The notes beneath the pieces were generated by a model. The model did no database searches and was not told the origin of the DNA. It was given only the letters and a program-made list of their open reading frames with translations. Positions 1 through 64,000 of a stretch of 64,000 nt of DNA are shown here, piece by piece. This DNA is from Marsupella aquatica (lineage: Eukaryota > Plantae > Marchantiophyta): assembly GCA_973895155.1 (NCBI GenBank), contig OZ316899.1:15465974-15529973 (forward strand), written 5' to 3'. Numbering within the stretch: the stretch's first letter is position 1; the number at the start of each line of letters is the position of its first letter. The position numbers and the translations under genes are program-made.

Positions 1-3000
1 AACGGGCAACTGAGTACATTAAGACTTACGAGGATGAAGAATCGGAGAGAGTAGCTCGAGAATGGCAGGAGCTTGCTTGACTATGGGAGCTGCAAAAGTC
101 TGCCTTCTTAGGAGGAGAACTCATCAAGGCCGAGTTCTTGTGGACTCCTACTGCCAATCAGCTCGATGACCTTCTATTTTGCGAAGATAGAATCATCGGC
201 ATTCGGGAAGCCATCAACCGCACTGGGAGTTGAAGGGTAGCACGGAGGGGTGGACAAAGGCAACTGTGCTAGGAGAAACATCCACGGCAGCCGAGATGAA
301 GAGGAAAGGAAACAACAACGAAGAGGCCACCCCGGCAAAAAGAACGAGGTCGGCGGCACCAAGGAAGCCAGCAGAGCAGCAAAACAGGAGGCAGGGAGAA
401 GCCAAAGAGGAGGAGGTCGATCCCATCAATGCCATTCCAACAAAGGATGACACCTGGAAAGGTTGGGCGGCGACCCTACCAGAGGAAGTGCAATTACAAT
501 TTGCACAGGAGGAGGATGCATGCTTTACGGCCATGCAGACCAACAAGTAGCAGGGCTTCATGGTCGGATCTGGCTTGGAAGCCTTCATAAGATTACCATG
601 GCTGAAGCCGGAGGTGCCGGACTCAGACTTATTAGAATTCGTGGGATCATGGGAACCCGAGACCAATTCCACGAGGGTGTATGCGAAGGATTTCTATCTC
701 ACTCCCCGGGTGATTACCGAGGTGTTTGGCTTGCCGATGGGTAATAAGACCAAGGTTGATACCAGGAAGACCTTACCTGACAAGGAGTTCCGGTCATTCC
801 CAGGACCATCAACGAAGAATGGCTTCTTCCGGAACACCTGCACCAACCCGCACATCGGAGAGATGATCGATTTCTTGCGGGTGACCATGCATTGTAACTT
901 GCCGAGGGCAGAGATCGGCAAGGCTCAGGTCTACCTGGCAGAAAGGCCAGACCCAAGCCGAGATTACAACGGGTACCTCCGCAACCAACTGAAGAAGATC
1001 TTGAAGGAGGAATAGCAAGTGATCGGCGTGGGAAGCATGTCCCGGCTTGGCTATCACATGCCGCTGTTGTGCCGGTATGCCAGAAGTCAAATCTTTGCCC
1101 CAGTACTTCCCCTATCGGCAAGGGCACCGGACGAGGTTCCGGAGCAGAGGCCGGCAACAATAGAGCCCAACCAGCCTGCTAGTCCTACGATCGAGCAGGT
1201 GTTTCGACCAAGGAAAGAAAACTTGCCGATGCAGCAATCAGGCATGCAGAATCTGCTGAAATTGTTGGAGAAGGAGAGAATGGCACCGGCAACGGCACCG
1301 GTACAGGACACTGCCCCAGAGGCCGGCTTAAGCCGACTTAGGAGGGAAATCCTCTTTACCGGAGCCAACGAGAGAAGGAGGCCGGAACACAAGCCGGGAG
1401 TTCAAATGTATGTGGGAGCTTCAAGCCCCGAATCGGAGGCAGAGCAGCCTTAGGCTCCTTCCTGCGGAAAGCAGAGGGAGAGGACGGCCTGGAAACCAGA
1501 GGAGAAACAAGAGCCCGTGATCTGTGAGGCCGTTTTCATGGCAAGACCAGGGGAACAGAGGGGGAAGCCGGGAGTCCAAGCAATGGAGGAGGCGGTGGAG
1601 GACTACAACAATGATAACTCCGGCTATGGGTCGGATCATCATGTTCCAGGAGTAAGGAACTGTGGCCGATTTATCCCCACGCTTCCAAGAGTAGTTCGAG
1701 GGGACCCCACCCAGCAGAGTAGCCCCGAGTCTCCCCCACCAGAGGTTGCTCCCCCGAGCTTTGACGGCATAAAGCAGACGGCACAAGAATTTCAGGAGCG
1801 ACTTAGGGAGGAAGAGAAAGCAGCCCTGGCTAGGGAGAAAGATTTACCAGGAGGAGATTGGCCGGAGGACATCAGGCGGCTTGCCAAAAAATGAAGCAAC
1901 CCTCTTGCCACCGTAGAAGAAATCCGCAAGGCGGCTTGGGAACAGAGGCCGAGGTGGTTGATGCCGATGACTTCTACTTACTCCACCTATGCTAAAGATA
2001 GAGCCATGGAGTACGGGGAGATGTGTGGGGACCTGGCGCTCAGCATCTTTGGGGAGGAGTTGGAGCAGGGACCTTTTTTCCAGAGGGAGATGTTGGAGAA
2101 GCACCGATTAGAAGAAGCGGTGGCTTTGGAGAGAAGCAAGAAGGACGAGGTCATCCGGCGGCTTAGGGAGATGGAAACCGAGGTGGAAGACCTGCAGGCG
2201 GCTAAGAAAGCCCAAGATGAGCTGCGGATTAAGCGGCATGAGCTGAACATCATGCAAGGACAATTGGATGCCGCTGAGTCTGGCAATCAGATTATCAAGG
2301 ATAAACTGACTCGGACCCAAGGAGAGTTGGCCAGCGTGGTCAAGGACAGGGAAAAGTGGAAGCAGGAGCTGAGGGACGCAGAGGAGGCCCACATAACCGC
2401 CAACAACCGGGCCATGGCGGAGACTCAGAGAAGGGAGAGGGCGTTGAAAGGAGAGCTCGAGGATATCCGCGGAGCCCTTGAGTAGAAGGAGGCCGAGTTA
2501 GGGAAATCCTATCAAGGGATTATTGCGCTACAGCAGGAGCTTGCGTCCCTGACGGCCAGCTTCAAGGCCGACCTGCATGAGAAGGACGACCAGCTCGACC
2601 AGACTTATGCCAAGATGAATAAGATGGAGTCTGAGGTCGTAGCGGAGCTCGACAAGGAGCTAAGAGCAACCCAAGAGGAGAGGGCTACCTTAAAATTGGA
2701 ATTGGAAGAAGCCAGAAAGGAGCTGCAGGAGGGACAGAAGGACCTAGAGGAAGCCCAGGAGGAGTTGGAGGAAACCACCAGGAAGATGGAGAACTTACAG
2801 CGGCGAGCCGACAACCAAACGGAGCGGTTGAAGAAACAGGCCACAGTATTTAAGTGCTTAGCTTCATCTGGTCCAACTCCAATTGTGGGAACTCCGTTAC
2901 CAGGAGGGGTACTGGCTGAAAGACAAGCCGAGACACACGCCTCGGTGCTGGAGGTAGGTAGCAAGGGGAAGGGACCAGCTACCGAAACAGGGAAGAAAAA

Positions 3001-3367
3001 GAAGCGGAAACCTTCTGGGTTTGGGAGTTATACGGCTTGTGACCCAGGAGGTCAACCCGGCACCAACCTCCGGCATGATTACGGTAGTAGATCCACCTGT
3101 TGAAGAAGGTGGGGATGGCAAGGCCGAGGCCGGGACAGCTATTGATGAAGCCGAGGTACCGGATCCTCCACTAGAACATGCCGAGAAGGCCGAAGCCGTA
3201 TCGAAGGCCATGACCGATGCTGGGGCCGAAGCCGAGGGTGGACCCAGTCAAGCCGATGAAGAGTTGACTCGGTCCGCGGCAGGTAATCTGTCAGAGGATG
3301 GACCGACGGCAGTGGCTGCGGGGAAGCGTTGGGGGCGTCCATTGAGGATCCGCCACCGGTGTCGTGA
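1..3367 (+). pseudogene. LTR-encoded ORF of family A (conserved globular domain + long coiled coil), disrupted
   Basis: ORF pieces 230-550, 560-1015, 1019-1453, 1517-1894, 1958-2485 and 2615-3103 are in one frame, separated by point stops. They match the ORFs of the other three copies. Confidence 0.8.
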
Positions 3368-4269
3368 CGGTGCAAGGGCGCCGTTCCTTTAACGAAGGGT
3401 GGACGTGGAGGTAGGAGGCGTGAGTGGGCAGGGCGGGCTCAGATCTCCAAGTTTAGGATTAGGATCAAGACCAGGAGACGGCCCTGACACTTAGATTAGT
3501 GGGATGGCGGATCCACTAGTAGGAGCAACACTTGTGCTCCTGCCTCACTGTACAATTAGGTAGATTATAGGTAGGATAGATTAAGCTTACGCAGTGAAGT
3601 TCTGGACAGATCCGCTGCCAGGATAAATACCTGGGCAGCGGGGAGTCCAGGGCCTCTTCTTTAGCAAATTTTTAGTTGCACCAGCAGGGCTGGGATCAAG
3701 TAGTAAGAGAAGCTCTCGGTTAGTTATACAGTGACCCTTGTGTATATTCATGTTTCCTCATGCCTAAGAACTGAATAGAGTTGGCCTTACGACTTAGTTC
3801 GCAGAGCTTGTGTATGAGATGTACTGTTTGTATGGCAAGTGCATGGTATAACTCAGTCAGAAGGAGTCATTTTGCTATTTGTGCGTCGCATTAACTTGTG
3901 TGAAGAGTGCCCACATCAATGAAGGGAAGTAGCAAGGGAGTGAGAGTTGGATGTGTCGAGCTGAGAGAGGTCTTAGCGGCTTAACCAAGCCAATTGGGGA
4001 TCATTTCGGCGGCGGAATCCAAACATACCTAATGGAAGACCAGGAGAGGAATACAAGGGAGGGCCTAGAATAGGCCGACTAAGTATCTCATGATTCGATG
4101 AAGGATCTGTCCAATATATGTGTGTAAAATGTTAATAGTAGTTGAAGCAGAGTTAGCAGCGTCCCATGCCGCTAAGCCGCGGAAATGGCCTCGCCACGGA
4201 CAAAACCTGTGGGAATCGGCTTGAGCAAGGGAGTTTTCTTGGGTTTGGGGAGCCATGGGACGCACCACA
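1..4269 (+). mobile_element. Giant LTR, family A, copy 1 (5' end outside window; solo or 3' LTR)
   Basis: Colinear with copies at 33061, 36376(-) and 51601. Ends in the same terminus ...GGGACGCACCACA at 4269. No PBS follows; it abuts a transposase ORF. Confidence 0.85.
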
Positions 4270-4798
4270 GGGGACAAGGTTGAAATGTTCATCTTTGGGT
4301 GTTGTGTAGCCCTTGGAGTTGTTTTCAATACAAATCCAATGGACAGATGTCACAACATTTTTCTTGGTGAATCACGGATCAATGTGAGGGTCACTGATGT
4401 CATTCATGGGAGAAGGGTTTTACCTTACAAACATAGTGGGGCTGAAACAATTGACGAGGCAAAAGACTCATGGGTTCTCTGGGATGTGGCGGATGTCCGA
4501 AGTAGAAAGAGTTGCTCAAAGAAGGATGCAGGTGACAATATTGACATAGAGCAAAGTTTTGTTGTGGAGTCTCCGTCAGCTGAAATTTCTAAAAACTAAT
4601 TGTGACTATTTCCAACGGTCAAATTGGATATCAGAGTTGGTCGAACCAATAGCCCTGGTTGCCACAAGGACTATCACAGTGCCTCAACAAACAGCAGCGG
4701 TTGATGACAAAATCCTTGGCGAGGACCATGTCGGGATTGCTGTGAAAGATGTGGTGGAATCATAATACTTTCCCAACATCCATAGGGGAGTAATTACT

Positions 4799-5704
4799 TT
4801 GGTTCGATGGCGAATTGATTCAACAAAACTACTTGCAAATGAGAAATTTTTGTCGGACATTTTGGTTGAAGGTTCAAAGAGGATGGAGTCAGTGGATAGG
4901 GATGATCTCTGTCCAAATATAAATGACAGAGAAATACCGCGCACAAGGCCATACAATTTCAACAAGAGGAGTCATGTAGATCTGATTGAAAAGAAGAGAA
5001 GGTTGTTGGAAACCAAGGCAGTTTCAAAAACAACGGAAGGTTTGATTGATGAAATTAAAAGAGAGAATTGTTGCAAGCAAAAATGTTGTCTGACTATGCC
5101 AAGAGAAGACATAGAAGATATTCGGATAGAATTTCTCGGTATGTCTAGCGAGTCAAAAACATCACACATTTTCAACCTCTTCCACTATAGAGAAGATGAT
5201 GTTCGTGATAAGGGGCACCATGTTCTCAAGGGTATGGTCGTATGTAGACGTGCATTTGCAATTATCCATGGCTTTAGCCACAAAAAATATTATGATTACA
5301 AAAGGAGATACGTGGAAGGTTGCAAAATTGGGTTCCATGGAAACACAGGCTCCATGAAAACAAGGTCAAATACCTTGCATGCACGAGCTCTATTGGAGGA
5401 TTTTTTGACTCGAAATGCGGAGCCCATGCCTCATATACCTTATGCTGGGGCTCATGGAACAGACTCCATTGAGTATCGTCTTCCAGCGTGTTACAAGAAG
5501 TTGGAGATTCTGGAAGATGTGAGAACAAAGATGAAGGAAGAGGGGCTTCCTCCAGTTAGAGAGAATACTCTGTACAAGATTTGGAGCAAATCATTTCCAA
5601 ACTTTAGTTTCCATAAAGATGGCGCATTTGCCAAGTGTACTCTTTGTTGTGAATACAAAGATAGTTTGATGCGAGAAAGAAGGAAAAAAATGTGCTCAAA
5701 TTGA
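4799..5704 (+). pseudogene. N-terminal/central part of Sola-like transposase (Cys-rich motifs CCKQKC, VCRRAF..IHG, FAKCTLC)
   Basis: 301-aa ORF; probable frameshift at the A-run near 5690 separates it from the catalytic ORF. Confidence 0.6.
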
Positions 5705-5768
5705 AGAAAAATGAGCGCAACATCTTCGTGAGCAAATGTCATGTAGATATGTTTATTATCCTCATTGA

Positions 5769-7532
5769 GTGATGGCCAAACAACACCCAGGAGAATATCT
5801 TTGCATCATTCATGACAAGATGGATCAAGCAAAGATGTGGATTCCAAAAATGGTCAGTACTCCTAAATCGCTTTCAGGTCATGGAATGCCACTACCTATT
5901 GCTCTCACAGGGATGTTGACCCATGGAAGGGATCCAAGAGTTTATGCACACTTTAGTGTCACTGGCCTTTGGCCAGGAGATGCCGATTTCACGATGACAT
6001 CCTTGGCTAAGTGTCTTCGAGACCTTGAGGAGTACAATGGAGACAAGACAGGTGACATGTTGGATGGCCTTTATTTGGAACCTCATAGACCTTTCTTTCA
6101 AGCCCTTCTTGACTTTGATGCATTTTTTAAGGGATATTTGGAACCAAAGAGTATTCCAATGAATAGGTATATTGGTTCTGAAGATGCAGTCAAAAGTCAG
6201 ACGGAGATGGTCTCCACCCAACATGGTGAGGATCAAGGAGGGGACATGCATGGGGAACAAGGCAGTCCAACTTTCAAGCCCTTGCCAAGGCACCTACCAT
6301 TGCAAATGGATAATTCAGCAAAGGATAACAAAAACCAGACTGTCATGGCATTTTGTAGTGAGCTTGTGAGTAGAGGAGTATTTGAAACTGTTCAAATGTC
6401 TTTTCTAATGGTTGGTCATACGCACAAAGATGTCGATGCACTCTTTTCGAAGGTATCATATCAAGTTCAGCACAAGGAAGTTGCAACTCTCCTTGCTCTT
6501 ATGGCAGAGGTTTGGGAATGTGAGAGCATTCATCCAGTTCCCAGATTGATACAAGAAGTTGCATCTTACAAAGAATATCTTCAAACTTTCAAGGTTAAAG
6601 ATATTCAAGGTCACTCAAAACCCGTATCATTTCTTTTCTCTATGAGAGATAATGTACCAATATTTCAGTATAAGTCTCATGTAAAGCAGGCTTGGGCTCC
6701 AGTTGGTGGAAGGTGCATTTGGGCAACAGATCTGACAACAAATTCTCTTCTTTTACCTAGTGGAGAGCCCTTAGCTAAATCCATTGGAGAGATACACAAA
6801 AAATCTGAAGAGATTATCCCATTTCTTAACAAGTACCTTGATTTTTTGAGAAAGAGTTGCACTGATGAGACATCTATAGCATATAAGGAAAGATTTCCTC
6901 TTATGAAATATTGGGAGAGAATTGTGGAGTTGTTGACAGATGGGCTCGCACTAGAAGGGGAGGGAAATAATCAATTTCCCTTGAAAAATGAGTTTTGGCC
7001 TAAGACTAACCACGGCACTGGTTACAAGGTCAACCAACCAAAACAAAGTGGTCCTCCAAGTGAAGATGAGGACAATGCAGAGATGACAGCTCTTCAAAAT
7101 GAGGTCTTGGAAGAGATGGAAGATCAAGCAGCACCATTTGTTGGATCTCGAGCTGAGAGAGAACAAGGACGGTGGATTCCCCTACAGGATATTCGTGAAG
7201 GGAACTTTGTATTTCTTCGACCCGAGGATGACTCGGACAAGAAAAATGGTGGAGGGCATTTCTGGTTGGTGAGAGCTTTGGGTTTAGTGGACCCTAAGCA
7301 TGAAGTCCCAACTACTGCTTCAACAAACCCTCCTCTGCCTCAACAATATGCTCCAATGTTTCTAGTTGAATGGTGGAGGCCTAAACACTCTAAACTTGAT
7401 GTGACTGAGAGTGCACGGTATCTAAACTGTTTCATGTCCACTAAGACATGGGAACGCGATCCAGGGTTTGGTGAGAACACTCAACATTGGCAGTATGCAA
7501 ATTCTGCAATGTATGGTTTTAATCTGGAATGA
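5769..7532 (+). CDS. Sola-like DDD transposase catalytic region (DUF7869-type)
   Basis: Motifs IIHDKMDQ, LQMDNSAKDNKN and SFLMVGHTHKDVDALFS are typical of Sola1/DUF7869-type transposases. Confidence 0.7.
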   Translation: MMAKQHPGEYLCIIHDKMDQAKMWIPKMVSTPKSLSGHGMPLPIALTGMLTHGRDPRVYAHFSVTGLWPGDADFTMTSLAKCLRDLEEYNGDKTGDMLDGLYLEPHRPFFQALLDFDAFFKGYLEPKSIPMNRYIGSEDAVKSQTEMVSTQHGEDQGGDMHGEQGSPTFKPLPRHLPLQMDNSAKDNKNQTVMAFCSELVSRGVFETVQMSFLMVGHTHKDVDALFSKVSYQVQHKEVATLLALMAEVWECESIHPVPRLIQEVASYKEYLQTFKVKDIQGHSKPVSFLFSMRDNVPIFQYKSHVKQAWAPVGGRCIWATDLTTNSLLLPSGEPLAKSIGEIHKKSEEIIPFLNKYLDFLRKSCTDETSIAYKERFPLMKYWERIVELLTDGLALEGEGNNQFPLKNEFWPKTNHGTGYKVNQPKQSGPPSEDEDNAEMTALQNEVLEEMEDQAAPFVGSRAEREQGRWIPLQDIREGNFVFLRPEDDSDKKNGGGHFWLVRALGLVDPKHEVPTTASTNPPLPQQYAPMFLVEWWRPKHSKLDVTESARYLNCFMSTKTWERDPGFGENTQHWQYANSAMYGFNLE

Positions 7533-7897
7533 AAGAAGAAAACATGGCGGGCAAAGGTTTGAAGATTCCTCGAAATGTTCTACCAACTGTCCAAAGTTAT
7601 CTCCAAAGGATGGACAAGTAGACTTAGCTGTTACTAGTGAACTCAAGGTATAATTAGATAGTTTATTAGTTTTTATGTAAGATAGTCACTCATTCTAACA
7701 TAGTAAGTTACGTACTAGTTATTTACTCTTCTAATAGTTTTAATGTGAGACCATGCCATTGAGTGTTAGTTATATTATCTTCTCATTTTCTAAAGGTTTG
7801 ATCATTATGAATATGAATGTTTGTTTTTTTTGCATAAATAAAAATATTTTTCTATTCATTCCTTTCTTTTAAATGATTATAATAAGAGTTGCTAGGA

Positions 7898-8269
7898 AAA
7901 TGTACACTTTTTAGGCCAAATGTACACTTTGTTGCACTCAAAGCTACACTTTCTAGACCAAATACACATAAATGTACACTTCTAAAGCCAAATGTATGCA
8001 TTTTTCACTCAATTGTACACTTTTAGGCCAAATATATTCAAATGTACACATTTTAAGCCAAATGTACCTATTTTGATGCTCAAATATACACTTTTCATTG
8101 CCAAAATGTACACTCTTTAGGCCAATTGTACATATTTATATCCCCAAATGTACACTTTTCATTGGCCAAATGTACACTTTTTCAAGCCCAAAAGTACACT
8201 TTTCATTGCCCAAATGTACATAAATCAAATAATAATACACTTTTAATGAATAGGCTGATGTACATTCTC
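7898..8269. repeat. Subterminal array of ~18 degenerate AAATGTACAC(TTTT) motifs
   Basis: Directly visible, spaced roughly 10-23 bp apart, with a palindromic TGTACA core. Confidence 0.85.
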
Positions 8270-8432
8270 ATGTTTTCGCATTGCTGCCTAGTCTGAGCTG
8301 ACGGTTTCCAACAGTCTGACGTCCATGGCATAGCAATAACCATATTGCAACCCATATATAGATCTGGTTCAAGTAGAATTGATTTTTCTCCTCTGGTGTC
8401 AAGACTACCAAAAGAAAAGTGTATTGGGCAAG

Positions 8433-8571
8433 TGTTATACCCTAATTATGATTGGGTATACTAACTATAGTTGGAACCCATGGTTAACTCCAACCAGAGT
8501 TACCATATGTATATATTCTCTCCTTGAAATAGAAGATCATATCATTGTTGGTGTATTTTTAGTTTGTAACA
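8433..8571 (+). repeat. 5' LTR of Bianca-1
   Basis: TGTTATAC...TGTAACA, repeated at 14133-14271. Confidence 0.95.
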
Positions 8572-8585
8572 CGTTATCAGCACGA
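8572..8585 (+). promoter_or_regulatory. Primer-binding site (Bianca-type CGTTATCAGCACGA)
   Basis: Immediately 3' of the LTR; identical motif at 16750. Confidence 0.8.
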
Positions 8586-8803
8586 ATGTGCTCTTAATTT
8601 TTTTTTAGGGGGTCGTTCAATCTTTAGGCAGTTATACTTGACAGTTATCGAATTTGTCAACTTTTGGGCATCTGATGCATGCCTTTTTCTTTAAGAAAAC
8701 ATCGAGTAACAATGAGGGATGATTACCAATAGCATTCCTTATTCAATAGAACTTTTTTTTTTGCACCACAATTCAGACTCAATTAGACATTTTTGATCTC
8801 AAG

Positions 8804-9610
8804 ATGACATCGAATTCCATTGAGAAACTTCTATTCCCAGCCTTGCAGATTGATGGCAAGAATTACAACGATTGGTATATAGATGTAGAGGTCCATCTCA
8901 CTGCAAAACGAATTGATGAGGCCATACACACAGATGCCGGTATAGACCAATACACCAAGGCACAAGCCTTAGTACTACTCCGACATCACTTAGTAGATCC
9001 TCTGAAACGTCAGTATAAGACTGTATACAATCCTCGATTACTCTGGAATGCATTGAAATTGAGATTCGAGCAAATCACTACGATCAATCTGCCTAATGCT
9101 CTACAGGCATGGGTTACTCTAAGAGTCCAAGATTTCAAATCAGTAGATTTATACAACAATGAGATGTTTAGGATCTCAAATGAACTCCAAATGTGTGGAG
9201 AACCAGTAAGTGATAAACAGCAAATTGAAAAGACATTAGCTACATTTCACCCGACTAACTTGGTGATTTCGAACCAGTACAGGAATATGGCTTTTACAAC
9301 ATACTCCGCGCTCATTGCCCACATGCTTTTAGCAGAACATAATTCCACCCTCCTTATGAATAATGCAAAGGAAAGACCTCCGGGGACACTTCCTGTACCA
9401 CCCATTACTGAAACCAACTTAGTCACGCAGGATATGAGAGGAGAAACATATATGAGAACTTCGAATGGACAAACATTAAGGGGGAGAGGTTCATACCGTG
9501 GTCGAGGAACAATTAGAGGAAGAGGAAATTTCTCTCAAAGAGGTGGATATAGTTCCAACTACAGAGGACGAGGTCGTGGAAGAATGAACAATGCGAATAG
9601 GAGCAACTAG
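8804..9610 (+). CDS. gag: Bianca-1 Gag
   Basis: Copia Gag with RG-rich tail; the zinc knuckle CFRCETKGH..VC follows in another frame. Confidence 0.85.
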   Translation: MTSNSIEKLLFPALQIDGKNYNDWYIDVEVHLTAKRIDEAIHTDAGIDQYTKAQALVLLRHHLVDPLKRQYKTVYNPRLLWNALKLRFEQITTINLPNALQAWVTLRVQDFKSVDLYNNEMFRISNELQMCGEPVSDKQQIEKTLATFHPTNLVISNQYRNMAFTTYSALIAHMLLAEHNSTLLMNNAKERPPGTLPVPPITETNLVTQDMRGETYMRTSNGQTLRGRGSYRGRGTIRGRGNFSQRGGYSSNYRGRGRGRMNNANRSN

Positions 9611-12600
9611 AAGAGTGGAAAAGCAGATTTCCAACAACCAAATCGGGAGCGACAACGAACCTCCTTCAGCAACAAACAACAAAACCCAATTACATGTTTC
9701 AGGTGCGAAACCAAAGGACACACCCTGAAGGTATGCCATGCACCTAGCCACCTCGTTCTACTTTGTAAGAAGAGCTTGAACGAATCAAAATTTGAAGCAC
9801 ATGGGGCTTATTTAGAGTCACCCGAGATTATACCAGAAATCCATATGCTGAATTCATCACTGAATATCGAGGACCCGGACTTCTGCATCTTCGACAGTGG
9901 TACAACCCATACTATCCTTTGAGATAATAAATATTTCCATGGAATTACCCCTTCAGAAAGGAAAATAACAACGATAATGGGACAACATCAAATTGAGGAG
10001 GGTCATGGCAACGCCACAGTAGTTCTCCCAGAAGGAACAATTATAAAAATCACATCTGCGATATATGCTCCCAAAGCAACGAGAAATCTACTTAGTTTTA
10101 AAGACATAAGAGCAAATAACCTACATATTCAAACAGATATTCAAGACTCACGAGAAGTTCTACAAATAGTATCTCACTCATCAAAAGGCAGACTTGTTAA
10201 AGAAACTTTACAAGCTTACCCTTTAGGATACTATGCAACTCGAACTCAATGCTACCATGTTCAGACTGAATCATAGAACCTCACAGAGATCTGGCATAGA
10301 CGATTGGGACATCCTGGAACAAGCATGTTCCACAGAATTGTCAATAACTCTAAAGGAGTATCAAAAGAAGTACATCCTAGAGCATTCAAAGGACCATGCC
10401 TTGCCTGCTCACAGGGCAAGATGATTACTACTCCCTCCAATTCCAAAACCGAAAACCACATACCTGCATTTCTTGAGAGACTTCATGCAGATGTTTGCGG
10501 ACCCATCGATCCTCCCAGTGGCCCATTTTGCTATTTTTTGGTTGTCATAGACGCAAGCTCCAAGTGGTCAAGGGTTTCCCTATTATCAACCCGGAACCTC
10601 GTTTTCTCTCGGATTTTGGCACACATTATACGGCTGAGAGCTCAATTCCCAGAATATCCAATTCGAACCCTCAGGACTGATGGAGCTGGAGAGTTTACAT
10701 CAAAAACTTTTGATGAATTTTGTCTCATCAACGGCATTGATTCAAAATGGTATGGCCGAGTCACTTATTAAACGTATACAACTGATCTCTCGACCTTTAT
10801 TAATGCAATCCTCTCTTCCAGCGACCGCATGGGGACACGCAGTCCTACATGCTGCGTCTCTCCTTTTATACAGACCATCAGCCTACAATAGCACTACACC
10901 TCATCAATTGGCATTTGGAAATTCTCCAGACATTTCACACTTGAGAATATTCGGATGTCAAGTCCTCGTACCCATCCTAGGTCCCAAACAGACAAAATTA
11001 GGACTTCAAAGAAGAAAAGGTATCTATGTGGGATTTGACTCTACATCGATCATCCGATACATGGAACCTACCACTACAGATATATTCAAAGCCCGCTTTA
11101 CTGATTGTCATTTTTATGAAACCATTTTTCCAACTTTAACATCACCAGAGGGAAAACAGAAAACATTACCAAATACATTCACCTGGCACGCTAGTCCTGA
11201 ACTATGTCCAGATCCACGCACAGAACAGGCTGAATTAGAAGTCAGAAGAATTATCCAACTCACAAAGATTATGGAAGTTATACCTGATTCATTCGCAGAT
11301 GCAGCGACTGTAACTAAATCTCATATACCAGCAACGAATACCCCATCCCGGATACAAATCGAACCTCAGTTAGCGTCTGATCAACAATTAAAATCAAAGA
11401 GAGGACGCCCTCTAGGGGCTGTTGACAAACAACTTAGACAAAGGCGAAAGCTTCCAACATCACCTGAAACAAGACCACAAGCTCATACTTATATTTCAAA
11501 ATCATATCACCCAGAGACAGCCATACATTATAATACCACTGGCCACATCTTAGATAGAACTCGAGTAATACCTGATGATCAATTTGCTTTTCATATATCA
11601 CAGGATATTACTAACTTACCTGACCCGAAATCTGTCAAAGAAGCACAAAATCAAACAGATTGGCCTAAATGGCAAATAGCAATGAACTCCGAGTTAGATT
11701 CTTTGATATCTAGAAAAGCATTTGGTCCTATAACCATTGCTTCTCCAGACCAACACCTTACAGGATACAGAATCATATTTAACAAAAAGAGGAATTCCCA
11801 AGGAGAAATTGTGAGGTATAAAGCTCGACTCGTTGCAAAAGGTTATACTCAAATCTATGGCACAGATTATGACCTAACATATTCTCCAGTCATGGATGTA
11901 ACTACTTACCGATACTTGATAGCATTTGCAATCCAGCACAAACTTCTCATGCATCAACTTGATGTGGTGACCGCTTACCTTTACAGTCAACTTGACACTG
12001 TGATATATATATGGAAGTTCCACCAGAGCTTATAGAGCGTGTCAATTTCCATGCAAATTCAAATCATGATGCAGATATGCATAGTAGCAAACATGCAAAT
12101 GAATTTGACTACATAAATAAGCTGGTACTTCACAATGCTTCTAAAGCAATTGCATTCCAGGAAACTCCTGGAAAATACAGTACAAAGACCAAAGCAACCG
12201 ATAGAAAGACTCGGTTAGCTATTCAGGTTCTTCGTTCACTTTACAGCCTAAAACAAAGTGGACGTACCTGGTACCAACGTTTTAAAACAGAGATGATATC
12301 CATGGAATACAAACATTCAGAGATTGCACCTTGTCTATTCATAAAGAATGAAGAGTCTGAATTCATCATAATTGCTATTTATGTTGATGACCTAAACTTG
12401 TTTGGTACCCACAAGATGATGCAAGAATCTATACAAACGCTTAAACGCGTATTTGAAATGAGGGATTTAGGAAGAACTTCCTACTGCATTGGACTTCAGT
12501 TTGAACATTTGAAGTCAGGCATTCTCCTGCATCAAGAGACTTACACACAAAAGGTGTTAAAACATTTCCGCATGGATTTGTTAAAAGTTGTGAAGTCCCC

Positions 12601-13255
12601 CATGGATATACGTACCTTGGACATACAGAAAGATATGTTCAGGAAGAGAGAAGATTTTGAACCTTTACTAGGTTCAGATATGCCATACCTTTCGGCTATC
12701 AGTGCTCTAATGTTTCTATCTAATCAAACTCGACCGGACATAGCATTCGCGGTCAACTTACTCGCAAGACATAACGCACAACCCACTATCAGACACTGGA
12801 ATGGTATTAAAAGGATATTCCATTATCTAATTGGTACATCAGACTTTGGTTTATACTTTCCTTATGATGCAGATTATAATTTAACAGGATATGCTGATGT
12901 TGGCTATCTATCCAATCCACAAGATGGTAAATCTCAAACTGGATATATTTTCTTGATGGGCCCGACACCAATTTCATGGCACAACACCAAACAGACTCTT
13001 ACTACTACTTCTTCCAATCACTCTGAAATAATTGCTCTCTACGAAGCAAGTCGTGAATGTTTATGGTTACGAAAAGTCTTAGATCACATTCTGATCAACA
13101 CAGGTATATACAGCAAGACAAAACTTTTGCAGGATGCACAGATAGAGGCGAACATTCTGTTTTCAGGGGGAGCACGAACTCACCTGGAAACCCGAAATCA
13201 ACAAAACAGGACTGGCAGACAGCATCCGCAGCAACAACTTCTCACACAGTTTTGA
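9611..13255 (+). pseudogene. pol: Bianca-1 Pol (protease, GAG-pre-integrase, integrase, RT, truncated RNase H)
   Basis: Motifs DSGTTH, WHRRLGHPG, LHADVCGP, YKARLVAKG, IYVDD, GYADVGY. Contains stops and frameshifts, a small deletion at ~10740, and an RNase H truncation at ~13115. Confidence 0.9.
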
Positions 13256-14132
13256 GCAAGAAAATATGAAGCAATGCACTCACCTCCAACATGATCTGAC
13301 TGATAGCACAACAACGTATGATGCAACAATACATTACGCAACAGTTCATGACACAAATCCATGATGACATAGCAACAATCAATGCAGATCTACAACCAAC
13401 ATCTCCACAAGAATTCATTTGAACTCCACAGAAAGCAAGCACGAACGGTAGTCAATATTTCTACTTTACACTCCACAAAGACAACAATCGTGAGCAGCAG
13501 CAGCGCGCAGCAGTCACGAGCAATCGTGAACACCCTTTAACATCCCTAAATCTTTTTCAACATTGCAAGAACAGACAGCAAATGATTATGACCTGCTGTC
13601 AACTCCGAGCAGCAATCGATTGCTCACCTCCCGATCTCCAAATAGTCGACCTCAACCTACTATCGACTTCAACCAGCAGTCAACATTTTTAGTCGACGTT
13701 TCTACCTCTCACATGTCACAATTTTTCTTACACCACTTACTTCCGAAAAGCCACAGGAAACCTAATTTTTCTTTACACTATTACTCCCGAACACTCCTTA
13801 ATGATCATCTTACCATTAGACCACGTAAGATAGAATTATTTTGAGTAATCTTGCAGATCGATACCACACACTAGAATACAAACCTAAAACAAAATTACTC
13901 TAACCATACTTCTAGAACAGTAAAGAGTAGACAAACACAAATACAGATTACTTTAGAAAGACATAAATTTATTTTGACATTTAAAGGGATGCAGGGTGAC
14001 AATACTCTTTCCTTCCACAAAAGAAAGTAGGGAAGGTTTTAATGAGGTTGCACTTCCATCACCTAACTTCACATACATTAGTAGAAGATTGGTTGTCACA
14101 TTTTTCTTAAAATGATAACACCCAAGGGGGAG

Positions 14133-14271
14133 TGTTATACCCTAATTATGATTGGGTATACTAACTATAGTTAGAACCCATGGTTAACTCCAACCAGAGT
14201 TAGCATATGTATATATTCTCTCCTTGAAATAGAAGATCATATCATTGTTGGTGTATTTTTAGTTTGTAACA
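14133..14271 (+). repeat. 3' LTR of Bianca-1
   Basis: Preceded by PPT, followed by TSD GCAAG. Confidence 0.95.
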
Positions 14272-14366
14272 GCAAGCACTTTAATTTACTCTATCTTTAT
14301 GTGCATGCGCAGGCCAATCACATTGTGTGTCCAGGCTTTGAAAAAGTCTCAGTCTCAAGGGATTAA

Positions 14367-15421
14367 TGTCAACCGTAGTCGCGGAACTTGACTACCTTAA
14401 CACTTAGCTCCGGCGTCATTGACTCCGATGTCGAGCTCCCTTATGGTCCAGGCCCGGATAGGCCATCCGGGGAGGACTTAGCATGGGGAGACTTGTGGAC
14501 AATGAGACGTGGCACTAGCAAAGGCAAGGAGCCAAGCTGGTGACACACACTAAGGACTTAGGCAAGCTGAGAGCTGGTCGGGTCAAGGGGAAAGGGGCCG
14601 GACTCAAGGTCGACCATCCGGGGCCCTTGACGGACTTTGAGTTTTGAGGGCTTGAGTGTGAGCTCCTCTTGGACCCAAGGCCAATGGAGTTGACACCAAG
14701 GGCAACGGACGCTTGGGGCGCCATGGGTTCTCGAGGTTTGTGGGTGTTAGCTCACCCGCTGGCCAAATCCTACCAAACAACAGCCAAGCTGCATTCAGTA
14801 TCCCAAGGGAGCTTGCGTTGGGGAGGCAAGGCCAAGTAGGCGTGGAGGTTGAGTTCCAAGGGTGGTCCGCCCTAGACAATCAGGGGGGAAAACCGGGAGT
14901 TGGTTGGTAGAGTCGGGGCCATTATGGTCCCGGTGTGTTGGGACAAGCTTGGGACAGGCTTTAGGACAAGCTACGCTATTTGGGCCATGAGTATGTCCTG
15001 GGGTCAGGGCGGTCAGTTGATGATGGATAAGTATGAGGGGGAACCCGGGCCGCACCCAAGGAAGGAGTTGTTCTGGACAAACAATGGGCGTGGGTTTTTG
15101 TTCCAGCTTATGGCATCGGGAGGACCTATCGCTTACCTATTTACCAACGTCTGTTGAACTTGAATTAGGATGCTAGACTTGGCAAGTTCTATATCCTGAA
15201 GGGTTACTTACCAAGGAGCTTGGTTGCTTGTGCAGATAGTGAGGACCGTTGAGTAGCGGTCATGTTGGAGAGCAAGTGCGGCTTCATATGGAAGGGGCCG
15301 CTAGCGGTGCAAGGGGCACTAGGTTGCTTGCTTGAGGTATTCCCTGGAGGCATTCGGGCACCAGGGGCACTTAGGCATGAGTGTTGGGATTGGTGAGGGC
15401 GTTGGGTGGTAAGGTCCACCA
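14367..15421 (+). repeat. Probable 5' LTR of G1
   Basis: GC-rich non-coding block ending in CA just before the PBS. Start at TGTCAACC is a guess from the composition shift. Confidence 0.45.
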
Positions 15422-15425
15422 CTTG

Positions 15426-15437
15426 TGATATCAGAGC
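15426..15437 (+). promoter_or_regulatory. PBS complementary to initiator tRNA-Met (TGATATCAGAGC)
   Basis: One mismatch from canonical TGGTATCAGAGC. Confidence 0.75.
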
Positions 15438-15568
15438 GATTGTCGGCGTAGACACCAGGCCGGGGTTGTGCTAGGTCGGAATCCAAAAATCTTAACAGAT
15501 TTTTACGGCAACTTAGTGCTTCAATGTGCCCGGCGGGTTGACTACGGGCAGATTTGGTTGTCAAGGAC

Positions 15569-16592
15569 ATGGCAAAAAACACTCAATCAAAGAGTGGCAA
15601 ACAGGCTCCCCCCGCCAAGGGGAGAGCCCAAGTTCAATTAGAACAGAAGGAGGACGGATTGACTTCCCTAGATGAATGTTACAAGCAAGACAACAAAGAC
15701 GTGGTGGCCAAACCATTGACCGCCATAGCAAACATGTCAAGTGCAGACCGCCATTGACTTAAAGGGAAAGAGGTGGCCAATCCTTTAGAAGATGGGTCGG
15801 ACGACAACGACCCTGATGCGGATGGAAGCAACAATGATGCAGAAGCTGAATCAGAGGAAGAGGGTCAGGACCCAAAAGAGGAACTGATCCCAGCCTTGAG
15901 GGGGTTGGATGCAGAACTAGAGGATGATGTTGAGTTGGACGTCATCATAGATAATTTGACCAAGCAAAACTAGGACAATGCAAGTGATGCCTCAGCCCCG
16001 GGAGGTCATGGTACCCGCAAGATGCGGGGGATTTCACCAAAATCCACAAAGGAACCTAAGGACAAGCAGCCTACAAAGGAAAGACGGTTGGAGGACCGTC
16101 CTTGTACAACCCGCTGACGACGGTTTGGGTCTGTTGACTCAAGACCAATGACTCATTATGAGCAATTGGAACACAACAAGGGGGCCCAGATTAAGTACTT
16201 AGTCTGGGTAGTCAAAGTGCGACGTGTCCCGAGGAAGCAATGGTAGTTGGGCGGAGTATGTTTCAAGTGAACTAGCTACCGACTCCTCCAACTTACAACG
16301 GGGCCTATGAGCAAAGTGGAAAAAAGTTCATGAGTTGGCTCTCCACGATGGAGATTCATCTCCAAGCGTGCGTCGAGCGTTCCACTTGGGCTACCGCAAC
16401 CGCTCCCTACCTGAAGGACTATGCCTCGACTTGGTACAAGTCATGGAAGAAGTAGCGAGAGGACTCCTCCTTGCCGTTAACTTGGGAAAACCTGGTTGAG
16501 GGTCTCCGTGCTCATGTCACCACTAAGTACCTAGAGCGGCAAGCTCAGAAATGTGTACGGAGATGAGTTTGAGGGGTGATATCCAAAAGTTC
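15569..16592 (+). pseudogene. gag: G1 gag, 5' part
   Basis: Degenerate frame with retrotransposon-Gag-like WLSTMEIHL...YLKDYASTWY...LTWENL. Confidence 0.6.
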
Positions 16593-16597
16593 ATTAC

Positions 16598-16749
16598 TGT
16601 TATAACCCATACCTAAACCTACCCTACCTAGGGTTAAACCCTACTACAGTTAGGCCCAAATCCAATGCCTAACTACCTAGCCACCATAGGAGCTATATGT
16701 AATGTTGGGATGATGAATGAAGGTATTAGTTGTTCCACACCTTACAACA
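16598..16749 (+). repeat. 5' LTR of Bianca-2
   Basis: TGTTATAA...TACAACA, repeated at 31132-31284. Confidence 0.95.
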
Positions 16750-17063
16750 CGTTATCAGCACGATGCTGAATTTGAATCAATTTTTTTAGGGATTACATTT
16801 TCTTTTCCTCCATAGCAAGATTTTGTTTTCCACCATTTAGGGAATGATTAAAGGCAGACAAATGGTGCAGCGGTGGCCGCCATTTCGACGAGGGTGGCCA
16901 AAATCATCCAGTGAGATTGGATGTCAATGAATGAAGCAAATTGGATACAAAATTGGGCAATGAGATAAGAACCTCCCAAATTTGTTGACCACGATTTGAA
17001 ATTTCATCCTCAATTCCTTCAATTTCACCAATTGAGCTTATCAATAAGAGATTATCCAAAAAA

Positions 17064-20000
17064 ATGTCAACAAATTCCATGGAGAAACTTTTATTTCAAC
17101 CACTCAACATTGATGGCGCCAATTATTTGTCCTGGTTGCTTGATGTTGAAGCTCATTTAACTTCAAAGAATCTACAGAATATGGTAATAACTGACAATGA
17201 CCTAACTCTTCAGCAAAAGGCGCAGGCATTTATACTAATTAGACACCACTTGAGCGACTCCTTGAAGTGACAGTACATGAACGAATACAATCCGAGGATC
17301 CTCTGGGAAGAACTCCAATCCCGCATTGACCACACTCGCACTTGCACCATATACCTGCCAGCAGCCAAACACGATTGGATCAATCTTAGAGTCCAAGACC
17401 ATAAGACAATTGCGGACTACAACTGCAAATTATTCCGGATAGTATCACAACTGGCCATATGTGGCCACCCTGTAGATGATGAAGAACAGATCAAGAAAAC
17501 GCTATCCACCCTCCACCCTCCACTCTACCAATCTCATCCTCTCCACCCAATACTGCAATATGCAATTCACCAAATACTCCGAATTGATAGCACATATGCT
17601 CCTGGCTGAGAAGCATCAACTATTGCTATTACAAAACTCCCAAAAATGACCTCCCGGCACCCTCCCCCCAGTCACAAATACAGAATCTCATTATGTGACA
17701 ACTCAAAGGGGAGAGGGATCAACTTACCGCGGCCGAGGCAATTTCAGGGGGAGAAACACAAATAGAGGTCGAGGAAGCTCATTTAGAGGACGCGGGGGCA
17801 CAAACAACTCCTTCAGAGGCAGATCTAGGGGAAGATACCAAAACAATGGATACAACTTCAGAAACAACAGGCAACGAGACAATTCTCAACCCCGAGCAAG
17901 GACAACTCAACAGCAAAGCGCTCAAAGAGATAAATACAAAAACCCCCTATATGCTTTCGTTGCGGCACTAAGGGACACATTCAAAAATTCTGCCGTGCCC
18001 TTGCACACCTTGTACAACTATATAAGAACAACATCGCACAAAATGAACCCGAGACATACGGGACTTTCCTAGAATCCACTGATCTAATTCCATCTATAAA
18101 CATGACTATATCAAGAAACGACTCTACCATAAAAGAAAATCTTTCCCACTGCATAGTCGACAGTGGTACATTGCATTCTATTTTCAAGCATAAGGAATAT
18201 TTTAAGCAGATTATGCCATCACAAAGAAAACTTACGACTATCATGGGCCAGCATCAATTGGAAGAGGGATTTGGACCAGCACTGGTCACCCTACCCTGCG
18301 GTACGTCAATTCAGGTGAAGTATGCCATATATGCTCCAAAAGCAACCAGGAACTTACTCAGCTTCGGGGACATCCATGCTAACAAGCTACACATCAAGAC
18401 GGGCACCCAAGATGGATGGGAGGTTTTGTACATTACCTCGGGGGAACCACCAAACACCAAGATCAGAGAGATCCCGAGTGCATCACCCCCTGGCTGTTAT
18501 ACCACCAAAATTCACAGCTTCCACATTGAAGCACCCCAAGGCACACTTACCGAGATCTAGCACAGGAGACTTGGCCACACCGGAACAACAATGTTCCAGA
18601 AGCTCATCAGAGAAACACAAGGTATACCAGAAAAGGTACACCCTACGTCCATGAAAGCCCCTTGTTTAGCTTGCTCACAGGGCAAACTAATAATCCGGCC
18701 CTTGCCACCAAAAACTGAACACCAAATCCCACGCTTCCTGGAGCGCATACACGCTGATGTATGTGGACCGATTGATCCCCCTAGCAGCCCATTCCGATTC
18801 TTCTTGGCAGTCATAGACGCATCAAATGGAGTCAGATATCCTTACTATCCACACAAAACCTGGTATTCTCCAGACTCCTTGCCCACATACTAAAACTGAG
18901 AGCTCAATTCCCTAAAAACCAAATTAAAACACTGAGAGTAGATAACGCTGGCAAATTTACCTCTAAGACGTTCGAAGATTTTTGCCAGGCCACATGCATT
19001 GATGTCCAGTACCCCGTACCCCATGTCCATTTTCAAAATGGAATAGCCAAATCCTTGATTAAACGACTGTAGCTGATTGCCAGATCCCTACTAATGCAGA
19101 CAAACTTACCAACAGCTGCTTGGGGCCAAGCCATTCTCCACTCTACTGCCCTATTAAGCTACAGACCATCATCCTTTAACTCAACTACCCCTTACCACTT
19201 AGCATTTGGGAGTATACCAAATGTCTCTCACCTGAGAACGTTTGGCTGCAAAGTCATGGTACCCATCTTGGGACCCAAGAGAACCAAGATGGGGCCCCAA
19301 AGACACGCAGGAATATACATCGGCTTTGACTCAACTTCCATAATCAGATATATGGAGCCTACTACATCTGATGTATTCAAAGCACGTTTTGCAGATTGCC
19401 ACTTCTACAAAGAAATTTTTCCCAACCTACAAACGAAACAACAACTCGACACAGAGAAGAGCACCAAACTTACTTGGCAAATTGATGTTGAATTCTGGAA
19501 TGACCCACGGGACAGCCATGCGGACACCAAAGTACAACGGATTTTACACTTGGCTAGGATGGTAGAAAACCTTCCCGACTCCTTTACTGATGCCGCCCAA
19601 GTAACTCGCTCCCACATTCCAACAGCAAACGCCCCATCCAGGATCCAAATGGAGACCCCACTAGCATCAGTTACTGCCCCAAAAGCCAAGAGGGCCGTCC
19701 ACTGGGATCCGCAGACAGACAGCCAAGATAGTGCAGAGTCGCCCCAACATCTGCACCAAACACATTGAACAGAGACCAAGCTCCAATCCAACCAAATGTA
19801 CCAGAAGACAAGCAGAGATATCAATCAACTATGGAAGAATCGGGCATGTATGGGACAGAGAGCATACCACAATAGACGAACAATTTGCCTTTCACATAGC
19901 ACAACAGATCAAAGATGAACTGCCAGATCCACGAATGATTAAAGAAGTTGAGGCTCAACCTGATTGGCCTGAATGGGAACAGGCCATTCATTTAGAACTG

Positions 20001-21668
20001 GATTCATTGTTAGCCCGCCAGGTATTCGGACCAATTACGATAGCAGAACCTGTAGTGCATCTCACAGGCTATAAATGGACCCTCGTCAAGAAAAGAAATG
20101 CAAAAGGCAAAGTAACCAGACACAAGGCAAGACTGGTGGCCAAGGGATTTACACAAGCCCCCGGCAGGGACTACGACTTAACATACTTGCCGGTGATGGA
20201 TGTCATCACTTACCGGTACCTTATCACATTCTCACAACGCCACAACTTATCCATGCACCAAATGGATATTGTAACAACCTACCTATATGGACACTTAGAC
20301 AAAGTCATATACATGGAAGCTCCACCAGAACTGGTGAGACGAGTTGAGTATCACAGCAAAGGGAAACAAACACATAAAGCTGGAGTTCACAACCAGGCAG
20401 AAACATTCGAGCATACAAATTCAGCGATACTCCACAAGACTGCAGCAAAGATAGCACTAACAGATCCTATCTAACATCAAAGGGACACCACCCGAAGAAC
20501 TTGATTTGCAGTACAGGTGTTAAGATCCCTATATGGCCTTAAGCAAAGTGGACTGACATGGTATAAACGCTTTAAGTCAGAAATGCTGGCGATGGGATTT
20601 ACAAATGCCGACATTGCACCCTGTTTATTTCTGAAACAGGAAAACAAAGAATTTATTATAGTAGCCATCTACGTGGACAACCTGAACCTGTTCGGAACAA
20701 GAAAAAATATGGTTGAAACTATCATACTCCTGAAACAGGCCTTTGAGATGCGCGACCTAGGGCAAACTACTTTCTGCCTAGGCCTACAATTTGAGCACCT
20801 GCACAATGGCATTTTCTTGCATCAGTCCACGTACATCAAGAAAATCCTGAAGCAATTCAAAATGGACAAGGCCACTGCAGTCAGATCCCCCATGGACATC
20901 CGCTCACTTGACAAAGAAAAGGATATCTTCCGGAAGAGAAATGAGATGGAGCCACTGCTTGGCCCAGAGAAGCCATACCTATCTGCTATAGGTGTCCTGA
21001 TGTTCCTTTTGAACCAAAGAAGGCCTGATATTGCCTTTGCAGTCAACCTATTGGCTCGCCACAGTGCCAAGCCAACTATTCGGCATTGGAATGGGATAAA
21101 GTGCATTTTCCGCTACCTTGTGGGTACCAAGGATCTGGGACTGTTTTACCCATCCGATACTAATTACTCACTTACAAGATATGCTGATGCAGGTTACCTC
21201 TTAGACCCGGAGGACGCAAAGTCTCAGACCGGGTACGTCTTCTTGATGGGCCAAACCGTAATCTCATGGCAAAGTTGCAAGCAGACACTAACAACTACAT
21301 CGTCAAATCACTCAAAAATTATAGCTCTCTACGAATCAAGCAAGGAGTGCATTTGGCTATGCAACATCATCAATCACATCCATGAGAACACGGGCATACC
21401 TACACTGTCAACACCAACAGAAATTCACAAAGATAACAGAGCCTGCGTTGAACAAATTCAAGCAGGCTTCATCAAGGGCGATCAAACCAAACACATTGCC
21501 CCCAAGTTTTTCTTTACGCATGAACAGCAAGGCAATAGCATCGCAGTTAAATGGATACAAAGCTCATAGAACATCACAGATTTGTTTACAAAATCACTTT
21601 CCCCTGTACTACACAGACAACATACATTCTCTATAGGATTGCGCAACTTAGCTGCATTGCAGGACTAA
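17064..21668 (+). pseudogene. gag-pol: Bianca-2 gag-pol, many stops and frameshifts
   Basis: LNIDGANYLSW, VDSGT, IHADVCGP, HKARLVAKG, IYVDN, YADAGY, TKHIAPKFFF. Confidence 0.9.
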
Positions 21669-22374
21669 CACCCTTTGGACTGCTTCCGACCTACTTGTCT
21701 CCTGCCTAGGGGAGAATAAAAGTGAACCTCGCAGCTACACAACGATCAGATAATGATGCATGAAGGAGCAACCAGCAGATACCACATCAGGGGGAGCAGA
21801 ACGCACACATTCACACCTACAAAGCCAAAAGAGTCCAACATTACCACAACTCATTCGACGCGCAAGTACTCCGATCACTAATCACCAAACTCAACGCCGA
21901 GAAGAGAAGCGCCCGCCATCATCAAGAATGACCATCCCAAAGCGCAGCAGCTCACGACTTCATAACCGCGAACACAACAACAAAAGCGGCCCAAACATCG
22001 AGCGCTACCTCGAACATTTTTTATCAAACAGAAGAACCTATCGAACCCCACATAGTTCTACTGCCCTAAGCGCAAACTACGACTGACTTTGGACCTATAA
22101 CACGTAGAGGACTTACACACAAATTACTGACCAAACGATATGGGTACAAAGTCTTTGTGACAACCCACTTAAACATTTTTTTTAACAGACTACAATAACT
22201 TTACATTAACATATAGCTTGGAGGAAATGGTAACACTCTTTCCCCCTACAAGAAAGGAGAGGGGGTTTTAACGAGGTTACATTTCCCTCCCTAAATATAA
22301 ACCTTTCAATGACTAGGACATATTACACATCAGAGTAGGTTTTTTTTTTAGATGGTTGCAACATTACCCCGGGT

Positions 22375-22732
22375 TGTCATGCTGAGGGACAGTGCCTCTT
22401 ATGCACATCGGCATGTCCCTCTCATGCCCGCTAGGTATGTAGTTAGGGCTAGTGTACTACCTGAGTTAGCAACATGTACTTATAGCAAATTCCAGGCGTT
22501 CTTGAAGCAAACACGCTTGTTAGTGTGACGCCAGGACTTTGTGTACTTAGGGCATGTCTTTCTTTGTTGGTTTTTAGTTCTTCTTGAATCGCTGTTGACA
22601 GAGCTCAGACAGTGCTCGTCGGTTCCGTACATGGGATTCACACAGTGATTCGTTAGATGCTCCCGACCGATCTTGGCATCTCGTCGGTTTTTGATTTGAT
22701 TTTAGTACGCTTGTTTCTCTTACGCCTTTTAT
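22375..22732 (+). repeat. Split direct repeat A1
   Basis: About 96% identical by eye to 30573-30930; begins TGTCATGC. Confidence 0.95.
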
Positions 22733-22744
22733 TCAAGAAGAACT
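22731..22744 (+). promoter_or_regulatory. Putative self-priming PBS (ATTCAAGAAGAACT)
   Basis: Perfect 14-nt reverse complement of AGTTCTTCTTGAAT at 22576-22589 within A1. No TGG tRNA-type PBS is present. Confidence 0.7.
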
Positions 22745-24093
22745 GTCGAGTTAGCGGTGAAGGGAAGAAGATTGCTCGTGGCAATTTTGACAATTTTTGG
22801 TTAAGCCATTGCAATTTCCTTGATAGACATTGGAACAAGGCTTCAAAACTATGGGTTTAGTGTGGTGTTATGTGTATACTTAAGTGTATACACATAACAT
22901 TCCCGTCGGGGCCCAAGTTTTTCTTTTCCGGCCGCAACCTTCTTTGTGACCTACATCGGCGACTTGCTGCCAACTGCACAGGCTGCTGCGCCCTCGCTCG
23001 CATTTTTAAGACCCCTTTGGGAGTTTGGGACCCCTTTTTCGTTAGTTTTTATGGCCATTTCCCGACCACGGCTGCCGCGCGACCATCATCGGACTGCCTC
23101 GGCCACCGTGCGCGACTACTTCCCAACTGCATAGGGCCACGTGCCCCTTTTCTTTCTGCCTTTCTTACTCCTTTTTCGCCTCATCGCCTCACCATTCCTT
23201 CTTTTTGTTTCCTCCCGTTGCCAGCATCCCGGCCAGCATTAAAACAGGGGAGGAGAGGGCACAAAGCCCAATACATCATTAAAAGAGGGGAGGGGGGAGC
23301 GCAAGGAGAGGGCACGAGGCCCATTTTTCATTCAAAGACAAGAGGGGGAGAAGGGGAGTACATTCGACTCCCTCCTCTCGGGAGTCACAGTCCTGCCAGG
23401 CACGAGGCCCTAGGCAGCATTAGAGGAGGGGGAGGTGTGCAAAGCCCTATGTAGGGCTCAAGCACTTAAAGGCCCGTTTTTCTTTTTCCTTGCCTCGCCT
23501 TGGGTCTCATCTTTTCCTTTCGCCCTTGCCAAAGCCGTTTTTCTTCTGTTTCTTTTTTTGTTTCTCCATGGTCGCTCGTCCGTTGCGTGACGATTGTAGA
23601 GTCTTTTGACTCACATGAGGGCATGTGCATAGGGCACCGCGGCCGGTCCCCACTATGACCATTTTTCTGCTGACGCCCTGCCCCATGTGTATACACTTAA
23701 TTGGGGCCCTTTTCTTTTAGTTTTTGGCCTTCTTGCTCCTTCGCCGTGCGACGACCGTCCCACCTACTTTTGCATACCTTTGCTGCCAGTTTCTGGGTCC
23801 ACAAGGGGCCCAAGGTATACACGTAAAGGGGGCCCTCCTTTCACATTCTAGGGGCCCATTTTCCCTTATTCTTTGCTTTGCCTATGTATACACATAGGTA
23901 AGTGCGACAAAGGAAAATTTGGTGGTTTTAAGGGTCCTTTTTCTCCGGTGACAGTTTCTCCGTGTTTACACATTCTACATATTTTTGTCTCGCATCGTTT
24001 GTTTCCTTTGTGGGTTACATTTCCTAGCCTTGGGGTTGCCACACCTTTTTCTTGTCAGTTTCTTCCCATTGGCACCTCGGGTGAGCATGCAGC

Positions 24094-27000
24094 ATGTCAG
24101 CAAAGGAGCCGAGTCATAGCAGCTCATCGCCACCGACACCCAGGTACCACTTGCGGAGTGATCCACGGCCGTTGGTGCCAATTTCATTGGAGTCTCGGCA
24201 ATTTCAACGACGCCAGCAGACAACAGTAGCACCCACACCACGCAATCCTTCTGCTACATTTGGCGGTCGCTTTACCACTACCCCGAAGCCTGCTATCGCT
24301 TCTCTGCCCTTTACTCCTTCTGCATCAGTGATTGTTCCAGCTTCACCGACATACAACATGGATGCTAGTCACTCATCTAGCCACATTGAGCACTTCAGTG
24401 AGCGGCCAGGCACTGTTTCTTTGCCTGAGTTCAAATCCACTTTCTACACTGTCATTTATGAATTGGAGTTAAAGTACGGCAGCAATTTCACAAATGCTTT
24501 TGCATTTAAGCAGCTAGCCAGGTATGTGCACCATGAGGCTTTGGATGTGTGTGAGCAGCATTCTCAATGGCTGCTTGCTGTCACACAGTTGCCTAACCCT
24601 ACCTATGCCAGTGCAATTGCGGCAGCCTCACAATTGGACTTACAGAATGCCATTGCAGCCCATGCTGCTGCTCCTGCCACTTCCCCTCCTACTCCAGTTC
24701 CTACCACTGCGCCAGTTACTCCCACTGTCTTGACACAGGCTACATCAGGCATTTCTCCCACCATTGATTCTCCTGCCTTTGCTGATCCAGTGGCTGAGTT
24801 TTTCCAGGTTCTTGAATTGGAATTCCCAATCAAGAGTGCTGACAAAATCATGCAGTTGGCCACCTTTGTGAGGCAGCGCGATGAAACCTTGAAGATGATG
24901 TATCGCCGGCTTCTCAAGCTGAAGGAGGACACCCAGAGCATCACTGACCTGGAAGCTACTCATTGCTATCTTCGAGCATTGGAGGGCACACCAGCTCTCC
25001 ATTCGCAAGTATTGCAGCAAGTATTCTCAGAGTTTGGAGACAACTACACCCTGCTCAATGTCTATGACACTGCTGAGAAACTTGAGTTGGCCCATGCACA
25101 TTATGAGGCCAGTATTGCACGTCCACCGCGATCCAGGTACCAGACTGCTGCCCCTACACTGGGCACCCCTTCCCGTGTGCCACAGTATGGTTCCAAGACC
25201 AAGCCAGCCCATGCCGCTTTCATGCTGCCATCTTGCAACTACTGTGGTAACCCCAATCACAAGGCTAATGAATGTGATATTGTTGTTGAGGACCTGTCTT
25301 ATGATTTTTGCGGGAAAGTGGGTCACTTGGAGGCAGTTTGTTTTGCCAAATTCCTAGAGAGGAAGCAGCTACGACAGCAGGCCCCTCATCCTGCTCCTGC
25401 TTCCACTCCCCCACCAGCTAGGAGGGCTCCTATTGCCTCAGTTGCTCCTCCTTCCAGTGGCAAAGGACCCGGTGCCAACAAATCGCCCAAGCAGCAACAG
25501 AAGCAACCAGCTCAAAAGGAGGCTCACAACACACAGGCAACTCAACTCCAGTCTCTGACTCATGAGGTTGAGTCCCTACGTGCCCAACTTGCCAACATCA
25601 AAGGCAAGTCAACTGCCTCTGCTGGTCCTTCTCAACCGGCTGGTCACGTGCAACCCATCCCTGGCCCAGGCACCACTGACAGTTCAGCACCTCTACCCCG
25701 CTCTTTCTATGGCTTGCCATTTGATGCTCATATGGGTGAGTGTGTGCTGTCCTCTGCTACACAGCCTGGCCTTACAGCAAAATTTTCAGATTCATTCTGC
25801 CCATCCTATTTTGCTTACCAGCAAGCCAGTGCTGCCTCCCGTATTGCTCCCACACGCCGCATTGTACAGGCTGATGGTCTTGCTGCCGGTCCTATGACTA
25901 GAGCTAGGGGAGCTCGGGCTGTCCTGCCCCAATCTTTTCAGCCACTCACACTTCCTGAAGAGCGCACCTTCTTGGCGAGGGGGGAGGGAGCTGCAGCCAC
26001 ATCCATTCCACCACCAGGTGCTGCTGACATTTCACATGGAGTTGTTTCTCCTAAGCTGCTTGAGCATTTCACCTCCGGTATGGCACAAAGGATTCTTACA
26101 ACTCCACTTTTCAATTGCCATGATTTACAACTGGATGCTAGAGCTGTCATGAGAGTGCTAGAGGGCTCACTGCATTCTTCATCAGCTCCAGTGCCACCGG
26201 TTTTGGAGGTCCAATCTCATGTACATGCTAGACCTTCTTCTTCTCCATTACATGCTTCCACTAGTTTGGCTATCCCAGTACCAATTTTCAGTGGTAGAGA
26301 TGACAGTATTGCTGCAAATTGTGTGACCAGAGCTACACTTGATTCTGGTCATGTTGCTCCATCTTTCCTGGCTATGCTATTGAGTGGGAAGACCATGGAC
26401 ACTAACTCCCTTCACAAGGTACCTCATCATTTGCCAAAAGTGGTGCCTAGTGACAGGACTTTAGTTTCCACCACCATTGCCATTGTTGACAACAGGAATT
26501 CAGCGGACAAGTTGGAGGGTCACACTCCTCAGGTGGTCATGCTAGACACAGGCACTCAACCAGTGATATTGGACATTCAGTTTGCCAAGAAGATGGGACT
26601 GCTGACTGTTCATTTACAGCAATCCATGTGGCACATTCGGACTGCTAGTGGCATTGTGGAGGATGTGCTGGGTGAGAGTTCTACTTTACTCACTCTCACT
26701 TTTAATAGAGGTACAGATCAGGAATTGCATTTCCCAGTCAGATGTTTGGTTACCAATGCCATTACGTATGATGTGCTCATTGGCCAGGAGGCTTTGTTCC
26801 CACCAGGTTTTACCATTGACAACTGGCATGAGCATGCATACTACAGAGTTGATTGGCATACGGATGGCTCACACTTGGGCTACATTCCACTTGATTTGCA
26901 TGGTGCCCATACACCTATGGCTCACCACTATGTGTTGAAAGTAGTGCACACAGCTACCTATGTCAACCACCCATTGCAGGATTGGATTGAGGAGGATGAT

Positions 27001-27396
27001 GCTGAGGTGGCTACTGCACATGCTGCTGCACGTATAGCAGCACTTTCCAGCAATGTGGATCATCAACTAGAGGTGGTACAACGGCTCCAAGCAGCCCATG
27101 GACCTTTGGTGACTGCATTGCGCAAATTTGAAGACCTTGGGCAGCACAATGGCCAACCAATAGCCCCAATCTTGAGCGCACCAGTTACATGGACTGCTCC
27201 TTCAGATGACCTTACATTGCTTGAGCTTTTTGGTGGCATTTCTACAGGCCTGGAAGCTCTCCTACAGTCTGGCATGGTGGTGAAGCACTACATCTATGTG
27301 GATATTGATCCAAGTGCAAGGCAAGTGGCTGAATCCCGTCATCAGGTCCTATTCCTAGTGTTGCCAACTACACATTCATCGTGGGCAACCACCTGA
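24094..27396 (+). CDS. gag: Gag (zinc knuckles) - aspartic protease - N-terminal fragment of C5 DNA methyltransferase
   Basis: 1100-aa ORF with CNYCGNPNHKANEC, DFCGKVGHLEAVC, VMLDTGTQ...YDVLIG, and LLELFGGISTGLEAL...YIYVDID near the end. Confidence 0.85.
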   Translation: MSAKEPSHSSSSPPTPRYHLRSDPRPLVPISLESRQFQRRQQTTVAPTPRNPSATFGGRFTTTPKPAIASLPFTPSASVIVPASPTYNMDASHSSSHIEHFSERPGTVSLPEFKSTFYTVIYELELKYGSNFTNAFAFKQLARYVHHEALDVCEQHSQWLLAVTQLPNPTYASAIAAASQLDLQNAIAAHAAAPATSPPTPVPTTAPVTPTVLTQATSGISPTIDSPAFADPVAEFFQVLELEFPIKSADKIMQLATFVRQRDETLKMMYRRLLKLKEDTQSITDLEATHCYLRALEGTPALHSQVLQQVFSEFGDNYTLLNVYDTAEKLELAHAHYEASIARPPRSRYQTAAPTLGTPSRVPQYGSKTKPAHAAFMLPSCNYCGNPNHKANECDIVVEDLSYDFCGKVGHLEAVCFAKFLERKQLRQQAPHPAPASTPPPARRAPIASVAPPSSGKGPGANKSPKQQQKQPAQKEAHNTQATQLQSLTHEVESLRAQLANIKGKSTASAGPSQPAGHVQPIPGPGTTDSSAPLPRSFYGLPFDAHMGECVLSSATQPGLTAKFSDSFCPSYFAYQQASAASRIAPTRRIVQADGLAAGPMTRARGARAVLPQSFQPLTLPEERTFLARGEGAAATSIPPPGAADISHGVVSPKLLEHFTSGMAQRILTTPLFNCHDLQLDARAVMRVLEGSLHSSSAPVPPVLEVQSHVHARPSSSPLHASTSLAIPVPIFSGRDDSIAANCVTRATLDSGHVAPSFLAMLLSGKTMDTNSLHKVPHHLPKVVPSDRTLVSTTIAIVDNRNSADKLEGHTPQVVMLDTGTQPVILDIQFAKKMGLLTVHLQQSMWHIRTASGIVEDVLGESSTLLTLTFNRGTDQELHFPVRCLVTNAITYDVLIGQEALFPPGFTIDNWHEHAYYRVDWHTDGSHLGYIPLDLHGAHTPMAHHYVLKVVHTATYVNHPLQDWIEEDDAEVATAHAAARIAALSSNVDHQLEVVQRLQAAHGPLVTALRKFEDLGQHNGQPIAPILSAPVTWTAPSDDLTLLELFGGISTGLEALLQSGMVVKHYIYVDIDPSARQVAESRHQVLFLVLPTTHSSWATT

Positions 27397-28915
27397 GTAA
27401 AAGACAGAAGGACCAGCTGCTGAATTTGCTCCTCAAGCATGAGAACGTGTTTGCTTTCTCTATGAAGGACTTGGGTAAGTGCAAGACTATGCAGTTCTCC
27501 ATTGAGTTGGCTGATGAAACACCTATCTTCAAGCGGAGACACCGTTTGAGTAAGCATGAGTGGCAGCTGGTGGATGAGAGGTGCCAAGAGCTCTATGAAG
27601 CTGGTCTTATTCAACCATCTACATCAGATTTTGCAGCAGCTACAGTGATGTCAGCAAAGAAGGATTCCAGTGGATTATGGACAGAGAAGCGCATGTGTGG
27701 GGACTACAGGCCACTGAACCTGGTCACACCCCAGGACAGGTACCCCATGCCATAGCCAGAGGAGCTAATTGACAGCATTGGAGACTCAAACATCTTCACT
27801 CTTGTAGATCTAAGGCAAGGCTTTAACCAGATTTTGCTGCTTGCAAAGGACCGCAAGAAAACAACTTTCCATGGTAGTAACCAACTATGGGAGTGGTTGG
27901 TGATGCCATTTGGCTTGAAGAATGCGCCCATATTCTTTCAAAGAGTCATGGACCAGGTTCTTCAAGGTGCTGAGTTTATGAAATGCTACATTGATGATGT
28001 GTTGGTCCACAACAAAGGATTTGACCAGCATCTACTTGACCTTGAGGAGCTATTCATGAGGCTTAAGAAGGTGAACCTAAAGATACACCCCAAGAAGTGT
28101 GAATTTGCTGTTAGATCAGTAGTATACCTTGGGCACCGCATTCTTCCAAATGGAACCATGGCTCACTGGGCCAAGGTGGTATCCATCTTGGAAATGCCCA
28201 CTCCTACCGATGTTCACACTTTGAGGAGTTTTATTGGGTTATGCAATTCCTACCGGATCTACGTCAAAGATTTCAGCACCATTACACACCCATTGTATGC
28301 TTTGTTGAAAAAGAATGTGACTTGGACATGGAGTACAGATGCTGAGGCAGCATTTGCCACTTTGAAGGAGAAGCTCTCAGCATACCCGATGCTGAGAAGA
28401 CCTGATTTCAGCAAGGTCTTTGTACTACACACAGATTGGAGTGCCCTTGGGATTGGTGCCATTCTGGGCCAGCATGATGAGGAAGGTATAGAGTACGTCA
28501 TTGCTTATGCATCCAGGAGCAACAATCAGGCCGAGAATCATTATTCTTCTTATGAGGGTGAATGCCTTGTTGTTGTGTGGGCTGTCATACATTACAGGCC
28601 CTACCTCTATGGGACCAGGTTTGTTCTCTACACCGACCACCAGCCCTTGAAGTGATTGATGACCAACGACAAGCTTATTGGCAAGCTTGCTCGTTGGGTG
28701 CTCATACTCCAGGAGTATGATTTTGAGGTAATTCATAGGCCTGGTGTGACACATCAAAATGCTGACACTATGTCCCGCAGCCCTTTGATTGCCTCTGATG
28801 ATTCTTCAGATGCACGGCAGGATTTTGACCAGGTTTCCATCCTGCCTACATTTCATGCATCTACCTATCTTGCTTTGCTGCCATGCTACGTTGTTGATCA
28901 ACCTGTGGTGGACAT
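27381..28915 (+). pseudogene. pol: Ty3/gypsy reverse transcriptase and RNase H
   Basis: RMCGDYRPLN, VMPFGLKNAP, CYIDDVLV, LHTDWS, YEGEC, YTDHQPL; a few in-frame stops. Confidence 0.92.
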
Positions 28916-30355
28916 ATGGGAGGACAGCGACACTCTGAGATTTTTGCAGCATGGGGAGTACCCCATACATGTTACTGCAACCCAGAGAGACCAATTCAGC
29001 AAAGGTCCAAGCATTACTTGTGGAAGGGAGATCATCTCGTGCGCTGCTTGCCAGACAGGGAAGTGGTGGTTCCACCCATTCATGAGAGGGTTGGCCTTAT
29101 CCGTAAGGTACATTCTAAGCTTGGTCATTTTGGCGTTAAGAGGACTTACAGCCACTTGGTCCCTCATTATCATTGGAGAGGCATGCATGGCCAGGTTCGA
29201 GATGTTATTGCCCGGTGTGAACAGTGTGATAGGGTGAGGACTTCTTTTACATCTCGGCAACCCACACTTCATCCACTCCCTATTTAGGGCATGTTTTATT
29301 GTTGGTCATGTGATTTGGCTGGAGAATTACCCCTCACATCTCGGGGTAATCTCTACATCATGATCATGATAGAGCATTTCTCCAAGTGGATAGAATTTGT
29401 GGCATTGCCGGATAAGACCTCTCGTAGCACCAGCCAAGCATTCCTACAACAAGTTCTCAGTCGCTTTGGAGCTTGTGCAGAATGTCTCACTGACCAGGGC
29501 TCAGAGTTTAGAGGAGAGTTCCAGGAGCTGCTTGATCAGGCCCTCATTGATCATCGCCGGACATCACGAGATCACCCACAGGCAGATAGCTTGGCAGAGC
29601 GCATGGTTCAGACATGCAAGAAGGGTCTCCAGAAGATTTGCCTCACCAAAAACAAGGAGGATTGGGACCTGGCCTTACCCTACATTGCCATGGGGTATAG
29701 GATGTCCAGACATGCATCACTGTCTAACTTTTCTCCCTTCTTCTTGTTGTTTGGTCGTCACCCAGTTCCACCTTCTGCTACTGCTGCTCACATGCTTCAG
29801 GTGGTGGACTTGGATTCAGTTGTGACTTGGTCTGACGTGATCTCTGAGAGGGCTGCCCTATTTAGGAGGGTTATGCCCATGGCCATGGAGAATTTGGCCA
29901 TTGCACAGCACAGGGACACTGCGTTATGCACACACACAAGGGGGCACTTTTCAGCCCAAGGTCAGAAGTTTGATGTGGGGGATTTTGTGTACTTGCAGCG
30001 GCAAGCTAACGACACCCTGGACACCTCTACCAGTCGTACCATTCTTAGGGTTAAGGCTATTCGACCGTCTGGAGTGCTAGAGTTACAAGGGGCAAATGGG
30101 TGCACAATTGCTGACAATGCCAAGAATTGCGCCCCTTGTCATCTGCCCAACCTGGATCCCACCATTGTGACTTCTACCTGGATTCCACCTGTGGACTACC
30201 CTTGCAAATTGTGTTTGCAAATTGATGATGCTGACCAGATGCTGCTATGTGATAATTGCAATGGAGGGTACCATCTTTTCTGCCTTCGGCTTGAACTTAC
30301 CCAGGTGCTAGAAGGGTTATGGTTTTGCCCGTCCTATGCTCCACGTGCTACCTGA
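28916..30355 (+). pseudogene. pol: DDE integrase (H2C2 + core) with C-terminal PHD finger
   Basis: HSKLGHFG..CEQC; CDLAG / TDQGSEF / AERMV triad; CKLC..DDADQMLLCDNCNGGYHLFC....WFCP. Confidence 0.92.
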
Positions 30356-30387
30356 CTTTTCTTCAGCCCTCCTTTTGGCTGTGGTCT

Positions 30388-30394
30388 GGGGGGG
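30388..30394 (+). promoter_or_regulatory. PPT-like G7 tract
   Basis: Directly abuts the start of repeat B1. Confidence 0.6.
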
Positions 30395-30570
30395 ATACAG
30401 AGGTTTACACCTCCACTACGTACATACCACCTCATTTCCTTTTTCTTGGCACTTGTAAATGTGATGAGACTTTTTCTATGCATGCTGGTTGCTAGCAGCT
30501 TGCACATATGCCTTGCCGGTGACTTGTATGTTTTCGATACTCTATGGCTTCGATACTATATGTCACGATA
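30395..30570 (+). repeat. Split direct repeat B1
   Basis: 176 bp, ~6 mismatches to 30931-31106. Confidence 0.95.
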
Positions 30571-30572
30571 GC

Positions 30573-30930
30573 TGTCATGCTGAGGGACAGTGCCTCTTAT
30601 GCACATTGGCATATCCCTCTCATGCCCGCTAGGTATGTAGTTAGGGCTAGTGTACTACCTGAGTTAGCGACATGTTCTTATAGCAAATTCCAGGCGTTCT
30701 TGAAGCAAACGCGCTTGTTAGTGTGACGCCAGGACTTTGTGTACTTAGGACATGTCTTTCTTTGTTGGTTTTTAGTTCTTCTTGAATCGCTGTTGACAGA
30801 GCTCAGACAGTGCTCGTCGGTTCCGTACACGGGATTCACACAGTGATTCGTTAGATGCTCCCGACCAATCTTGGCATCTCGCCAGTTTTTTATTTGATTT
30901 CAGTATGCTTGTTTCTCTTACGCCTTTTAT
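30573..30930 (+). repeat. Split direct repeat A2
   Basis: Copy of 22375-22732; separated from B1 by the dinucleotide GC. Confidence 0.95.
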
Positions 30931-31106
30931 ATACAGAGGTTTGCACCTCCACTACGTACATACCACCTCATTTGCTTTTTCTTGGCACTTGTAAATGTGA
31001 TGGGACTTTTTCTATGCATGCTGGTTGCTAGCAGCTTGCACATATGCCTTGCCGGTGACTTGTATGTTTTTGATACACTATGGCTTTGATACTATATGTC
31101 ACGATA
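30931..31106 (+). repeat. Split direct repeat B2
   Basis: Copy of 30395-30570; followed by TSD GGGT. Confidence 0.95.
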
Positions 31107-31131
31107 GGGTCATGTTACACCCAAGGGGGAG

Positions 31132-31284
31132 TGTTATAACCCATACCTAAACCTACCCTACCTAGGGTTAAACCCTACTACAGTTAGGCCCAAATCCAAC
31201 CGCCTAACTACCTAGCCACCATAGGAGCTATATGTAATGTTGGGATGATGAATGAAGGTATTAGTTGTTCCACACCTTACAACA
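31132..31284 (+). repeat. 3' LTR of Bianca-2
   Basis: PPT before, TSD ATTAC after. Confidence 0.95.
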
Positions 31285-31289
31285 ATTAC

Positions 31290-33060
31290 GTATTACTAGA
31301 ACCAGTTGGCGTGTATCCCGGCGGGACAGGAGACCCTACATACGCAGCTTTACAACTTTATAGTGAAGCTCCCGCCGTTGCTCAGGGAAAAGTTACAGGA
31401 AAAGCGTCACGAGTTTAAAATGCTTTTTGACGCCTTCGACAAGGCCACTACGTTGGTGAATAACCGGACAGACTTGGCAAAGGTGGGTGGCAAGGGATCC
31501 AAGGGAGAAGCTAGGAAAGCAAAAGGTCCCGAGAATAAGCATAAGCAACTTGAGGGGGGGGGCGGTGGTTTGGATCCCCAGCCCCGGAATGGAGAAGCTA
31601 AGCAAATCCAGGAAGGCCGACAACTTCAAGAAAGGAACCTCATCGGCGCAAAAAGCAAAGAAGCAGGCGCTCGTGGAACAGAGACAAGCTGAAGGTTCAT
31701 GCTACACGTGTGATGCTATGGGCCATCAAAGTAAGGACTGCCCCTCGAAGGGAGGCAAGCCGAGCGGAGATGGAGGGCAGAAGAGCATTAAGGTAAGTAT
31801 CGCTCTAACCAACCCTTAGTAGCTGAGAAGGTCCCTATAGGGGATGTTCCTGCTAGAGAGAAGGTGTTGTTGCAAGAGAAGATACCTAAAGTTAAGACAA
31901 TGGATCCTGACAAGCTGATTTTTGTGAATGTCACTTCTAACAGTAATCTGGGTGTTGCTTTGGTGGATACAGGCGCGGCCGCCTGCTTCATAAGCTGGCA
32001 GGCAGTGGCACGTCTTGGGGTGGACGTGCAAGAGTTGCTACAACCTTTAGTGTGCAAGTTCGCCAACAACACAAAAGGGATATTGTCAAGAGTGGTACAT
32101 AGACTTTGGGTAGAGGTTATAGGCAAACAACAAAATTTTGTTAGTCAGGAGATGTTCTACGGTCTAGGCGGTCTAGCCGTAGACTTCATATTGTCGGTAG
32201 GTTATCTCAAAAAGCACAATGTTACCTTGAAACCGAGGGATGAGGTGCTCCATTTTCCCAATAAGAGCAGTGAGCACATCGTTGTACACAAAATTACTGA
32301 AAATAAAGAAAAAATTCTCAAAGTAAATAAAGTGTCGTGGTTGTCTCCGTGTGTATCGGCAAAGCAATGGTGGAAAGACTTCAAGGGTGGACATGAATGT
32401 TTCTTCTTTCATCTCCACCCAGTTAAGGAGGTTGCTTCGCAACCAAAGGTTAAGTCAGCTAAGGGCGGGCCCGACTGCGGTTGAATTCCTGAAATTTTAG
32501 AGGAATTCAATGACATGCTCTTGCAGAAGCTACCTAAAGGTTTACCCCGACGGAGAGAAGTGGATCACCAAGTTGAGTTGGAGCCAAGTTTGGCTTCTTA
32601 GGCTAAAGCTCCTTATTGTCTAAACCTGAATGAACAAATGATGTTGAAGAACGCCTTGGAAGAGTTGATCGACTAAGGGTTCATTCATCCTAGTAAGAGT
32701 CCTTATGGAGTGCCCGCACTGTTTGTGTCCAAAAAGGATGGTACTTTGAGATTGTGTGCAGACTATCGGGCCCTCAATAAGCAAATGATAAAGAACAAGT
32801 ACCCATTACCTCATATGGATGACCTCTTTGATTGCCTCTTCAGGGCTAAGAAGTTTTCTAAGGTGGACTTGCGATCTGGGTATTACCAGATCCGCATGGC
32901 TAAGGGAGACGAGTATAAGACCGCAATGCGCACAAGGTTTGGATCCTGCAAATTTTTGGTTATGCCGGTCAGGTTGTGTAATGCAACCGCAACGTTCATG
33001 AAGATGATGAATACGATCTTTCATGACTTGTTGGACCAAGGAGTGGTCATCTTTATTGAC
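31290..33060 (+). pseudogene. gag-pol: G1 gag 3' part, protease and N-terminal RT
   Basis: [55 protein letters not shown]. Confidence 0.9.
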
Positions 33061-36000
33061 TGTGATGCCTAGCCAGGAATCATTAGGCCAGTTTAATTAG
33101 TAAAATCAGGAGTGTACCCTAGGAAACACCTTAGTATAGTAACAAAAATAGGGAAATATAAACAATTAAGGGTGACTATGGAACCCAAGCCCAGGCCAAA
33201 AGTAAGGATGCCGGGGGAAACACGATTAGGGTTAGGGCTCGCTAAGCACCGGCGGCTACTAACGGGAAGGAAGACCAGCCAAGGGGGGGGGGGTAAGGAC
33301 CGAGCGCAAGGACTGTCGGCTCATTTGCAAACACAAGCCAAGCGGACGACTACGGGAGGCCAACTGCTGTCCGCTGCTCAGGCAAGCACTCGGGGTGGAA
33401 GCAGATACCGACAATCAACTCAAGAGGGGTATGAGCAACGTCAATCAAGCTGCTCATTTTTGGGGATGCCTGTTAGAACGGGCAATTGAGTACATTGGGA
33501 CCTACCAGGACAAAGAATCAGAGAGAGCGGCTTGAGAACGGCAGGAACTCGCTCGGCTGTGGGAGCTGCATAAGTCTCCTTTCTTAGGAGGAAAACTCAT
33601 TACGGCTGAATTCTTGTAGACGCCTACTGCCGACAAACTCGACGATCTTCTGTTTTGTGAGAACAAGATAGTCGGCATCCGAGAGGCCATCAACCGCTGC
33701 AACGACATACACTGGGAGTTGAAGGGTAGCACGGAGGGGTGGACGAAGGCAACCGTGCTACGAGAAACATCCACGGCAGCCGCTATGAAGAGGAAAGGGA
33801 ACAACAATGAAGAAGCCACCCCTGCAAAAAGAACAAGGTTGGCGGCACCCAGGAAACCAACAGACCAGGGAAGCAGGAGGCAGGCGGAAGCCGAAGAGGA
33901 GGAGGTCGACCCCGTCAATGTCGTTCCGACAAGAGATGACACCTGGAAAGGCTGGGCGGCGACCCTCCCCAAGGAGGTGCAATTACACTTTGCGCGGGAA
34001 GAGGATGCATGCTTTATGGCTATGCAGACTTGGAAATACCAGGGCTTCATGGCCGGATCCGGCTTGGAAGCATTTGTAAAGTTACCATGGCTGAAGTCGG
34101 AGGTACCGGATTCAGACTTACTGGAATTCGTGGGATCATGGGAGCCCGAGACCAATTCCACAAGGGTGTATGGGAAGGATTTCTATCTCACTCCCCGGGT
34201 GATTGCCAAAGTGTTTGGCTTGCCGATGGGCAATAAGACCAAAGTAGATACCAGGAAGACCTTGCCAGACAAGGAGTTCCGGTCATTTCCAAGGCCATCA
34301 ACAAAGAATGGCTTCTTCCGAAACACCTGCACCAACCCACACATAGAGAAATGATTGATTTCTTGCGGGTGACCATGCATTGTAACTTGCCGAGGGCAGA
34401 GATCGGCAAGGCACAGGTCTATCTGGCAGAGAGGCCAGACCCAAGCCGAGACTACAACGGGTACCTCCTCACCCAACTAAAGAAGATCTTGAAGGAGGAA
34501 CAGCTGGTGATCGGCATGGGAAGCGTGTCCCGACTTGGTTATCACATGCCGCTGTTGTGCCGGTATGCCCACAGCCAGATATTCGCCTCGGTACTGCCCC
34601 TGCAGGCAAGAGCACCAGAGGAGGTTCCGGAACCAAGGCCGGCAACAGAGAAACCAACCCAGCTCGATAGTCCTACAATCGAGCAGGTGTTTAGGCCGAG
34701 GAAGGAGGACTTGCCGATGCAGCAACCAGGCATGCAAAATCTGCTGAAATTGTTGGAGAAGGAAAGGAGAACAGCAGCGGCAATGGGGCCAGTACAAAAT
34801 ACTACTTCCGAAGTTGGCCTTAGCAACTTACTAGGGAAAACCCCTTTATCGGGGCCAAGGAGAGAAGGAGGCCAGAACACGAGTCGGGAGTCCAAATGTA
34901 TGTAGGAGCTTCAAGTCCCGAAGCTGAGGAGAAGCAGCCCGAGGCCCCTGGTCACGACAGGGAGAAGATGAGATCAACGTGGAAGCTGGAGGAACCAGGA
35001 CCCATGATCTGTGGGGTTGTGTTCACGGCAGGACCAGGACAGCAGCGGGGGGAGCTGGTAGTCCAAGCCGAGGAGGAGGCGGTAGAAGGCTACGACAATG
35101 ATGACTCCGGCTACGGGTCGGACCATCATGTTCTAGGAATAAGGACCTGTGGCAGGTTCATCCCCACTCTTCCGAGAGTAGTTTGAGGCGACCCGACCCA
35201 GGAGAGCAGCCCCGAATCTCCCCCACCAGATGTCACTCCCTGGAGTTTTGACGGCATAAAACAGACGGCACAGGAGTTTCAAGAACAACGCAGGGAGGAA
35301 GAGGAGGCAGCCCTAGCAAGGGAGAAGGATTTACCAGGAGGAGAATGGCCAGAGGACATCCGGCGGCTTGCAAAAAATGAAGCAACCCGCCAGCCACGAT
35401 AGAAAGAAACTCGCAAGGCTGCCTGGGAACAAAGGCCACGGTGGATGATGCCAATGACTTCTGCTCACTCCGCCTATGCTAAAGAATGAGCCATGGAGTA
35501 CGGGAAGATGTGTGGGGAACTTGCGCTCGACATCTTTGGGGAGGAGTTGGAGCAGGGACCTTTTTTCCAGAGGGAAATGTTGGAGAAGCATCGATTAAAA
35601 GAAGCGGTGGCTTTGGAAAGAAGCAAGAAGGATGAGGTCATCCGTCGGCTTAGGGCAAGGAAAGCCGAGGTAGAAGACCTGAAGGCATCCAGGAAAGCCC
35701 AAGATGAGCTGCAGATTAAGTGGCATGAGCTCAACATCATGCAGGGGCAATTGGATATTGCGCAGTCTGATAATTAGATTATCAAGGATAAACTGACTCG
35801 GACCCAATGTGATTTGGCCAATTCAATCAAGGAGAAGGAGAAGTGGAAGCAAGAGCTGAGAGACGCAGAGGAGGCCCACATAGCAGCCAACAATCGGACC
35901 ATGGCGGAAACTCAGAGAAGGGAAAGGGCGCTGAAGGGGAAACTCTAGGATATCCGCGGAGCCCTTGAGCAGAAGGAGGACGAGTTAGGGAAATCCTATC

Positions 36001-36375
36001 AGGCAATTATCGTGCTGCCGCAGGAGCTCGCATCCATGATGGCCAGCTTCAAGGCCGATCTCCGTGAGAAAGACGATCAGCTCGACTAGACTTATGCCAA
36101 GATGAATAAAATGGAGTCTGAGGTCGTTATGGAGCTTGACAAGGAGCTGAGAGCAACCCAGGAGGAGAGGGCGACCTTAAAGAAGGAATTGGAGGAAGCC
36201 CAAAAGGAGCGGGAGGAGGCGTGCAAGGACCTGGATGAATTGCAGGAGGGGTTGGAGGAAAGCACGCGGAAGATGGAAAACTTACAGCGGCGAGCCGACA
36301 ACCAAACGGAGCGGCTGAAGAAATAGGCCGCAATATTTAAGTGCTTGGCTTCCTCAAGACCAACTCCAATTGAGG

Positions 36376-39300
36376 TGTGGTGCATCCCATGGCTCCCTAA
36401 ACCCAAGAAACCCCCAGCTCAAGCCGATTCCCGCAGGTTTCGCGCTTGGCGAGGCCGTTTCCGCGGCTTAGCGGCATGGGACGCTGCTAACCTTCTACTA
36501 CTACTATTAACATTTTACACACATATACTTGACAGATCCTTCATCGGGTCATGAGATACGTAGCCGGCCTAATCTAGGCCTTCCCCTGTCTTCCCCTCCG
36601 TCTTGTTAGGTATGTTTGGATTCCGCCGTCGGAATGATCCCCAATAGGCTTGGTTAAGCCGCTAAGACCTCTCTCAGCTCGACACATCCAACTCTCACTC
36701 CCCTGCTTACTTTCCTTCCTTCTGGTTGATGTGGGCACTCTTCACACAAGTTAATGCGACACACAAATAGCAAAATGACTCATTCTGACTGAGTCATACC
36801 ATGCACTTGCCATACAAACAGTACATCTCATACACAAGCTCTGCGAACTAAGCCGTGAGGCCAACTCTATTAAGCTCTTAGGCATGAGGAAACATGAATA
36901 TACACAAGGGTCACTGTATGACTAACCGAGAGCTTCTCGTACTACTTGATCCCAGCCCGGCTGGTGCAAACTAAAAACTTGCTAAAGAAGAGGCCCTGAG
37001 CTCCCCGCTGCCCAGGTACTTATCCTGGTAGTGGATCCGTCATTCTTTGCATCGTAAGCCTAATCTACCTAACAGTAATCTACTTGCCCGAATCTACCTA
37101 TGTACAGCAAGGCAGGAGCACAAGTGTTGCTCCTACCAGTGGAACCGCAATCCCACTAAGCTAAGTGTCAGGGCCGCTCCTGGTCCTGATCCTAATCCTA
37201 AACTTGGAGATCAGCGCCCGCCGTGCCCACTCACGCCTCCTCCCTCCACGTCCGCCCTCCCTAAAAGGAACGATGCCCTTGCACCGTCACGACACCTGTG
37301 GTGGATCCTTAATGGACGCCCCCAACGCTTCCTCCTCAGCCACTGCCGTAGGTTCATTCTCTGAAAGATTACTTGCCCTTGACTGAGTCAACTCTCCATC
37401 GGCCTGACTGGGTCCACCATCGGCGTCGACATCGGCTCGGGAATCGGTTACGGCCTCAGCCTCGGCTACGGTCTCCCTGGCCTGCTCAAGAGGCGGATCT
37501 GGGATACCGGCCTCATTACTGAGTAGTTCGGCTTGGGCCGCACCAACCCCACCTGTGATGATAGCGGGATCTATTGTCGTATTTATGTCGGAGGATGGTG
37601 CTGGTTCTACCTCCTTGGTCACCACGGCTTGTGGAGTCGGATTACTCCTTGACCCTGAAGGTTTCCGCTTCTTCTTCTTTTCTGGTTCGGCAACTGGTCC
37701 CTTCCCCTTCCCACTTACTTCCGGCACTGGTGCAGGTGGCGCGGCTTTTTCTTCGGCCTGTACCACTCCTGGTAACTTGGTTGCCCCAATTGGAGTTGGG
37801 CCTGATGAAGACAAGCACTTAAATACTGCGGCTTGTTTCTTCAGCCGCTCCATTTGGTTGTCGGCCCGCCGCTGGAGGTTCTCCATCTTCCTCGTGATTT
37901 CCTCCAACTCCTCCTGGGTCTCATCCAGGTCCTTGCGCGCCTCCTCTAGTTCCTTCTGGGCTTCCTCCCGTTCTTGTTTCAAGGTAGTCCTCTCCTCCCG
38001 GGTTGCTCTTAGCTCCTTGTCGAGCTCTGCAATGATGACAAACTCCATCTGGTTCATCTTGGCATAAGTCTGATCGAGTATCTCGTCCTTCTCCCTTAGG
38101 TCGGCCTTGAAGCTGGCCGTCAGGGACGCAAGCTCCTGGTGCAGCGCCATAATCCCTTGATAGGATTTCCCTAACTCGGCCTCCTTCTGCTCAAGGGCTC
38201 CGCGGATTTTCTCGAGCTCCCCCTTCAACGCCCATTCCTTTCTTTGGGTCTCCGCCATGGCCCGGCTGTTGGCTGTTATGTGGGCCTCCTCTGTATTCTT
38301 TAGCTCTCGCTTCCACTTCTCCCTCTCTTTGATCATGTCGGCCAACTCTCCCTGCGTCTGAGTCAGTTTATCCTTGATATTCTGATTATCAGCCTGCGCG
38401 GTGTCCAACTGCCCCTGCATGATGTTCAGCTCATGCCGTTTAATCCGCAGTTCATCTTGGGCTTTCTTGGCCGCCCTTAGATCTTCAATCTTGGCTTCCA
38501 TCCTCCTAAGCCGCCGAATGACCTCGTCCTTCTTGCTTCTCTCTAAAGCCACCGCTTCTTCTAATTGGTGCTTCTCCAACTGCTCCCTATGGAAAAAGGG
38601 TCCTACCTCCAACTCCTCTCCAAAGATGCCGAGCGCAAGTTCCCCACACATCTCACCATACTCCATGGCTCTATTCTTAGCGTAGGTGGAGTAAGTAGAA
38701 GTGATCGGCATCGCCCATCGCGGCCTCTGCTCCCAAGCCGTCTTGCGGATCTCTTCAATCGTGGCTAGAGGTTTGCTTCCTTTTTCGGCTAGCCGCCTGA
38801 TGTCCTCCGGCCAATCTCCTCCTGGTAAATCCTTTTCCCTAGCCAGGGCTGCCTCCTCTTCCTGCCTGATTCGCTCCTGAAATTCCTGCACCGTCTGTTT
38901 TATGCCGTCAAAGCTCGGGGGAGCAACATCTGGTGGGGGAGACTCAGGGCTACTCTGCTAGTTGGGGTCCCCTCGCACTACCCTTGGAAGTGTGGGGACA
39001 AACCGGCCACAGGTCCTTACTCCTGGAACGTGATGGTCCGACCCATAGCCGGAATTATCATGGCTGCAGTCCTCCACTGCCTCCTCTACTTCTTGGACGT
39101 CCGGCTTCTCCCTCTCCTCTTCGTCGGTAGGAGCTTCAGGCAATTCTGCCTCAGATTCGGAGCTTGAGATTCCCACATACATTCGAACACCTGGCTTGAT
39201 TCCGGCCTGATTCTCTCCTTGTCTCCAGCAAAGGGGTTTTCTCTTGTGAGCCGGTGTAGGCCTACCTCTGTAGTAGTGTCCTGCATTGTTGCTGTTGCCG

Positions 39301-41038
39301 TTGTTGTTGCCGATGCCGATCTCTTTTCTTTCTCCAGTAGTTTCAGCAGACTCTGCATGCCTGGTTGCTGCATCGGCAAGTCCTCCTTCCTGGGCCTAAA
39401 CACCTGCTCGATCGTAGGGCTAACAGGTGGTTGAGGCTTCTCAGCCAACGGCCTCGGCGTTGGAGCTTCCTCGGGTGCCCTTACCTGCAGGGGAAGTACT
39501 GGGGCAAAAGTTTGACCTCTGGCATACCGGCACAACAGCGGCATGTGATAGCCAAGCCGCGACACGGTCCCCATGCCAATTACCTGCTGCTCCTCCTTTA
39601 AGATCTTCTTCAATTGGTTGAGGAGGTACCCGTTGTAGTCCCGGCTTGGGTCTGGCCTCTCTGCCAGATAGACCTGTGCCTTGCCGATCTCTGCCCTCGG
39701 CAAGTTACAATGCATGGTCACCCGCAAGAAGTCGATCATCTCTCTCCTATGTGCGGGTTGGTGCAGGTGTTCCGGAAGAAGCCATTCTTCGTTGATGGCC
39801 CGGGGAACGACCGGAACTCCTTGTCAGGCAAGGTCTTCCTGGTATCAACTTTGGTCTTATTGCCTATCGGCAAGCCAAACACTTCGGCAATTACCTTGGG
39901 AGTAAGATAGAAATCCTTCCCATATATCCTCGTGCAATTGGTCTCGGGTTCCCATGACCCCACGAATTCTAATAGGTCTGACTCCGGTACCTCCGGCTTC
40001 AGCCATGGTAATCTTACAAAGGCCTCTAAGCCGGATCCGGCCATGAAGCCTTGGTACTTCTTGGTCTGCATGGCCGTAAAGCATGCATCCTCCTCCCGTG
40101 CAAAATGTAGTTGCACCTCCACCGGTAGGGTTGCCGCCCAGCCCTTCCAGGTGTCATCCCTGGTTGGAATGGCCTTGATGGGATCGACCTCCTCCTCTTC
40201 GGCTTCTCCCTGCCTCCTGCTCTGCTGCCCGACTGGCTTCTTTGGTGCCGCCGACCTCGTTCTTTTTGCCGGGGTGGCTTCATCGTTGACGGCTCCCTTC
40301 CTCTTCATCTCTGCTGCCGTGGAGGTTTCTCCTAGCACCGTTGCCTGGGTCCACCTTTCCGTGCTACCCTTTAATTCCTAGTGTATGTCATTGCAGTTCT
40401 TGATGGCCTCTCGGATGCCGACGACGCTGTCTTTGCAAAACAGAAGATCGTCGAGTTGATTGGAAGTAGGCGTCCACAGGAACTCGTCCTTGATGAGTTC
40501 GCCTCCTAAGAAAGCCGTCTTCTGCAGCTCCCACAATCGAGCGAGCTCCTGCCGTTCTCGAGCTACCCTTTCTGATTCCTCGTCCTCGTAAGTCTTGATG
40601 TACTTAGTTGCCCGTTCGAACAGGCATCCCCAGAAATGTGCCGCTTGATTGACGTTGCTCATACCCTCCTTAGGTCGATCGTCAGTATCTACTCTCTCCC
40701 CGAGTGCTTGCCTAAGCAGCTGATAGTAGTTGGCCTCCAGTAGTCGTCTGCCTAGTTCGTGCTCGCAAATGAGCCACCATCTCCTCCAAGCGCTCCTTAC
40801 CCCTCTCCTCTGCCGGTCCTTCTTCCCGTTGATCCTTCCTAGCCGCCGATGCTTAACGCGCCCTAACCCTAATCGAGTTTTCACCCTCAGTGTCCTTACC
40901 TCCGGCCTCGGCCCGGGTTCCATGGTTGCCCCTAATTGTTTATATTTTCCTTGTTTTGTCCCTATACTAAGGTGTTCCTAGGGTGCCTTCCTGGTTTACC
41001 CACTTAACTGGCCGAGTGATTCCTGTCTAGGCATCACA
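36376..41038 (-). mobile_element. Giant solo LTR, family A copy 3 (4663 bp)
   Basis: Inverted orientation; perfect TSD TGAGG (36371-36375 and 41039-41043); same termini. Confidence 0.95.
37287..40923 (-). pseudogene. LTR-encoded ORF of A3 (~1200 codons, few lesions)
   Basis: Pieces 40378-40923, 39736-40338, 39086-39739, 38958-39182 and 37287-38891 (534-aa coiled coil). Confidence 0.85.
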
Positions 41039-42436
41039 TGAGGCAACCAAGTTACCTGGTGTAGTACTGGCCAAAGGACAAGCCGAGACACTTGCACCGG
41101 TGCCGGAGGTAAGTGGCAAGGGGAAGGGGCCAGCTGCCGAACCAAAGAAGAAGAAGAAGAAGCGGAAACCTTCTGGGTCAGGGAGTAATACGGCTCCTCA
41201 AGCCATCGTGACCAAGGAGGTAAACCCAACACCAACCTCAGGCAGGGTCATGGTAGAGGATCCAACTGCCCTAGAAGGCGGGGATGATGAAGCCGGGGCC
41301 AGGATACTCGGTGATGAAGCCGGGGTACCGGATCCATCACTAGAACATGTCGGGGAGGCCGTGGCCGATGCTGAGGCCGAAGCCGAGGGTGGACCCAGTC
41401 AAGCCGATGGAGAGTTGACTCGGTCAGGAGCAGGTAATCTGTCAGAGGACGGACCTACAGTAGTGGCTGCGGAGGAAGTGTTGGGGGCGTCCATTGAGGA
41501 CCAGACACCGCTGCCATGATGGTGGTGGAGGGCCGCTCCTTTTAAGGAGGGCGGGCGTGGAGGGAGGAGGCGTGAGTGGGCAGGGCGGGCTCAGATCTCC
41601 AAGTTTAGAATCAGGACCAGGACCAAGGGGCGGCCCTGACACTTAGCTTAGTGGGATTGCAGATCCACTGGTAAGAGCAGCACTTATGCTCCTGCTTCGC
41701 TGTACATAGGTAGATTACAGTTAGGTAGATTACAGTAGGGTAGATTAGGCTTACGCTGCAAGGAATTAGGCGGATCCACTACTAGGATAAGTACCTGGGC
41801 ATCGGGGAGTTGAGGGCCTTCTTCCTTAGCAAGTTTTTAGTGCACCTGCAGGGCTAGGATCAAGTAGTTAAAGAAGCTCTTGGTTAGTTATACTGTGACC
41901 CTTGTGTATATTCATGTTTCCTCATACCTAAGAAATTAATAGAGTTGGCCTCACGGCTTAGTTCACAGATCTTGTATACTGTTTGTATGGCAAGTGCATG
42001 GTATAACTCAGTCAGAAGGAGTCATTTTGCTATTTGTGTGTCGCATTAACTTGTTTGAAGATTGCCCACATCAACCAAGAAGGGAGTAAGCAAGGTAGTA
42101 AGAGTTGGATGTGTCGAGCTGAGAGAGGTCTTAGCGGCTTACCCAAGCCAGTTGGGGATCATTCCGGCGACGGAATCCAAACATACCTAAAGGAAACCCG
42201 AGAGAGGAGGACAAGGGAAGGTCGAGAATAGGCCGGCTACGTATCTCATGACCCGATGAAGGATCTATCCAGTATATGTGAGTAAAACGTTAATAGCAAT
42301 AGTAGTAGAAGGAAGTTAGCAGCGTCCGATGCCGCTAAGCCGCGAAATCGGCCTCGCCAAGAGCGAAACCTACGGGAATCGGCTTGAGCAGAGGGGTTTC
42401 TTGGGTTTAGGGAGCCATGGGACGCACCACATTGAT

Positions 42437-43060
42437 AATATCCTAATCTACTCAAAAATGTTGGAGAAACATGAGCAGTTACTTAGAGTAGTGTTCTCTT
42501 GCCTTTGTAAGGTTTGTCTCTTTGCTAAACCTAACAAATGCGAGTTTGCAATGAACGAGATTCAGTTCCTTGACCATACCTTTACCCCAAAGGGGATAAC
42601 GCCTAGTCAAGACAAGCTTAAAGAGATCAAAGAATGGGAGCGCCCATCCAATGTAAGGTAGGTTAGAGCCTTCTTAGGATTTACAGGATTCTATCAAAGA
42701 TACATGAAAGACTATGCAAGGATTGCGAGGCCCCTAAACGAGCTAATGTTTAAAAACAAAGTGTTTGTGTGGACACAGGACTGTGAGTTAGCATTCCTAG
42801 AACTTAAGCGGCTAATGATAACGCCGCCGGTTGTAAAGTTACCTGAGATGGGGAAGCTGTTCAAGATTTGGATAGACGCGAGTGATTATGCCATTGGCGC
42901 CTGTCTTCACCAAGATGGGCGTCCTATGGCCTTTGAGTCATGTAAGTTGGAAAATCATTGGATCACACTGGAAAGGGAAATGTATGCCGTGATCTATGCG
43001 TTGAAAAAGTGGGAGATTTACCTTAAGAACGGTCCCAAAGTGGTAATACACACAGATAGC
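42437..43060 (+). pseudogene. pol: G1 RT C-terminus and RNase H
   Basis: NILIYSK, KCEFA..IQFL, FLGFTGFY, WIDASDYAIGA, EREMYAV, IHTD. Confidence 0.9.
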
Positions 43061-43590
43061 TGTGATATAGCAGTTATTCAGAATTTCTGTGAAAACTTTA
43101 AAATTTTCAACTTTTTGAGATAAGTAGTGATTCGCCTCAGGTTATCTATATTAATTAGGAGCATTAGAGTAGTTAAGCCATCCTCAAGTACATCCCTGTA
43201 GTCTCCTAAAACTAGTTACTTTTACAGCCATGTCAAATCGGAGTCACAGTAGCAGCTAATCCGCTAAGACGCTCCAATGCGTAGGCGCTTATGCGCTAAT
43301 GCGTTCAGACGCGTATAGCAACCCACCCTGCCGGAAACCAAAAGTAGTCGTTGATGATGAGGAGGAAGTAATAGAGTGACTCACTAGACCACCTGCTTGC
43401 GACAAATATTTTCACTTCCCTGTTTGCTACCAAAGGCCTCGACGTTCACGCCCATACGCAGAGATGCTTGAGCGCTGTGGCATTTATACGCTCATGCGCG
43501 ATCACGCCAATACGCCCCGTCGTTTTGCGACTTAGATTTTTGTAAGTGACTCAACTTCAAGAACCATAGCTGCAACTTGCCATAGCGGGC

Positions 43591-44730
43591 GTGGATGAGA
43601 TGAGTTGCGACTTCCCTATTCCTAGAGCTATACCGGTGAAGTACCCCGCACTCGAGAGGGGTTTGATGTTATTGACCGATGCTCTAGAAGTTATGCACCT
43701 GGGAAAACTTCTATCCATTCTCTGGTCTTTTGTGTGTCCTACCTACTTGCACGAGTTCGCTGATGGGTCACAAATTCCAGAAGCGTTTCATGAGACTGTT
43801 CGAGCAGATCCTGAGAAGTGGGACTTAGAGTTCGTGGCCGACGCTTTTAGTTGGTCATCAGAAGGCTGTGGTTTACAATCTGGAAAGAGTACTTTATTTG
43901 ATCCAATGTTCGCTGGGACGAGAAATACAAAAGTTGGATGGAAGCTTAATCAATGTATTGATTATTCCTTCCAGATCATCCTTGAGGTTCTGGTACCCAA
44001 TTTTCATCCCACTCGACCATATATGGTACCTGTATCTGTAGCAAACACATTTGTTACTTCATGGAAAGGATTTGCTAAAGTTAATTGGGGATTGTTACTG
44101 AGACACACCATCCTCAGTCAAATCAATGTTGTACAGAATGGAAAGCCAACATACCTCCCAGCTTACCTCAGTAAACTCTACTGGTATGGAGACTGTCTAC
44201 TCCCACAGGAGAAGCTCGAAAGGATTGCACTATTGGAGGAATTAGATGTGGAACATTCGGAGACTGATTCGAGACTCGATGATCTAAGAATGGAGGAAAC
44301 ATGCGAAGCTAGTCACCAAGAAATTATGCCACCTGCTCTGGAACTTATGGATGAGGATATTAATCCTCACGTTGAGATTACACCTTACCATACTAATAGT
44401 AGTCCGACCGACCACACTCCTCTCCCTGTTATTCCTGCCAGTAAACATAATCATCCAGAGAAATTGATTGATGATGGGAAGGTTGTTTTTAATCAGGATA
44501 TAGTAGACAGTTTGTCTAGAATGTTGACCTATGATCCAGAAGAAATCCTCCCTATTGTAGATAGATTAAGGACTGCTTCTGTTACTCAACCCTCGCCAGC
44601 CTATAACTGTATTACTCCATACAGTCCCACTTCCATTTATTCACCATCCAGAGTCCTATCCAATCAAAACATCCGTTCATCAAAGGACAATCTAAAGCCC
44701 CTAGGATTATACATCACCTTTCTCCGATAG
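43591..44730 (+). CDS. LTR-B-encoded protein, N-terminal part (domain related to family A ORF)
   Basis: 379-aa ORF with TVRADPEKW, KVGWKLNQC, FHPTRP, VNWG motifs. The true start may be the ATG near 43230. Confidence 0.6.
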   Translation: MDEMSCDFPIPRAIPVKYPALERGLMLLTDALEVMHLGKLLSILWSFVCPTYLHEFADGSQIPEAFHETVRADPEKWDLEFVADAFSWSSEGCGLQSGKSTLFDPMFAGTRNTKVGWKLNQCIDYSFQIILEVLVPNFHPTRPYMVPVSVANTFVTSWKGFAKVNWGLLLRHTILSQINVVQNGKPTYLPAYLSKLYWYGDCLLPQEKLERIALLEELDVEHSETDSRLDDLRMEETCEASHQEIMPPALELMDEDINPHVEITPYHTNSSPTDHTPLPVIPASKHNHPEKLIDDGKVVFNQDIVDSLSRMLTYDPEEILPIVDRLRTASVTQPSPAYNCITPYSPTSIYSPSRVLSNQNIRSSKDNLKPLGLYITFLR

Positions 44731-44752
44731 ACATCGAGAATCCCACACTATC

Positions 44753-46042
44753 ATGGGATCCCCAATAGATGAGAGATTACCACCGCTGGGAACGGATCTT
44801 CAACAAATTGTGAATACTTCACCCCGACATTCAGCTGAGTACTACTTTAATCTTGTAGGTGAGATTTGCAAGATGTTGGAGTGTGATCCTGATCATTTGA
44901 TCAAAGTATTAGATGAGGTTATGTGTAGATTATCACGTATTTCAAGTCACAACCAGCACTTGGAATACTGTGAAGATCTCGTCCACAGATTCACTCAGAT
45001 GTTCGGCTGCAACACCAAGCAAGTTTACTCTGCAGTTCGCTATCATACCTCAGCATCAGGCTCTCCCATTTCTTATTCTAGTTCTCCTTCTAGCCATTCA
45101 CCTACCTCTCCTTATAGTCCTTCAAATCAACCAAACCAACTTTTTCCTAGTTTTCCAGAACCTGAGATCACTCTTGTAGGTGCACATCTTGCCATTTCTT
45201 TCCCTGACACTCTTCCACCCAGTCAAGACAAATCATGCCAAGTTAATTTTATCCCTACCCTGCATATTGATCCAAAAACCCCTCAGGAAAGTATTAGAGT
45301 CTCAGACCTTAGATCCCCTCCTATTTTAGAGTTTTGGAAATATTACCATAAGAAGAGGGTTGAATGCCTTTATATCTTGAAACTTCATCTGCTAGAGGTC
45401 ACTCGCTTGGAGATAGCAGAAATGGATGAGATTTGGACAGAAGCTGAGTATTTTTGCCCTAATCTTGCTGTCATGATCCTCATTGGACACCTTGTATTGG
45501 AGAATGGAGATCTCGCTCTAGCTTGTTTCGGGAATCTACCTGCTTATGTCCTGGAGTTCATCATTGTCTTCTTAAGACAAACCAAGAGGATATTTCAGAT
45601 GAATCATGAAGCTTCTCCAATCCAGCCTGTTGTCCTCCAACGATTTGTTACTCCAGTCTCTGAGAAGCAGAGGATCTGGAATAACATTACTTCTCAGCGA
45701 TTAACAGAGTATACTCTGAAGTGGCGTGAACTCCTACCTAGAGTTACTTCATTTCTACCACTTGCCAGAGACTCCGAGATATTCATGGCCAAGTTTCCTC
45801 AAAACTACCATGCTACTTGCTGCACTTACGACTTCATTGGTATTTACATGCAAGCTAGCAAGGTAAATACCATGCTACACCGGAGGCTACTTCCTGTACT
45901 TGATCTTGAACGACAGCGGAAGTCCTTACCTTTCTATCGACATCACACTCAAGATATGGATGCAATTCGAGAAGCTATGCAGACCAACACCTACACCAGA
46001 GCTCAACAACCAGATCCGACGGCACTATTTCAACAAGATTAG
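44753..46042 (+). CDS. LTR-B-encoded protein, C-terminal part, unknown function
   Basis: 429-aa ORF; probably frameshifted continuation of the previous ORF. Confidence 0.55.
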   Translation: MGSPIDERLPPLGTDLQQIVNTSPRHSAEYYFNLVGEICKMLECDPDHLIKVLDEVMCRLSRISSHNQHLEYCEDLVHRFTQMFGCNTKQVYSAVRYHTSASGSPISYSSSPSSHSPTSPYSPSNQPNQLFPSFPEPEITLVGAHLAISFPDTLPPSQDKSCQVNFIPTLHIDPKTPQESIRVSDLRSPPILEFWKYYHKKRVECLYILKLHLLEVTRLEIAEMDEIWTEAEYFCPNLAVMILIGHLVLENGDLALACFGNLPAYVLEFIIVFLRQTKRIFQMNHEASPIQPVVLQRFVTPVSEKQRIWNNITSQRLTEYTLKWRELLPRVTSFLPLARDSEIFMAKFPQNYHATCCTYDFIGIYMQASKVNTMLHRRLLPVLDLERQRKSLPFYRHHTQDMDAIREAMQTNTYTRAQQPDPTALFQQD

Positions 46043-47514
46043 CTCTACTGCGACCATAATTAAGTTATATAGAGCTACGCAATTTTAGTTAAATATTTAA
46101 AGTAGTCAAAAAAATCTCATACTTTTCCAGGATATAGCCCTTACGTAATATAACGTACCCTGAAAATCTCAACTCAAACCGACATGTGGTTTGAAAGTTA
46201 AAAATATTTTTGTTTTGTTATTTTGTGCTTAGACGCGAAAGCGCTAATGCGCCCATGCTCTTATGCGCGCATGCGCCCAACACTTAGAAAATTTTCCGGT
46301 TTTCGTATTCTACAACATTTTTAACACTTTTATCTATTTTATTGAGACACTTAGGCACCTCAAAAAAGTCTCATATTTTTCTAGCATGAAGAATATACAT
46401 TAGAGACCACTTAAGAAAAGTCTCACCTTTTTATGACTTTTAGTTTAGAAATTAAAATTTGGATAAAACCCCTATTCATTAGTTTTACCACAAATTCCCT
46501 TTTACAATAGTTAACCCCTGAAATATCTTTTAGTTAGTTTTTCATTCCAGGAACATTCCACTGAACCATAAGTACTCCTATAGTACACTTTTGTTACTTT
46601 TACTTTTACCCATGACCCTTGAGATAAGAAAGGGCATGTCCTTTCATTATCTCTTTTCCCTTTTTGTTCCTCCTAGTATATAAGTAGTAGTTCTCATGTC
46701 ATTTATGGTGTGAAGAAGTTTCATGAGTGCTCAGTTGCAAGATTGTAACTTTGTTACCTCCATTTGTAGCAAGCACTCCATTGCATATGAGTACTTAATA
46801 CAAAGGAATTCTTCCCCCTTCAAGTCTAAATGAATGAAAAGTTTGGACCCTTGAAGTAAAATTATTGTGATTGTTAAATCTTTCGAGTATGTGGAAATAT
46901 ATTCCTTGTTGGTGATGTTTCACATATTCCTTAGTTCTTGATGCATAGTTTTTGACGTGACATTGCTTGTGCACGGGATGCAAAGATTGTTGCTTACCAA
47001 GTACTTATGGCTTCAAATTTGATCATGATGATATCTCTTATTTGTGACACAAAGTACCGATTGGATACAGAAGTGATTGATTACTAGTCTCCACTCAGTA
47101 CCTTGGAAGGAAAAGTTGAGACATGTTGACGGCATTTTAGTAATCATCCTAGTACCGTAATCCTTTCCAGAAATGTTCTTGCGGATATATCACCTAAATC
47201 ATATCAAATGAAGTTATGTTGAGGAGTCACCTTGGTTGTTTCCTAACTCCCTCACCATACCTCAAGATTTTCATTGTGTTTTGTTAATTGTTTTCATTTG
47301 TTAATTTTATTTACAATGTTAAGCAAACATTCAAAACTATGCCTTGCTGAGCAACCATAGTAAAAGGCTCACCTTTGTGTTTTTGTTACTTAAGTCATTC
47401 AAAAGTGCTAAATCATAGAAAATCATTCCTTACATGTTCTTCCATGGGAACGAATACCGAGTTTTGGATCTTAAATGTTTATTTATGTCCCTAGTGTGAT
47501 ACTACATACAATTT

Positions 47515-47533
47515 TGGGCGCCGCTGCCGGGGA
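47515..47533 (+). promoter_or_regulatory. PBS, tRNA-Asp type (TGGGCGCCGCTGCCGGGGA)
   Basis: Close to the Athila PBS TGGCGCCGTTGCCGGGGA; 4 nt after the LTR CA end. Confidence 0.8.
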
Positions 47534-48019
47534 ACAGATTTAGGAATGATTTTTCATTCAGGCAGTGAATGATTAAATTAATTGTGGACCCTTAGTAGAA
47601 GAGGGATTTTTAAGAAGAAGGAAGAGGAACCAATGCAAGAAGGAGGAGAAGAATCCAACTGCAAAGAAGTCATTGGTGCTGTTCTTTTTAATGACCTTGT
47701 ATACAAAAGGGAGAGAGGTGAATTACCAAGGAAGCTCCAATTTTCCTATAGGAAGATCATCCTTCTCAAAGTCCTAATTAATCAACCTCTTTGAGAAGAA
47801 CTACAAGAGGGAGGCTGGCAGTGGATGCCAAATTAAAAGTTAAATTTTCTTGGCAGTCCTATTCTAATGGATGTATTGGAGGAATGGCAAATTGCAGTGT
47901 TTGAAGTGCGACCATACACCCTGGAAAATGCCCCTGGAGCATTTGTAGAGGTGATAAGGGAGGAAGCCCTTCCATCCGTAAGAAGAAAGAAGAGGGAAAT
48001 TAAAGCCAAGAAAGAAAGA

Positions 48020-49812
48020 TGTAAGGGTGCTTAGTTAACCCGGACTGGCGGAGTGGCCGGTACACTGCAAGCGTGAAAGGCTCGGCCTATAAGTGATGAG
48101 GAAGCGACGGGCAATCGACGAGCTCTCAGGGTATAAAAAGGGGGTCGATCCTTTGCAGTGCACCAGTTCTTCAGTCCACGCGCCAACTTTGACCCTAGTT
48201 CTCTCGCTTATCTTTAGTCGCCTTCCATCTCCTCTGAATGTCGCACATGATCCTTTCCAGTTTGGCCATATGATTCTGGATGCAGTTCCTGTCTATCAAA
48301 GGGCACTTGCCCGACTCGTTGAAACACGCCAACCCGCGATGATACGAGATTGAACGCAAGTACGACAGAGCCATCCGCCTAGCAGGCCGCCATCACTATC
48401 TCCTTAACTTTGATTACCCGTCCCAGAGCGAGCTTTACCAACCCGAAGAAAATCAAGGTACTTCTTCAACAGAGGCAAATATATCGGCTTCTGGGAGGCA
48501 TTGCTTTGGCTCCCGGACGAGGTCTTCAACATCCCGGGCATGATCGACTTACAGCGGCACCACTTTGACCACATCCCCGCTTGGGTCCGGGACATCATCA
48601 ACAGCAAGTCCAGCGCTACCCGATCTACAAGGGTGTCTACACTTGCATCAGAAAACCTCTATCGGCACCTACAAAATTTCATGGCAACTACACCATCGAC
48701 CACCGGTGCCAGCCCAGCCATGCTTGTACCCGCACCAGTCCAGGCTTAGGCTCAGCCTTAGCCTCAACCTCAACCTAGCCGATCCCCACCGCCGGTTGCC
48801 CCGCAAGTACAAGTACGCTCCATTGTCAACGCTGTGGACCTCAGCGATGATGAAGACAATACCTTACCCCTGCTCAGGCGGCCTAGAGGAGCAAGCACCC
48901 AGGGAGCCGACACTACATCGCCCCTTCCCCAGGCCCGGACCCAAGTAGTGGCTCCAGCGGATAACATGGTAACCGTAGCCTCCCCGGCCCCAATACTAAC
49001 GGCGGTGGCACTACCCATACTTGATCGGGAGGATGGGGAGGTGTCACCCTCCCCGAGCCATCATGGGAGCCAATCTCGGGGAAAGAAGAGGAAGGAACCC
49101 GCAGCTGTATCCGGGCTACCCATGGCCATGGTAGCCGCGGCCAAGGTAACAATGCACCGCATGGGGGAAAATGTGCATATGAACATCCTCCACCCCAAAC
49201 ATGCGATGTACTTGAAGACTCAGGGGTTCGAGCACCTTGCCTCTCTCCCTTGGAACACCTGCAGATACTACGGGGAGGACATGATGGAGTTTGTCAAGAA
49301 TTATGACAACATCTGTCAGCATACTCGGCTGCGGGGGAGGAATATGTCCCTCATAGAGGAGCAGCTCAGGATGATCTTTGGGCTACCCGAGGGTGATCAC
49401 CGAGTTGAATCACGGGCTCCTGGGGGCAAGGGAGCCAAGTACCAATCCTCGAGGTTTCCCTCCAAGGGGTCAGTGGACAATGGGTTCGTGATGAGGACCT
49501 GCCTCATCCCCGAGATAGGTGAGCGGCTGGAGTTCCAGAGGTACGCCCTCCACATGATGGAACCCCGGGGCAAGATCTCCACTGCCCAGGTTATCCAGGT
49601 CAAGAACTATCGACCTAGGAAGTGGGCTTCGTACTTCGCTAAGAAGTTCCATGAAGAGATGGAGCGGCAAAGGAAGTTGCTATACATCAGCGGGAAGGTG
49701 TATTTCACGAGCCACATCAAGATCATTCTCGAGTGGTACGCCCGGTTTGATCAAAGAACCCTTCCCCGGGTCAACGTAACTAAGTTGGTCCCGACTAGGT
49801 AGATCTTCTTGG
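48020..49812 (+). mobile_element. Probable third ORF-bearing LTR (family C), 5' part, interrupted at 49813
   Basis: Abrupt start TGTAAGGG with GC shift; TATAA-like motifs at ~48088 and ~48132; ORF homologous to family A. Confidence 0.5.
48834..49802 (+). CDS. Homolog of the family A LTR protein domain
   Basis: Aligns by eye: GFE..LPW, DMMEFV, TRLRG, IFGLPEG, NGF..TC..P.IGE, PR..I..AQV, YAR. Confidence 0.7.
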   Translation: MDLSDDEDNTLPLLRRPRGASTQGADTTSPLPQARTQVVAPADNMVTVASPAPILTAVALPILDREDGEVSPSPSHHGSQSRGKKRKEPAAVSGLPMAMVAAAKVTMHRMGENVHMNILHPKHAMYLKTQGFEHLASLPWNTCRYYGEDMMEFVKNYDNICQHTRLRGRNMSLIEEQLRMIFGLPEGDHRVESRAPGGKGAKYQSSRFPSKGSVDNGFVMRTCLIPEIGERLEFQRYALHMMEPRGKISTAQVIQVKNYRPRKWASYFAKKFHEEMERQRKLLYISGKVYFTSHIKIILEWYARFDQRTLPRVNVTKLVPTR

Positions 49813-50663
49813 TGTCGCGAGGACTTAAAGTTAGGGGCTCCTCGGGCAAACTACACGTTTCTGGCTGCGATCAAGACAGGTGACAAGCACTTTTCGGAGC
49901 AAACTCTCACTCCTTTATATTTTTTACTTTTCTCACAAAGGTTACAATAGGTGCCCTCGAGTAAGCTTGCCCACAAGAGTCTGGTAGCTGGCCCTACGGC
50001 GGGCCGCTACCTCTAACTTGTTGGGTAGAACTCCTCGAGTGACTAACTACTCAAAATCTGATGGAAAAACTATCCTCCTTAGCTCACAAAAACCAAAAAC
50101 TTGACTAGCTACTCCACTAGTCTAAAACAGCTCGCACGGAACTCGGGCTTGGACCAACGAGGCTCCAAACTTGAGAAATCCTCGCCTGGATTGACAAGAC
50201 TCCAAACTTGAGAAATCCCCGCCTGGATCAACGAGACTCCAGACTCAAGAAATTCCCCGCCTGGATCAAAAACTCCCCACCTGGATCAAAAACTCACTCG
50301 GAACTCCAAACCCGCCGCACAACAATCGAGTTGCACAGAACGGAGCGAAACTCACAGAACGCAACTCAATAGATCTCAATAGACAACCGCCAACCTCAAT
50401 GAGCCGAGGCTCAAGTCTTAAGTAGCATCGGAAACCCAACCATTCAGCCTGAGCCAGCTGCCAGCAGCGAGGCTCATCCAAACTCCAAGCCTGGTGACTC
50501 ACCCAAACACCAAACCTGGTGACGACGAGTCACCCAATCACCAAACCTCAATCCATCCAACCAAGCAGCCCCTCTAAGTCAGCATGCACGTAACCCAACC
50601 GGGAGGCCTCGCCCATCATCCCCTATAAAAGCCATTCCTGAGCCAAAATCTTTTGGCACGACA
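49813..50663 (-). repeat. 3' LTR of element D (851 bp)
   Basis: TG..CA with inverted ends; PPT at 50664-50672. Confidence 0.7.
50151..50290. repeat. ~38-bp tandem repeat (3-4 units) in LTR D
   Basis: CTCCAAACTTGAGAAATCCCCGCCTGGAT units. Confidence 0.8.
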
Positions 50664-53600
50664 TCCTCCCCCAGTAAACTTGAGCAGCCTCCGGTCTGCT
50701 CCAATCGATCAGATTTCCTTTAAGTTTGAGTCGGAACTCAAGCCATGCGCCTGGACCACTTCCTCCTCAAGAAACTCAAACCCAAAGCCTTTAGACTTGG
50801 CCTTAGGCACTCCACTTTCTAGAAACTCAAAGTCCAACTCATCCAAACCAGAACCAGTCAAGCCACTTTCGAAACTCAAGTCCAATGGATGCGCCTGGAC
50901 CAGTGCCTCGTCTTCAAATTCACTCAAGTTGGAACTTGAGTCCATTTCATCTCTAGTTCGCACCTTGCAAACCTTCACTCTCTCCCGTATGTCAATGACT
51001 CGATAGTCAATCCGATCAAGCTCTTGAATCTGCCTCTTCAAGTTGTGATGGATCCCTCAATTGTCAGCATACTCCTGAACATCCCAATACAAATCTGGCC
51101 ACCAATACTCCTTTTGGATCTGCTCATAGACCTTCGCCCTTATTCCTTTCAAACCACCTTTGACCTCAGCATCATAGACTTCCTCCAAAATCCGCTTTTG
51201 CTCATCCTTAGAATTGACAACTCTCCTCGGTACTAGCATGGGCCCCTTAGGTTTCCACCAAAGGTAGCCCCTCTCTAAGAATGAACTTATCAGAATTCAC
51301 TCGAATGTCTTCGAACGTTTTACCATCCTGCTTCAGCCGCTTCGCAAAGTCACTCAGATACTTCCCAATGTCTAGTAGCTCTCCTGAGTAACACTCTTCC
51401 TTGAACACTAGGCTCCCCATCTTTTGGTCCGCAATTGGCTCCCCTTTGAACTTTGTACTTAGATCCATCTTAGCATCTTGGTTCTCCCCCATAGCAATGC
51501 CAACTTCTGCCGCTGTTGGATCTCGCAGCTGCTTTCAGTTCCTCTCATTTCCAGGTAGAACCGCCAGAAACTGAACCACCTCCTTATCATCTTTGCCCCG
51601 TGTGATGCCTAACCAGGAATCACTAGGCCGGTTAAGTGGGAAAAAGGAAGTGTACCCTAGAAATACCTTAGTATAGTTACAAGAATGAGGAAAATATAAA
51701 CAATTAAGGGTGACTATGGAACCCGGGCCGAGGCCGGAAGTAAGGACGTCGGGGGAGAGAATACGATTAGGGTTAGGGCGCACTAAGTGTCGGCGGCTAG
51801 GGGTAACCAACGATAGGGAAGACCAGAGGAGGAGAGGGGTAAGGACAGCTCGCGAGGAATGGTGGCTCATTTGCAAGCACGAACTGGGCAGACGACTACG
51901 GGAGGCCAACTACTGTCAGCTGCTTAGACAAGCACTCTGGGCGGGAGCAGATACCAACGAACAACTCAAGGAGGGTATGAGCAACGTCAATCAAGTGGCA
52001 CATTTTTGGGGATGCCTGTTCGAACGGGCAACTGAGTACATTGGGACTTACAAGGACAAAGAATTGGAGAGAGCAGCTCGAGAATGGCAGGAGCTCGCTT
52101 GACTGTGGGAGCTGCAGAAATCTGCCTTCTTAGGAGGAGAATTCATCAAGGCCGAGTTCTTGTGGACTCCTACTGCCAATCAGCTTGACAACCTTCTGTT
52201 TTGCGAAAACAGGATTGTCGGCATTTGAGAAGCCATCAACCGCTGCAACGACATACACTGGGAGTTGAAGGGTAGCACGGAGGGGTGGACAAAGGCAACC
52301 GTGCTAGGAGAAACATCCACAATAGCCGAGATGAAGAGGAAAGGAAACAACAACGAAGAGGCCACCCCGACAAAAAGAACGAGGTCGGTGGCACCAAGGA
52401 AGCCAGCAGAGCAGGGAAGCAGGAGGCAGGCGGAAGCCGAAGAGGAGGAGGTCAATCCCATCAATGCCATTCCAACAAAGGATGACACCTAGAAAGGCTG
52501 GGCGGCGACCCTACCAGAAGAAGTGCAACTGCATTTTGCACGGGAGGAGGATGCATGCTTTACGACCATGCAGACCAAGAAGTACCAGGGCTTCATGGCC
52601 GGATCCGGCTTGGAAGCCTTCGTAAAATTACCATGGCTGAAGCCGGAGGTGCCGGATTCAGACTTATTAGAATTCGTGGGATCATGGGAGCCCGAGACCA
52701 ATTCCACAAGGGTGTATGGGAAGGATTTCTATCTCACTCCCCGGGTGATTGCCAAAGTGTTTGGCTTGCCGATGGGCAATAAGACCAAAGTAGATACCAG
52801 GAAGACCTTGCCAGACAAGGAGTTTTGGTCGTTTCCAGGGCCATCAACAAAGAATGGCTTCTTTCGAAATACCTGCACCAACCCACACATAGGAGAAATG
52901 ATCGATTTCTTGCGGGTGACCATGCATTGTAACTTGCCGAGGGCAAAGATCGGCAAGGCACAGGTCTATCTGGCGGAGAGGCCAGACCCAAGCCGAGACT
53001 ACAATGGGTACCTCCTCACCCAACTAAAGAAGATCTTGAAGGAGGAACAGCTGGTGATCGGCATGGGAAGCGTGTCCCGGCTTGGCTATCACATGCCGCT
53101 GTTGTGCTGGTATGCCAGAAGTCAGATCTTTGCCCCAATACTTCCCCTGCAGGCGAGGGCACCAGAGGAAGTCCCGGAGCAGAGGCCGGCAACAGAGGAG
53201 CCCAACCAGCCCGCCAGTCCTATGATCGAGCAGATGTTTCAGCCAAGAAAAGAAGACTTGCCGATGCAGCAATCAGGCATGCAGAATCTGCTGAAATTGC
53301 TGGAAAAGGAGAAGAGAACGGCACCGGCAACGACAACGGCACCGGCACCGGTACAGGACACTGCCCCAGAGGTCGGCCTAAGCCGACTCAGGAGGGAAAA
53401 CCCCTTTATCGGAGCCAAGGTGAGTAGGAGGCCAAAACACGAGTTGGGAGTTCGAATGTATGTGGGAGCCTCCAGCCCTGAATTGGAGGCAAAGCAACCT
53501 AAGGCTCCTGCCCGCGGAAAGCAGAGGGAGAAGACAACTTGGAACCCAGAGGAGGAACCAGGGCCCGTGATCTGTGAGGCCGTTTTTACGGCGGGACCAG

Positions 53601-54979
53601 GAGAACAGAGGGGGAAGCCGGGAGTCCAAGCAGTGGAGGAGGCGGTGGAGGACTACAGCAATGATAACTCCGGCTATGGGTCGGATCATCATGTACCAGG
53701 AGTAAGAACCTGTGGCCGCTTTATCCCCACGCTTCCAAGAGTAGTTCGAGGGGATCCCACCCAACAGAGCAGCCCCGAGTCCCCCCCCACCAGATGTCGC
53801 TCCCCCAAGATTTGACGGCATAAAGCAGACGGCACAAGAGTTTCAAGAGCAACTCAGAGAGGAAGAGAAGGCAGCCTTGGCTAGGGAGAAAGATTTACTA
53901 GGAGGAGATTGGCCAGAGGACATCAGGCGGCTTGCCAAAAAAAGAAGCAACCCTCTTGCCACCATAGAAGAAATCCGCAGGGCGGCTTGGGAACAGAGAC
54001 CGAGGTGGTTGATGTCGATGACTTCTACTTACTCCACCTATGCTAAAGATGGAGCCATGGAGTACGGGGAGATGTGTGGGGAACTTGCGCTCAGCATCTT
54101 TGGGGAGGAGTTGGAGCAGGGACCCTTTTTCCAGAGGGAGATATTGGAGAAGCACCAATTAGAAGAAGCAGTGGCTTTGGAGAGAAGCAAGAAGGACGAG
54201 GTCATCTGGCGGCTTAGGGAGATGGAAGCCGAGGTGGAAGACCTAAAGGCAGCCAAGAAAGCCCAAGATGAGCTACGGATTAAACGGCATGAGCTAAACA
54301 TCGTGCAGGGGCAGTTGGATACCGCGTAGTCTGATAATCAGATTATCAAGGATAAACTGATTCAGACCCAAGGAGAGTTGGCCGAGGCGGTCAAAGAAAG
54401 GGAGAAGTGGAAACGAGAGCTGAGAGACGTAGAGGAGGCCCACATAGCAGCAAACAACCGGGCCATGGCAGAGACTCAGAGAAGGGAGAGGGCGTTGAAG
54501 GAGGAACTCGAGGATATCCGCGGAGCTCTAGAGCAGAAGGAAGCCAAGTTAGGAAAATCCTATCAAGGGATTATTATGCTACAAGAGGAGCTTGCTTCCC
54601 TGACAGCCAGCTTCAAGGCCGACCTCCGTGAGAAAGACGACCAGCTCAACCAGACTTATGCCAAGATGAATAAAATGGAGTTTGATGTCATGACAGAGCT
54701 CGACGAGGAGCTAAGAGCAACCCAGGAGGAGAGGGCTACCTTAAAGAAAGAGTTGGAAGAAGCCCAAAAAGAGTTGGAAGAAGCCCAGAAGGAGCTGAAG
54801 GAGGCAAGGAAGGACCTGGACAAAACCCAGGAGGAGTTGGAAGAAACCACAAGGAAGATGGAGAACTTACAGCGGCGGGCCGACAACCAAACGGAGCGGC
54901 TGAAGAAACACGCCGCAGTATTTAAGTGCTTAGCTTCATCTATTCCAACTCCAATTGTGGGAACCCCGTTACCAGGAGT

Positions 54980-57572
54980 CACTAGTAGAAATACCCCCTA
55001 TTTTTGACCATAAAATACGACTGACTATGACTAAAACCGGTCATCTATGACATTAAATCACTGACGTCGTTCTTGCAACTAGTAGTTGTAAAAGTGGTGA
55101 CTTGGATTGACTTAGTCATATTATTGACTAGTGTCAATAGTCTTTTTAGTGACTAGAGACTCAAGTATTTAGATCTATACATCAGTCAAACATAACTGTT
55201 TAGAATGACTTAGTTCGAGTCATATAGGGTTTTCCATGAGTGATTGGTAACACTGATTTGACCGCACTAGTTTCCGTAGACAATGATGTCATTCATATTC
55301 GAGACTGAGTCATTCATGCCACAAAAGCACCAATCCAACTAACAATGGCATAATAACAGAGTAAAAATATGAGCAATCCATCAAAAAATAGAGTATACTT
55401 GAGGATTGAGAGAGAGAGAATTTTGTGGCAGAGAAGATGATGGTGAGCAAAGACAAACAAACAGAGTACTGACAAAGTGGAGAGAGACACACGGACGGAG
55501 AGAGAGCAAGGAGAGAATTAAGCAAGGAGAAAATTCTGCTCAGTGTTGAAGTAGTCAAACCAAAGCTGGTACAGACGTGCGAGAAGACCCAGGACTCTAA
55601 GATTGGACACTCGATTGCTAATCCTGAAAGATTGTGTAGAATAAAAGTGGACAATTGTTGGGCTAGCATTTTCATAGTTGAATAAAGGAATTCACAAGTC
55701 AAAGAACCCAATAGAACTTAGTTGTAGAGTAGCATATTGAAGCAAACATGCGAGTCTACGAGCAGCAAATTAAAATATTGGCAATGGTAGCACAAACGCC
55801 CGACCTTGAGACCACCAGTGAAGACAAAGCAATGACAATGCAGAGGGCTCTGAGTGATTGCAGACCTCAGGAGTTGAGAAACCCTGGAATGATTTCTTTG
55901 TGCCTAGCTTGGCAAAAGAGAAAGCTCTCGAACGGGTGGAAAATTGATCTGCGAGTGCCACAGACAGAGTGTGGCTCATCAATTCTGTGGCTCATCCGTT
56001 GTCCATGGAGGAGTACATTATAGAGTATCACATTTGACTAATGTCCTGTACATGGAATACAGGACCGTTGAGTTGAAATCGCAGCTCAGCAAAGGCAAAG
56101 AAAAACCCCCTGCACCCCACCTTAGTTCTGCACAACACTTCCGCACACTAGAATACTAGTGTATAAGGATGGTGGGGATTCAAGCTTCACAGCCAAAGCA
56201 GAATGAAAGTGCCGACAATATACTTTGATCTACATTTCCATAGTGAAATCCAAGTTTGACCCCGGCCCCGACCTCAGATTGCTATAGTGATGGGCGTGCA
56301 TAAGAGAGGGAGAGATTTTGTACGTACTTGAGGATCGCGAGTGAGAAAAATCTGCAGGAGAGAGGACAATGGAGAGCGGAGACGATGGACGAGCAAGACC
56401 GAGAGAGAGGTCGAGAGAGAGCGAGGAGAGAATTGAGCAAGAGAGGAAACCCTGTAGAACTCAAGGAACCCAGTAGAACTTAGCCCTACCGTAGCATATC
56501 AAAGAGAAAGAAAGCAAGGCAATAGCAGCAATCAAACCCTACCGAGAGACGGAGATGACCAGCACCGCAGCTCAACTTTGTAGAGGTGTTGGATGACTAC
56601 CATGACCACAGCAAGGCTTCGCGCAAGGCAAAGAGTAAGTCTAGGGCGCATTTGCGCATTCTCACTTTCTATCGAGAGCAAGTATTGTGATAGCAGACAT
56701 GCAAAGCTCCATTCCAATGCTGCGCATGGCAAAGTCAGAGGTAAGTACTTACAAAGCAGATGGCGGAAGACAGACCCCCACACCACAAACTTATGCTCCG
56801 ACCCTAAAATAACTGACCGCAATGCCCCCGCAATGCCTTCGGGGAGCACTCACTCTTGCACTTAGCACTCGACTGAAAATCGCTGCCATTGCGCTTCAAG
56901 TGTGGTCCTAAACACTTCCGCCTTCCTAAAAGCTCTAGTAAGAGTGGTAGCGAGAAGAAATCCCGACACACTCCTCATTCGCTCCTCCTCCCTCCTTGAT
57001 CAATCGACTATCGACTATCGATAGTCACCTCATTCGCTCCTCCTCCCCTCCCCTCCCCTCGCTAAACCCTCTCTGCGGACGAAGACCTTAAACTTTCGCT
57101 CCCGCGCACAAGGGTGGAGAGTACTAATGTACTCAGCCAGTGACATGTAAGGGAGCCAGTTACATGCAAGGGGCTGATGTAAAGGAGCCAATGACATGTA
57201 AGGGGCTGATGTAAAGGAGCCAATGACATGTAAGGGAGCCAGTGACATGCAAGGGGCTCATGTAAAGGAGCCAGTGATATTTAAGGGGCTCACCTAATGG
57301 GGTACCTCTACTATTTGAGACTTTCTCACATTAAAAGCTTGAATGTTTGGCAATTGGTGATTAGCACTCACTCACATAAGTACTTAGCACTAAGACATTT
57401 GGCTTGGATAGGGGACCTGCCATTTTCCTTATGAAGGAGTCGCAACAAATGAGTGGATAGTTTGTAGAAGTGATACTTAAGACATATGTAGTGATAACTC
57501 CCTAAACTTCCATAACCTTGTCACATTAGTCAATAGTGGTTTGGTCAAAAATAGGGGGTATTTCTACTAGTG
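54980..57572. mobile_element. Non-autonomous CACTA (En/Spm) DNA transposon, 2593 bp
   Basis: 31-bp TIR CACTAGTAGAAATACCCCCTATTTTTGACCA; 3-bp TSD AGT; no transposase ORF. Confidence 0.95.
57134..57290. repeat. Tandem AGCCA(A/G)TGACATGTAAGG(G) minisatellite inside CACTA
   Basis: Directly visible degenerate units of about 19 and 13 bp. Confidence 0.8.
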
Positions 57573-58950
57573 AGTGGTACTGGCAGAAGGACAAGCCGAG
57601 CCACACGCCCTGATGCCAAAGGTAAGTGGCAAAGGGAAGGGACCAGCTGCCGAAATAGGGAAGAAGAAGAAGCGGAAACCTTCTGGGAGTCCAGCCGTTG
57701 TGACCAAGGAGGTAAACCCGACACCAACCTCCGGCATGGTCACGACAATGGATCCACCTGTCAAGGAAGGTGGGGATGGCAAGACCGAGGCCGGGACAAC
57801 TATTGATGAAGCCGTGGTAGCAAACCCACCACTAGAGCCAGTCGAGGAAACCATAGCCGGGGAGGCCGTGGCCGATACTGATGCCGAAGCCGAGGGTGGA
57901 CCCAGTCAGGCCAATGAAGAGTTGACTCGGTCCGGGGTAGGTAATCTGTCAGAGGAAGGACCAACAGCAATGGCTGCGGGGGAAGCGTTGGGGGCGTCCA
58001 TTGAGGATCCACCACCGGTGTCGTGACGGTGCAAGGGCGCCGTTCCTTTTAGGAAGGGCGGACGTGGAGGTAGGAGGCGTGAGTGGGCAGGGCGGGCTCA
58101 GATCTCCAAGTTTAGGCTTAGGATCAGGACCAGGAGACGGCCTTGACACTTAGATTAGTGGGATTGCGGATCCACTGGTAGGAGCAACACTTGTGCTCCT
58201 GCCTCGCTGTACTTAGGTAGATTATAGTTAGGTAGATTACAGGTAGGATAGATTAAGCTTACGCTGCTAAGAATTGGCGGATCCACTTCTAGGATAAGTA
58301 CCTGGGCAGCGAGGAGTCCAGGGCCTCTTCCTTAGCAAGTTTTTAGTTGCACCAACAGGGCTGGGATCAAGTAGTAAGAGAAGCTCTCGGTTAGTTATAC
58401 AGTGACCCTTGTGTATATTCATGTTTCCTCACGCCTAAGAGCTTAATAGAGTTGGCCTCACGGCTAAGTTCGCAGAACTTGTGTATGAGATGTACTGTTT
58501 GTATGGCAAGTGCATGGTATAACTCAGTGAGAAGGAGTCATTTTGCTATTTGTGTGTCGCATTAACTTGTGTGAAGAGTGCCCACATCAACTAATAGATG
58601 AAGGGAAGTAAGCAAGGGAGTGAGAGTTGGATGTGTTGAGCTGAGAGAGGTCTTAGCGGCTTAACCAAGCCAATTGGGGATCATTCCGGCGGCGGAATCC
58701 AAATATACCTAAAGAAAAGGAGGGGAATACAAGGGAAGGCCTAGATTAGGCCGACTACGTATCTCATGACCCGATGAAGGATCTGTCCAGTATATGTGTG
58801 TAAAATGTTAATAGTAGTAGTAGAAGGAAGTTAGCAGCGTCCCATGCCGCTAAGCCGCAGAAACGGCCTCGCCGAGGACGAAACCTGCGGGAATCGACCT
58901 GCGCAGGGGGGTTTCTTGGGTTTGGGGAGCCATGGGATGCACCACATTTT

Positions 58951-58969
58951 TGGCGCTAGATGGAGGGGG
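58951..58969 (+). promoter_or_regulatory. PBS (TGGCGCTAGATGGAGGGGG)
   Basis: TGG-initiated, 4 nt after the LTR end; resembles Tat-group PBS as I recall it. The tRNA is not assigned. Confidence 0.7.
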
Positions 58970-59015
58970 CATTTCTTAAGCCATGAGATGTGAAGATAGG
59001 AAGAAAGTGTAGGTA

Positions 59016-59921
59016 ATGGCTGAACCTACGCCAAGGGAAGAAAGAGCGATTCAATAGGAGAGAGCTCGTTTGCAGCAGCTCGCCGGGTGGCATGATACAC
59101 AGCAATTGAGAGGGGCAGAAAGAGCTAGTAGCTCCGTAACTAAAAGTGGCATCGAAGAAGACATACCAGAAGAGGAGTCGGCAAGGAGAAGTGAGTCTCC
59201 AACCGACATGGGGGAACCAGAGGCACGGTCAGACAAGAGGCCAGGGACCAGACTGAGCCAACGGTCACGCATTCATTACAAGGCCTTTCATGGAAGACGA
59301 GATGAGGATCCGGACAAATGGTTGGATGACTTCGAAGGAACCGCTGCAGCAAATGGAGAATCGGCCATCAAGATGCAAATTCTTCCCGGCCTGTTGAAGG
59401 GTGAGGCTAGACCTTGGTACAGAGCATTGGACGTGGAAGATCAAGGCATCTGGAATACTTTCAGATCACTATTTGTCAAAGAGTTTCAACCCATTGGAAC
59501 TTCAGAGTTAGCAGTGCTGAAGTTGGGACGACTTCGATTCAAGGAGAACAAATCCTTCAGGAAGTTCTTGCAACGCTTCCAAAAGCTGGTAAGACATACA
59601 AAGACCAATGCATCTGAAGGTATGAAACTTCAATGGTTAGTGAATGCTTTGCCACAGAAGATGAGTTTTACAATTAGGAAGGAGAACCCAGAGACTTTAG
59701 CCAAGGCAATTAGAGATATTCAATTATACATTAATGCAGATATCACAAGCCGGAAGAAACAGCTTAAGTCTGAGAGTTCCTCATCGGAGGAAGGATCAAC
59801 CCATAAGAAAAAAGATAAGAAAAAGAAACATTCTAAGAAGTCAAGAAGTGATAACTCAAGCTCGGATAGTGGAAGTAGCAAGAGTGAGTCATCTTCTAGT
59901 TCTGAAGAAGAAGAAAACTAG
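59016..59921 (+). CDS. gag: Family A Gag (capsid-like), one early stop
   Basis: FHGRRDEDPDKWLDDFE, LKGEARPWY, WNTFRSLFVKEF. Confidence 0.85.
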
Positions 59922-61953
59922 GAAAAAGAAGGGCAGAAGGAGGGGGAAGTTGAAAGTCAAGCTAGAGGCTAAAACACCAGATAACATCGTAGCCCTTACC
60001 AAGCAGCTTAAGGCTATAATACCAGAGGTGAAACCAAAGAAGAAGGTAGTACAGGAGGATAGCTCTGTATGGTGTGCCCTATGTTATAAAACCGGACACC
60101 ATAAGGATGCATGTCCTAAACTCAATACCAGTCATGTTTGGCATGTAGCTGAGGTCAGACCATGTCAGGGAGAAGTAGAGTACTTCCTAGGAGATGCCGC
60201 TATTAGTGTTTTCGGCATCAGTGAGACTGGAGCACAAGACCTATCCAACAGACCTGCATCTCTCTGGTCAGGATTAAGGAATAATCCGGGAGAGATGTAT
60301 CCTCGAATTATTCAAAATCCGTCAGTACCTCCTAGGCCGAATGTGCAAAGATTTGCGGCATGCTATAATTGTGGTCAACCTGGCCATTTTGCTAGAGAAT
60401 GCCCGAATGCACGCAAACAAGGTGATGGACAACCAGCTCAGCTATGTATGGGATACCGACAAGAGGGTCACATGCTAGGACAATGTCCTACTTGGTTGGC
60501 AGGCCTGGCCGCAAATCATAAGCTCTTGCCGGTCAAGGTCTTGCCGCCAGGTACTACCCCCGAAGGAGTTCAAATCAACCACATCGAACTTGGATGGCAA
60601 ACGGATGCCAAGGCAGAGTTTGGACCATCTGATGATGAGGCCGAGGCCCTATCAACCTTCTTAGAAGAGGATTTGGATCATGATTGCTACCGGGTCTCTA
60701 CTCAATCTACCAGAAGGAAGGAAAGGTGGGATGGGCTGGCCAAAAATAAAGGGAAGGTTAAGGAAGAAAAGATCGACTCTTTGTCAACATCAACGGAAGG
60801 AGAAGGAAGGGCGCCGGCAACACAGGTAAGCCATGAGCCCACCAGTGAGCCCAATCCTTCACAGGACAGCGACTTTAATCGAGATCACCCTAAGTTGTTC
60901 TACCCCTCTATTACGGCTAGTGTTAAGGAACAACTGCGAGAATTAGAAACCCTCGAGAATACCGAAGCCATAGCCAAGGATGTGAAACGAGCAAAAGCGT
61001 TGTTTGCTTCGGAAGATCCAATGGCTGTGGAAACCAGCGTGAAAAAGCAGGTAGAAGCCAAGATGGAGACACCGCTAGAAGAGAAGCCGATAGTTCCCTA
61101 TGACCTGGCTAAAGATGTGCTAGAATCTAGAGTCTCGGCAATAGTAGGTCAACTATTGAAAAATAGCCCGTACTTCCGGAAGCAGTTAAGAAAGGCGATT
61201 CTCGGCAAGCCGAGATTACCCAAGGTAGCAACCAAATCCGACGTGCTGATGATAGAAGAAGATCAAGGAGCCCCAACATTACCATTAATGATTCAAGGAG
61301 AAATAGTACTGCGAGTACCCATTGATGGAGGATCAGGGGTATGTATTATGATTGATTCAACAACAAAAGGATGGGGTCTAACGCCGGAGATGACTGGAAG
61401 AGTGTTAAACATGGCCAATGGGTATCAAGTCATTCCCACGGGAGTGTTAACCGGCATCAAGACGGAGATAAGAGGCATCTTCTTTAGCATTAACTATGTA
61501 GTAATGAAGCCGGTAAACCCTACGTCGTTTAGGCTATTAATTGGCAGGCCATGGCTGTACCTAGCCAAGGTAATAGACGATTGGGGTAAGAAGGAGTTCA
61601 CTTTTGGGACCTCAGCTATTACGGTATCCTGGGACACCAAAGATGACCGCAGGAAAAGCATCAAGGAGATAGATGGGTACGATAGTGGACTGGAGTCAGT
61701 CGATGAGGTACGTTGGCTAGAATGCCTCACTGACCTAACCGAAGAAAGTGTCTTTGGACCAGAAGTACCCCCCAGCGGATTATGGCAAGAACCTATGGAA
61801 AGTGACTTGGAGGAAGGTGAAGAAGAGGTCGAGGATTGCTTTACCATAGAATCCACCTTTTTAGCTTCAATCCCGGAGGAAGCACAAGAGCTGGACCAGT
61901 TGGGTGAAACGGCTAAGTGGGGAGCTGCAGCAGGGACCGTGGATTTTCCTTAG
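59734..61953 (+). CDS. gag-pol: Family A Gag zinc knuckles + aspartic protease
   Basis: CALCYKTGHHKDAC, CYNCGQPGHFAREC, PIDGGSGV...LLIGRPWL. Confidence 0.85.
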   Translation: MQISQAGRNSLSLRVPHRRKDQPIRKKIRKRNILRSQEVITQARIVEVARVSHLLVLKKKKTRKKKGRRRGKLKVKLEAKTPDNIVALTKQLKAIIPEVKPKKKVVQEDSSVWCALCYKTGHHKDACPKLNTSHVWHVAEVRPCQGEVEYFLGDAAISVFGISETGAQDLSNRPASLWSGLRNNPGEMYPRIIQNPSVPPRPNVQRFAACYNCGQPGHFARECPNARKQGDGQPAQLCMGYRQEGHMLGQCPTWLAGLAANHKLLPVKVLPPGTTPEGVQINHIELGWQTDAKAEFGPSDDEAEALSTFLEEDLDHDCYRVSTQSTRRKERWDGLAKNKGKVKEEKIDSLSTSTEGEGRAPATQVSHEPTSEPNPSQDSDFNRDHPKLFYPSITASVKEQLRELETLENTEAIAKDVKRAKALFASEDPMAVETSVKKQVEAKMETPLEEKPIVPYDLAKDVLESRVSAIVGQLLKNSPYFRKQLRKAILGKPRLPKVATKSDVLMIEEDQGAPTLPLMIQGEIVLRVPIDGGSGVCIMIDSTTKGWGLTPEMTGRVLNMANGYQVIPTGVLTGIKTEIRGIFFSINYVVMKPVNPTSFRLLIGRPWLYLAKVIDDWGKKEFTFGTSAITVSWDTKDDRRKSIKEIDGYDSGLESVDEVRWLECLTDLTEESVFGPEVPPSGLWQEPMESDLEEGEEEVEDCFTIESTFLASIPEEAQELDQLGETAKWGAAAGTVDFP

Positions 61954-62884
61954 GCATTGTGGCAAAGCCGGCAGGATCCACAACGCCGTCTATCATTGGC
62001 AATAAATTAAATACCAAGGGATCAGCATACAAGCCGATCACGAGGGCAGAGCAAATTGAGGCCCTACTAGAAGGCGGAAGAACACGATGGCCTGACCCTC
62101 AGGAAGCAGGAATAGATGAGATACACGGGAAGAATCCTGAGCTGAGTCAGGAAGGGGAGCCGACACCGAGCAGAACGGCAAGGGAACAGTCTGTTGATAA
62201 CCAGGGAGAAATTAAGTCAACCAACTCGGCTAGTACAGGCGAGATTCCAGTCTATGGAGGTATGAGACTGGAGAGGCCTCGGGGGTCTCACTATATGGAG
62301 GACCCCCCCATCACCTGCGACGTTTTCATGCCTAGACCCCCATACTTATTAAGTTGAATTTTTTTTTTCCTCCCTCTTTCTTTCTTCTAAGAGTCTAAAA
62401 TCCAAATTGTATTGCCCCTATAATTTGTGAAGTAAAGTGTCACATATCAATAAAAAATGCCTAGAAAGAAAAGATAAGTCTATGTCAGTACCTTGTGAAG
62501 TCGTATGTCAGACATGGCACGCCCTGCAACAGCTCTTGCACCTTTGTCGACCTTAAACTTTGATCATTTCAATGCATCATTTATATTGTGTACCTAAAAG
62601 GTCATCCCAATATAAACCTTACGTGCATAAGTGGGATGGCCTTTAAGGTCACAACATAAATAATCCATTCCACCCATTGATCACCAATCCCATGCTCCAT
62701 CCATACTCCATTTAAAACTTATGTTGAGAGATGTAACATGTGACGGAGGGGAATTGAACCCCTAATTGAGAAATGATCTCAAGTTGCCAATCCGTCACCC
62801 CCTATCCTATCCCACTACACCCACTAATATTAACAAAATAAAACATATATACAGACTCTCAAAAACTAAACAGTAGCATGATAT

Positions 62885-63976
62885 TCATACCATTGTTTGA
62901 AGATACTGATCCAAAGCACGTCTATCTATTGGATCCAACACATAGATACGATCCATAACCCCTTCTTTCATGGTTAAACTAACACTAGCAATGACCATTT
63001 CAATATCCATCCATTTCAAATCAGTGGTATCATATCTGAATTCACTTTTGCTCTTACCAATAGGACTATACCAATTTAACAACAGTTCACAAATGTTACC
63101 TGATTGCCCTGCGAGTGGAGTTGGCCTATCCATCAAATCAATTGGTGACCGACAATTGCCCCACCTACTGCCATACTTCTGTCTCATTTGGACAATCCGA
63201 CCCAACCAAAAATATTTCTTACCTGCTGAGATTGCCTCCACCACAACCTTATTCTTTCTTCCCTTTCTTTTTCCAGATCTAGTACTTGGAGCAGGATTAT
63301 CATCAGACTCAAATGCAATTGCACAATCAGTGCCAACATCAACAAAACATGAGTTAGGATTGACTTCTTGCACTTTTCTCTTGCCAGTACTATAGTATAG
63401 CACTTGTTTCACCCTTGTCAACCTATCTTTTGACAAATGCGGATTTCCTACCAACTGGCTTACCAGAGTGGATTTGTAAATCACCTTGCCTTCATAAGTA
63501 ACAGTAGGCACTACCTTGGTACGATTATGCACATTAGTTACAGCATGGACAACTGATCCAAACACATGCCGAACTTCATGACCTAATGTCTCAAGCTCAT
63601 CTGAGGGGTCTACATCAAACTGTATATCATCTCTATGTACATCATCTGAATGCATCTCAGGAACAACAATGGGATCTGGTTCTGTTAACCATGCATCTAT
63701 TCTATTCAGATCATCCTCAGGATCTTCCAATTCATTAAAATCTCCAGTTGGGCGAGGACCTATGTCTGGTGGTTGGTGCTCTACTTGCTCCTCAGAATCA
63801 TTGCAAACAATTGCTTCCTTCAGAACCACCTCTAGTGGCCAGGTCTCACTTTCCACAACCCAAGGACATGTCCACCATCTCTTTCTAGCTGCTGGTAAGG
63901 AACTTCGTGGAGACATCTGCAATTGATGCATAAGATCCTTAGCAGCAACAAAACCTTCTTTAAGGGCTGCAACCAC
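62885..63976 (-). CDS. C-terminal part of a probable DNA-transposon protein (extends beyond window)
   Basis: 363-aa open frame in an insertion that truncates family A pol near 62312; superfamily not recognised. Confidence 0.45.
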   Translation of the reverse strand: MVAALKEGFVAAKDLMHQLQMSPRSSLPAARKRWWTCPWVVESETWPLEVVLKEAIVCNDSEEQVEHQPPDIGPRPTGDFNELEDPEDDLNRIDAWLTEPDPIVVPEMHSDDVHRDDIQFDVDPSDELETLGHEVRHVFGSVVHAVTNVHNRTKVVPTVTYEGKVIYKSTLVSQLVGNPHLSKDRLTRVKQVLYYSTGKRKVQEVNPNSCFVDVGTDCAIAFESDDNPAPSTRSGKRKGRKNKVVVEAISAGKKYFWLGRIVQMRQKYGSRWGNCRSPIDLMDRPTPLAGQSGNICELLLNWYSPIGKSKSEFRYDTTDLKWMDIEMVIASVSLTMKEGVMDRIYVLDPIDRRALDQYLQTMV

Positions 63977-64000
63977 TAATTCATTAGTCTCAATGAGAGA

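Follow-up and report, generated by a model that had tools for sequence, protein, structure and literature searches.

A gypsy-type lineage of bryophytes and charophytes with split direct repeats that probably inserts circular permutations of its cDNA

The window, a stretch of 64,000 nucleotides from the liverwort Marsupella aquatica (contig OZ316899.1), contains a decayed gypsy-type retrotransposon whose direct repeats are split in the order A...B-A-B. The element probably belongs to a bryophyte/charophyte gypsy lineage that inserts circular permutations of a two-LTR cDNA in this order, the integrase cutting a palindrome inside the LTR. The cDNA forms, the circle and the cleavage are all read back from integrated copies. 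The evidence supports integrase-recognised ends that differ from the cDNA ends in a lineage with the pol order PR-(DNMT)-RT-RH-IN-PHD. A broader claim, that in the whole DDE-integrase lineage, which spans charophytes, liverworts and mosses, integration always has to pass through an internal palindromic junction of the two ends, every insertion being a permuted cDNA with its termini joined, is given slightly less than an even chance.

Repeats, domains and primer sites of the window copy

The element lies on the plus strand in the order A1, gag/pol, a run of seven G's, B1, GC, A2 and B2, and is enclosed by a GGGT target-site duplication (22371..22374 on the left, 31107..31110 on the right) identified by comparison of the flanks. 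Layout, coordinates and duplication had been predicted, and repeat comparison returned the same values. A1 (22375..22732) represents the 3' part of U3 plus R-U5 of the LTR defined by reverse transcription and opens with TGTCATG, the left integrase end. It is matched by A2 (30573..30930); the two are 358 nt each and 96.4% identical. B1 (30395..30570) is the 5' part of U3 and its final bases, GTCACGATA, are identical to the right integrase end. B2 (30931..31106), the terminal B copy that supplies the right integrase end of the element, is 176 nt long like B1 and 96.6% identical to it. A GC spacer (30571..30572), on which the B|A palindrome is centred, separates B1 from A2 (internal junction J). 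A2 and B2 adjoin without spacer, TTTAT|ATACAG. This A2|B2 joint (30929..30932) comprises the end of U5, the AT that forms the first 2 nt of the primer-binding site, and the start of B as defined by the polypurine tract; the final 2 nt of A are thus already primer-binding site, which refines the repeat boundary. A, B and the internal part have no further copies in the window, and no empty site is present there. The 3' LTR of a copia element begins 21 bp downstream of the gypsy copy; the sole relative of this copia element within the window is 66% identical.

Pfam detected, on the plus strand, an aspartyl protease, RVT_1, RT_RNaseH/RT_RNaseH_2, Integrase_H2C2, rve and PHD, which is the gypsy-type Pol order PR-RT-RH-IN. 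The gag-protease reading frame (24085..27393) carries CCHC-like knuckles, with the protease near residues 808-901. A remnant of a C5 cytosine methyltransferase (27199..27339; 47 residues, motifs I-II) is all that is left of this domain, and a full methyltransferase in the window copy was rejected. In Sphagnum-type copies the domain has about 330 residues, lies between PR and RT, not after RH, and shows homology to a relative with a DNA_methylase match. Reverse transcriptase and RNase H (27333..28652) are interrupted by an in-frame stop at 27753, and the stop at 28653 closes the frame. The integrase H2C2 zinc-binding domain (28898..29284) is reached via a frameshift, located near 29234-29288. 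The DDE core with a C-terminal PHD finger (29288..30352) keeps D, D and E, and the last zinc ligand pair of the finger is damaged. A C-terminal chromodomain is absent, the PHD finger standing in its place. No Phage_integrase-type match indicative of a tyrosine recombinase was obtained in any sizeable open reading frame on either strand of the window copy. The predicted combination of gypsy RT/RH and a DDE integrase without a YR gene was thereby confirmed. The rve and H2C2 domains, the short duplication and the termini, TG...(C/T)A, are those of gypsy elements.

The primer-binding site ATTCAAGAAGAACT (22731..22744) is predicted, from complementarity and folding, to be of the Tf1 self-priming type, and no tRNA-type TGG site is found at this position of the window copy. 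The predicted self-primer and start of R, AGTTCTTCTTGAAT (22576..22589), is the exact 14-nt reverse complement of 22731-22744, and the two pair in the minimum-energy fold. Perfect complements of 11-15 nt were found in most relatives, shorter ones of 8-9 nt in three decayed copies, and none in L073. Between the window copy, the Sphagnum type (L017) and L088 the primer and its binding site differ in a compensatory manner, complementarity being kept. A polypurine-type plus-strand primer site, GGTCTGGGGGGG (30383..30394), is conserved in every relative; its seven G's (30388-30394) stand directly 5' of B1. In every copy the polypurine tract adjoins B and not A, and the primer-binding site adjoins A and not B. 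The LTR defined by reverse transcription is therefore B-GC-A, as had been proposed.

A true LTR of the form A+B, defined by the integrase, whose 5' copy lost B and in which B1 arose by a later duplication that became fixed in the family, would account for the canonical TG...CA ends and the inverted termini. However, it disagrees with the position of both primer sites, and B follows A1 in no copy. Within each copy the divergence of A1/A2 also agrees with that of B1/B2, which indicates that both pairs stem from one event and that B2 is renewed at each insertion. This explanation is hardly credible.

The layout among relatives

The loci used for comparison are mostly old, decayed copies from metagenome assemblies of one or few host genomes. 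L001 (GCA_030144725.1) and L083 were left out as too rearranged or nested to read, and the Klebsormidium nitens contig L085, too short to reach the repeats, is not in the layout counts. The 3' layout B-GC-A-B is present in about 28 independent relatives from Sphagnum-type metagenome contigs, Calypogeia fissa and two other assemblies, including L002 (59% integrase identity) and L084 of Calypogeia fissa. After removal of duplicate loci the independent 3' ends comprise 25 of type B-A-B (a share of about 55%), 3 variants and 21 with B only. One variant, L041, is the single B-A-B-A-B copy and shows that unequal exchange occurs. All four boundaries agree base for base in at least 25 independent loci of several assemblies and named genomes. 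Five further full copies have A...BAB with 4-bp duplications. Among ten copies with both ends, nine have perfect 4-bp duplications, four in the A...BAB form (the window copy, L057, L061, L051) and five in the A...B form (L027, L066, L048, L077, L067). The duplication agrees at 3 of 4 positions in L017, and likewise in L090 of Sphagnum magellanicum. For L018 an empty site in a repeated host transposable element has flanks contiguous within a few bases but gave no clear duplication; this comparison was not used as evidence.

The permuted layout with target-site duplications is thus a family trait. Neither a relative with ordinary AB...AB or BA...BA repeats nor a YR gene, either of which would have spoken against the original prediction, was found among the copies collected, and two identical complete LTRs at both ends occur neither in the window copy nor in any relative. 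The layout recurs in the 25 independent B-A-B 3' ends, but about 40% of copies are A-internal-B without any repeat, a form that had not been foreseen. The mirror form, A-B-A-internal-B, was seen at none of 13 independent 5' ends. From the single, decayed copy in the window one could suspect an ordinary LTR element that was rearranged once or misassembled; this explanation is refuted by the boundaries shared among at least 25 independent loci, by the lack of any ordinary-LTR relative among them and by duplications that flank the A...B ends, and retains practically no probability.

The nearest named relative of the window copy is that of the liverwort Calypogeia fissa (83-84%). The Calypogeia fissa copies are about 99% identical to each other, and elements that are still active may therefore be at hand for experiments. 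A contig with the order pol-PPT-B-J-A-PBS-gag (L088) was not counted as a circle, since a short-read assembler may collapse A1 and A2.

Integrase ends, the terminal joint and a candidate route of insertion

At B-GC-A the two integrase ends, TGTCATG / CGTGACA, make up a palindrome. In the aligned relatives B always ends in ...CACGACA, followed by GC or by GT, AC or AT, and then by TGTCATG; the three latter spacers are C-to-T decay products of GC. The palindrome extends over 16 bp in L007 and over 10 bp in L002.

The A2|B2 joint is untidy. It carries a variable 1-5 nt (A, AA, AAT, AATT or AATTC), which are prefixes of the primer-binding site AATTCTAG; the window joint carries AT, and the primer-binding site there starts with ATTC. 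The joint differs between L003 and L039 despite 96% identity, and among the near relatives L004, L007 and L029. Two Calypogeia copies, 99% identical, differ at the joint by AC, the predicted prefix of their primer-binding site, and an indel falls exactly at the joint in six of seven close pairs. Slippage may to some degree affect such a short, AT-rich joint. The variable prefix and the differences between near-identical copies indicate that the joint is made afresh at each transposition, and support the view that A2|B2 behaves as the joint of two cDNA termini.

These observations also bear on replication of the DIRS type, with template switching on a B-A bridge, templated joints and a tyrosine recombinase acting in trans. 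The RT/RH of DIRS-order elements is related to that of gypsy. Their repeat layout, as typical of PAT, Ngaro and some DIRS elements, is the one observed here (PMC5890265). However, no YR gene is present, and the DDE integrase is conserved in 475 cluster representatives (E<1e-30). YR elements make neither 4-bp duplications nor TG...CA ends, and an A|B joint that is hypervariable and carries prefixes of the primer-binding site is not templated. The duplications and the heterogeneity of the joint among sister copies refute this mode of replication, which is left as highly improbable.

For the favoured permutation of a two-LTR cDNA we infer the following course, which extends to the cleavage of the junction by integrase, to how and when the termini join, and to why the 5' LTR junction alone is used. 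Reverse transcription would yield an ordinary linear cDNA with the LTR B-GC-A, in which U3 would begin at the first base of B as set by the polypurine tract and R at the self-primer within A. The integrase ends ...GTCACGACA and TGTCATG... lie head to head inside this LTR, with GC between them and a CAGCTG core. An integrase complex assembled on the junction would nick both strands after CA, leaving recessed CA-3'OH ends with complementary 2-nt 5' overhangs, as in processed retroviral ends. With the cDNA termini joined, opening at the PBS-proximal (5') LTR junction would give the replicating form A-internal-B-GC-A|B. The joined termini would be the U5 end, still carrying 1-5 nt of the primer-binding site, and the base with which B begins; their joint would be of the 2-LTR-circle type, and insertion would yield the 4-bp duplication. 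Since the integrase sites lie inside the LTR and the cDNA termini are joined within the insertion, messy self-primed ends would need no precise trimming. The A-internal-B copies could arise from a one-LTR form, from cutting at both junctions, or from later B1/B2 recombination; they may all be secondary deletions. They have no 3' R and should be replication-incompetent.

The termini may join in a closed circle, or during or after integration. In a stricter version integration has to proceed from a covalently closed 2-LTR circle, produced by end joining in the host, whose internal B|A junction the integrase then opens in the manner of IS3/IS30. It accounts exactly for A-internal-B-GC-A|B, the joint is as untidy and PBS-containing as 2-LTR circle junctions are, and a one-LTR circle would yield the observed A-internal-B. 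Foamy-virus and HIV-1 integrases cleave the palindromic LTR-LTR junction of 2-LTR circles (PMC1180852, PMC1905944, PMC4372172). A circle with two identical junctions, however, predicts the mirror product about as often, against 0 of 13 5' ends. An extra source of asymmetry must then be assumed, and the count speaks against a symmetric circle that is opened at random. The data are equally consistent with an intasome formed on the early-completed junction of the 5' LTR of a linear or unfinished cDNA, the termini being joined during or after strand transfer; a candidate for the asymmetry is that the 5' LTR would be double-stranded long before the 3' LTR. The obligatory closed circle is accordingly possible but rather unlikely. 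The permuted 2-LTR circle originally predicted thus stands with respect to A2|B2 as terminus joint and to the inner B|A as the site of the integrase-defined ends, but not as a symmetric closed circle.

Comparison with known systems

The split-direct-repeat layout had been taken as a hallmark of tyrosine-recombinase elements. In the window family such repeats arise with a DDE enzyme, which opens a testable path by which DIRS-like elements could have originated. In the textbook account, LTR retrotransposons and retroviruses insert a linear cDNA by its two ends, and circular forms are unproductive. If obligatory integration through the junction is true, it would add a third logic beside linear-end LTR integration and YR recombination. 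The family would then be a plausible living intermediate between gypsy-like elements and DIRS/PAT/Ngaro, the junction layout coming first and the recombinase being swapped in later. Software that searches for LTRs will annotate members of the family wrongly, because A-internal-B copies lack repeats.

The original prediction was aware of no gypsy family with such a layout, but a precedent exists. De Mendoza et al. 2018 (PMC5890265, Fig. 4c legend) described KnitGypsy-Dnmt3 of Klebsormidium nitens, a homologous lineage, with gypsy domains and repeats "the same as that of a DIRS retrotransposon". The layout appears there in the figure legend only, and ends, duplications, primer-binding site, junction or mechanism are not given; the layout was thus already noted for Klebsormidium in 2018, with no mechanism proposed. 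Searches of the literature for split or permuted LTRs in gypsy elements brought up no other such case. Gypsy-7a_cRei of Chlamydomonas, with a PHD finger and "LTR subparts", was rejected as prior art, its LTRs being described as essentially normal. KnitGypsy-Dnmt3 resembles the window copy in its gypsy Pol, DDE integrase and DIRS-type repeats, the latter compared by the published description, and the IN-PHD region of KFL_015960010 is 49% identical to that of the window copy (pairwise match, E=6e-154). It carries a C5-DNMT inside Pol, which is full length in Sphagnum-type relatives; the window copy, from another host, has lost most of this domain and keeps the 47-residue remnant.

The DIRS-order elements PAT, Ngaro and TOC1/kangaroo share the order A1-internal-B1-A2-B2, and their internal B-A junction likewise equals the joined outer ends. 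They encode a tyrosine recombinase and insert without target-site duplication, whereas the window family has a DDE integrase, TG...CA ends and 4-bp duplications. Tf1/sushi elements and plant Tcn1 chromoviruses share the primer-binding site complementary to the start of R, the lack of a tRNA-type site and the occurrence in mosses (PMC6317226). In contrast to the permuted repeats and PHD finger of the window family, they have ordinary identical LTRs and a chromodomain; this comparison is one of features and not of tree placement.

The 2-LTR junction of foamy virus and HIV-1 resembles the junction of the window family in being a palindrome of two abutted ends met by a retroviral-type DDE integrase, which in the window family would presumably cleave it. 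The retroviral junction is itself the end-to-end joint, and cutting restores the linear genome; in the window family the two are separate sites, and cutting would permute the genome. In IS3, IS30 and IS911, abutted transposon ends with a short spacer are the active substrate cleaved by a DDE transposase, and by analogy B-GC-A may serve as such a substrate. These are DNA transposons whose junction is made by the transposase, whereas that of the window family is permanent inside a repeat made by reverse transcription. The family is a natural system in which to study how a retroviral-type integrase cleaves a junction.

Repeats and coding capacity of the window copy

The element at 22375-31106 carries split direct repeats, and repeat comparison and sequence reading reproduce the originally described layout exactly: A1 (22375-22732) and A2 (30573-30930) are 96.4% identical, B1 (30395-30570) and B2 (30931-31106) are 96.6% identical, GGTCTGGGGGGG lies immediately 5' of B1, a GC dinucleotide separates B1 from A2, B2 is contiguous with A2 (TTTAT/ATACAG), and GGGT stands at both flanks. 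On its + strand the internal region codes for a long gag-protease frame, reverse transcriptase (RT), RNase H and an integrase that has a zinc domain, an rve core with all of the catalytic D, D and E, and a PHD finger at the C terminus. No tyrosine recombinase (YR) was found in any sizeable ORF on either strand; the domain hits, the catalytic triad and the ORF scan confirm a gypsy-type pol with a DDE integrase and no YR gene. The copy is dead, with two in-frame stops and one frameshift in pol.

The copy is nested in a copia-type element with 153-bp LTRs (16598-16749 and 31132-31284, 98.7% identical) and RVT_2 ORFs at 19.1-21.6 kb, 21 bp upstream of the copia 3' LTR and just before the copia polypurine tract. 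The copia LTR divergence (2/153) is below the 3.5% of the nested gypsy repeats, numbers too small to matter. The window also holds a 587-residue ORF (5769-7532, + strand) that matches DUF7869 strongly (E=1e-43) and probably encodes another protein of a mobile element, a second copia-like pol (10680-13255), and a dispersed repeat of ~440 bp in three copies of 78-82% identity (33061-33500, 51601-52046 and, on the - strand, 40598-41038).

Occurrence of the layout in relatives

The A...BAB layout recurs in many of the other genomic copies collected and ordinary LTRs were not found in any relative examined; the window copy is no one-off. A profile-free search returned 475 cluster representatives sharing the integrase (IN)-PHD module at E<1e-30. 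In the metagenome contig L002 (IN 59% identical) the 3' end follows the same base-for-base logic as the window, GGTCTGGGGGGGG/B...GACGCGACA-GC-TGTCACAG...A/B...GACGCGACA/flank, the flank being the RT of another copy in reverse orientation. A scan of JGI metagenomes yielded 80 loci at 64-80% IN identity, assigned to Sphagnum-type host DNA because their B segment matches a Sphagnum magellanicum chromosome at 88% identity. Counted over independent loci only, with the same place in different assemblies merged, the 3' end is B-A-B at 25 loci, B only at 21, B-A at two, and a variant at three (nested insertions in A, and one B-A-B-A-B). The nearest named relative of the window element, in Calypogeia fissa (83-84%), ends in B-GC-A-B, with B copies 98.9% identical.

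Sphagnum-type copies carry a C5 cytosine methyltransferase-like domain of ~330 residues between protease and RT (L042:6812-7759, L015:4510-5457 and ~40 other loci), of which the window retains a remnant at 27199-27339, the first 47 residues with motifs I-II (LELFGGISTG...YVDIDP). In the distant relative P0011 a DNA_methylase-positive domain lies instead between RNase H and integrase. A small repeat (~0.8-0.95 kb) lies very often within or beside elements in Sphagnum-type contigs (L018, L020, L038, L041, L052 and many more), and two A queries (972 and 1155 nt) contained it. An isolated A/B unit of C. fissa without internal part (L084:1662-2228, - strand) is 99% identical to a nearby full 3' end, has AC as two extra bases at the joint and is flanked by GAGT and ATTC, which do not match as a 4-bp duplication; it is a truncated copy or else a solo equivalent that arose between two elements. 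In L088:6150-7600 (Logan SRR26084411), a distant relative with IN 48% identical, the order pol-PPT-B-palindrome-A-PBS-gag is unbroken in one short-read contig, and the contig has two GACAGCTGT palindromes in tandem at a spacing of 11 bp; the order may reflect a collapse of A1 and A2 in assembly, or a tandem or circular form that is real.

LTR, integrase site and A2/B2 joint

The first base of B is always directly preceded by a G-run, in the window and in its relatives. No tRNA-type primer site was found after A1; a stretch within A1, 22576-22589, is exactly reverse-complementary to the 14 nt at 22731-22744, and the two are paired in a predicted fold. The Sphagnum-type pair AGTTTTTCTAGAATT/AATTCTAGAAAAACT is complementary over up to 15 nt, and the L088 pair CTTAAGAACTGCTC/GAGCAGTTCTTAAG, of different sequence, is again complementary. 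Judged by sequence, such complementarity of primer and minus-strand primer site (PBS) typifies self-priming of the Tf1 type, as known from moss Tcn1 elements (PMC6317226). U3 would comprise B, GC and the first ~200 nt of A, with R beginning at the predicted self-primer. Given the G-run abutting B and the self-primer in A, the LTR made by reverse transcription is therefore B-GC-A, in agreement with the original prediction of B+A. At L017:1860-1905 (also in L016 and L028) the U5 end has GCAATTC-AATTC-CTTCTTTCATTC ahead of the real PBS, an internal duplication of the U5 end and PBS prefix; the A2/B2 joint of L017 is without AAT and ATACA and has one G added.

Duplications were checked in ten copies with both ends present. 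Among A...BAB copies they are GGGT (window), ACAA (L057), ATCA (L061) and TTTA (L051), and L017 has flanks GCAT/ACAT; among A...B copies they are CCAA (L027), ACAA (L066), TCCC (L048) and ATGG (both L077 and L067). Beyond these ten, the A...B copy L090 of S. magellanicum has flanks AATG/AACG. Every inserted copy starts with TGTCATG and ends in GTCACGA(C/T)A adjoining the duplication, the ends being imperfect inverted repeats with canonical TG...CA. Both ends also stand head to head within the LTR with GC between them, forming a palindrome (CATGACAGCTGTCATG in L007, GACAGCTGTC in L002, TAGCTG in the decayed window copy); the spacers GC, GT, AC or AT of old copies are C-to-T decay products of CAGCTG. 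The copy ends and this palindrome support a putative integrase site internal to the LTR. Nicks after CA on both strands would open the DNA, giving recessed CA-3'OH ends with 2-nt 5' overhangs; palindromic LTR-LTR junctions are cleaved by foamy-virus and HIV-1 integrases (PMC1180852, PMC1905944).

The joint consists of the U5 end, a few bases, and the first base of B as defined by the plus-strand primer site. The extra bases are A, AA, AAT, AATT or AATTC in Sphagnum-type copies, where the PBS begins AATTCTAG, and AT in the window, where it begins ATTCAAG; 2-5 nt of B are missing at a few joints. Joint state is independent of relatedness among copies: joints differ between L003 and L039 (96% identical), three states occur within the tight clade L004, L007 and L029, an indel falls exactly at the joint in six of seven close pairs (the remaining ~470 columns hold 2-6), and two C. 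fissa copies of ~99% identity differ by AC, the predicted PBS start. The joint is therefore remade at each transposition from both cDNA termini, not copied from the parent. The A1/A2 divergence agrees with that of B1/B2 in each full copy, so all four segments come from one event. By analogy the joint resembles that of a 2-LTR circle, and the PBS-prefix extras and the differences between near-identical copies argue for joining of the cDNA termini at this point.

Asymmetry of the ends and comparison with known systems

In the simple circle model, a putative closed 2-LTR circle opened at the B/A junction would yield A...BAB. Such a circle has two identical junctions, however, and opening the other would give the mirror form A-B-GC-A-internal-B. 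B was found at none of 13 independent 5' ends, versus B-A-B at ~55% of 3' ends; some four mirror copies would be expected even with later A/A recombination allowed for. Their absence indicates that only the PBS-proximal LTR junction is used. One possible reason lies in the course of reverse transcription: the 5' LTR would become double-stranded after ~0.5 kb of synthesis following the second strand transfer, and the 3' LTR only after ~7.6 kb of plus-strand synthesis, so that the intasome could commit to the 5' junction on unfinished or linear cDNA. Joining of the termini could precede strand transfer, accompany it or follow it. The data are equally compatible with a circle that is biased in another way. 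The original interpretation is upheld at its core, in the B-A LTR, the internal integrase site and the joined termini; the closed circle is a possible intermediate, and the asymmetry and the A...B copies are left unexplained.

A one-LTR form, or cuts at both junctions, would account for the A-internal-B copies, which could equally be B1/B2 deletions. Unequal exchange happens, as seen in the Sphagnum-type L041:11114-12855: with three B and two A, its B-A-B-A-B end is what unequal exchange between B1 and B2 should leave as reciprocal product, or what a three-LTR cDNA form would give. Copies of the A-internal-B form are without a 3' R and should be replication-incompetent.

The window family shares its repeat layout with PAT/Ngaro-type DIRS elements, but is without YR and has a target-site duplication; its features are those of gypsy elements, except for identical terminal LTRs. 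The layout was noted in 2018 by De Mendoza et al. for KnitGypsy-Dnmt3 of Klebsormidium nitens (PMC5890265), which lessens the novelty originally suggested. An IN-PHD protein of K. nitens shares 49% identity with that of the window, and by sequence the two families are homologous. In the literature searched no paper was found on the ends, duplications, self-priming, junction palindrome, joint heterogeneity or mechanism; by that literature the mechanistic reading is new, and it can be tested. The window element adds a bryophyte-host member to a known, barely characterised kind.

Follow-up and report, generated by a model that had tools for sequence, protein, structure and literature searches.

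Four copies of a 4.7-kb LTR

The 64-kb stretch of Marsupella aquatica DNA analysed here (the window) holds four copies of a 4.7-kb unit, detected by self-BLAST and 71–96% identical to each other in 300-column windows, each containing one decayed open reading frame (ORF) (Table 1). All complete unit ends are TGTGATGC and GCACCACA, that is, TG...CA with a short inverted repeat. Copy 3 is flanked by a perfect TSD (TGAGG, 5/5, at 36371–36375 and 41039–41043). The TSD of copy 2 (TTGAC/TTGAT) matches at four of five positions, and its host site is the RT of another gypsy element, which continues across the insertion. Copy 1 has no PBS downstream and is thus a solo or 3′ LTR, whereas a PBS and gag lie behind copy 4. 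The inverted-repeat element that interrupts copy 4 is CACTA-ended and spans approximately 54980–57572. Contig cover over copy 4 begins at 51598–51601 in all four sequencing runs. In the same four runs, summed contig depth is higher for the LTR than for gag-protease, depth not being equal to copy number.

Table 1 Features of the window and of the full-length relative (last row, in coordinates of its own locus)
Feature	Positions	Strand	Remarks
Copy 1	<1-4269	+	5′ end cut by window edge; self-BLAST
Copy 2	33061-42431	+	solo LTR, pieces 33061-36375 and 41044-42431, interrupted by copy 3
Copy 3	36376..41038	-	solo LTR, 4,663 bp, ends TGTGATGC...GCACCACA, nested in copy 2
5′ leader, copy 3	40660..41038	-	without codon signal
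LTR gene, copy 3	37287..40659	-	1,122 codons from likely true ATG
N-terminal helical domain	40371..40659	-	~95 aa; matches no known family
Globular core domain	39510..40146	-	~210 aa; dN/dS 0.11-0.18; predicted VANC21/PMD-like fold
Long coiled-coil region	37800..38670	-	~290 aa constrained; dN/dS 0.19-0.37
Basic patch and acidic tail	37290..37799	-	weakly constrained; dN/dS 0.59-0.90
3′ non-coding part of LTR	36376..37286	-	~910 bp; conservation above synonymous sites
Copy 4	51601..58946	+	5′ LTR of truncated element; interrupted by 2.6-kb inverted-repeat element
LTR gene, copy 4	51980-58026	+	split by CACTA-ended insertion
PBS after copy 4	58951..58967	+	complementary to tRNA-Asn(GTT) 3′ end, one mismatch
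gag-zinc knuckle-protease	59016..61953	+	same element as copy 4; one stop, one frameshift
L002 5′ LTR (Calypogeia fissa)	9016 to ~14148		5.1 kb; contains ORF 9992-12445

Because TG...CA ends and 5-bp TSDs bound the unit and PBS and gag follow copy 4, the 4.7-kb units are true LTRs; an earlier reading made from the sequence alone (the sequence-only reading) had argued this on the same grounds, all of which are borne out. It is very improbable that the unit is instead mobile in its own right, or consists of internal sequence joined to a short LTR, with copy 4 lying before the PBS by chance. That view could draw on the window having no complete element of this family and on the internal region of copy 4 ending before any RT. 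However, the TG...CA ends and TSDs enclose the whole unit, no internal direct repeats that might be short LTRs occur in it, and a purine tract lies immediately upstream of the LTR 5′ end on one X1 contig (the tract's sequence does not occur a second time within the window). It is largely refuted by a full-length relative, described below, in which PBS and layout are the same.

A long gene under purifying selection

All four copies share a terminal stop, at codon 1238 counting from an ATG at +116. They carry 6, 9, 2 and 4 premature stops, respectively, and are dead. In copy 3, the damage comprises stops near 40379 and 38959, frameshifts near 39750 and 39200, and 84 bp missing in frame. Two premature stop sites are common to two copies and none to all four, so the original statement that stops lie at different sites in each copy was nearly right.

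The +116 ATG is rejected as the start: codons 1–88 counted from it have no third-position excess, codons 1–50 give dN/dS values of 0.73–1.02, and full-length homologues start at the second ATG. Given this codon signal and these homologue starts, the gene most likely begins at approximately +380 (40659 in copy 3), which gives a length of 1,122–1,143 codons and fills about 72% of the LTR. The sequence-only reading had correctly recognized one long sense ORF per LTR; its start at about 115 bp, its length of about 1,200 codons and its cover of about 78% are replaced by these values. The order of parts that it described (N-terminal helical region, globular domain, coiled coil and acidic tail) holds, with the parts mapped from 40371–40659 through 37290–37799. 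The N-terminal domain, for which Atlas scores are 0.80 or lower, is also present in homologues P0031, P0032, P0024, P0006/P0067 and P0074. The coiled-coil region has weak matches to several coiled-coil Pfam families, all below cut-offs, and the basic patch that follows (KKKKRK) is presumably NLS-like.

The leader contains a putative promoter, the sole TATAAA common to all copies with that end (40939–40944), as well as an upstream ATG at 40923 and two conserved GTAAG donor-like sites. A scan of the 3′ non-coding part of the LTR for TATA-like patterns gave no site.

Across the whole gene, dN/dS is 0.23–0.30 at kappa 1 and 0.31–0.40 at kappa 3 (bootstrap upper bounds 0.38–0.50) in all six pairs of copies, which are related to each other and not independent samples. 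Four other frames, as controls, give 0.78–1.77; the antisense frame with common third positions gives 0.41–0.43, but has 24–28 stops. The LTR ORF was under purifying selection, as had been suggested from the often synonymous differences between copies, and the values lie far from the dN/dS near 1 that had been named as contrary to it.

A full-length relative in Calypogeia fissa

The relative, at locus L002 of C. fissa, has a PBS identical to that of copy 4, a gag 40.6% identical to the gag behind copy 4, and then protease, RT-RH-INT and a PPT. Its second LTR, which begins at 20413 and runs past the locus end, is 96.5% identical to the first over the 1,494 bp covered and repeats the ORF start at 21376. 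The integrase ends about 85 bp before this LTR, with no internal extra ORF between the two. The first LTR is without a clean terminal CA. A PPT directly before the LTR is seen both in L002 and on the one contig of the window family. In L002, therefore, two LTRs flank gag-pol in one element, with the gene start in both. The sequence-only reading had called for full elements with both LTRs and had regarded short LTRs, with the gene block present once, as the contrary case; the relative has long LTRs. Its further proposal, that the gene is doubled in each element and survives solo-LTR formation, holds in its second part for copies 2 and 3 and in its first part for the C. fissa relative, the internal region of copy 4 giving way to unrelated sequence at about 62330.

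The homologue family comprises 63 proteins at E ≤ 0.001. Among 20 clusters looked up, nine have C. fissa members and one has a member from Riccia sorocarpa, and the full-length homologues keep the order of N-terminal helical domain, core and coiled coil. At a further C. fissa locus (L001, that of P0016), neither paired LTRs nor informative context was found. Word-index protein searches with the core domain (near and longer lengths) and with gag (longer lengths) found nothing, and the similarity of the window ORF at 43570–44730 to the core domain is not significant (E 1.3).

Predicted fold of the core domain

A model of the core built from copy 4 (52493–53152) reached a pLDDT of 91.4 and a pTM of 0.88; an earlier fold from five sequences was unusable (pLDDT 35). 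Structure prediction and Foldseek, which had been proposed as a check, placed VANC21 first (E-value 1.4, TM 0.49). A structural comparison gave Z 8.5 (rmsd 4.3, 199 aligned). Among 48,161 PDB chains, VANC21 was also the only one at Z ≥ 5 (Z 8.1, rmsd 4.5, 202 aligned), the next reaching 2.1. The core of the LTR protein is thus predicted to fold like VANC21/PMD, at a sequence identity to VANC21 of 10–11%.

Sequence comparisons gave little beside this. Pfam has no family for the N-terminal two-thirds of the protein; PF10536 (plant mobile domain) is above cut-off in none of seven window pieces and none of 40 homologues, and neither it nor PF09331 matches any of these. Two of the 40 homologues match PF20167 weakly (E 0.006, below cut-off). 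PDB sequence searches with the LTR protein gave no match. PMD and DUF1985 clusters in the Atlas, at 0.88–0.89, are leads only, with no Pfam or PDB sequence match alongside. In a viral fold library nothing reached E ≤ 0.001, the best match being an unnamed entry (E 0.016, TM 0.30). VANC and PMD domains are described as structurally alike (bioRxiv 2024.09.27.615353; PMC13547354), and host PMD proteins of similar fold as acting in silencing or against Polycomb (bioRxiv 2024.09.27.615353).

Candidate target motifs

VANC21 is described as binding dense, family-specific short motifs (PMC5735166), and the LTRs contain candidates that resemble such targets. In the C. fissa LTR, GCGCTTA occurs 22 times against 1.2 expected; 21 of the 22 sites are outside the ORF, clustered in the first 460 bp and the 3′ non-coding part. 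In the window family, CGGCTT occurs 16–19 times per LTR against about 4 expected and, when the four LTR copies are taken together, ranks first among 1,219 hexamers. Per kb, the LTRs have 3.4–4.5 sites and the cognate internal part has 1.8, compared with 0.17 in the other 42 kb. Each family is nearly without the motif of the other, and CGGCTT sites turn over between the window copies. Unlike VANC21 targets, most CGGCTT sites are inside the ORF (13–16, against 3.7–4.8 when synonymous codons are shuffled; at most 1 of 1,000), and 2–4 per copy are in the 3′ non-coding part, where no k-mer exceeds the shuffle maximum when that part is taken alone.

The CGGCTT enrichment is weaker than the C. fissa GCGCTTA array and partly context: an order-3 model lowers it to a −log10 p of 2.5–3.6, a different hexamer attains 6.3 in one of 11 control segments, and CGGCTT also weakly tops the L001 locus. 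The CpG of CGGCTT is kept in all copies at 12 of 19 sites, compared with 27 of 63 other GCCG sites, a difference that is not significant (p 0.19). CpG depletion in the ORF copies (0.58–0.69) is on a par with that in a copia element nearby (0.58), and the window copies therefore show no lasting protection.

A proposed anti-silencing protein encoded by an LTR

The element is likely Athila-like, as judged by TSD, PBS and domain layout. In the reference classification, Athila is a non-chromovirus/OTA lineage of Ty3/gypsy with Athila ORF-1 (PF03078) as its extra ORF and with a PBS matching tRNA-Asp, -Asn or -Ala (REXdb, PMC6317226). Shared with it are the 5-bp TSD, a tRNA-Asn-type PBS (12% of Athila), the gag-PROT-RT-RH-INT order of L002, with one RH and without aRH or chromodomain, and a large accessory ORF combining a globular domain and a coiled coil. 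The accessory ORFs of plant gypsy elements are described as lying in the internal region (PMC7264820; PMC6317226), and one between pol and the 3′ LTR as common, not universal, in Athila (PMC6317226). Here, by contrast, the accessory gene lies wholly in the LTR, L002 has no extra ORF between pol and the 3′ LTR, and the window protein core has no Pfam match.

On balance, and by a narrow measure of confidence, we favour the hypothesis that this Athila-like Ty3/gypsy element carries, in its LTR, the gene for a sequence-specific protein that counters its silencing: since the core has a VANC21-like predicted fold, the protein likely binds a short motif characteristic of its family and protects the family's copies from silencing. 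The gene may originally have lain between pol and the 3′ LTR, like the extra ORF of Athila elements, and would have entered the LTR once plus-strand priming shifted to a purine tract upstream of the gene. Transcription would start from a promoter within 130 bp of the LTR 5′ end, which would make a solo LTR a complete transcription unit. The protein would enter the nucleus, oligomerise via its coiled coil and bind CGGCTT in the window family or GCGCTTA in C. fissa, and binding would act in trans to reduce DNA methylation, or silencing marks of another kind, on any family copy. A common fold by itself shows no function.

One close comparison is VANC21 itself, from VANDAL21 Mutator-like DNA transposons (PDB 9lnj/9lnk; PMC5735166), which would share with the LTR protein the core fold (Z 8.1–8.5 over about 200 residues), a coiled coil and an enrichment of the element in short motifs specific to its family. 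It differs in its low sequence identity, in the placement of the window-family motifs mostly in the ORF, and in that the LTR protein is encoded by a retrotransposon inside an LTR rather than by a VANDAL/Mutator DNA transposon. Because of this location in a Ty3/gypsy LTR, we suggest that the protein works like a VANC, not that it is one. PMD-A of Ogre/Tat gypsy elements (PF10536) and host MAIN/MAIL (PMC5418596) offer another parallel, a gypsy accessory ORF with a PMD fold akin to VANC, but the LTR protein has neither a PF10536 nor a PF09331 match and its gene sits in the LTR.

Two other functions deserve consideration. The DNA-binding protein might act on the LTR promoter, as an activator of transcription or by opposing Polycomb, in the manner of MAIL/PMD proteins or retroviral transactivators, and not as a demethylating factor of VANC type. 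PMD-C proteins, of the same fold, are described as countering H3K27me3 at short motifs in promoters (bioRxiv 2024.09.27.615353), and the acidic tail, the two C. fissa motif clusters and the want of CpG protection in the window copies would all suit such a role. We nevertheless consider it unlikely: different motifs in two related families, together with site turnover, fit the arms race described for VANC (PMC5735166), and sites throughout the ORF suit a promoter factor less well. Also improbable, in our estimate, is a service to particle or integration (coiled-coil scaffold, nuclear import or chromatin tethering), a role that has been guessed at for the 'env-like' ORFs of Athila, with the motifs being compositional or host-factor sites. 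The long constrained coiled coil speaks for it, as do the pentamers predicted to form through coiled coils in Athila-domain proteins (PMC13547354), the partly context-driven motif evidence of the window family, and the position of copy 3 inside copy 2, which is compatible with self-targeted integration. However, a coiled coil is predicted to mediate oligomerisation of VANC as well (PMC13547354), the sole structural match is a DNA-bound anti-silencing domain, and the C. fissa motif array is far above composition.

Implications for LTR organization

We propose more tentatively, as somewhat less probable than its opposite, that promoter, VANC-like gene and family-specific DNA target are packed together in this liverwort Athila-like LTR. 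If so, each solo LTR would stay both source and target of the anti-silencing protein, although solo-LTR formation is normally the host's way to delete such elements. Retrotransposons would then have their first VANC-type system, within the literature searched, and PMD/Athila-type accessory ORFs of gypsy elements would be older members of the VANC fold. The role of plant gypsy extra ORFs is unsettled in reviews; a predicted DNA-binding fold, paired with a candidate motif that is not the same in two related families, opens it to direct testing.

MMTV sag, HIV nef and foamy virus bet overlap U3, and Cassandra is described as having 5S rRNA-related sequence in plant LTRs. These, too, are functional LTR cargoes, doubled per replication and left in solo LTRs, but they are short, partial or non-coding, whereas here a protein gene of more than 1,100 codons fills most of a plant LTR. 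In the literature searched, in which subscription papers were thinly covered, we found no protein gene inside a plant LTR. With this layout, the working assumption of non-coding plant LTRs no longer holds, and solo-LTR formation would leave the gene in place. Such elements would be missed or mislabelled by LTR finders that allow only short lengths, or by annotators who ignore ORFs in LTRs.

A selected gene within the LTR

Self-comparison of the window yielded one 4.7-kb unit in four copies, with the termini TGTGATGC and GCACCACA. Copy 3 is flanked by the target-site duplication (TSD) TGAGG and copy 2 by TTGAC/TTGAT, and the reverse transcriptase (RT) interrupted by copy 2 continues in reading across the insertion. 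Directly 3′ of copy 4 lie four T and a primer-binding site (PBS), then gag, a zinc knuckle and protease; the PBS can pair at all positions but one with a tRNA 3′ end, which belongs to tRNA-Asn(GTT) in 108 of the 120 metagenome loci carrying a PBS-matching tRNA 3′ end. No internal direct repeat able to act as a short LTR pair was found within the unit. Contig coverage in four public runs begins at 51598-51601, and among the loose contig ends listed, one contig of the public run X1 has a purine tract immediately upstream of the 5′ end. The sequence-only reading of four LTR copies is borne out by the ends, the TSDs of copies 2 and 3 and the PBS and gag that follow copy 4.

Features of the window
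Feature	Position	Strand	Remarks
LTR copy 1	1-4269	+	cut off by window edge
LTR copy 2	33061-42431	+	interrupted by copy 3
LTR copy 3	36376-41038	-	
LTR copy 4	51601-58946	+	interrupted by 2.6-kb element
CACTA-ended element	54980-57572		inside copy 4; 32-bp inverted ends, apparent 3-bp TSD
Distant family member	48020-49900	+	starts TGTAAG; TATAAAA at ~+113, then broken ORF
Two long ORFs	43570-46042	+	386 and 445 aa, no Pfam match
Athila/Tat-type PBS	47515		end of long AT-rich stretch
Gypsy element	22375-31114	+	integrase plus PHD finger
Split direct repeats of gypsy element	22375-22732/30573-30930 and 30395-30579/30931-31114		
DUF7869-containing ORF pair	4766-7532	+	
Unclassified ORF	62885-64000	-	
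Decayed Ty1/copia element	8750-13255	+	
Decayed Ty1/copia element	17934-21569	+	

The four-copy alignment holds a single frame with one common stop in all copies. Premature stops (6, 9, 2 and 4 per copy) had been taken to lie at different sites in each copy; none is indeed common to all four, but two sites are each shared by two copies. Whole-frame dN/dS lies below 1 in all six pairs, at 0.23-0.30 with kappa 1 and 0.31-0.40 with kappa 3 (bootstrap upper bounds 0.38-0.50), in agreement with the purifying selection proposed earlier. By region, the ratio is 0.11-0.18 for the globular core, 0.13-0.23 for codons 641-800 (a second block), 0.19-0.37 for the coiled coil and 0.59-0.90 for the acidic tail. 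It is 0.63-1.36 for pseudo-codons downstream of the stop and 0.78-1.77 for four other frames; the antisense frame with the same third positions has 0.41-0.43 and contains 24-28 stops.

Because codons 1-88 show no third-position excess, copy 2 has small indels within them and full-length homologues start where the second ATG lies, the gene most likely begins ~380 bp from the LTR 5′ end and has 1,122-1,143 codons; the ORF first described thus stands, with its start moved from ~115 bp. A TATA-like hexamer at +98 is the sole one common to all copies covering the region (3 of 3) and suggests a promoter nearby; conserved GTAAG sites lie downstream at +143 and +244. The LTR 3′ non-coding part (36376-37286 and equivalents) differs by 7-13% between copies, compared with a gene dS of 0.24-0.53, which reflects either strong non-coding constraint or recombination. 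The CACTA-ended element contains no long ORF.

A full-length relative

Word-index searches found no relatives; searching 1.84 billion representatives with a profile returned 63 proteins at E ≤ 0.001. Among 20 clusters looked up, named members came from Calypogeia fissa in 9 and from Riccia sorocarpa in 1, so a liverwort is the likely host. Two C. fissa loci were fetched: L001, with an uninformative context, and L002, a full-length element. The first LTR of L002 starts TGTGAGGC at 9016, is without a clean terminal CA and carries the homologous ORF (9992-12445), which a single stop interrupts. Its PBS (14151) is the same as that of copy 4, to which its gag and gag-protease are 40.6% and 31.9% identical; pol comprises RT, RH and integrase, a second RNase H and a chromodomain not being found, and ~85 bp separate integrase from the polypurine tract. 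The second LTR, from 20413, is 96.5% identical over 1,494 bp, the remainder lying beyond the locus end, and the ORF start recurs in it at 21376. The LTR therefore holds a selected gene that occurs twice in a full-length relative and persists in solo LTRs; both had been anticipated, and the doubling, for which full elements with both LTRs had been proposed as a check, is seen in a related family (over 1,494 bp of the second LTR), the solo LTRs in the window.

By TSD, PBS and domain content, rather than by phylogeny, the element fits Athila as tabulated in REXdb (PMC6317226). The distant family member has the layout of the LTR gene, and within its broken ORF 49197-49745 shares 29% identity with the core domain (E 1e-21); neither a 3′ end nor a TSD was found for it.

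Genes within LTRs have precedents in retroviruses, and Cassandra carries a 5S-related sequence in its LTR. Passages of reviews place plant accessory ORFs in the internal region (PMC7264820; PMC11963269; PMC6317226), and a literature search of limited coverage found no description of a protein-coding gene within the LTR of a plant element. The parts are of known kinds; the arrangement appears to be new.

Predicted fold of the core

A core model built from 58 sequences (a 5-sequence version was unusable) had pLDDT 91.4 and pTM 0.88. Foldseek, proposed earlier as a check, ranked VANC21-DNA (9lnj) first, albeit weakly (E 1.4, TM 0.49), the remaining matches listed having TM 0.18 or less; VANC21 is the anti-silencing protein of VANDAL21 transposons. 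VIA-align superposed the two over 199 residues (Z 8.5, rmsd 4.3), and in a wide search VANC21 was the sole chain of 48,161 at Z of at least 5 (Z 8.1, rmsd 4.5, 202 residues; next 2.1). The core is thus predicted to be VANC-like. Pfam gave no named family for the window protein core, and PF20167 was matched below cut-off by 2 of 40 homologues. The VANC domain has been linked structurally to the plant mobile domain (PMD) of MAIN/MAIL (PMC13547354; bioRxiv 2024.09.27.615353), and PMD-A is encoded by gypsy elements (PMC5418596).

Motifs

VANC21 binds a short motif that is densely packed in the non-coding sequence of its own family, whereas sister families have few sites (PMC5735166). The C. fissa LTR contains 22 GCGCTTA sites where 1.2 would be expected; 12 precede the ORF, 9 follow it and 1 lies inside. 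In an unbiased ranking of 1,219 hexamers, CGGCTT came first in the window family, with 16-19 sites per copy against ~4 expected. Its density per kb is 3.4-4.5 for the LTRs, 1.8 for the cognate internal part and 0.17 for the other 42 kb. Synonymous shuffling of the ORF yielded 3.7-4.8 sites, compared with 13-16 observed, and sites are gained and lost between copies. CGGCTT occurs once in the C. fissa LTR, and GCGCTT 0, 0, 2 and 0 times in the four copies. The enrichment of CGGCTT is weaker under an order-3 model, a hexamer about as strong turns up in 1 of 11 control segments, and the LTR 3′ non-coding part alone gives no signal above shuffles. CpG retention in CGGCTT is not significantly above that at other GCCG sites (p 0.19), and the copies are as CpG-depleted as a neighbouring copia element. 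We rate the motif evidence as strong in C. fissa and moderate in the window family.

AAGCCG/CGGCTT is also, weakly, the top hexamer around the C. fissa homologue at L001 8000-13000 (8 versus 2.1), as a shared motif or a compositional effect. AAGCGC, the C. fissa motif core, is enriched in gag-pol of L002 (14150-20412; 14 versus 2.6), so the motif marks the element as a whole.

Proposed mechanism and alternatives

We hypothesize that an Athila-type 3′ extra ORF was captured into the LTR by a shifted plus-strand priming site; in L002 no extra ORF lies in the internal region. Transcription would start within 130 bp of the LTR 5′ end, so that solo LTRs would be complete genes. The protein would be nuclear and oligomeric, with motif-directed binding, and would relieve silencing in trans. 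Beside this reading of a VANC-like core and a dense motif, the protein could act as a promoter-level activator or against Polycomb, which we consider unlikely, and a role in the particle or in integration seems to us improbable. That the unit, with its TSDs and the PBS and gag behind copy 4, is not an LTR at all is very hard to credit.

Other features of the window

The ORFs at 43570-46042, which have no significant similarity to the core domain, possibly form another gene-bearing LTR together with the AT-rich stretch downstream. Part of the gypsy element (~27250-27390) resembles a DNA-methyltransferase motif I. The DUF7869-containing pair and the unclassified ORF probably derive from DNA transposons, and the two copia elements are ~64-66% alike in pol.
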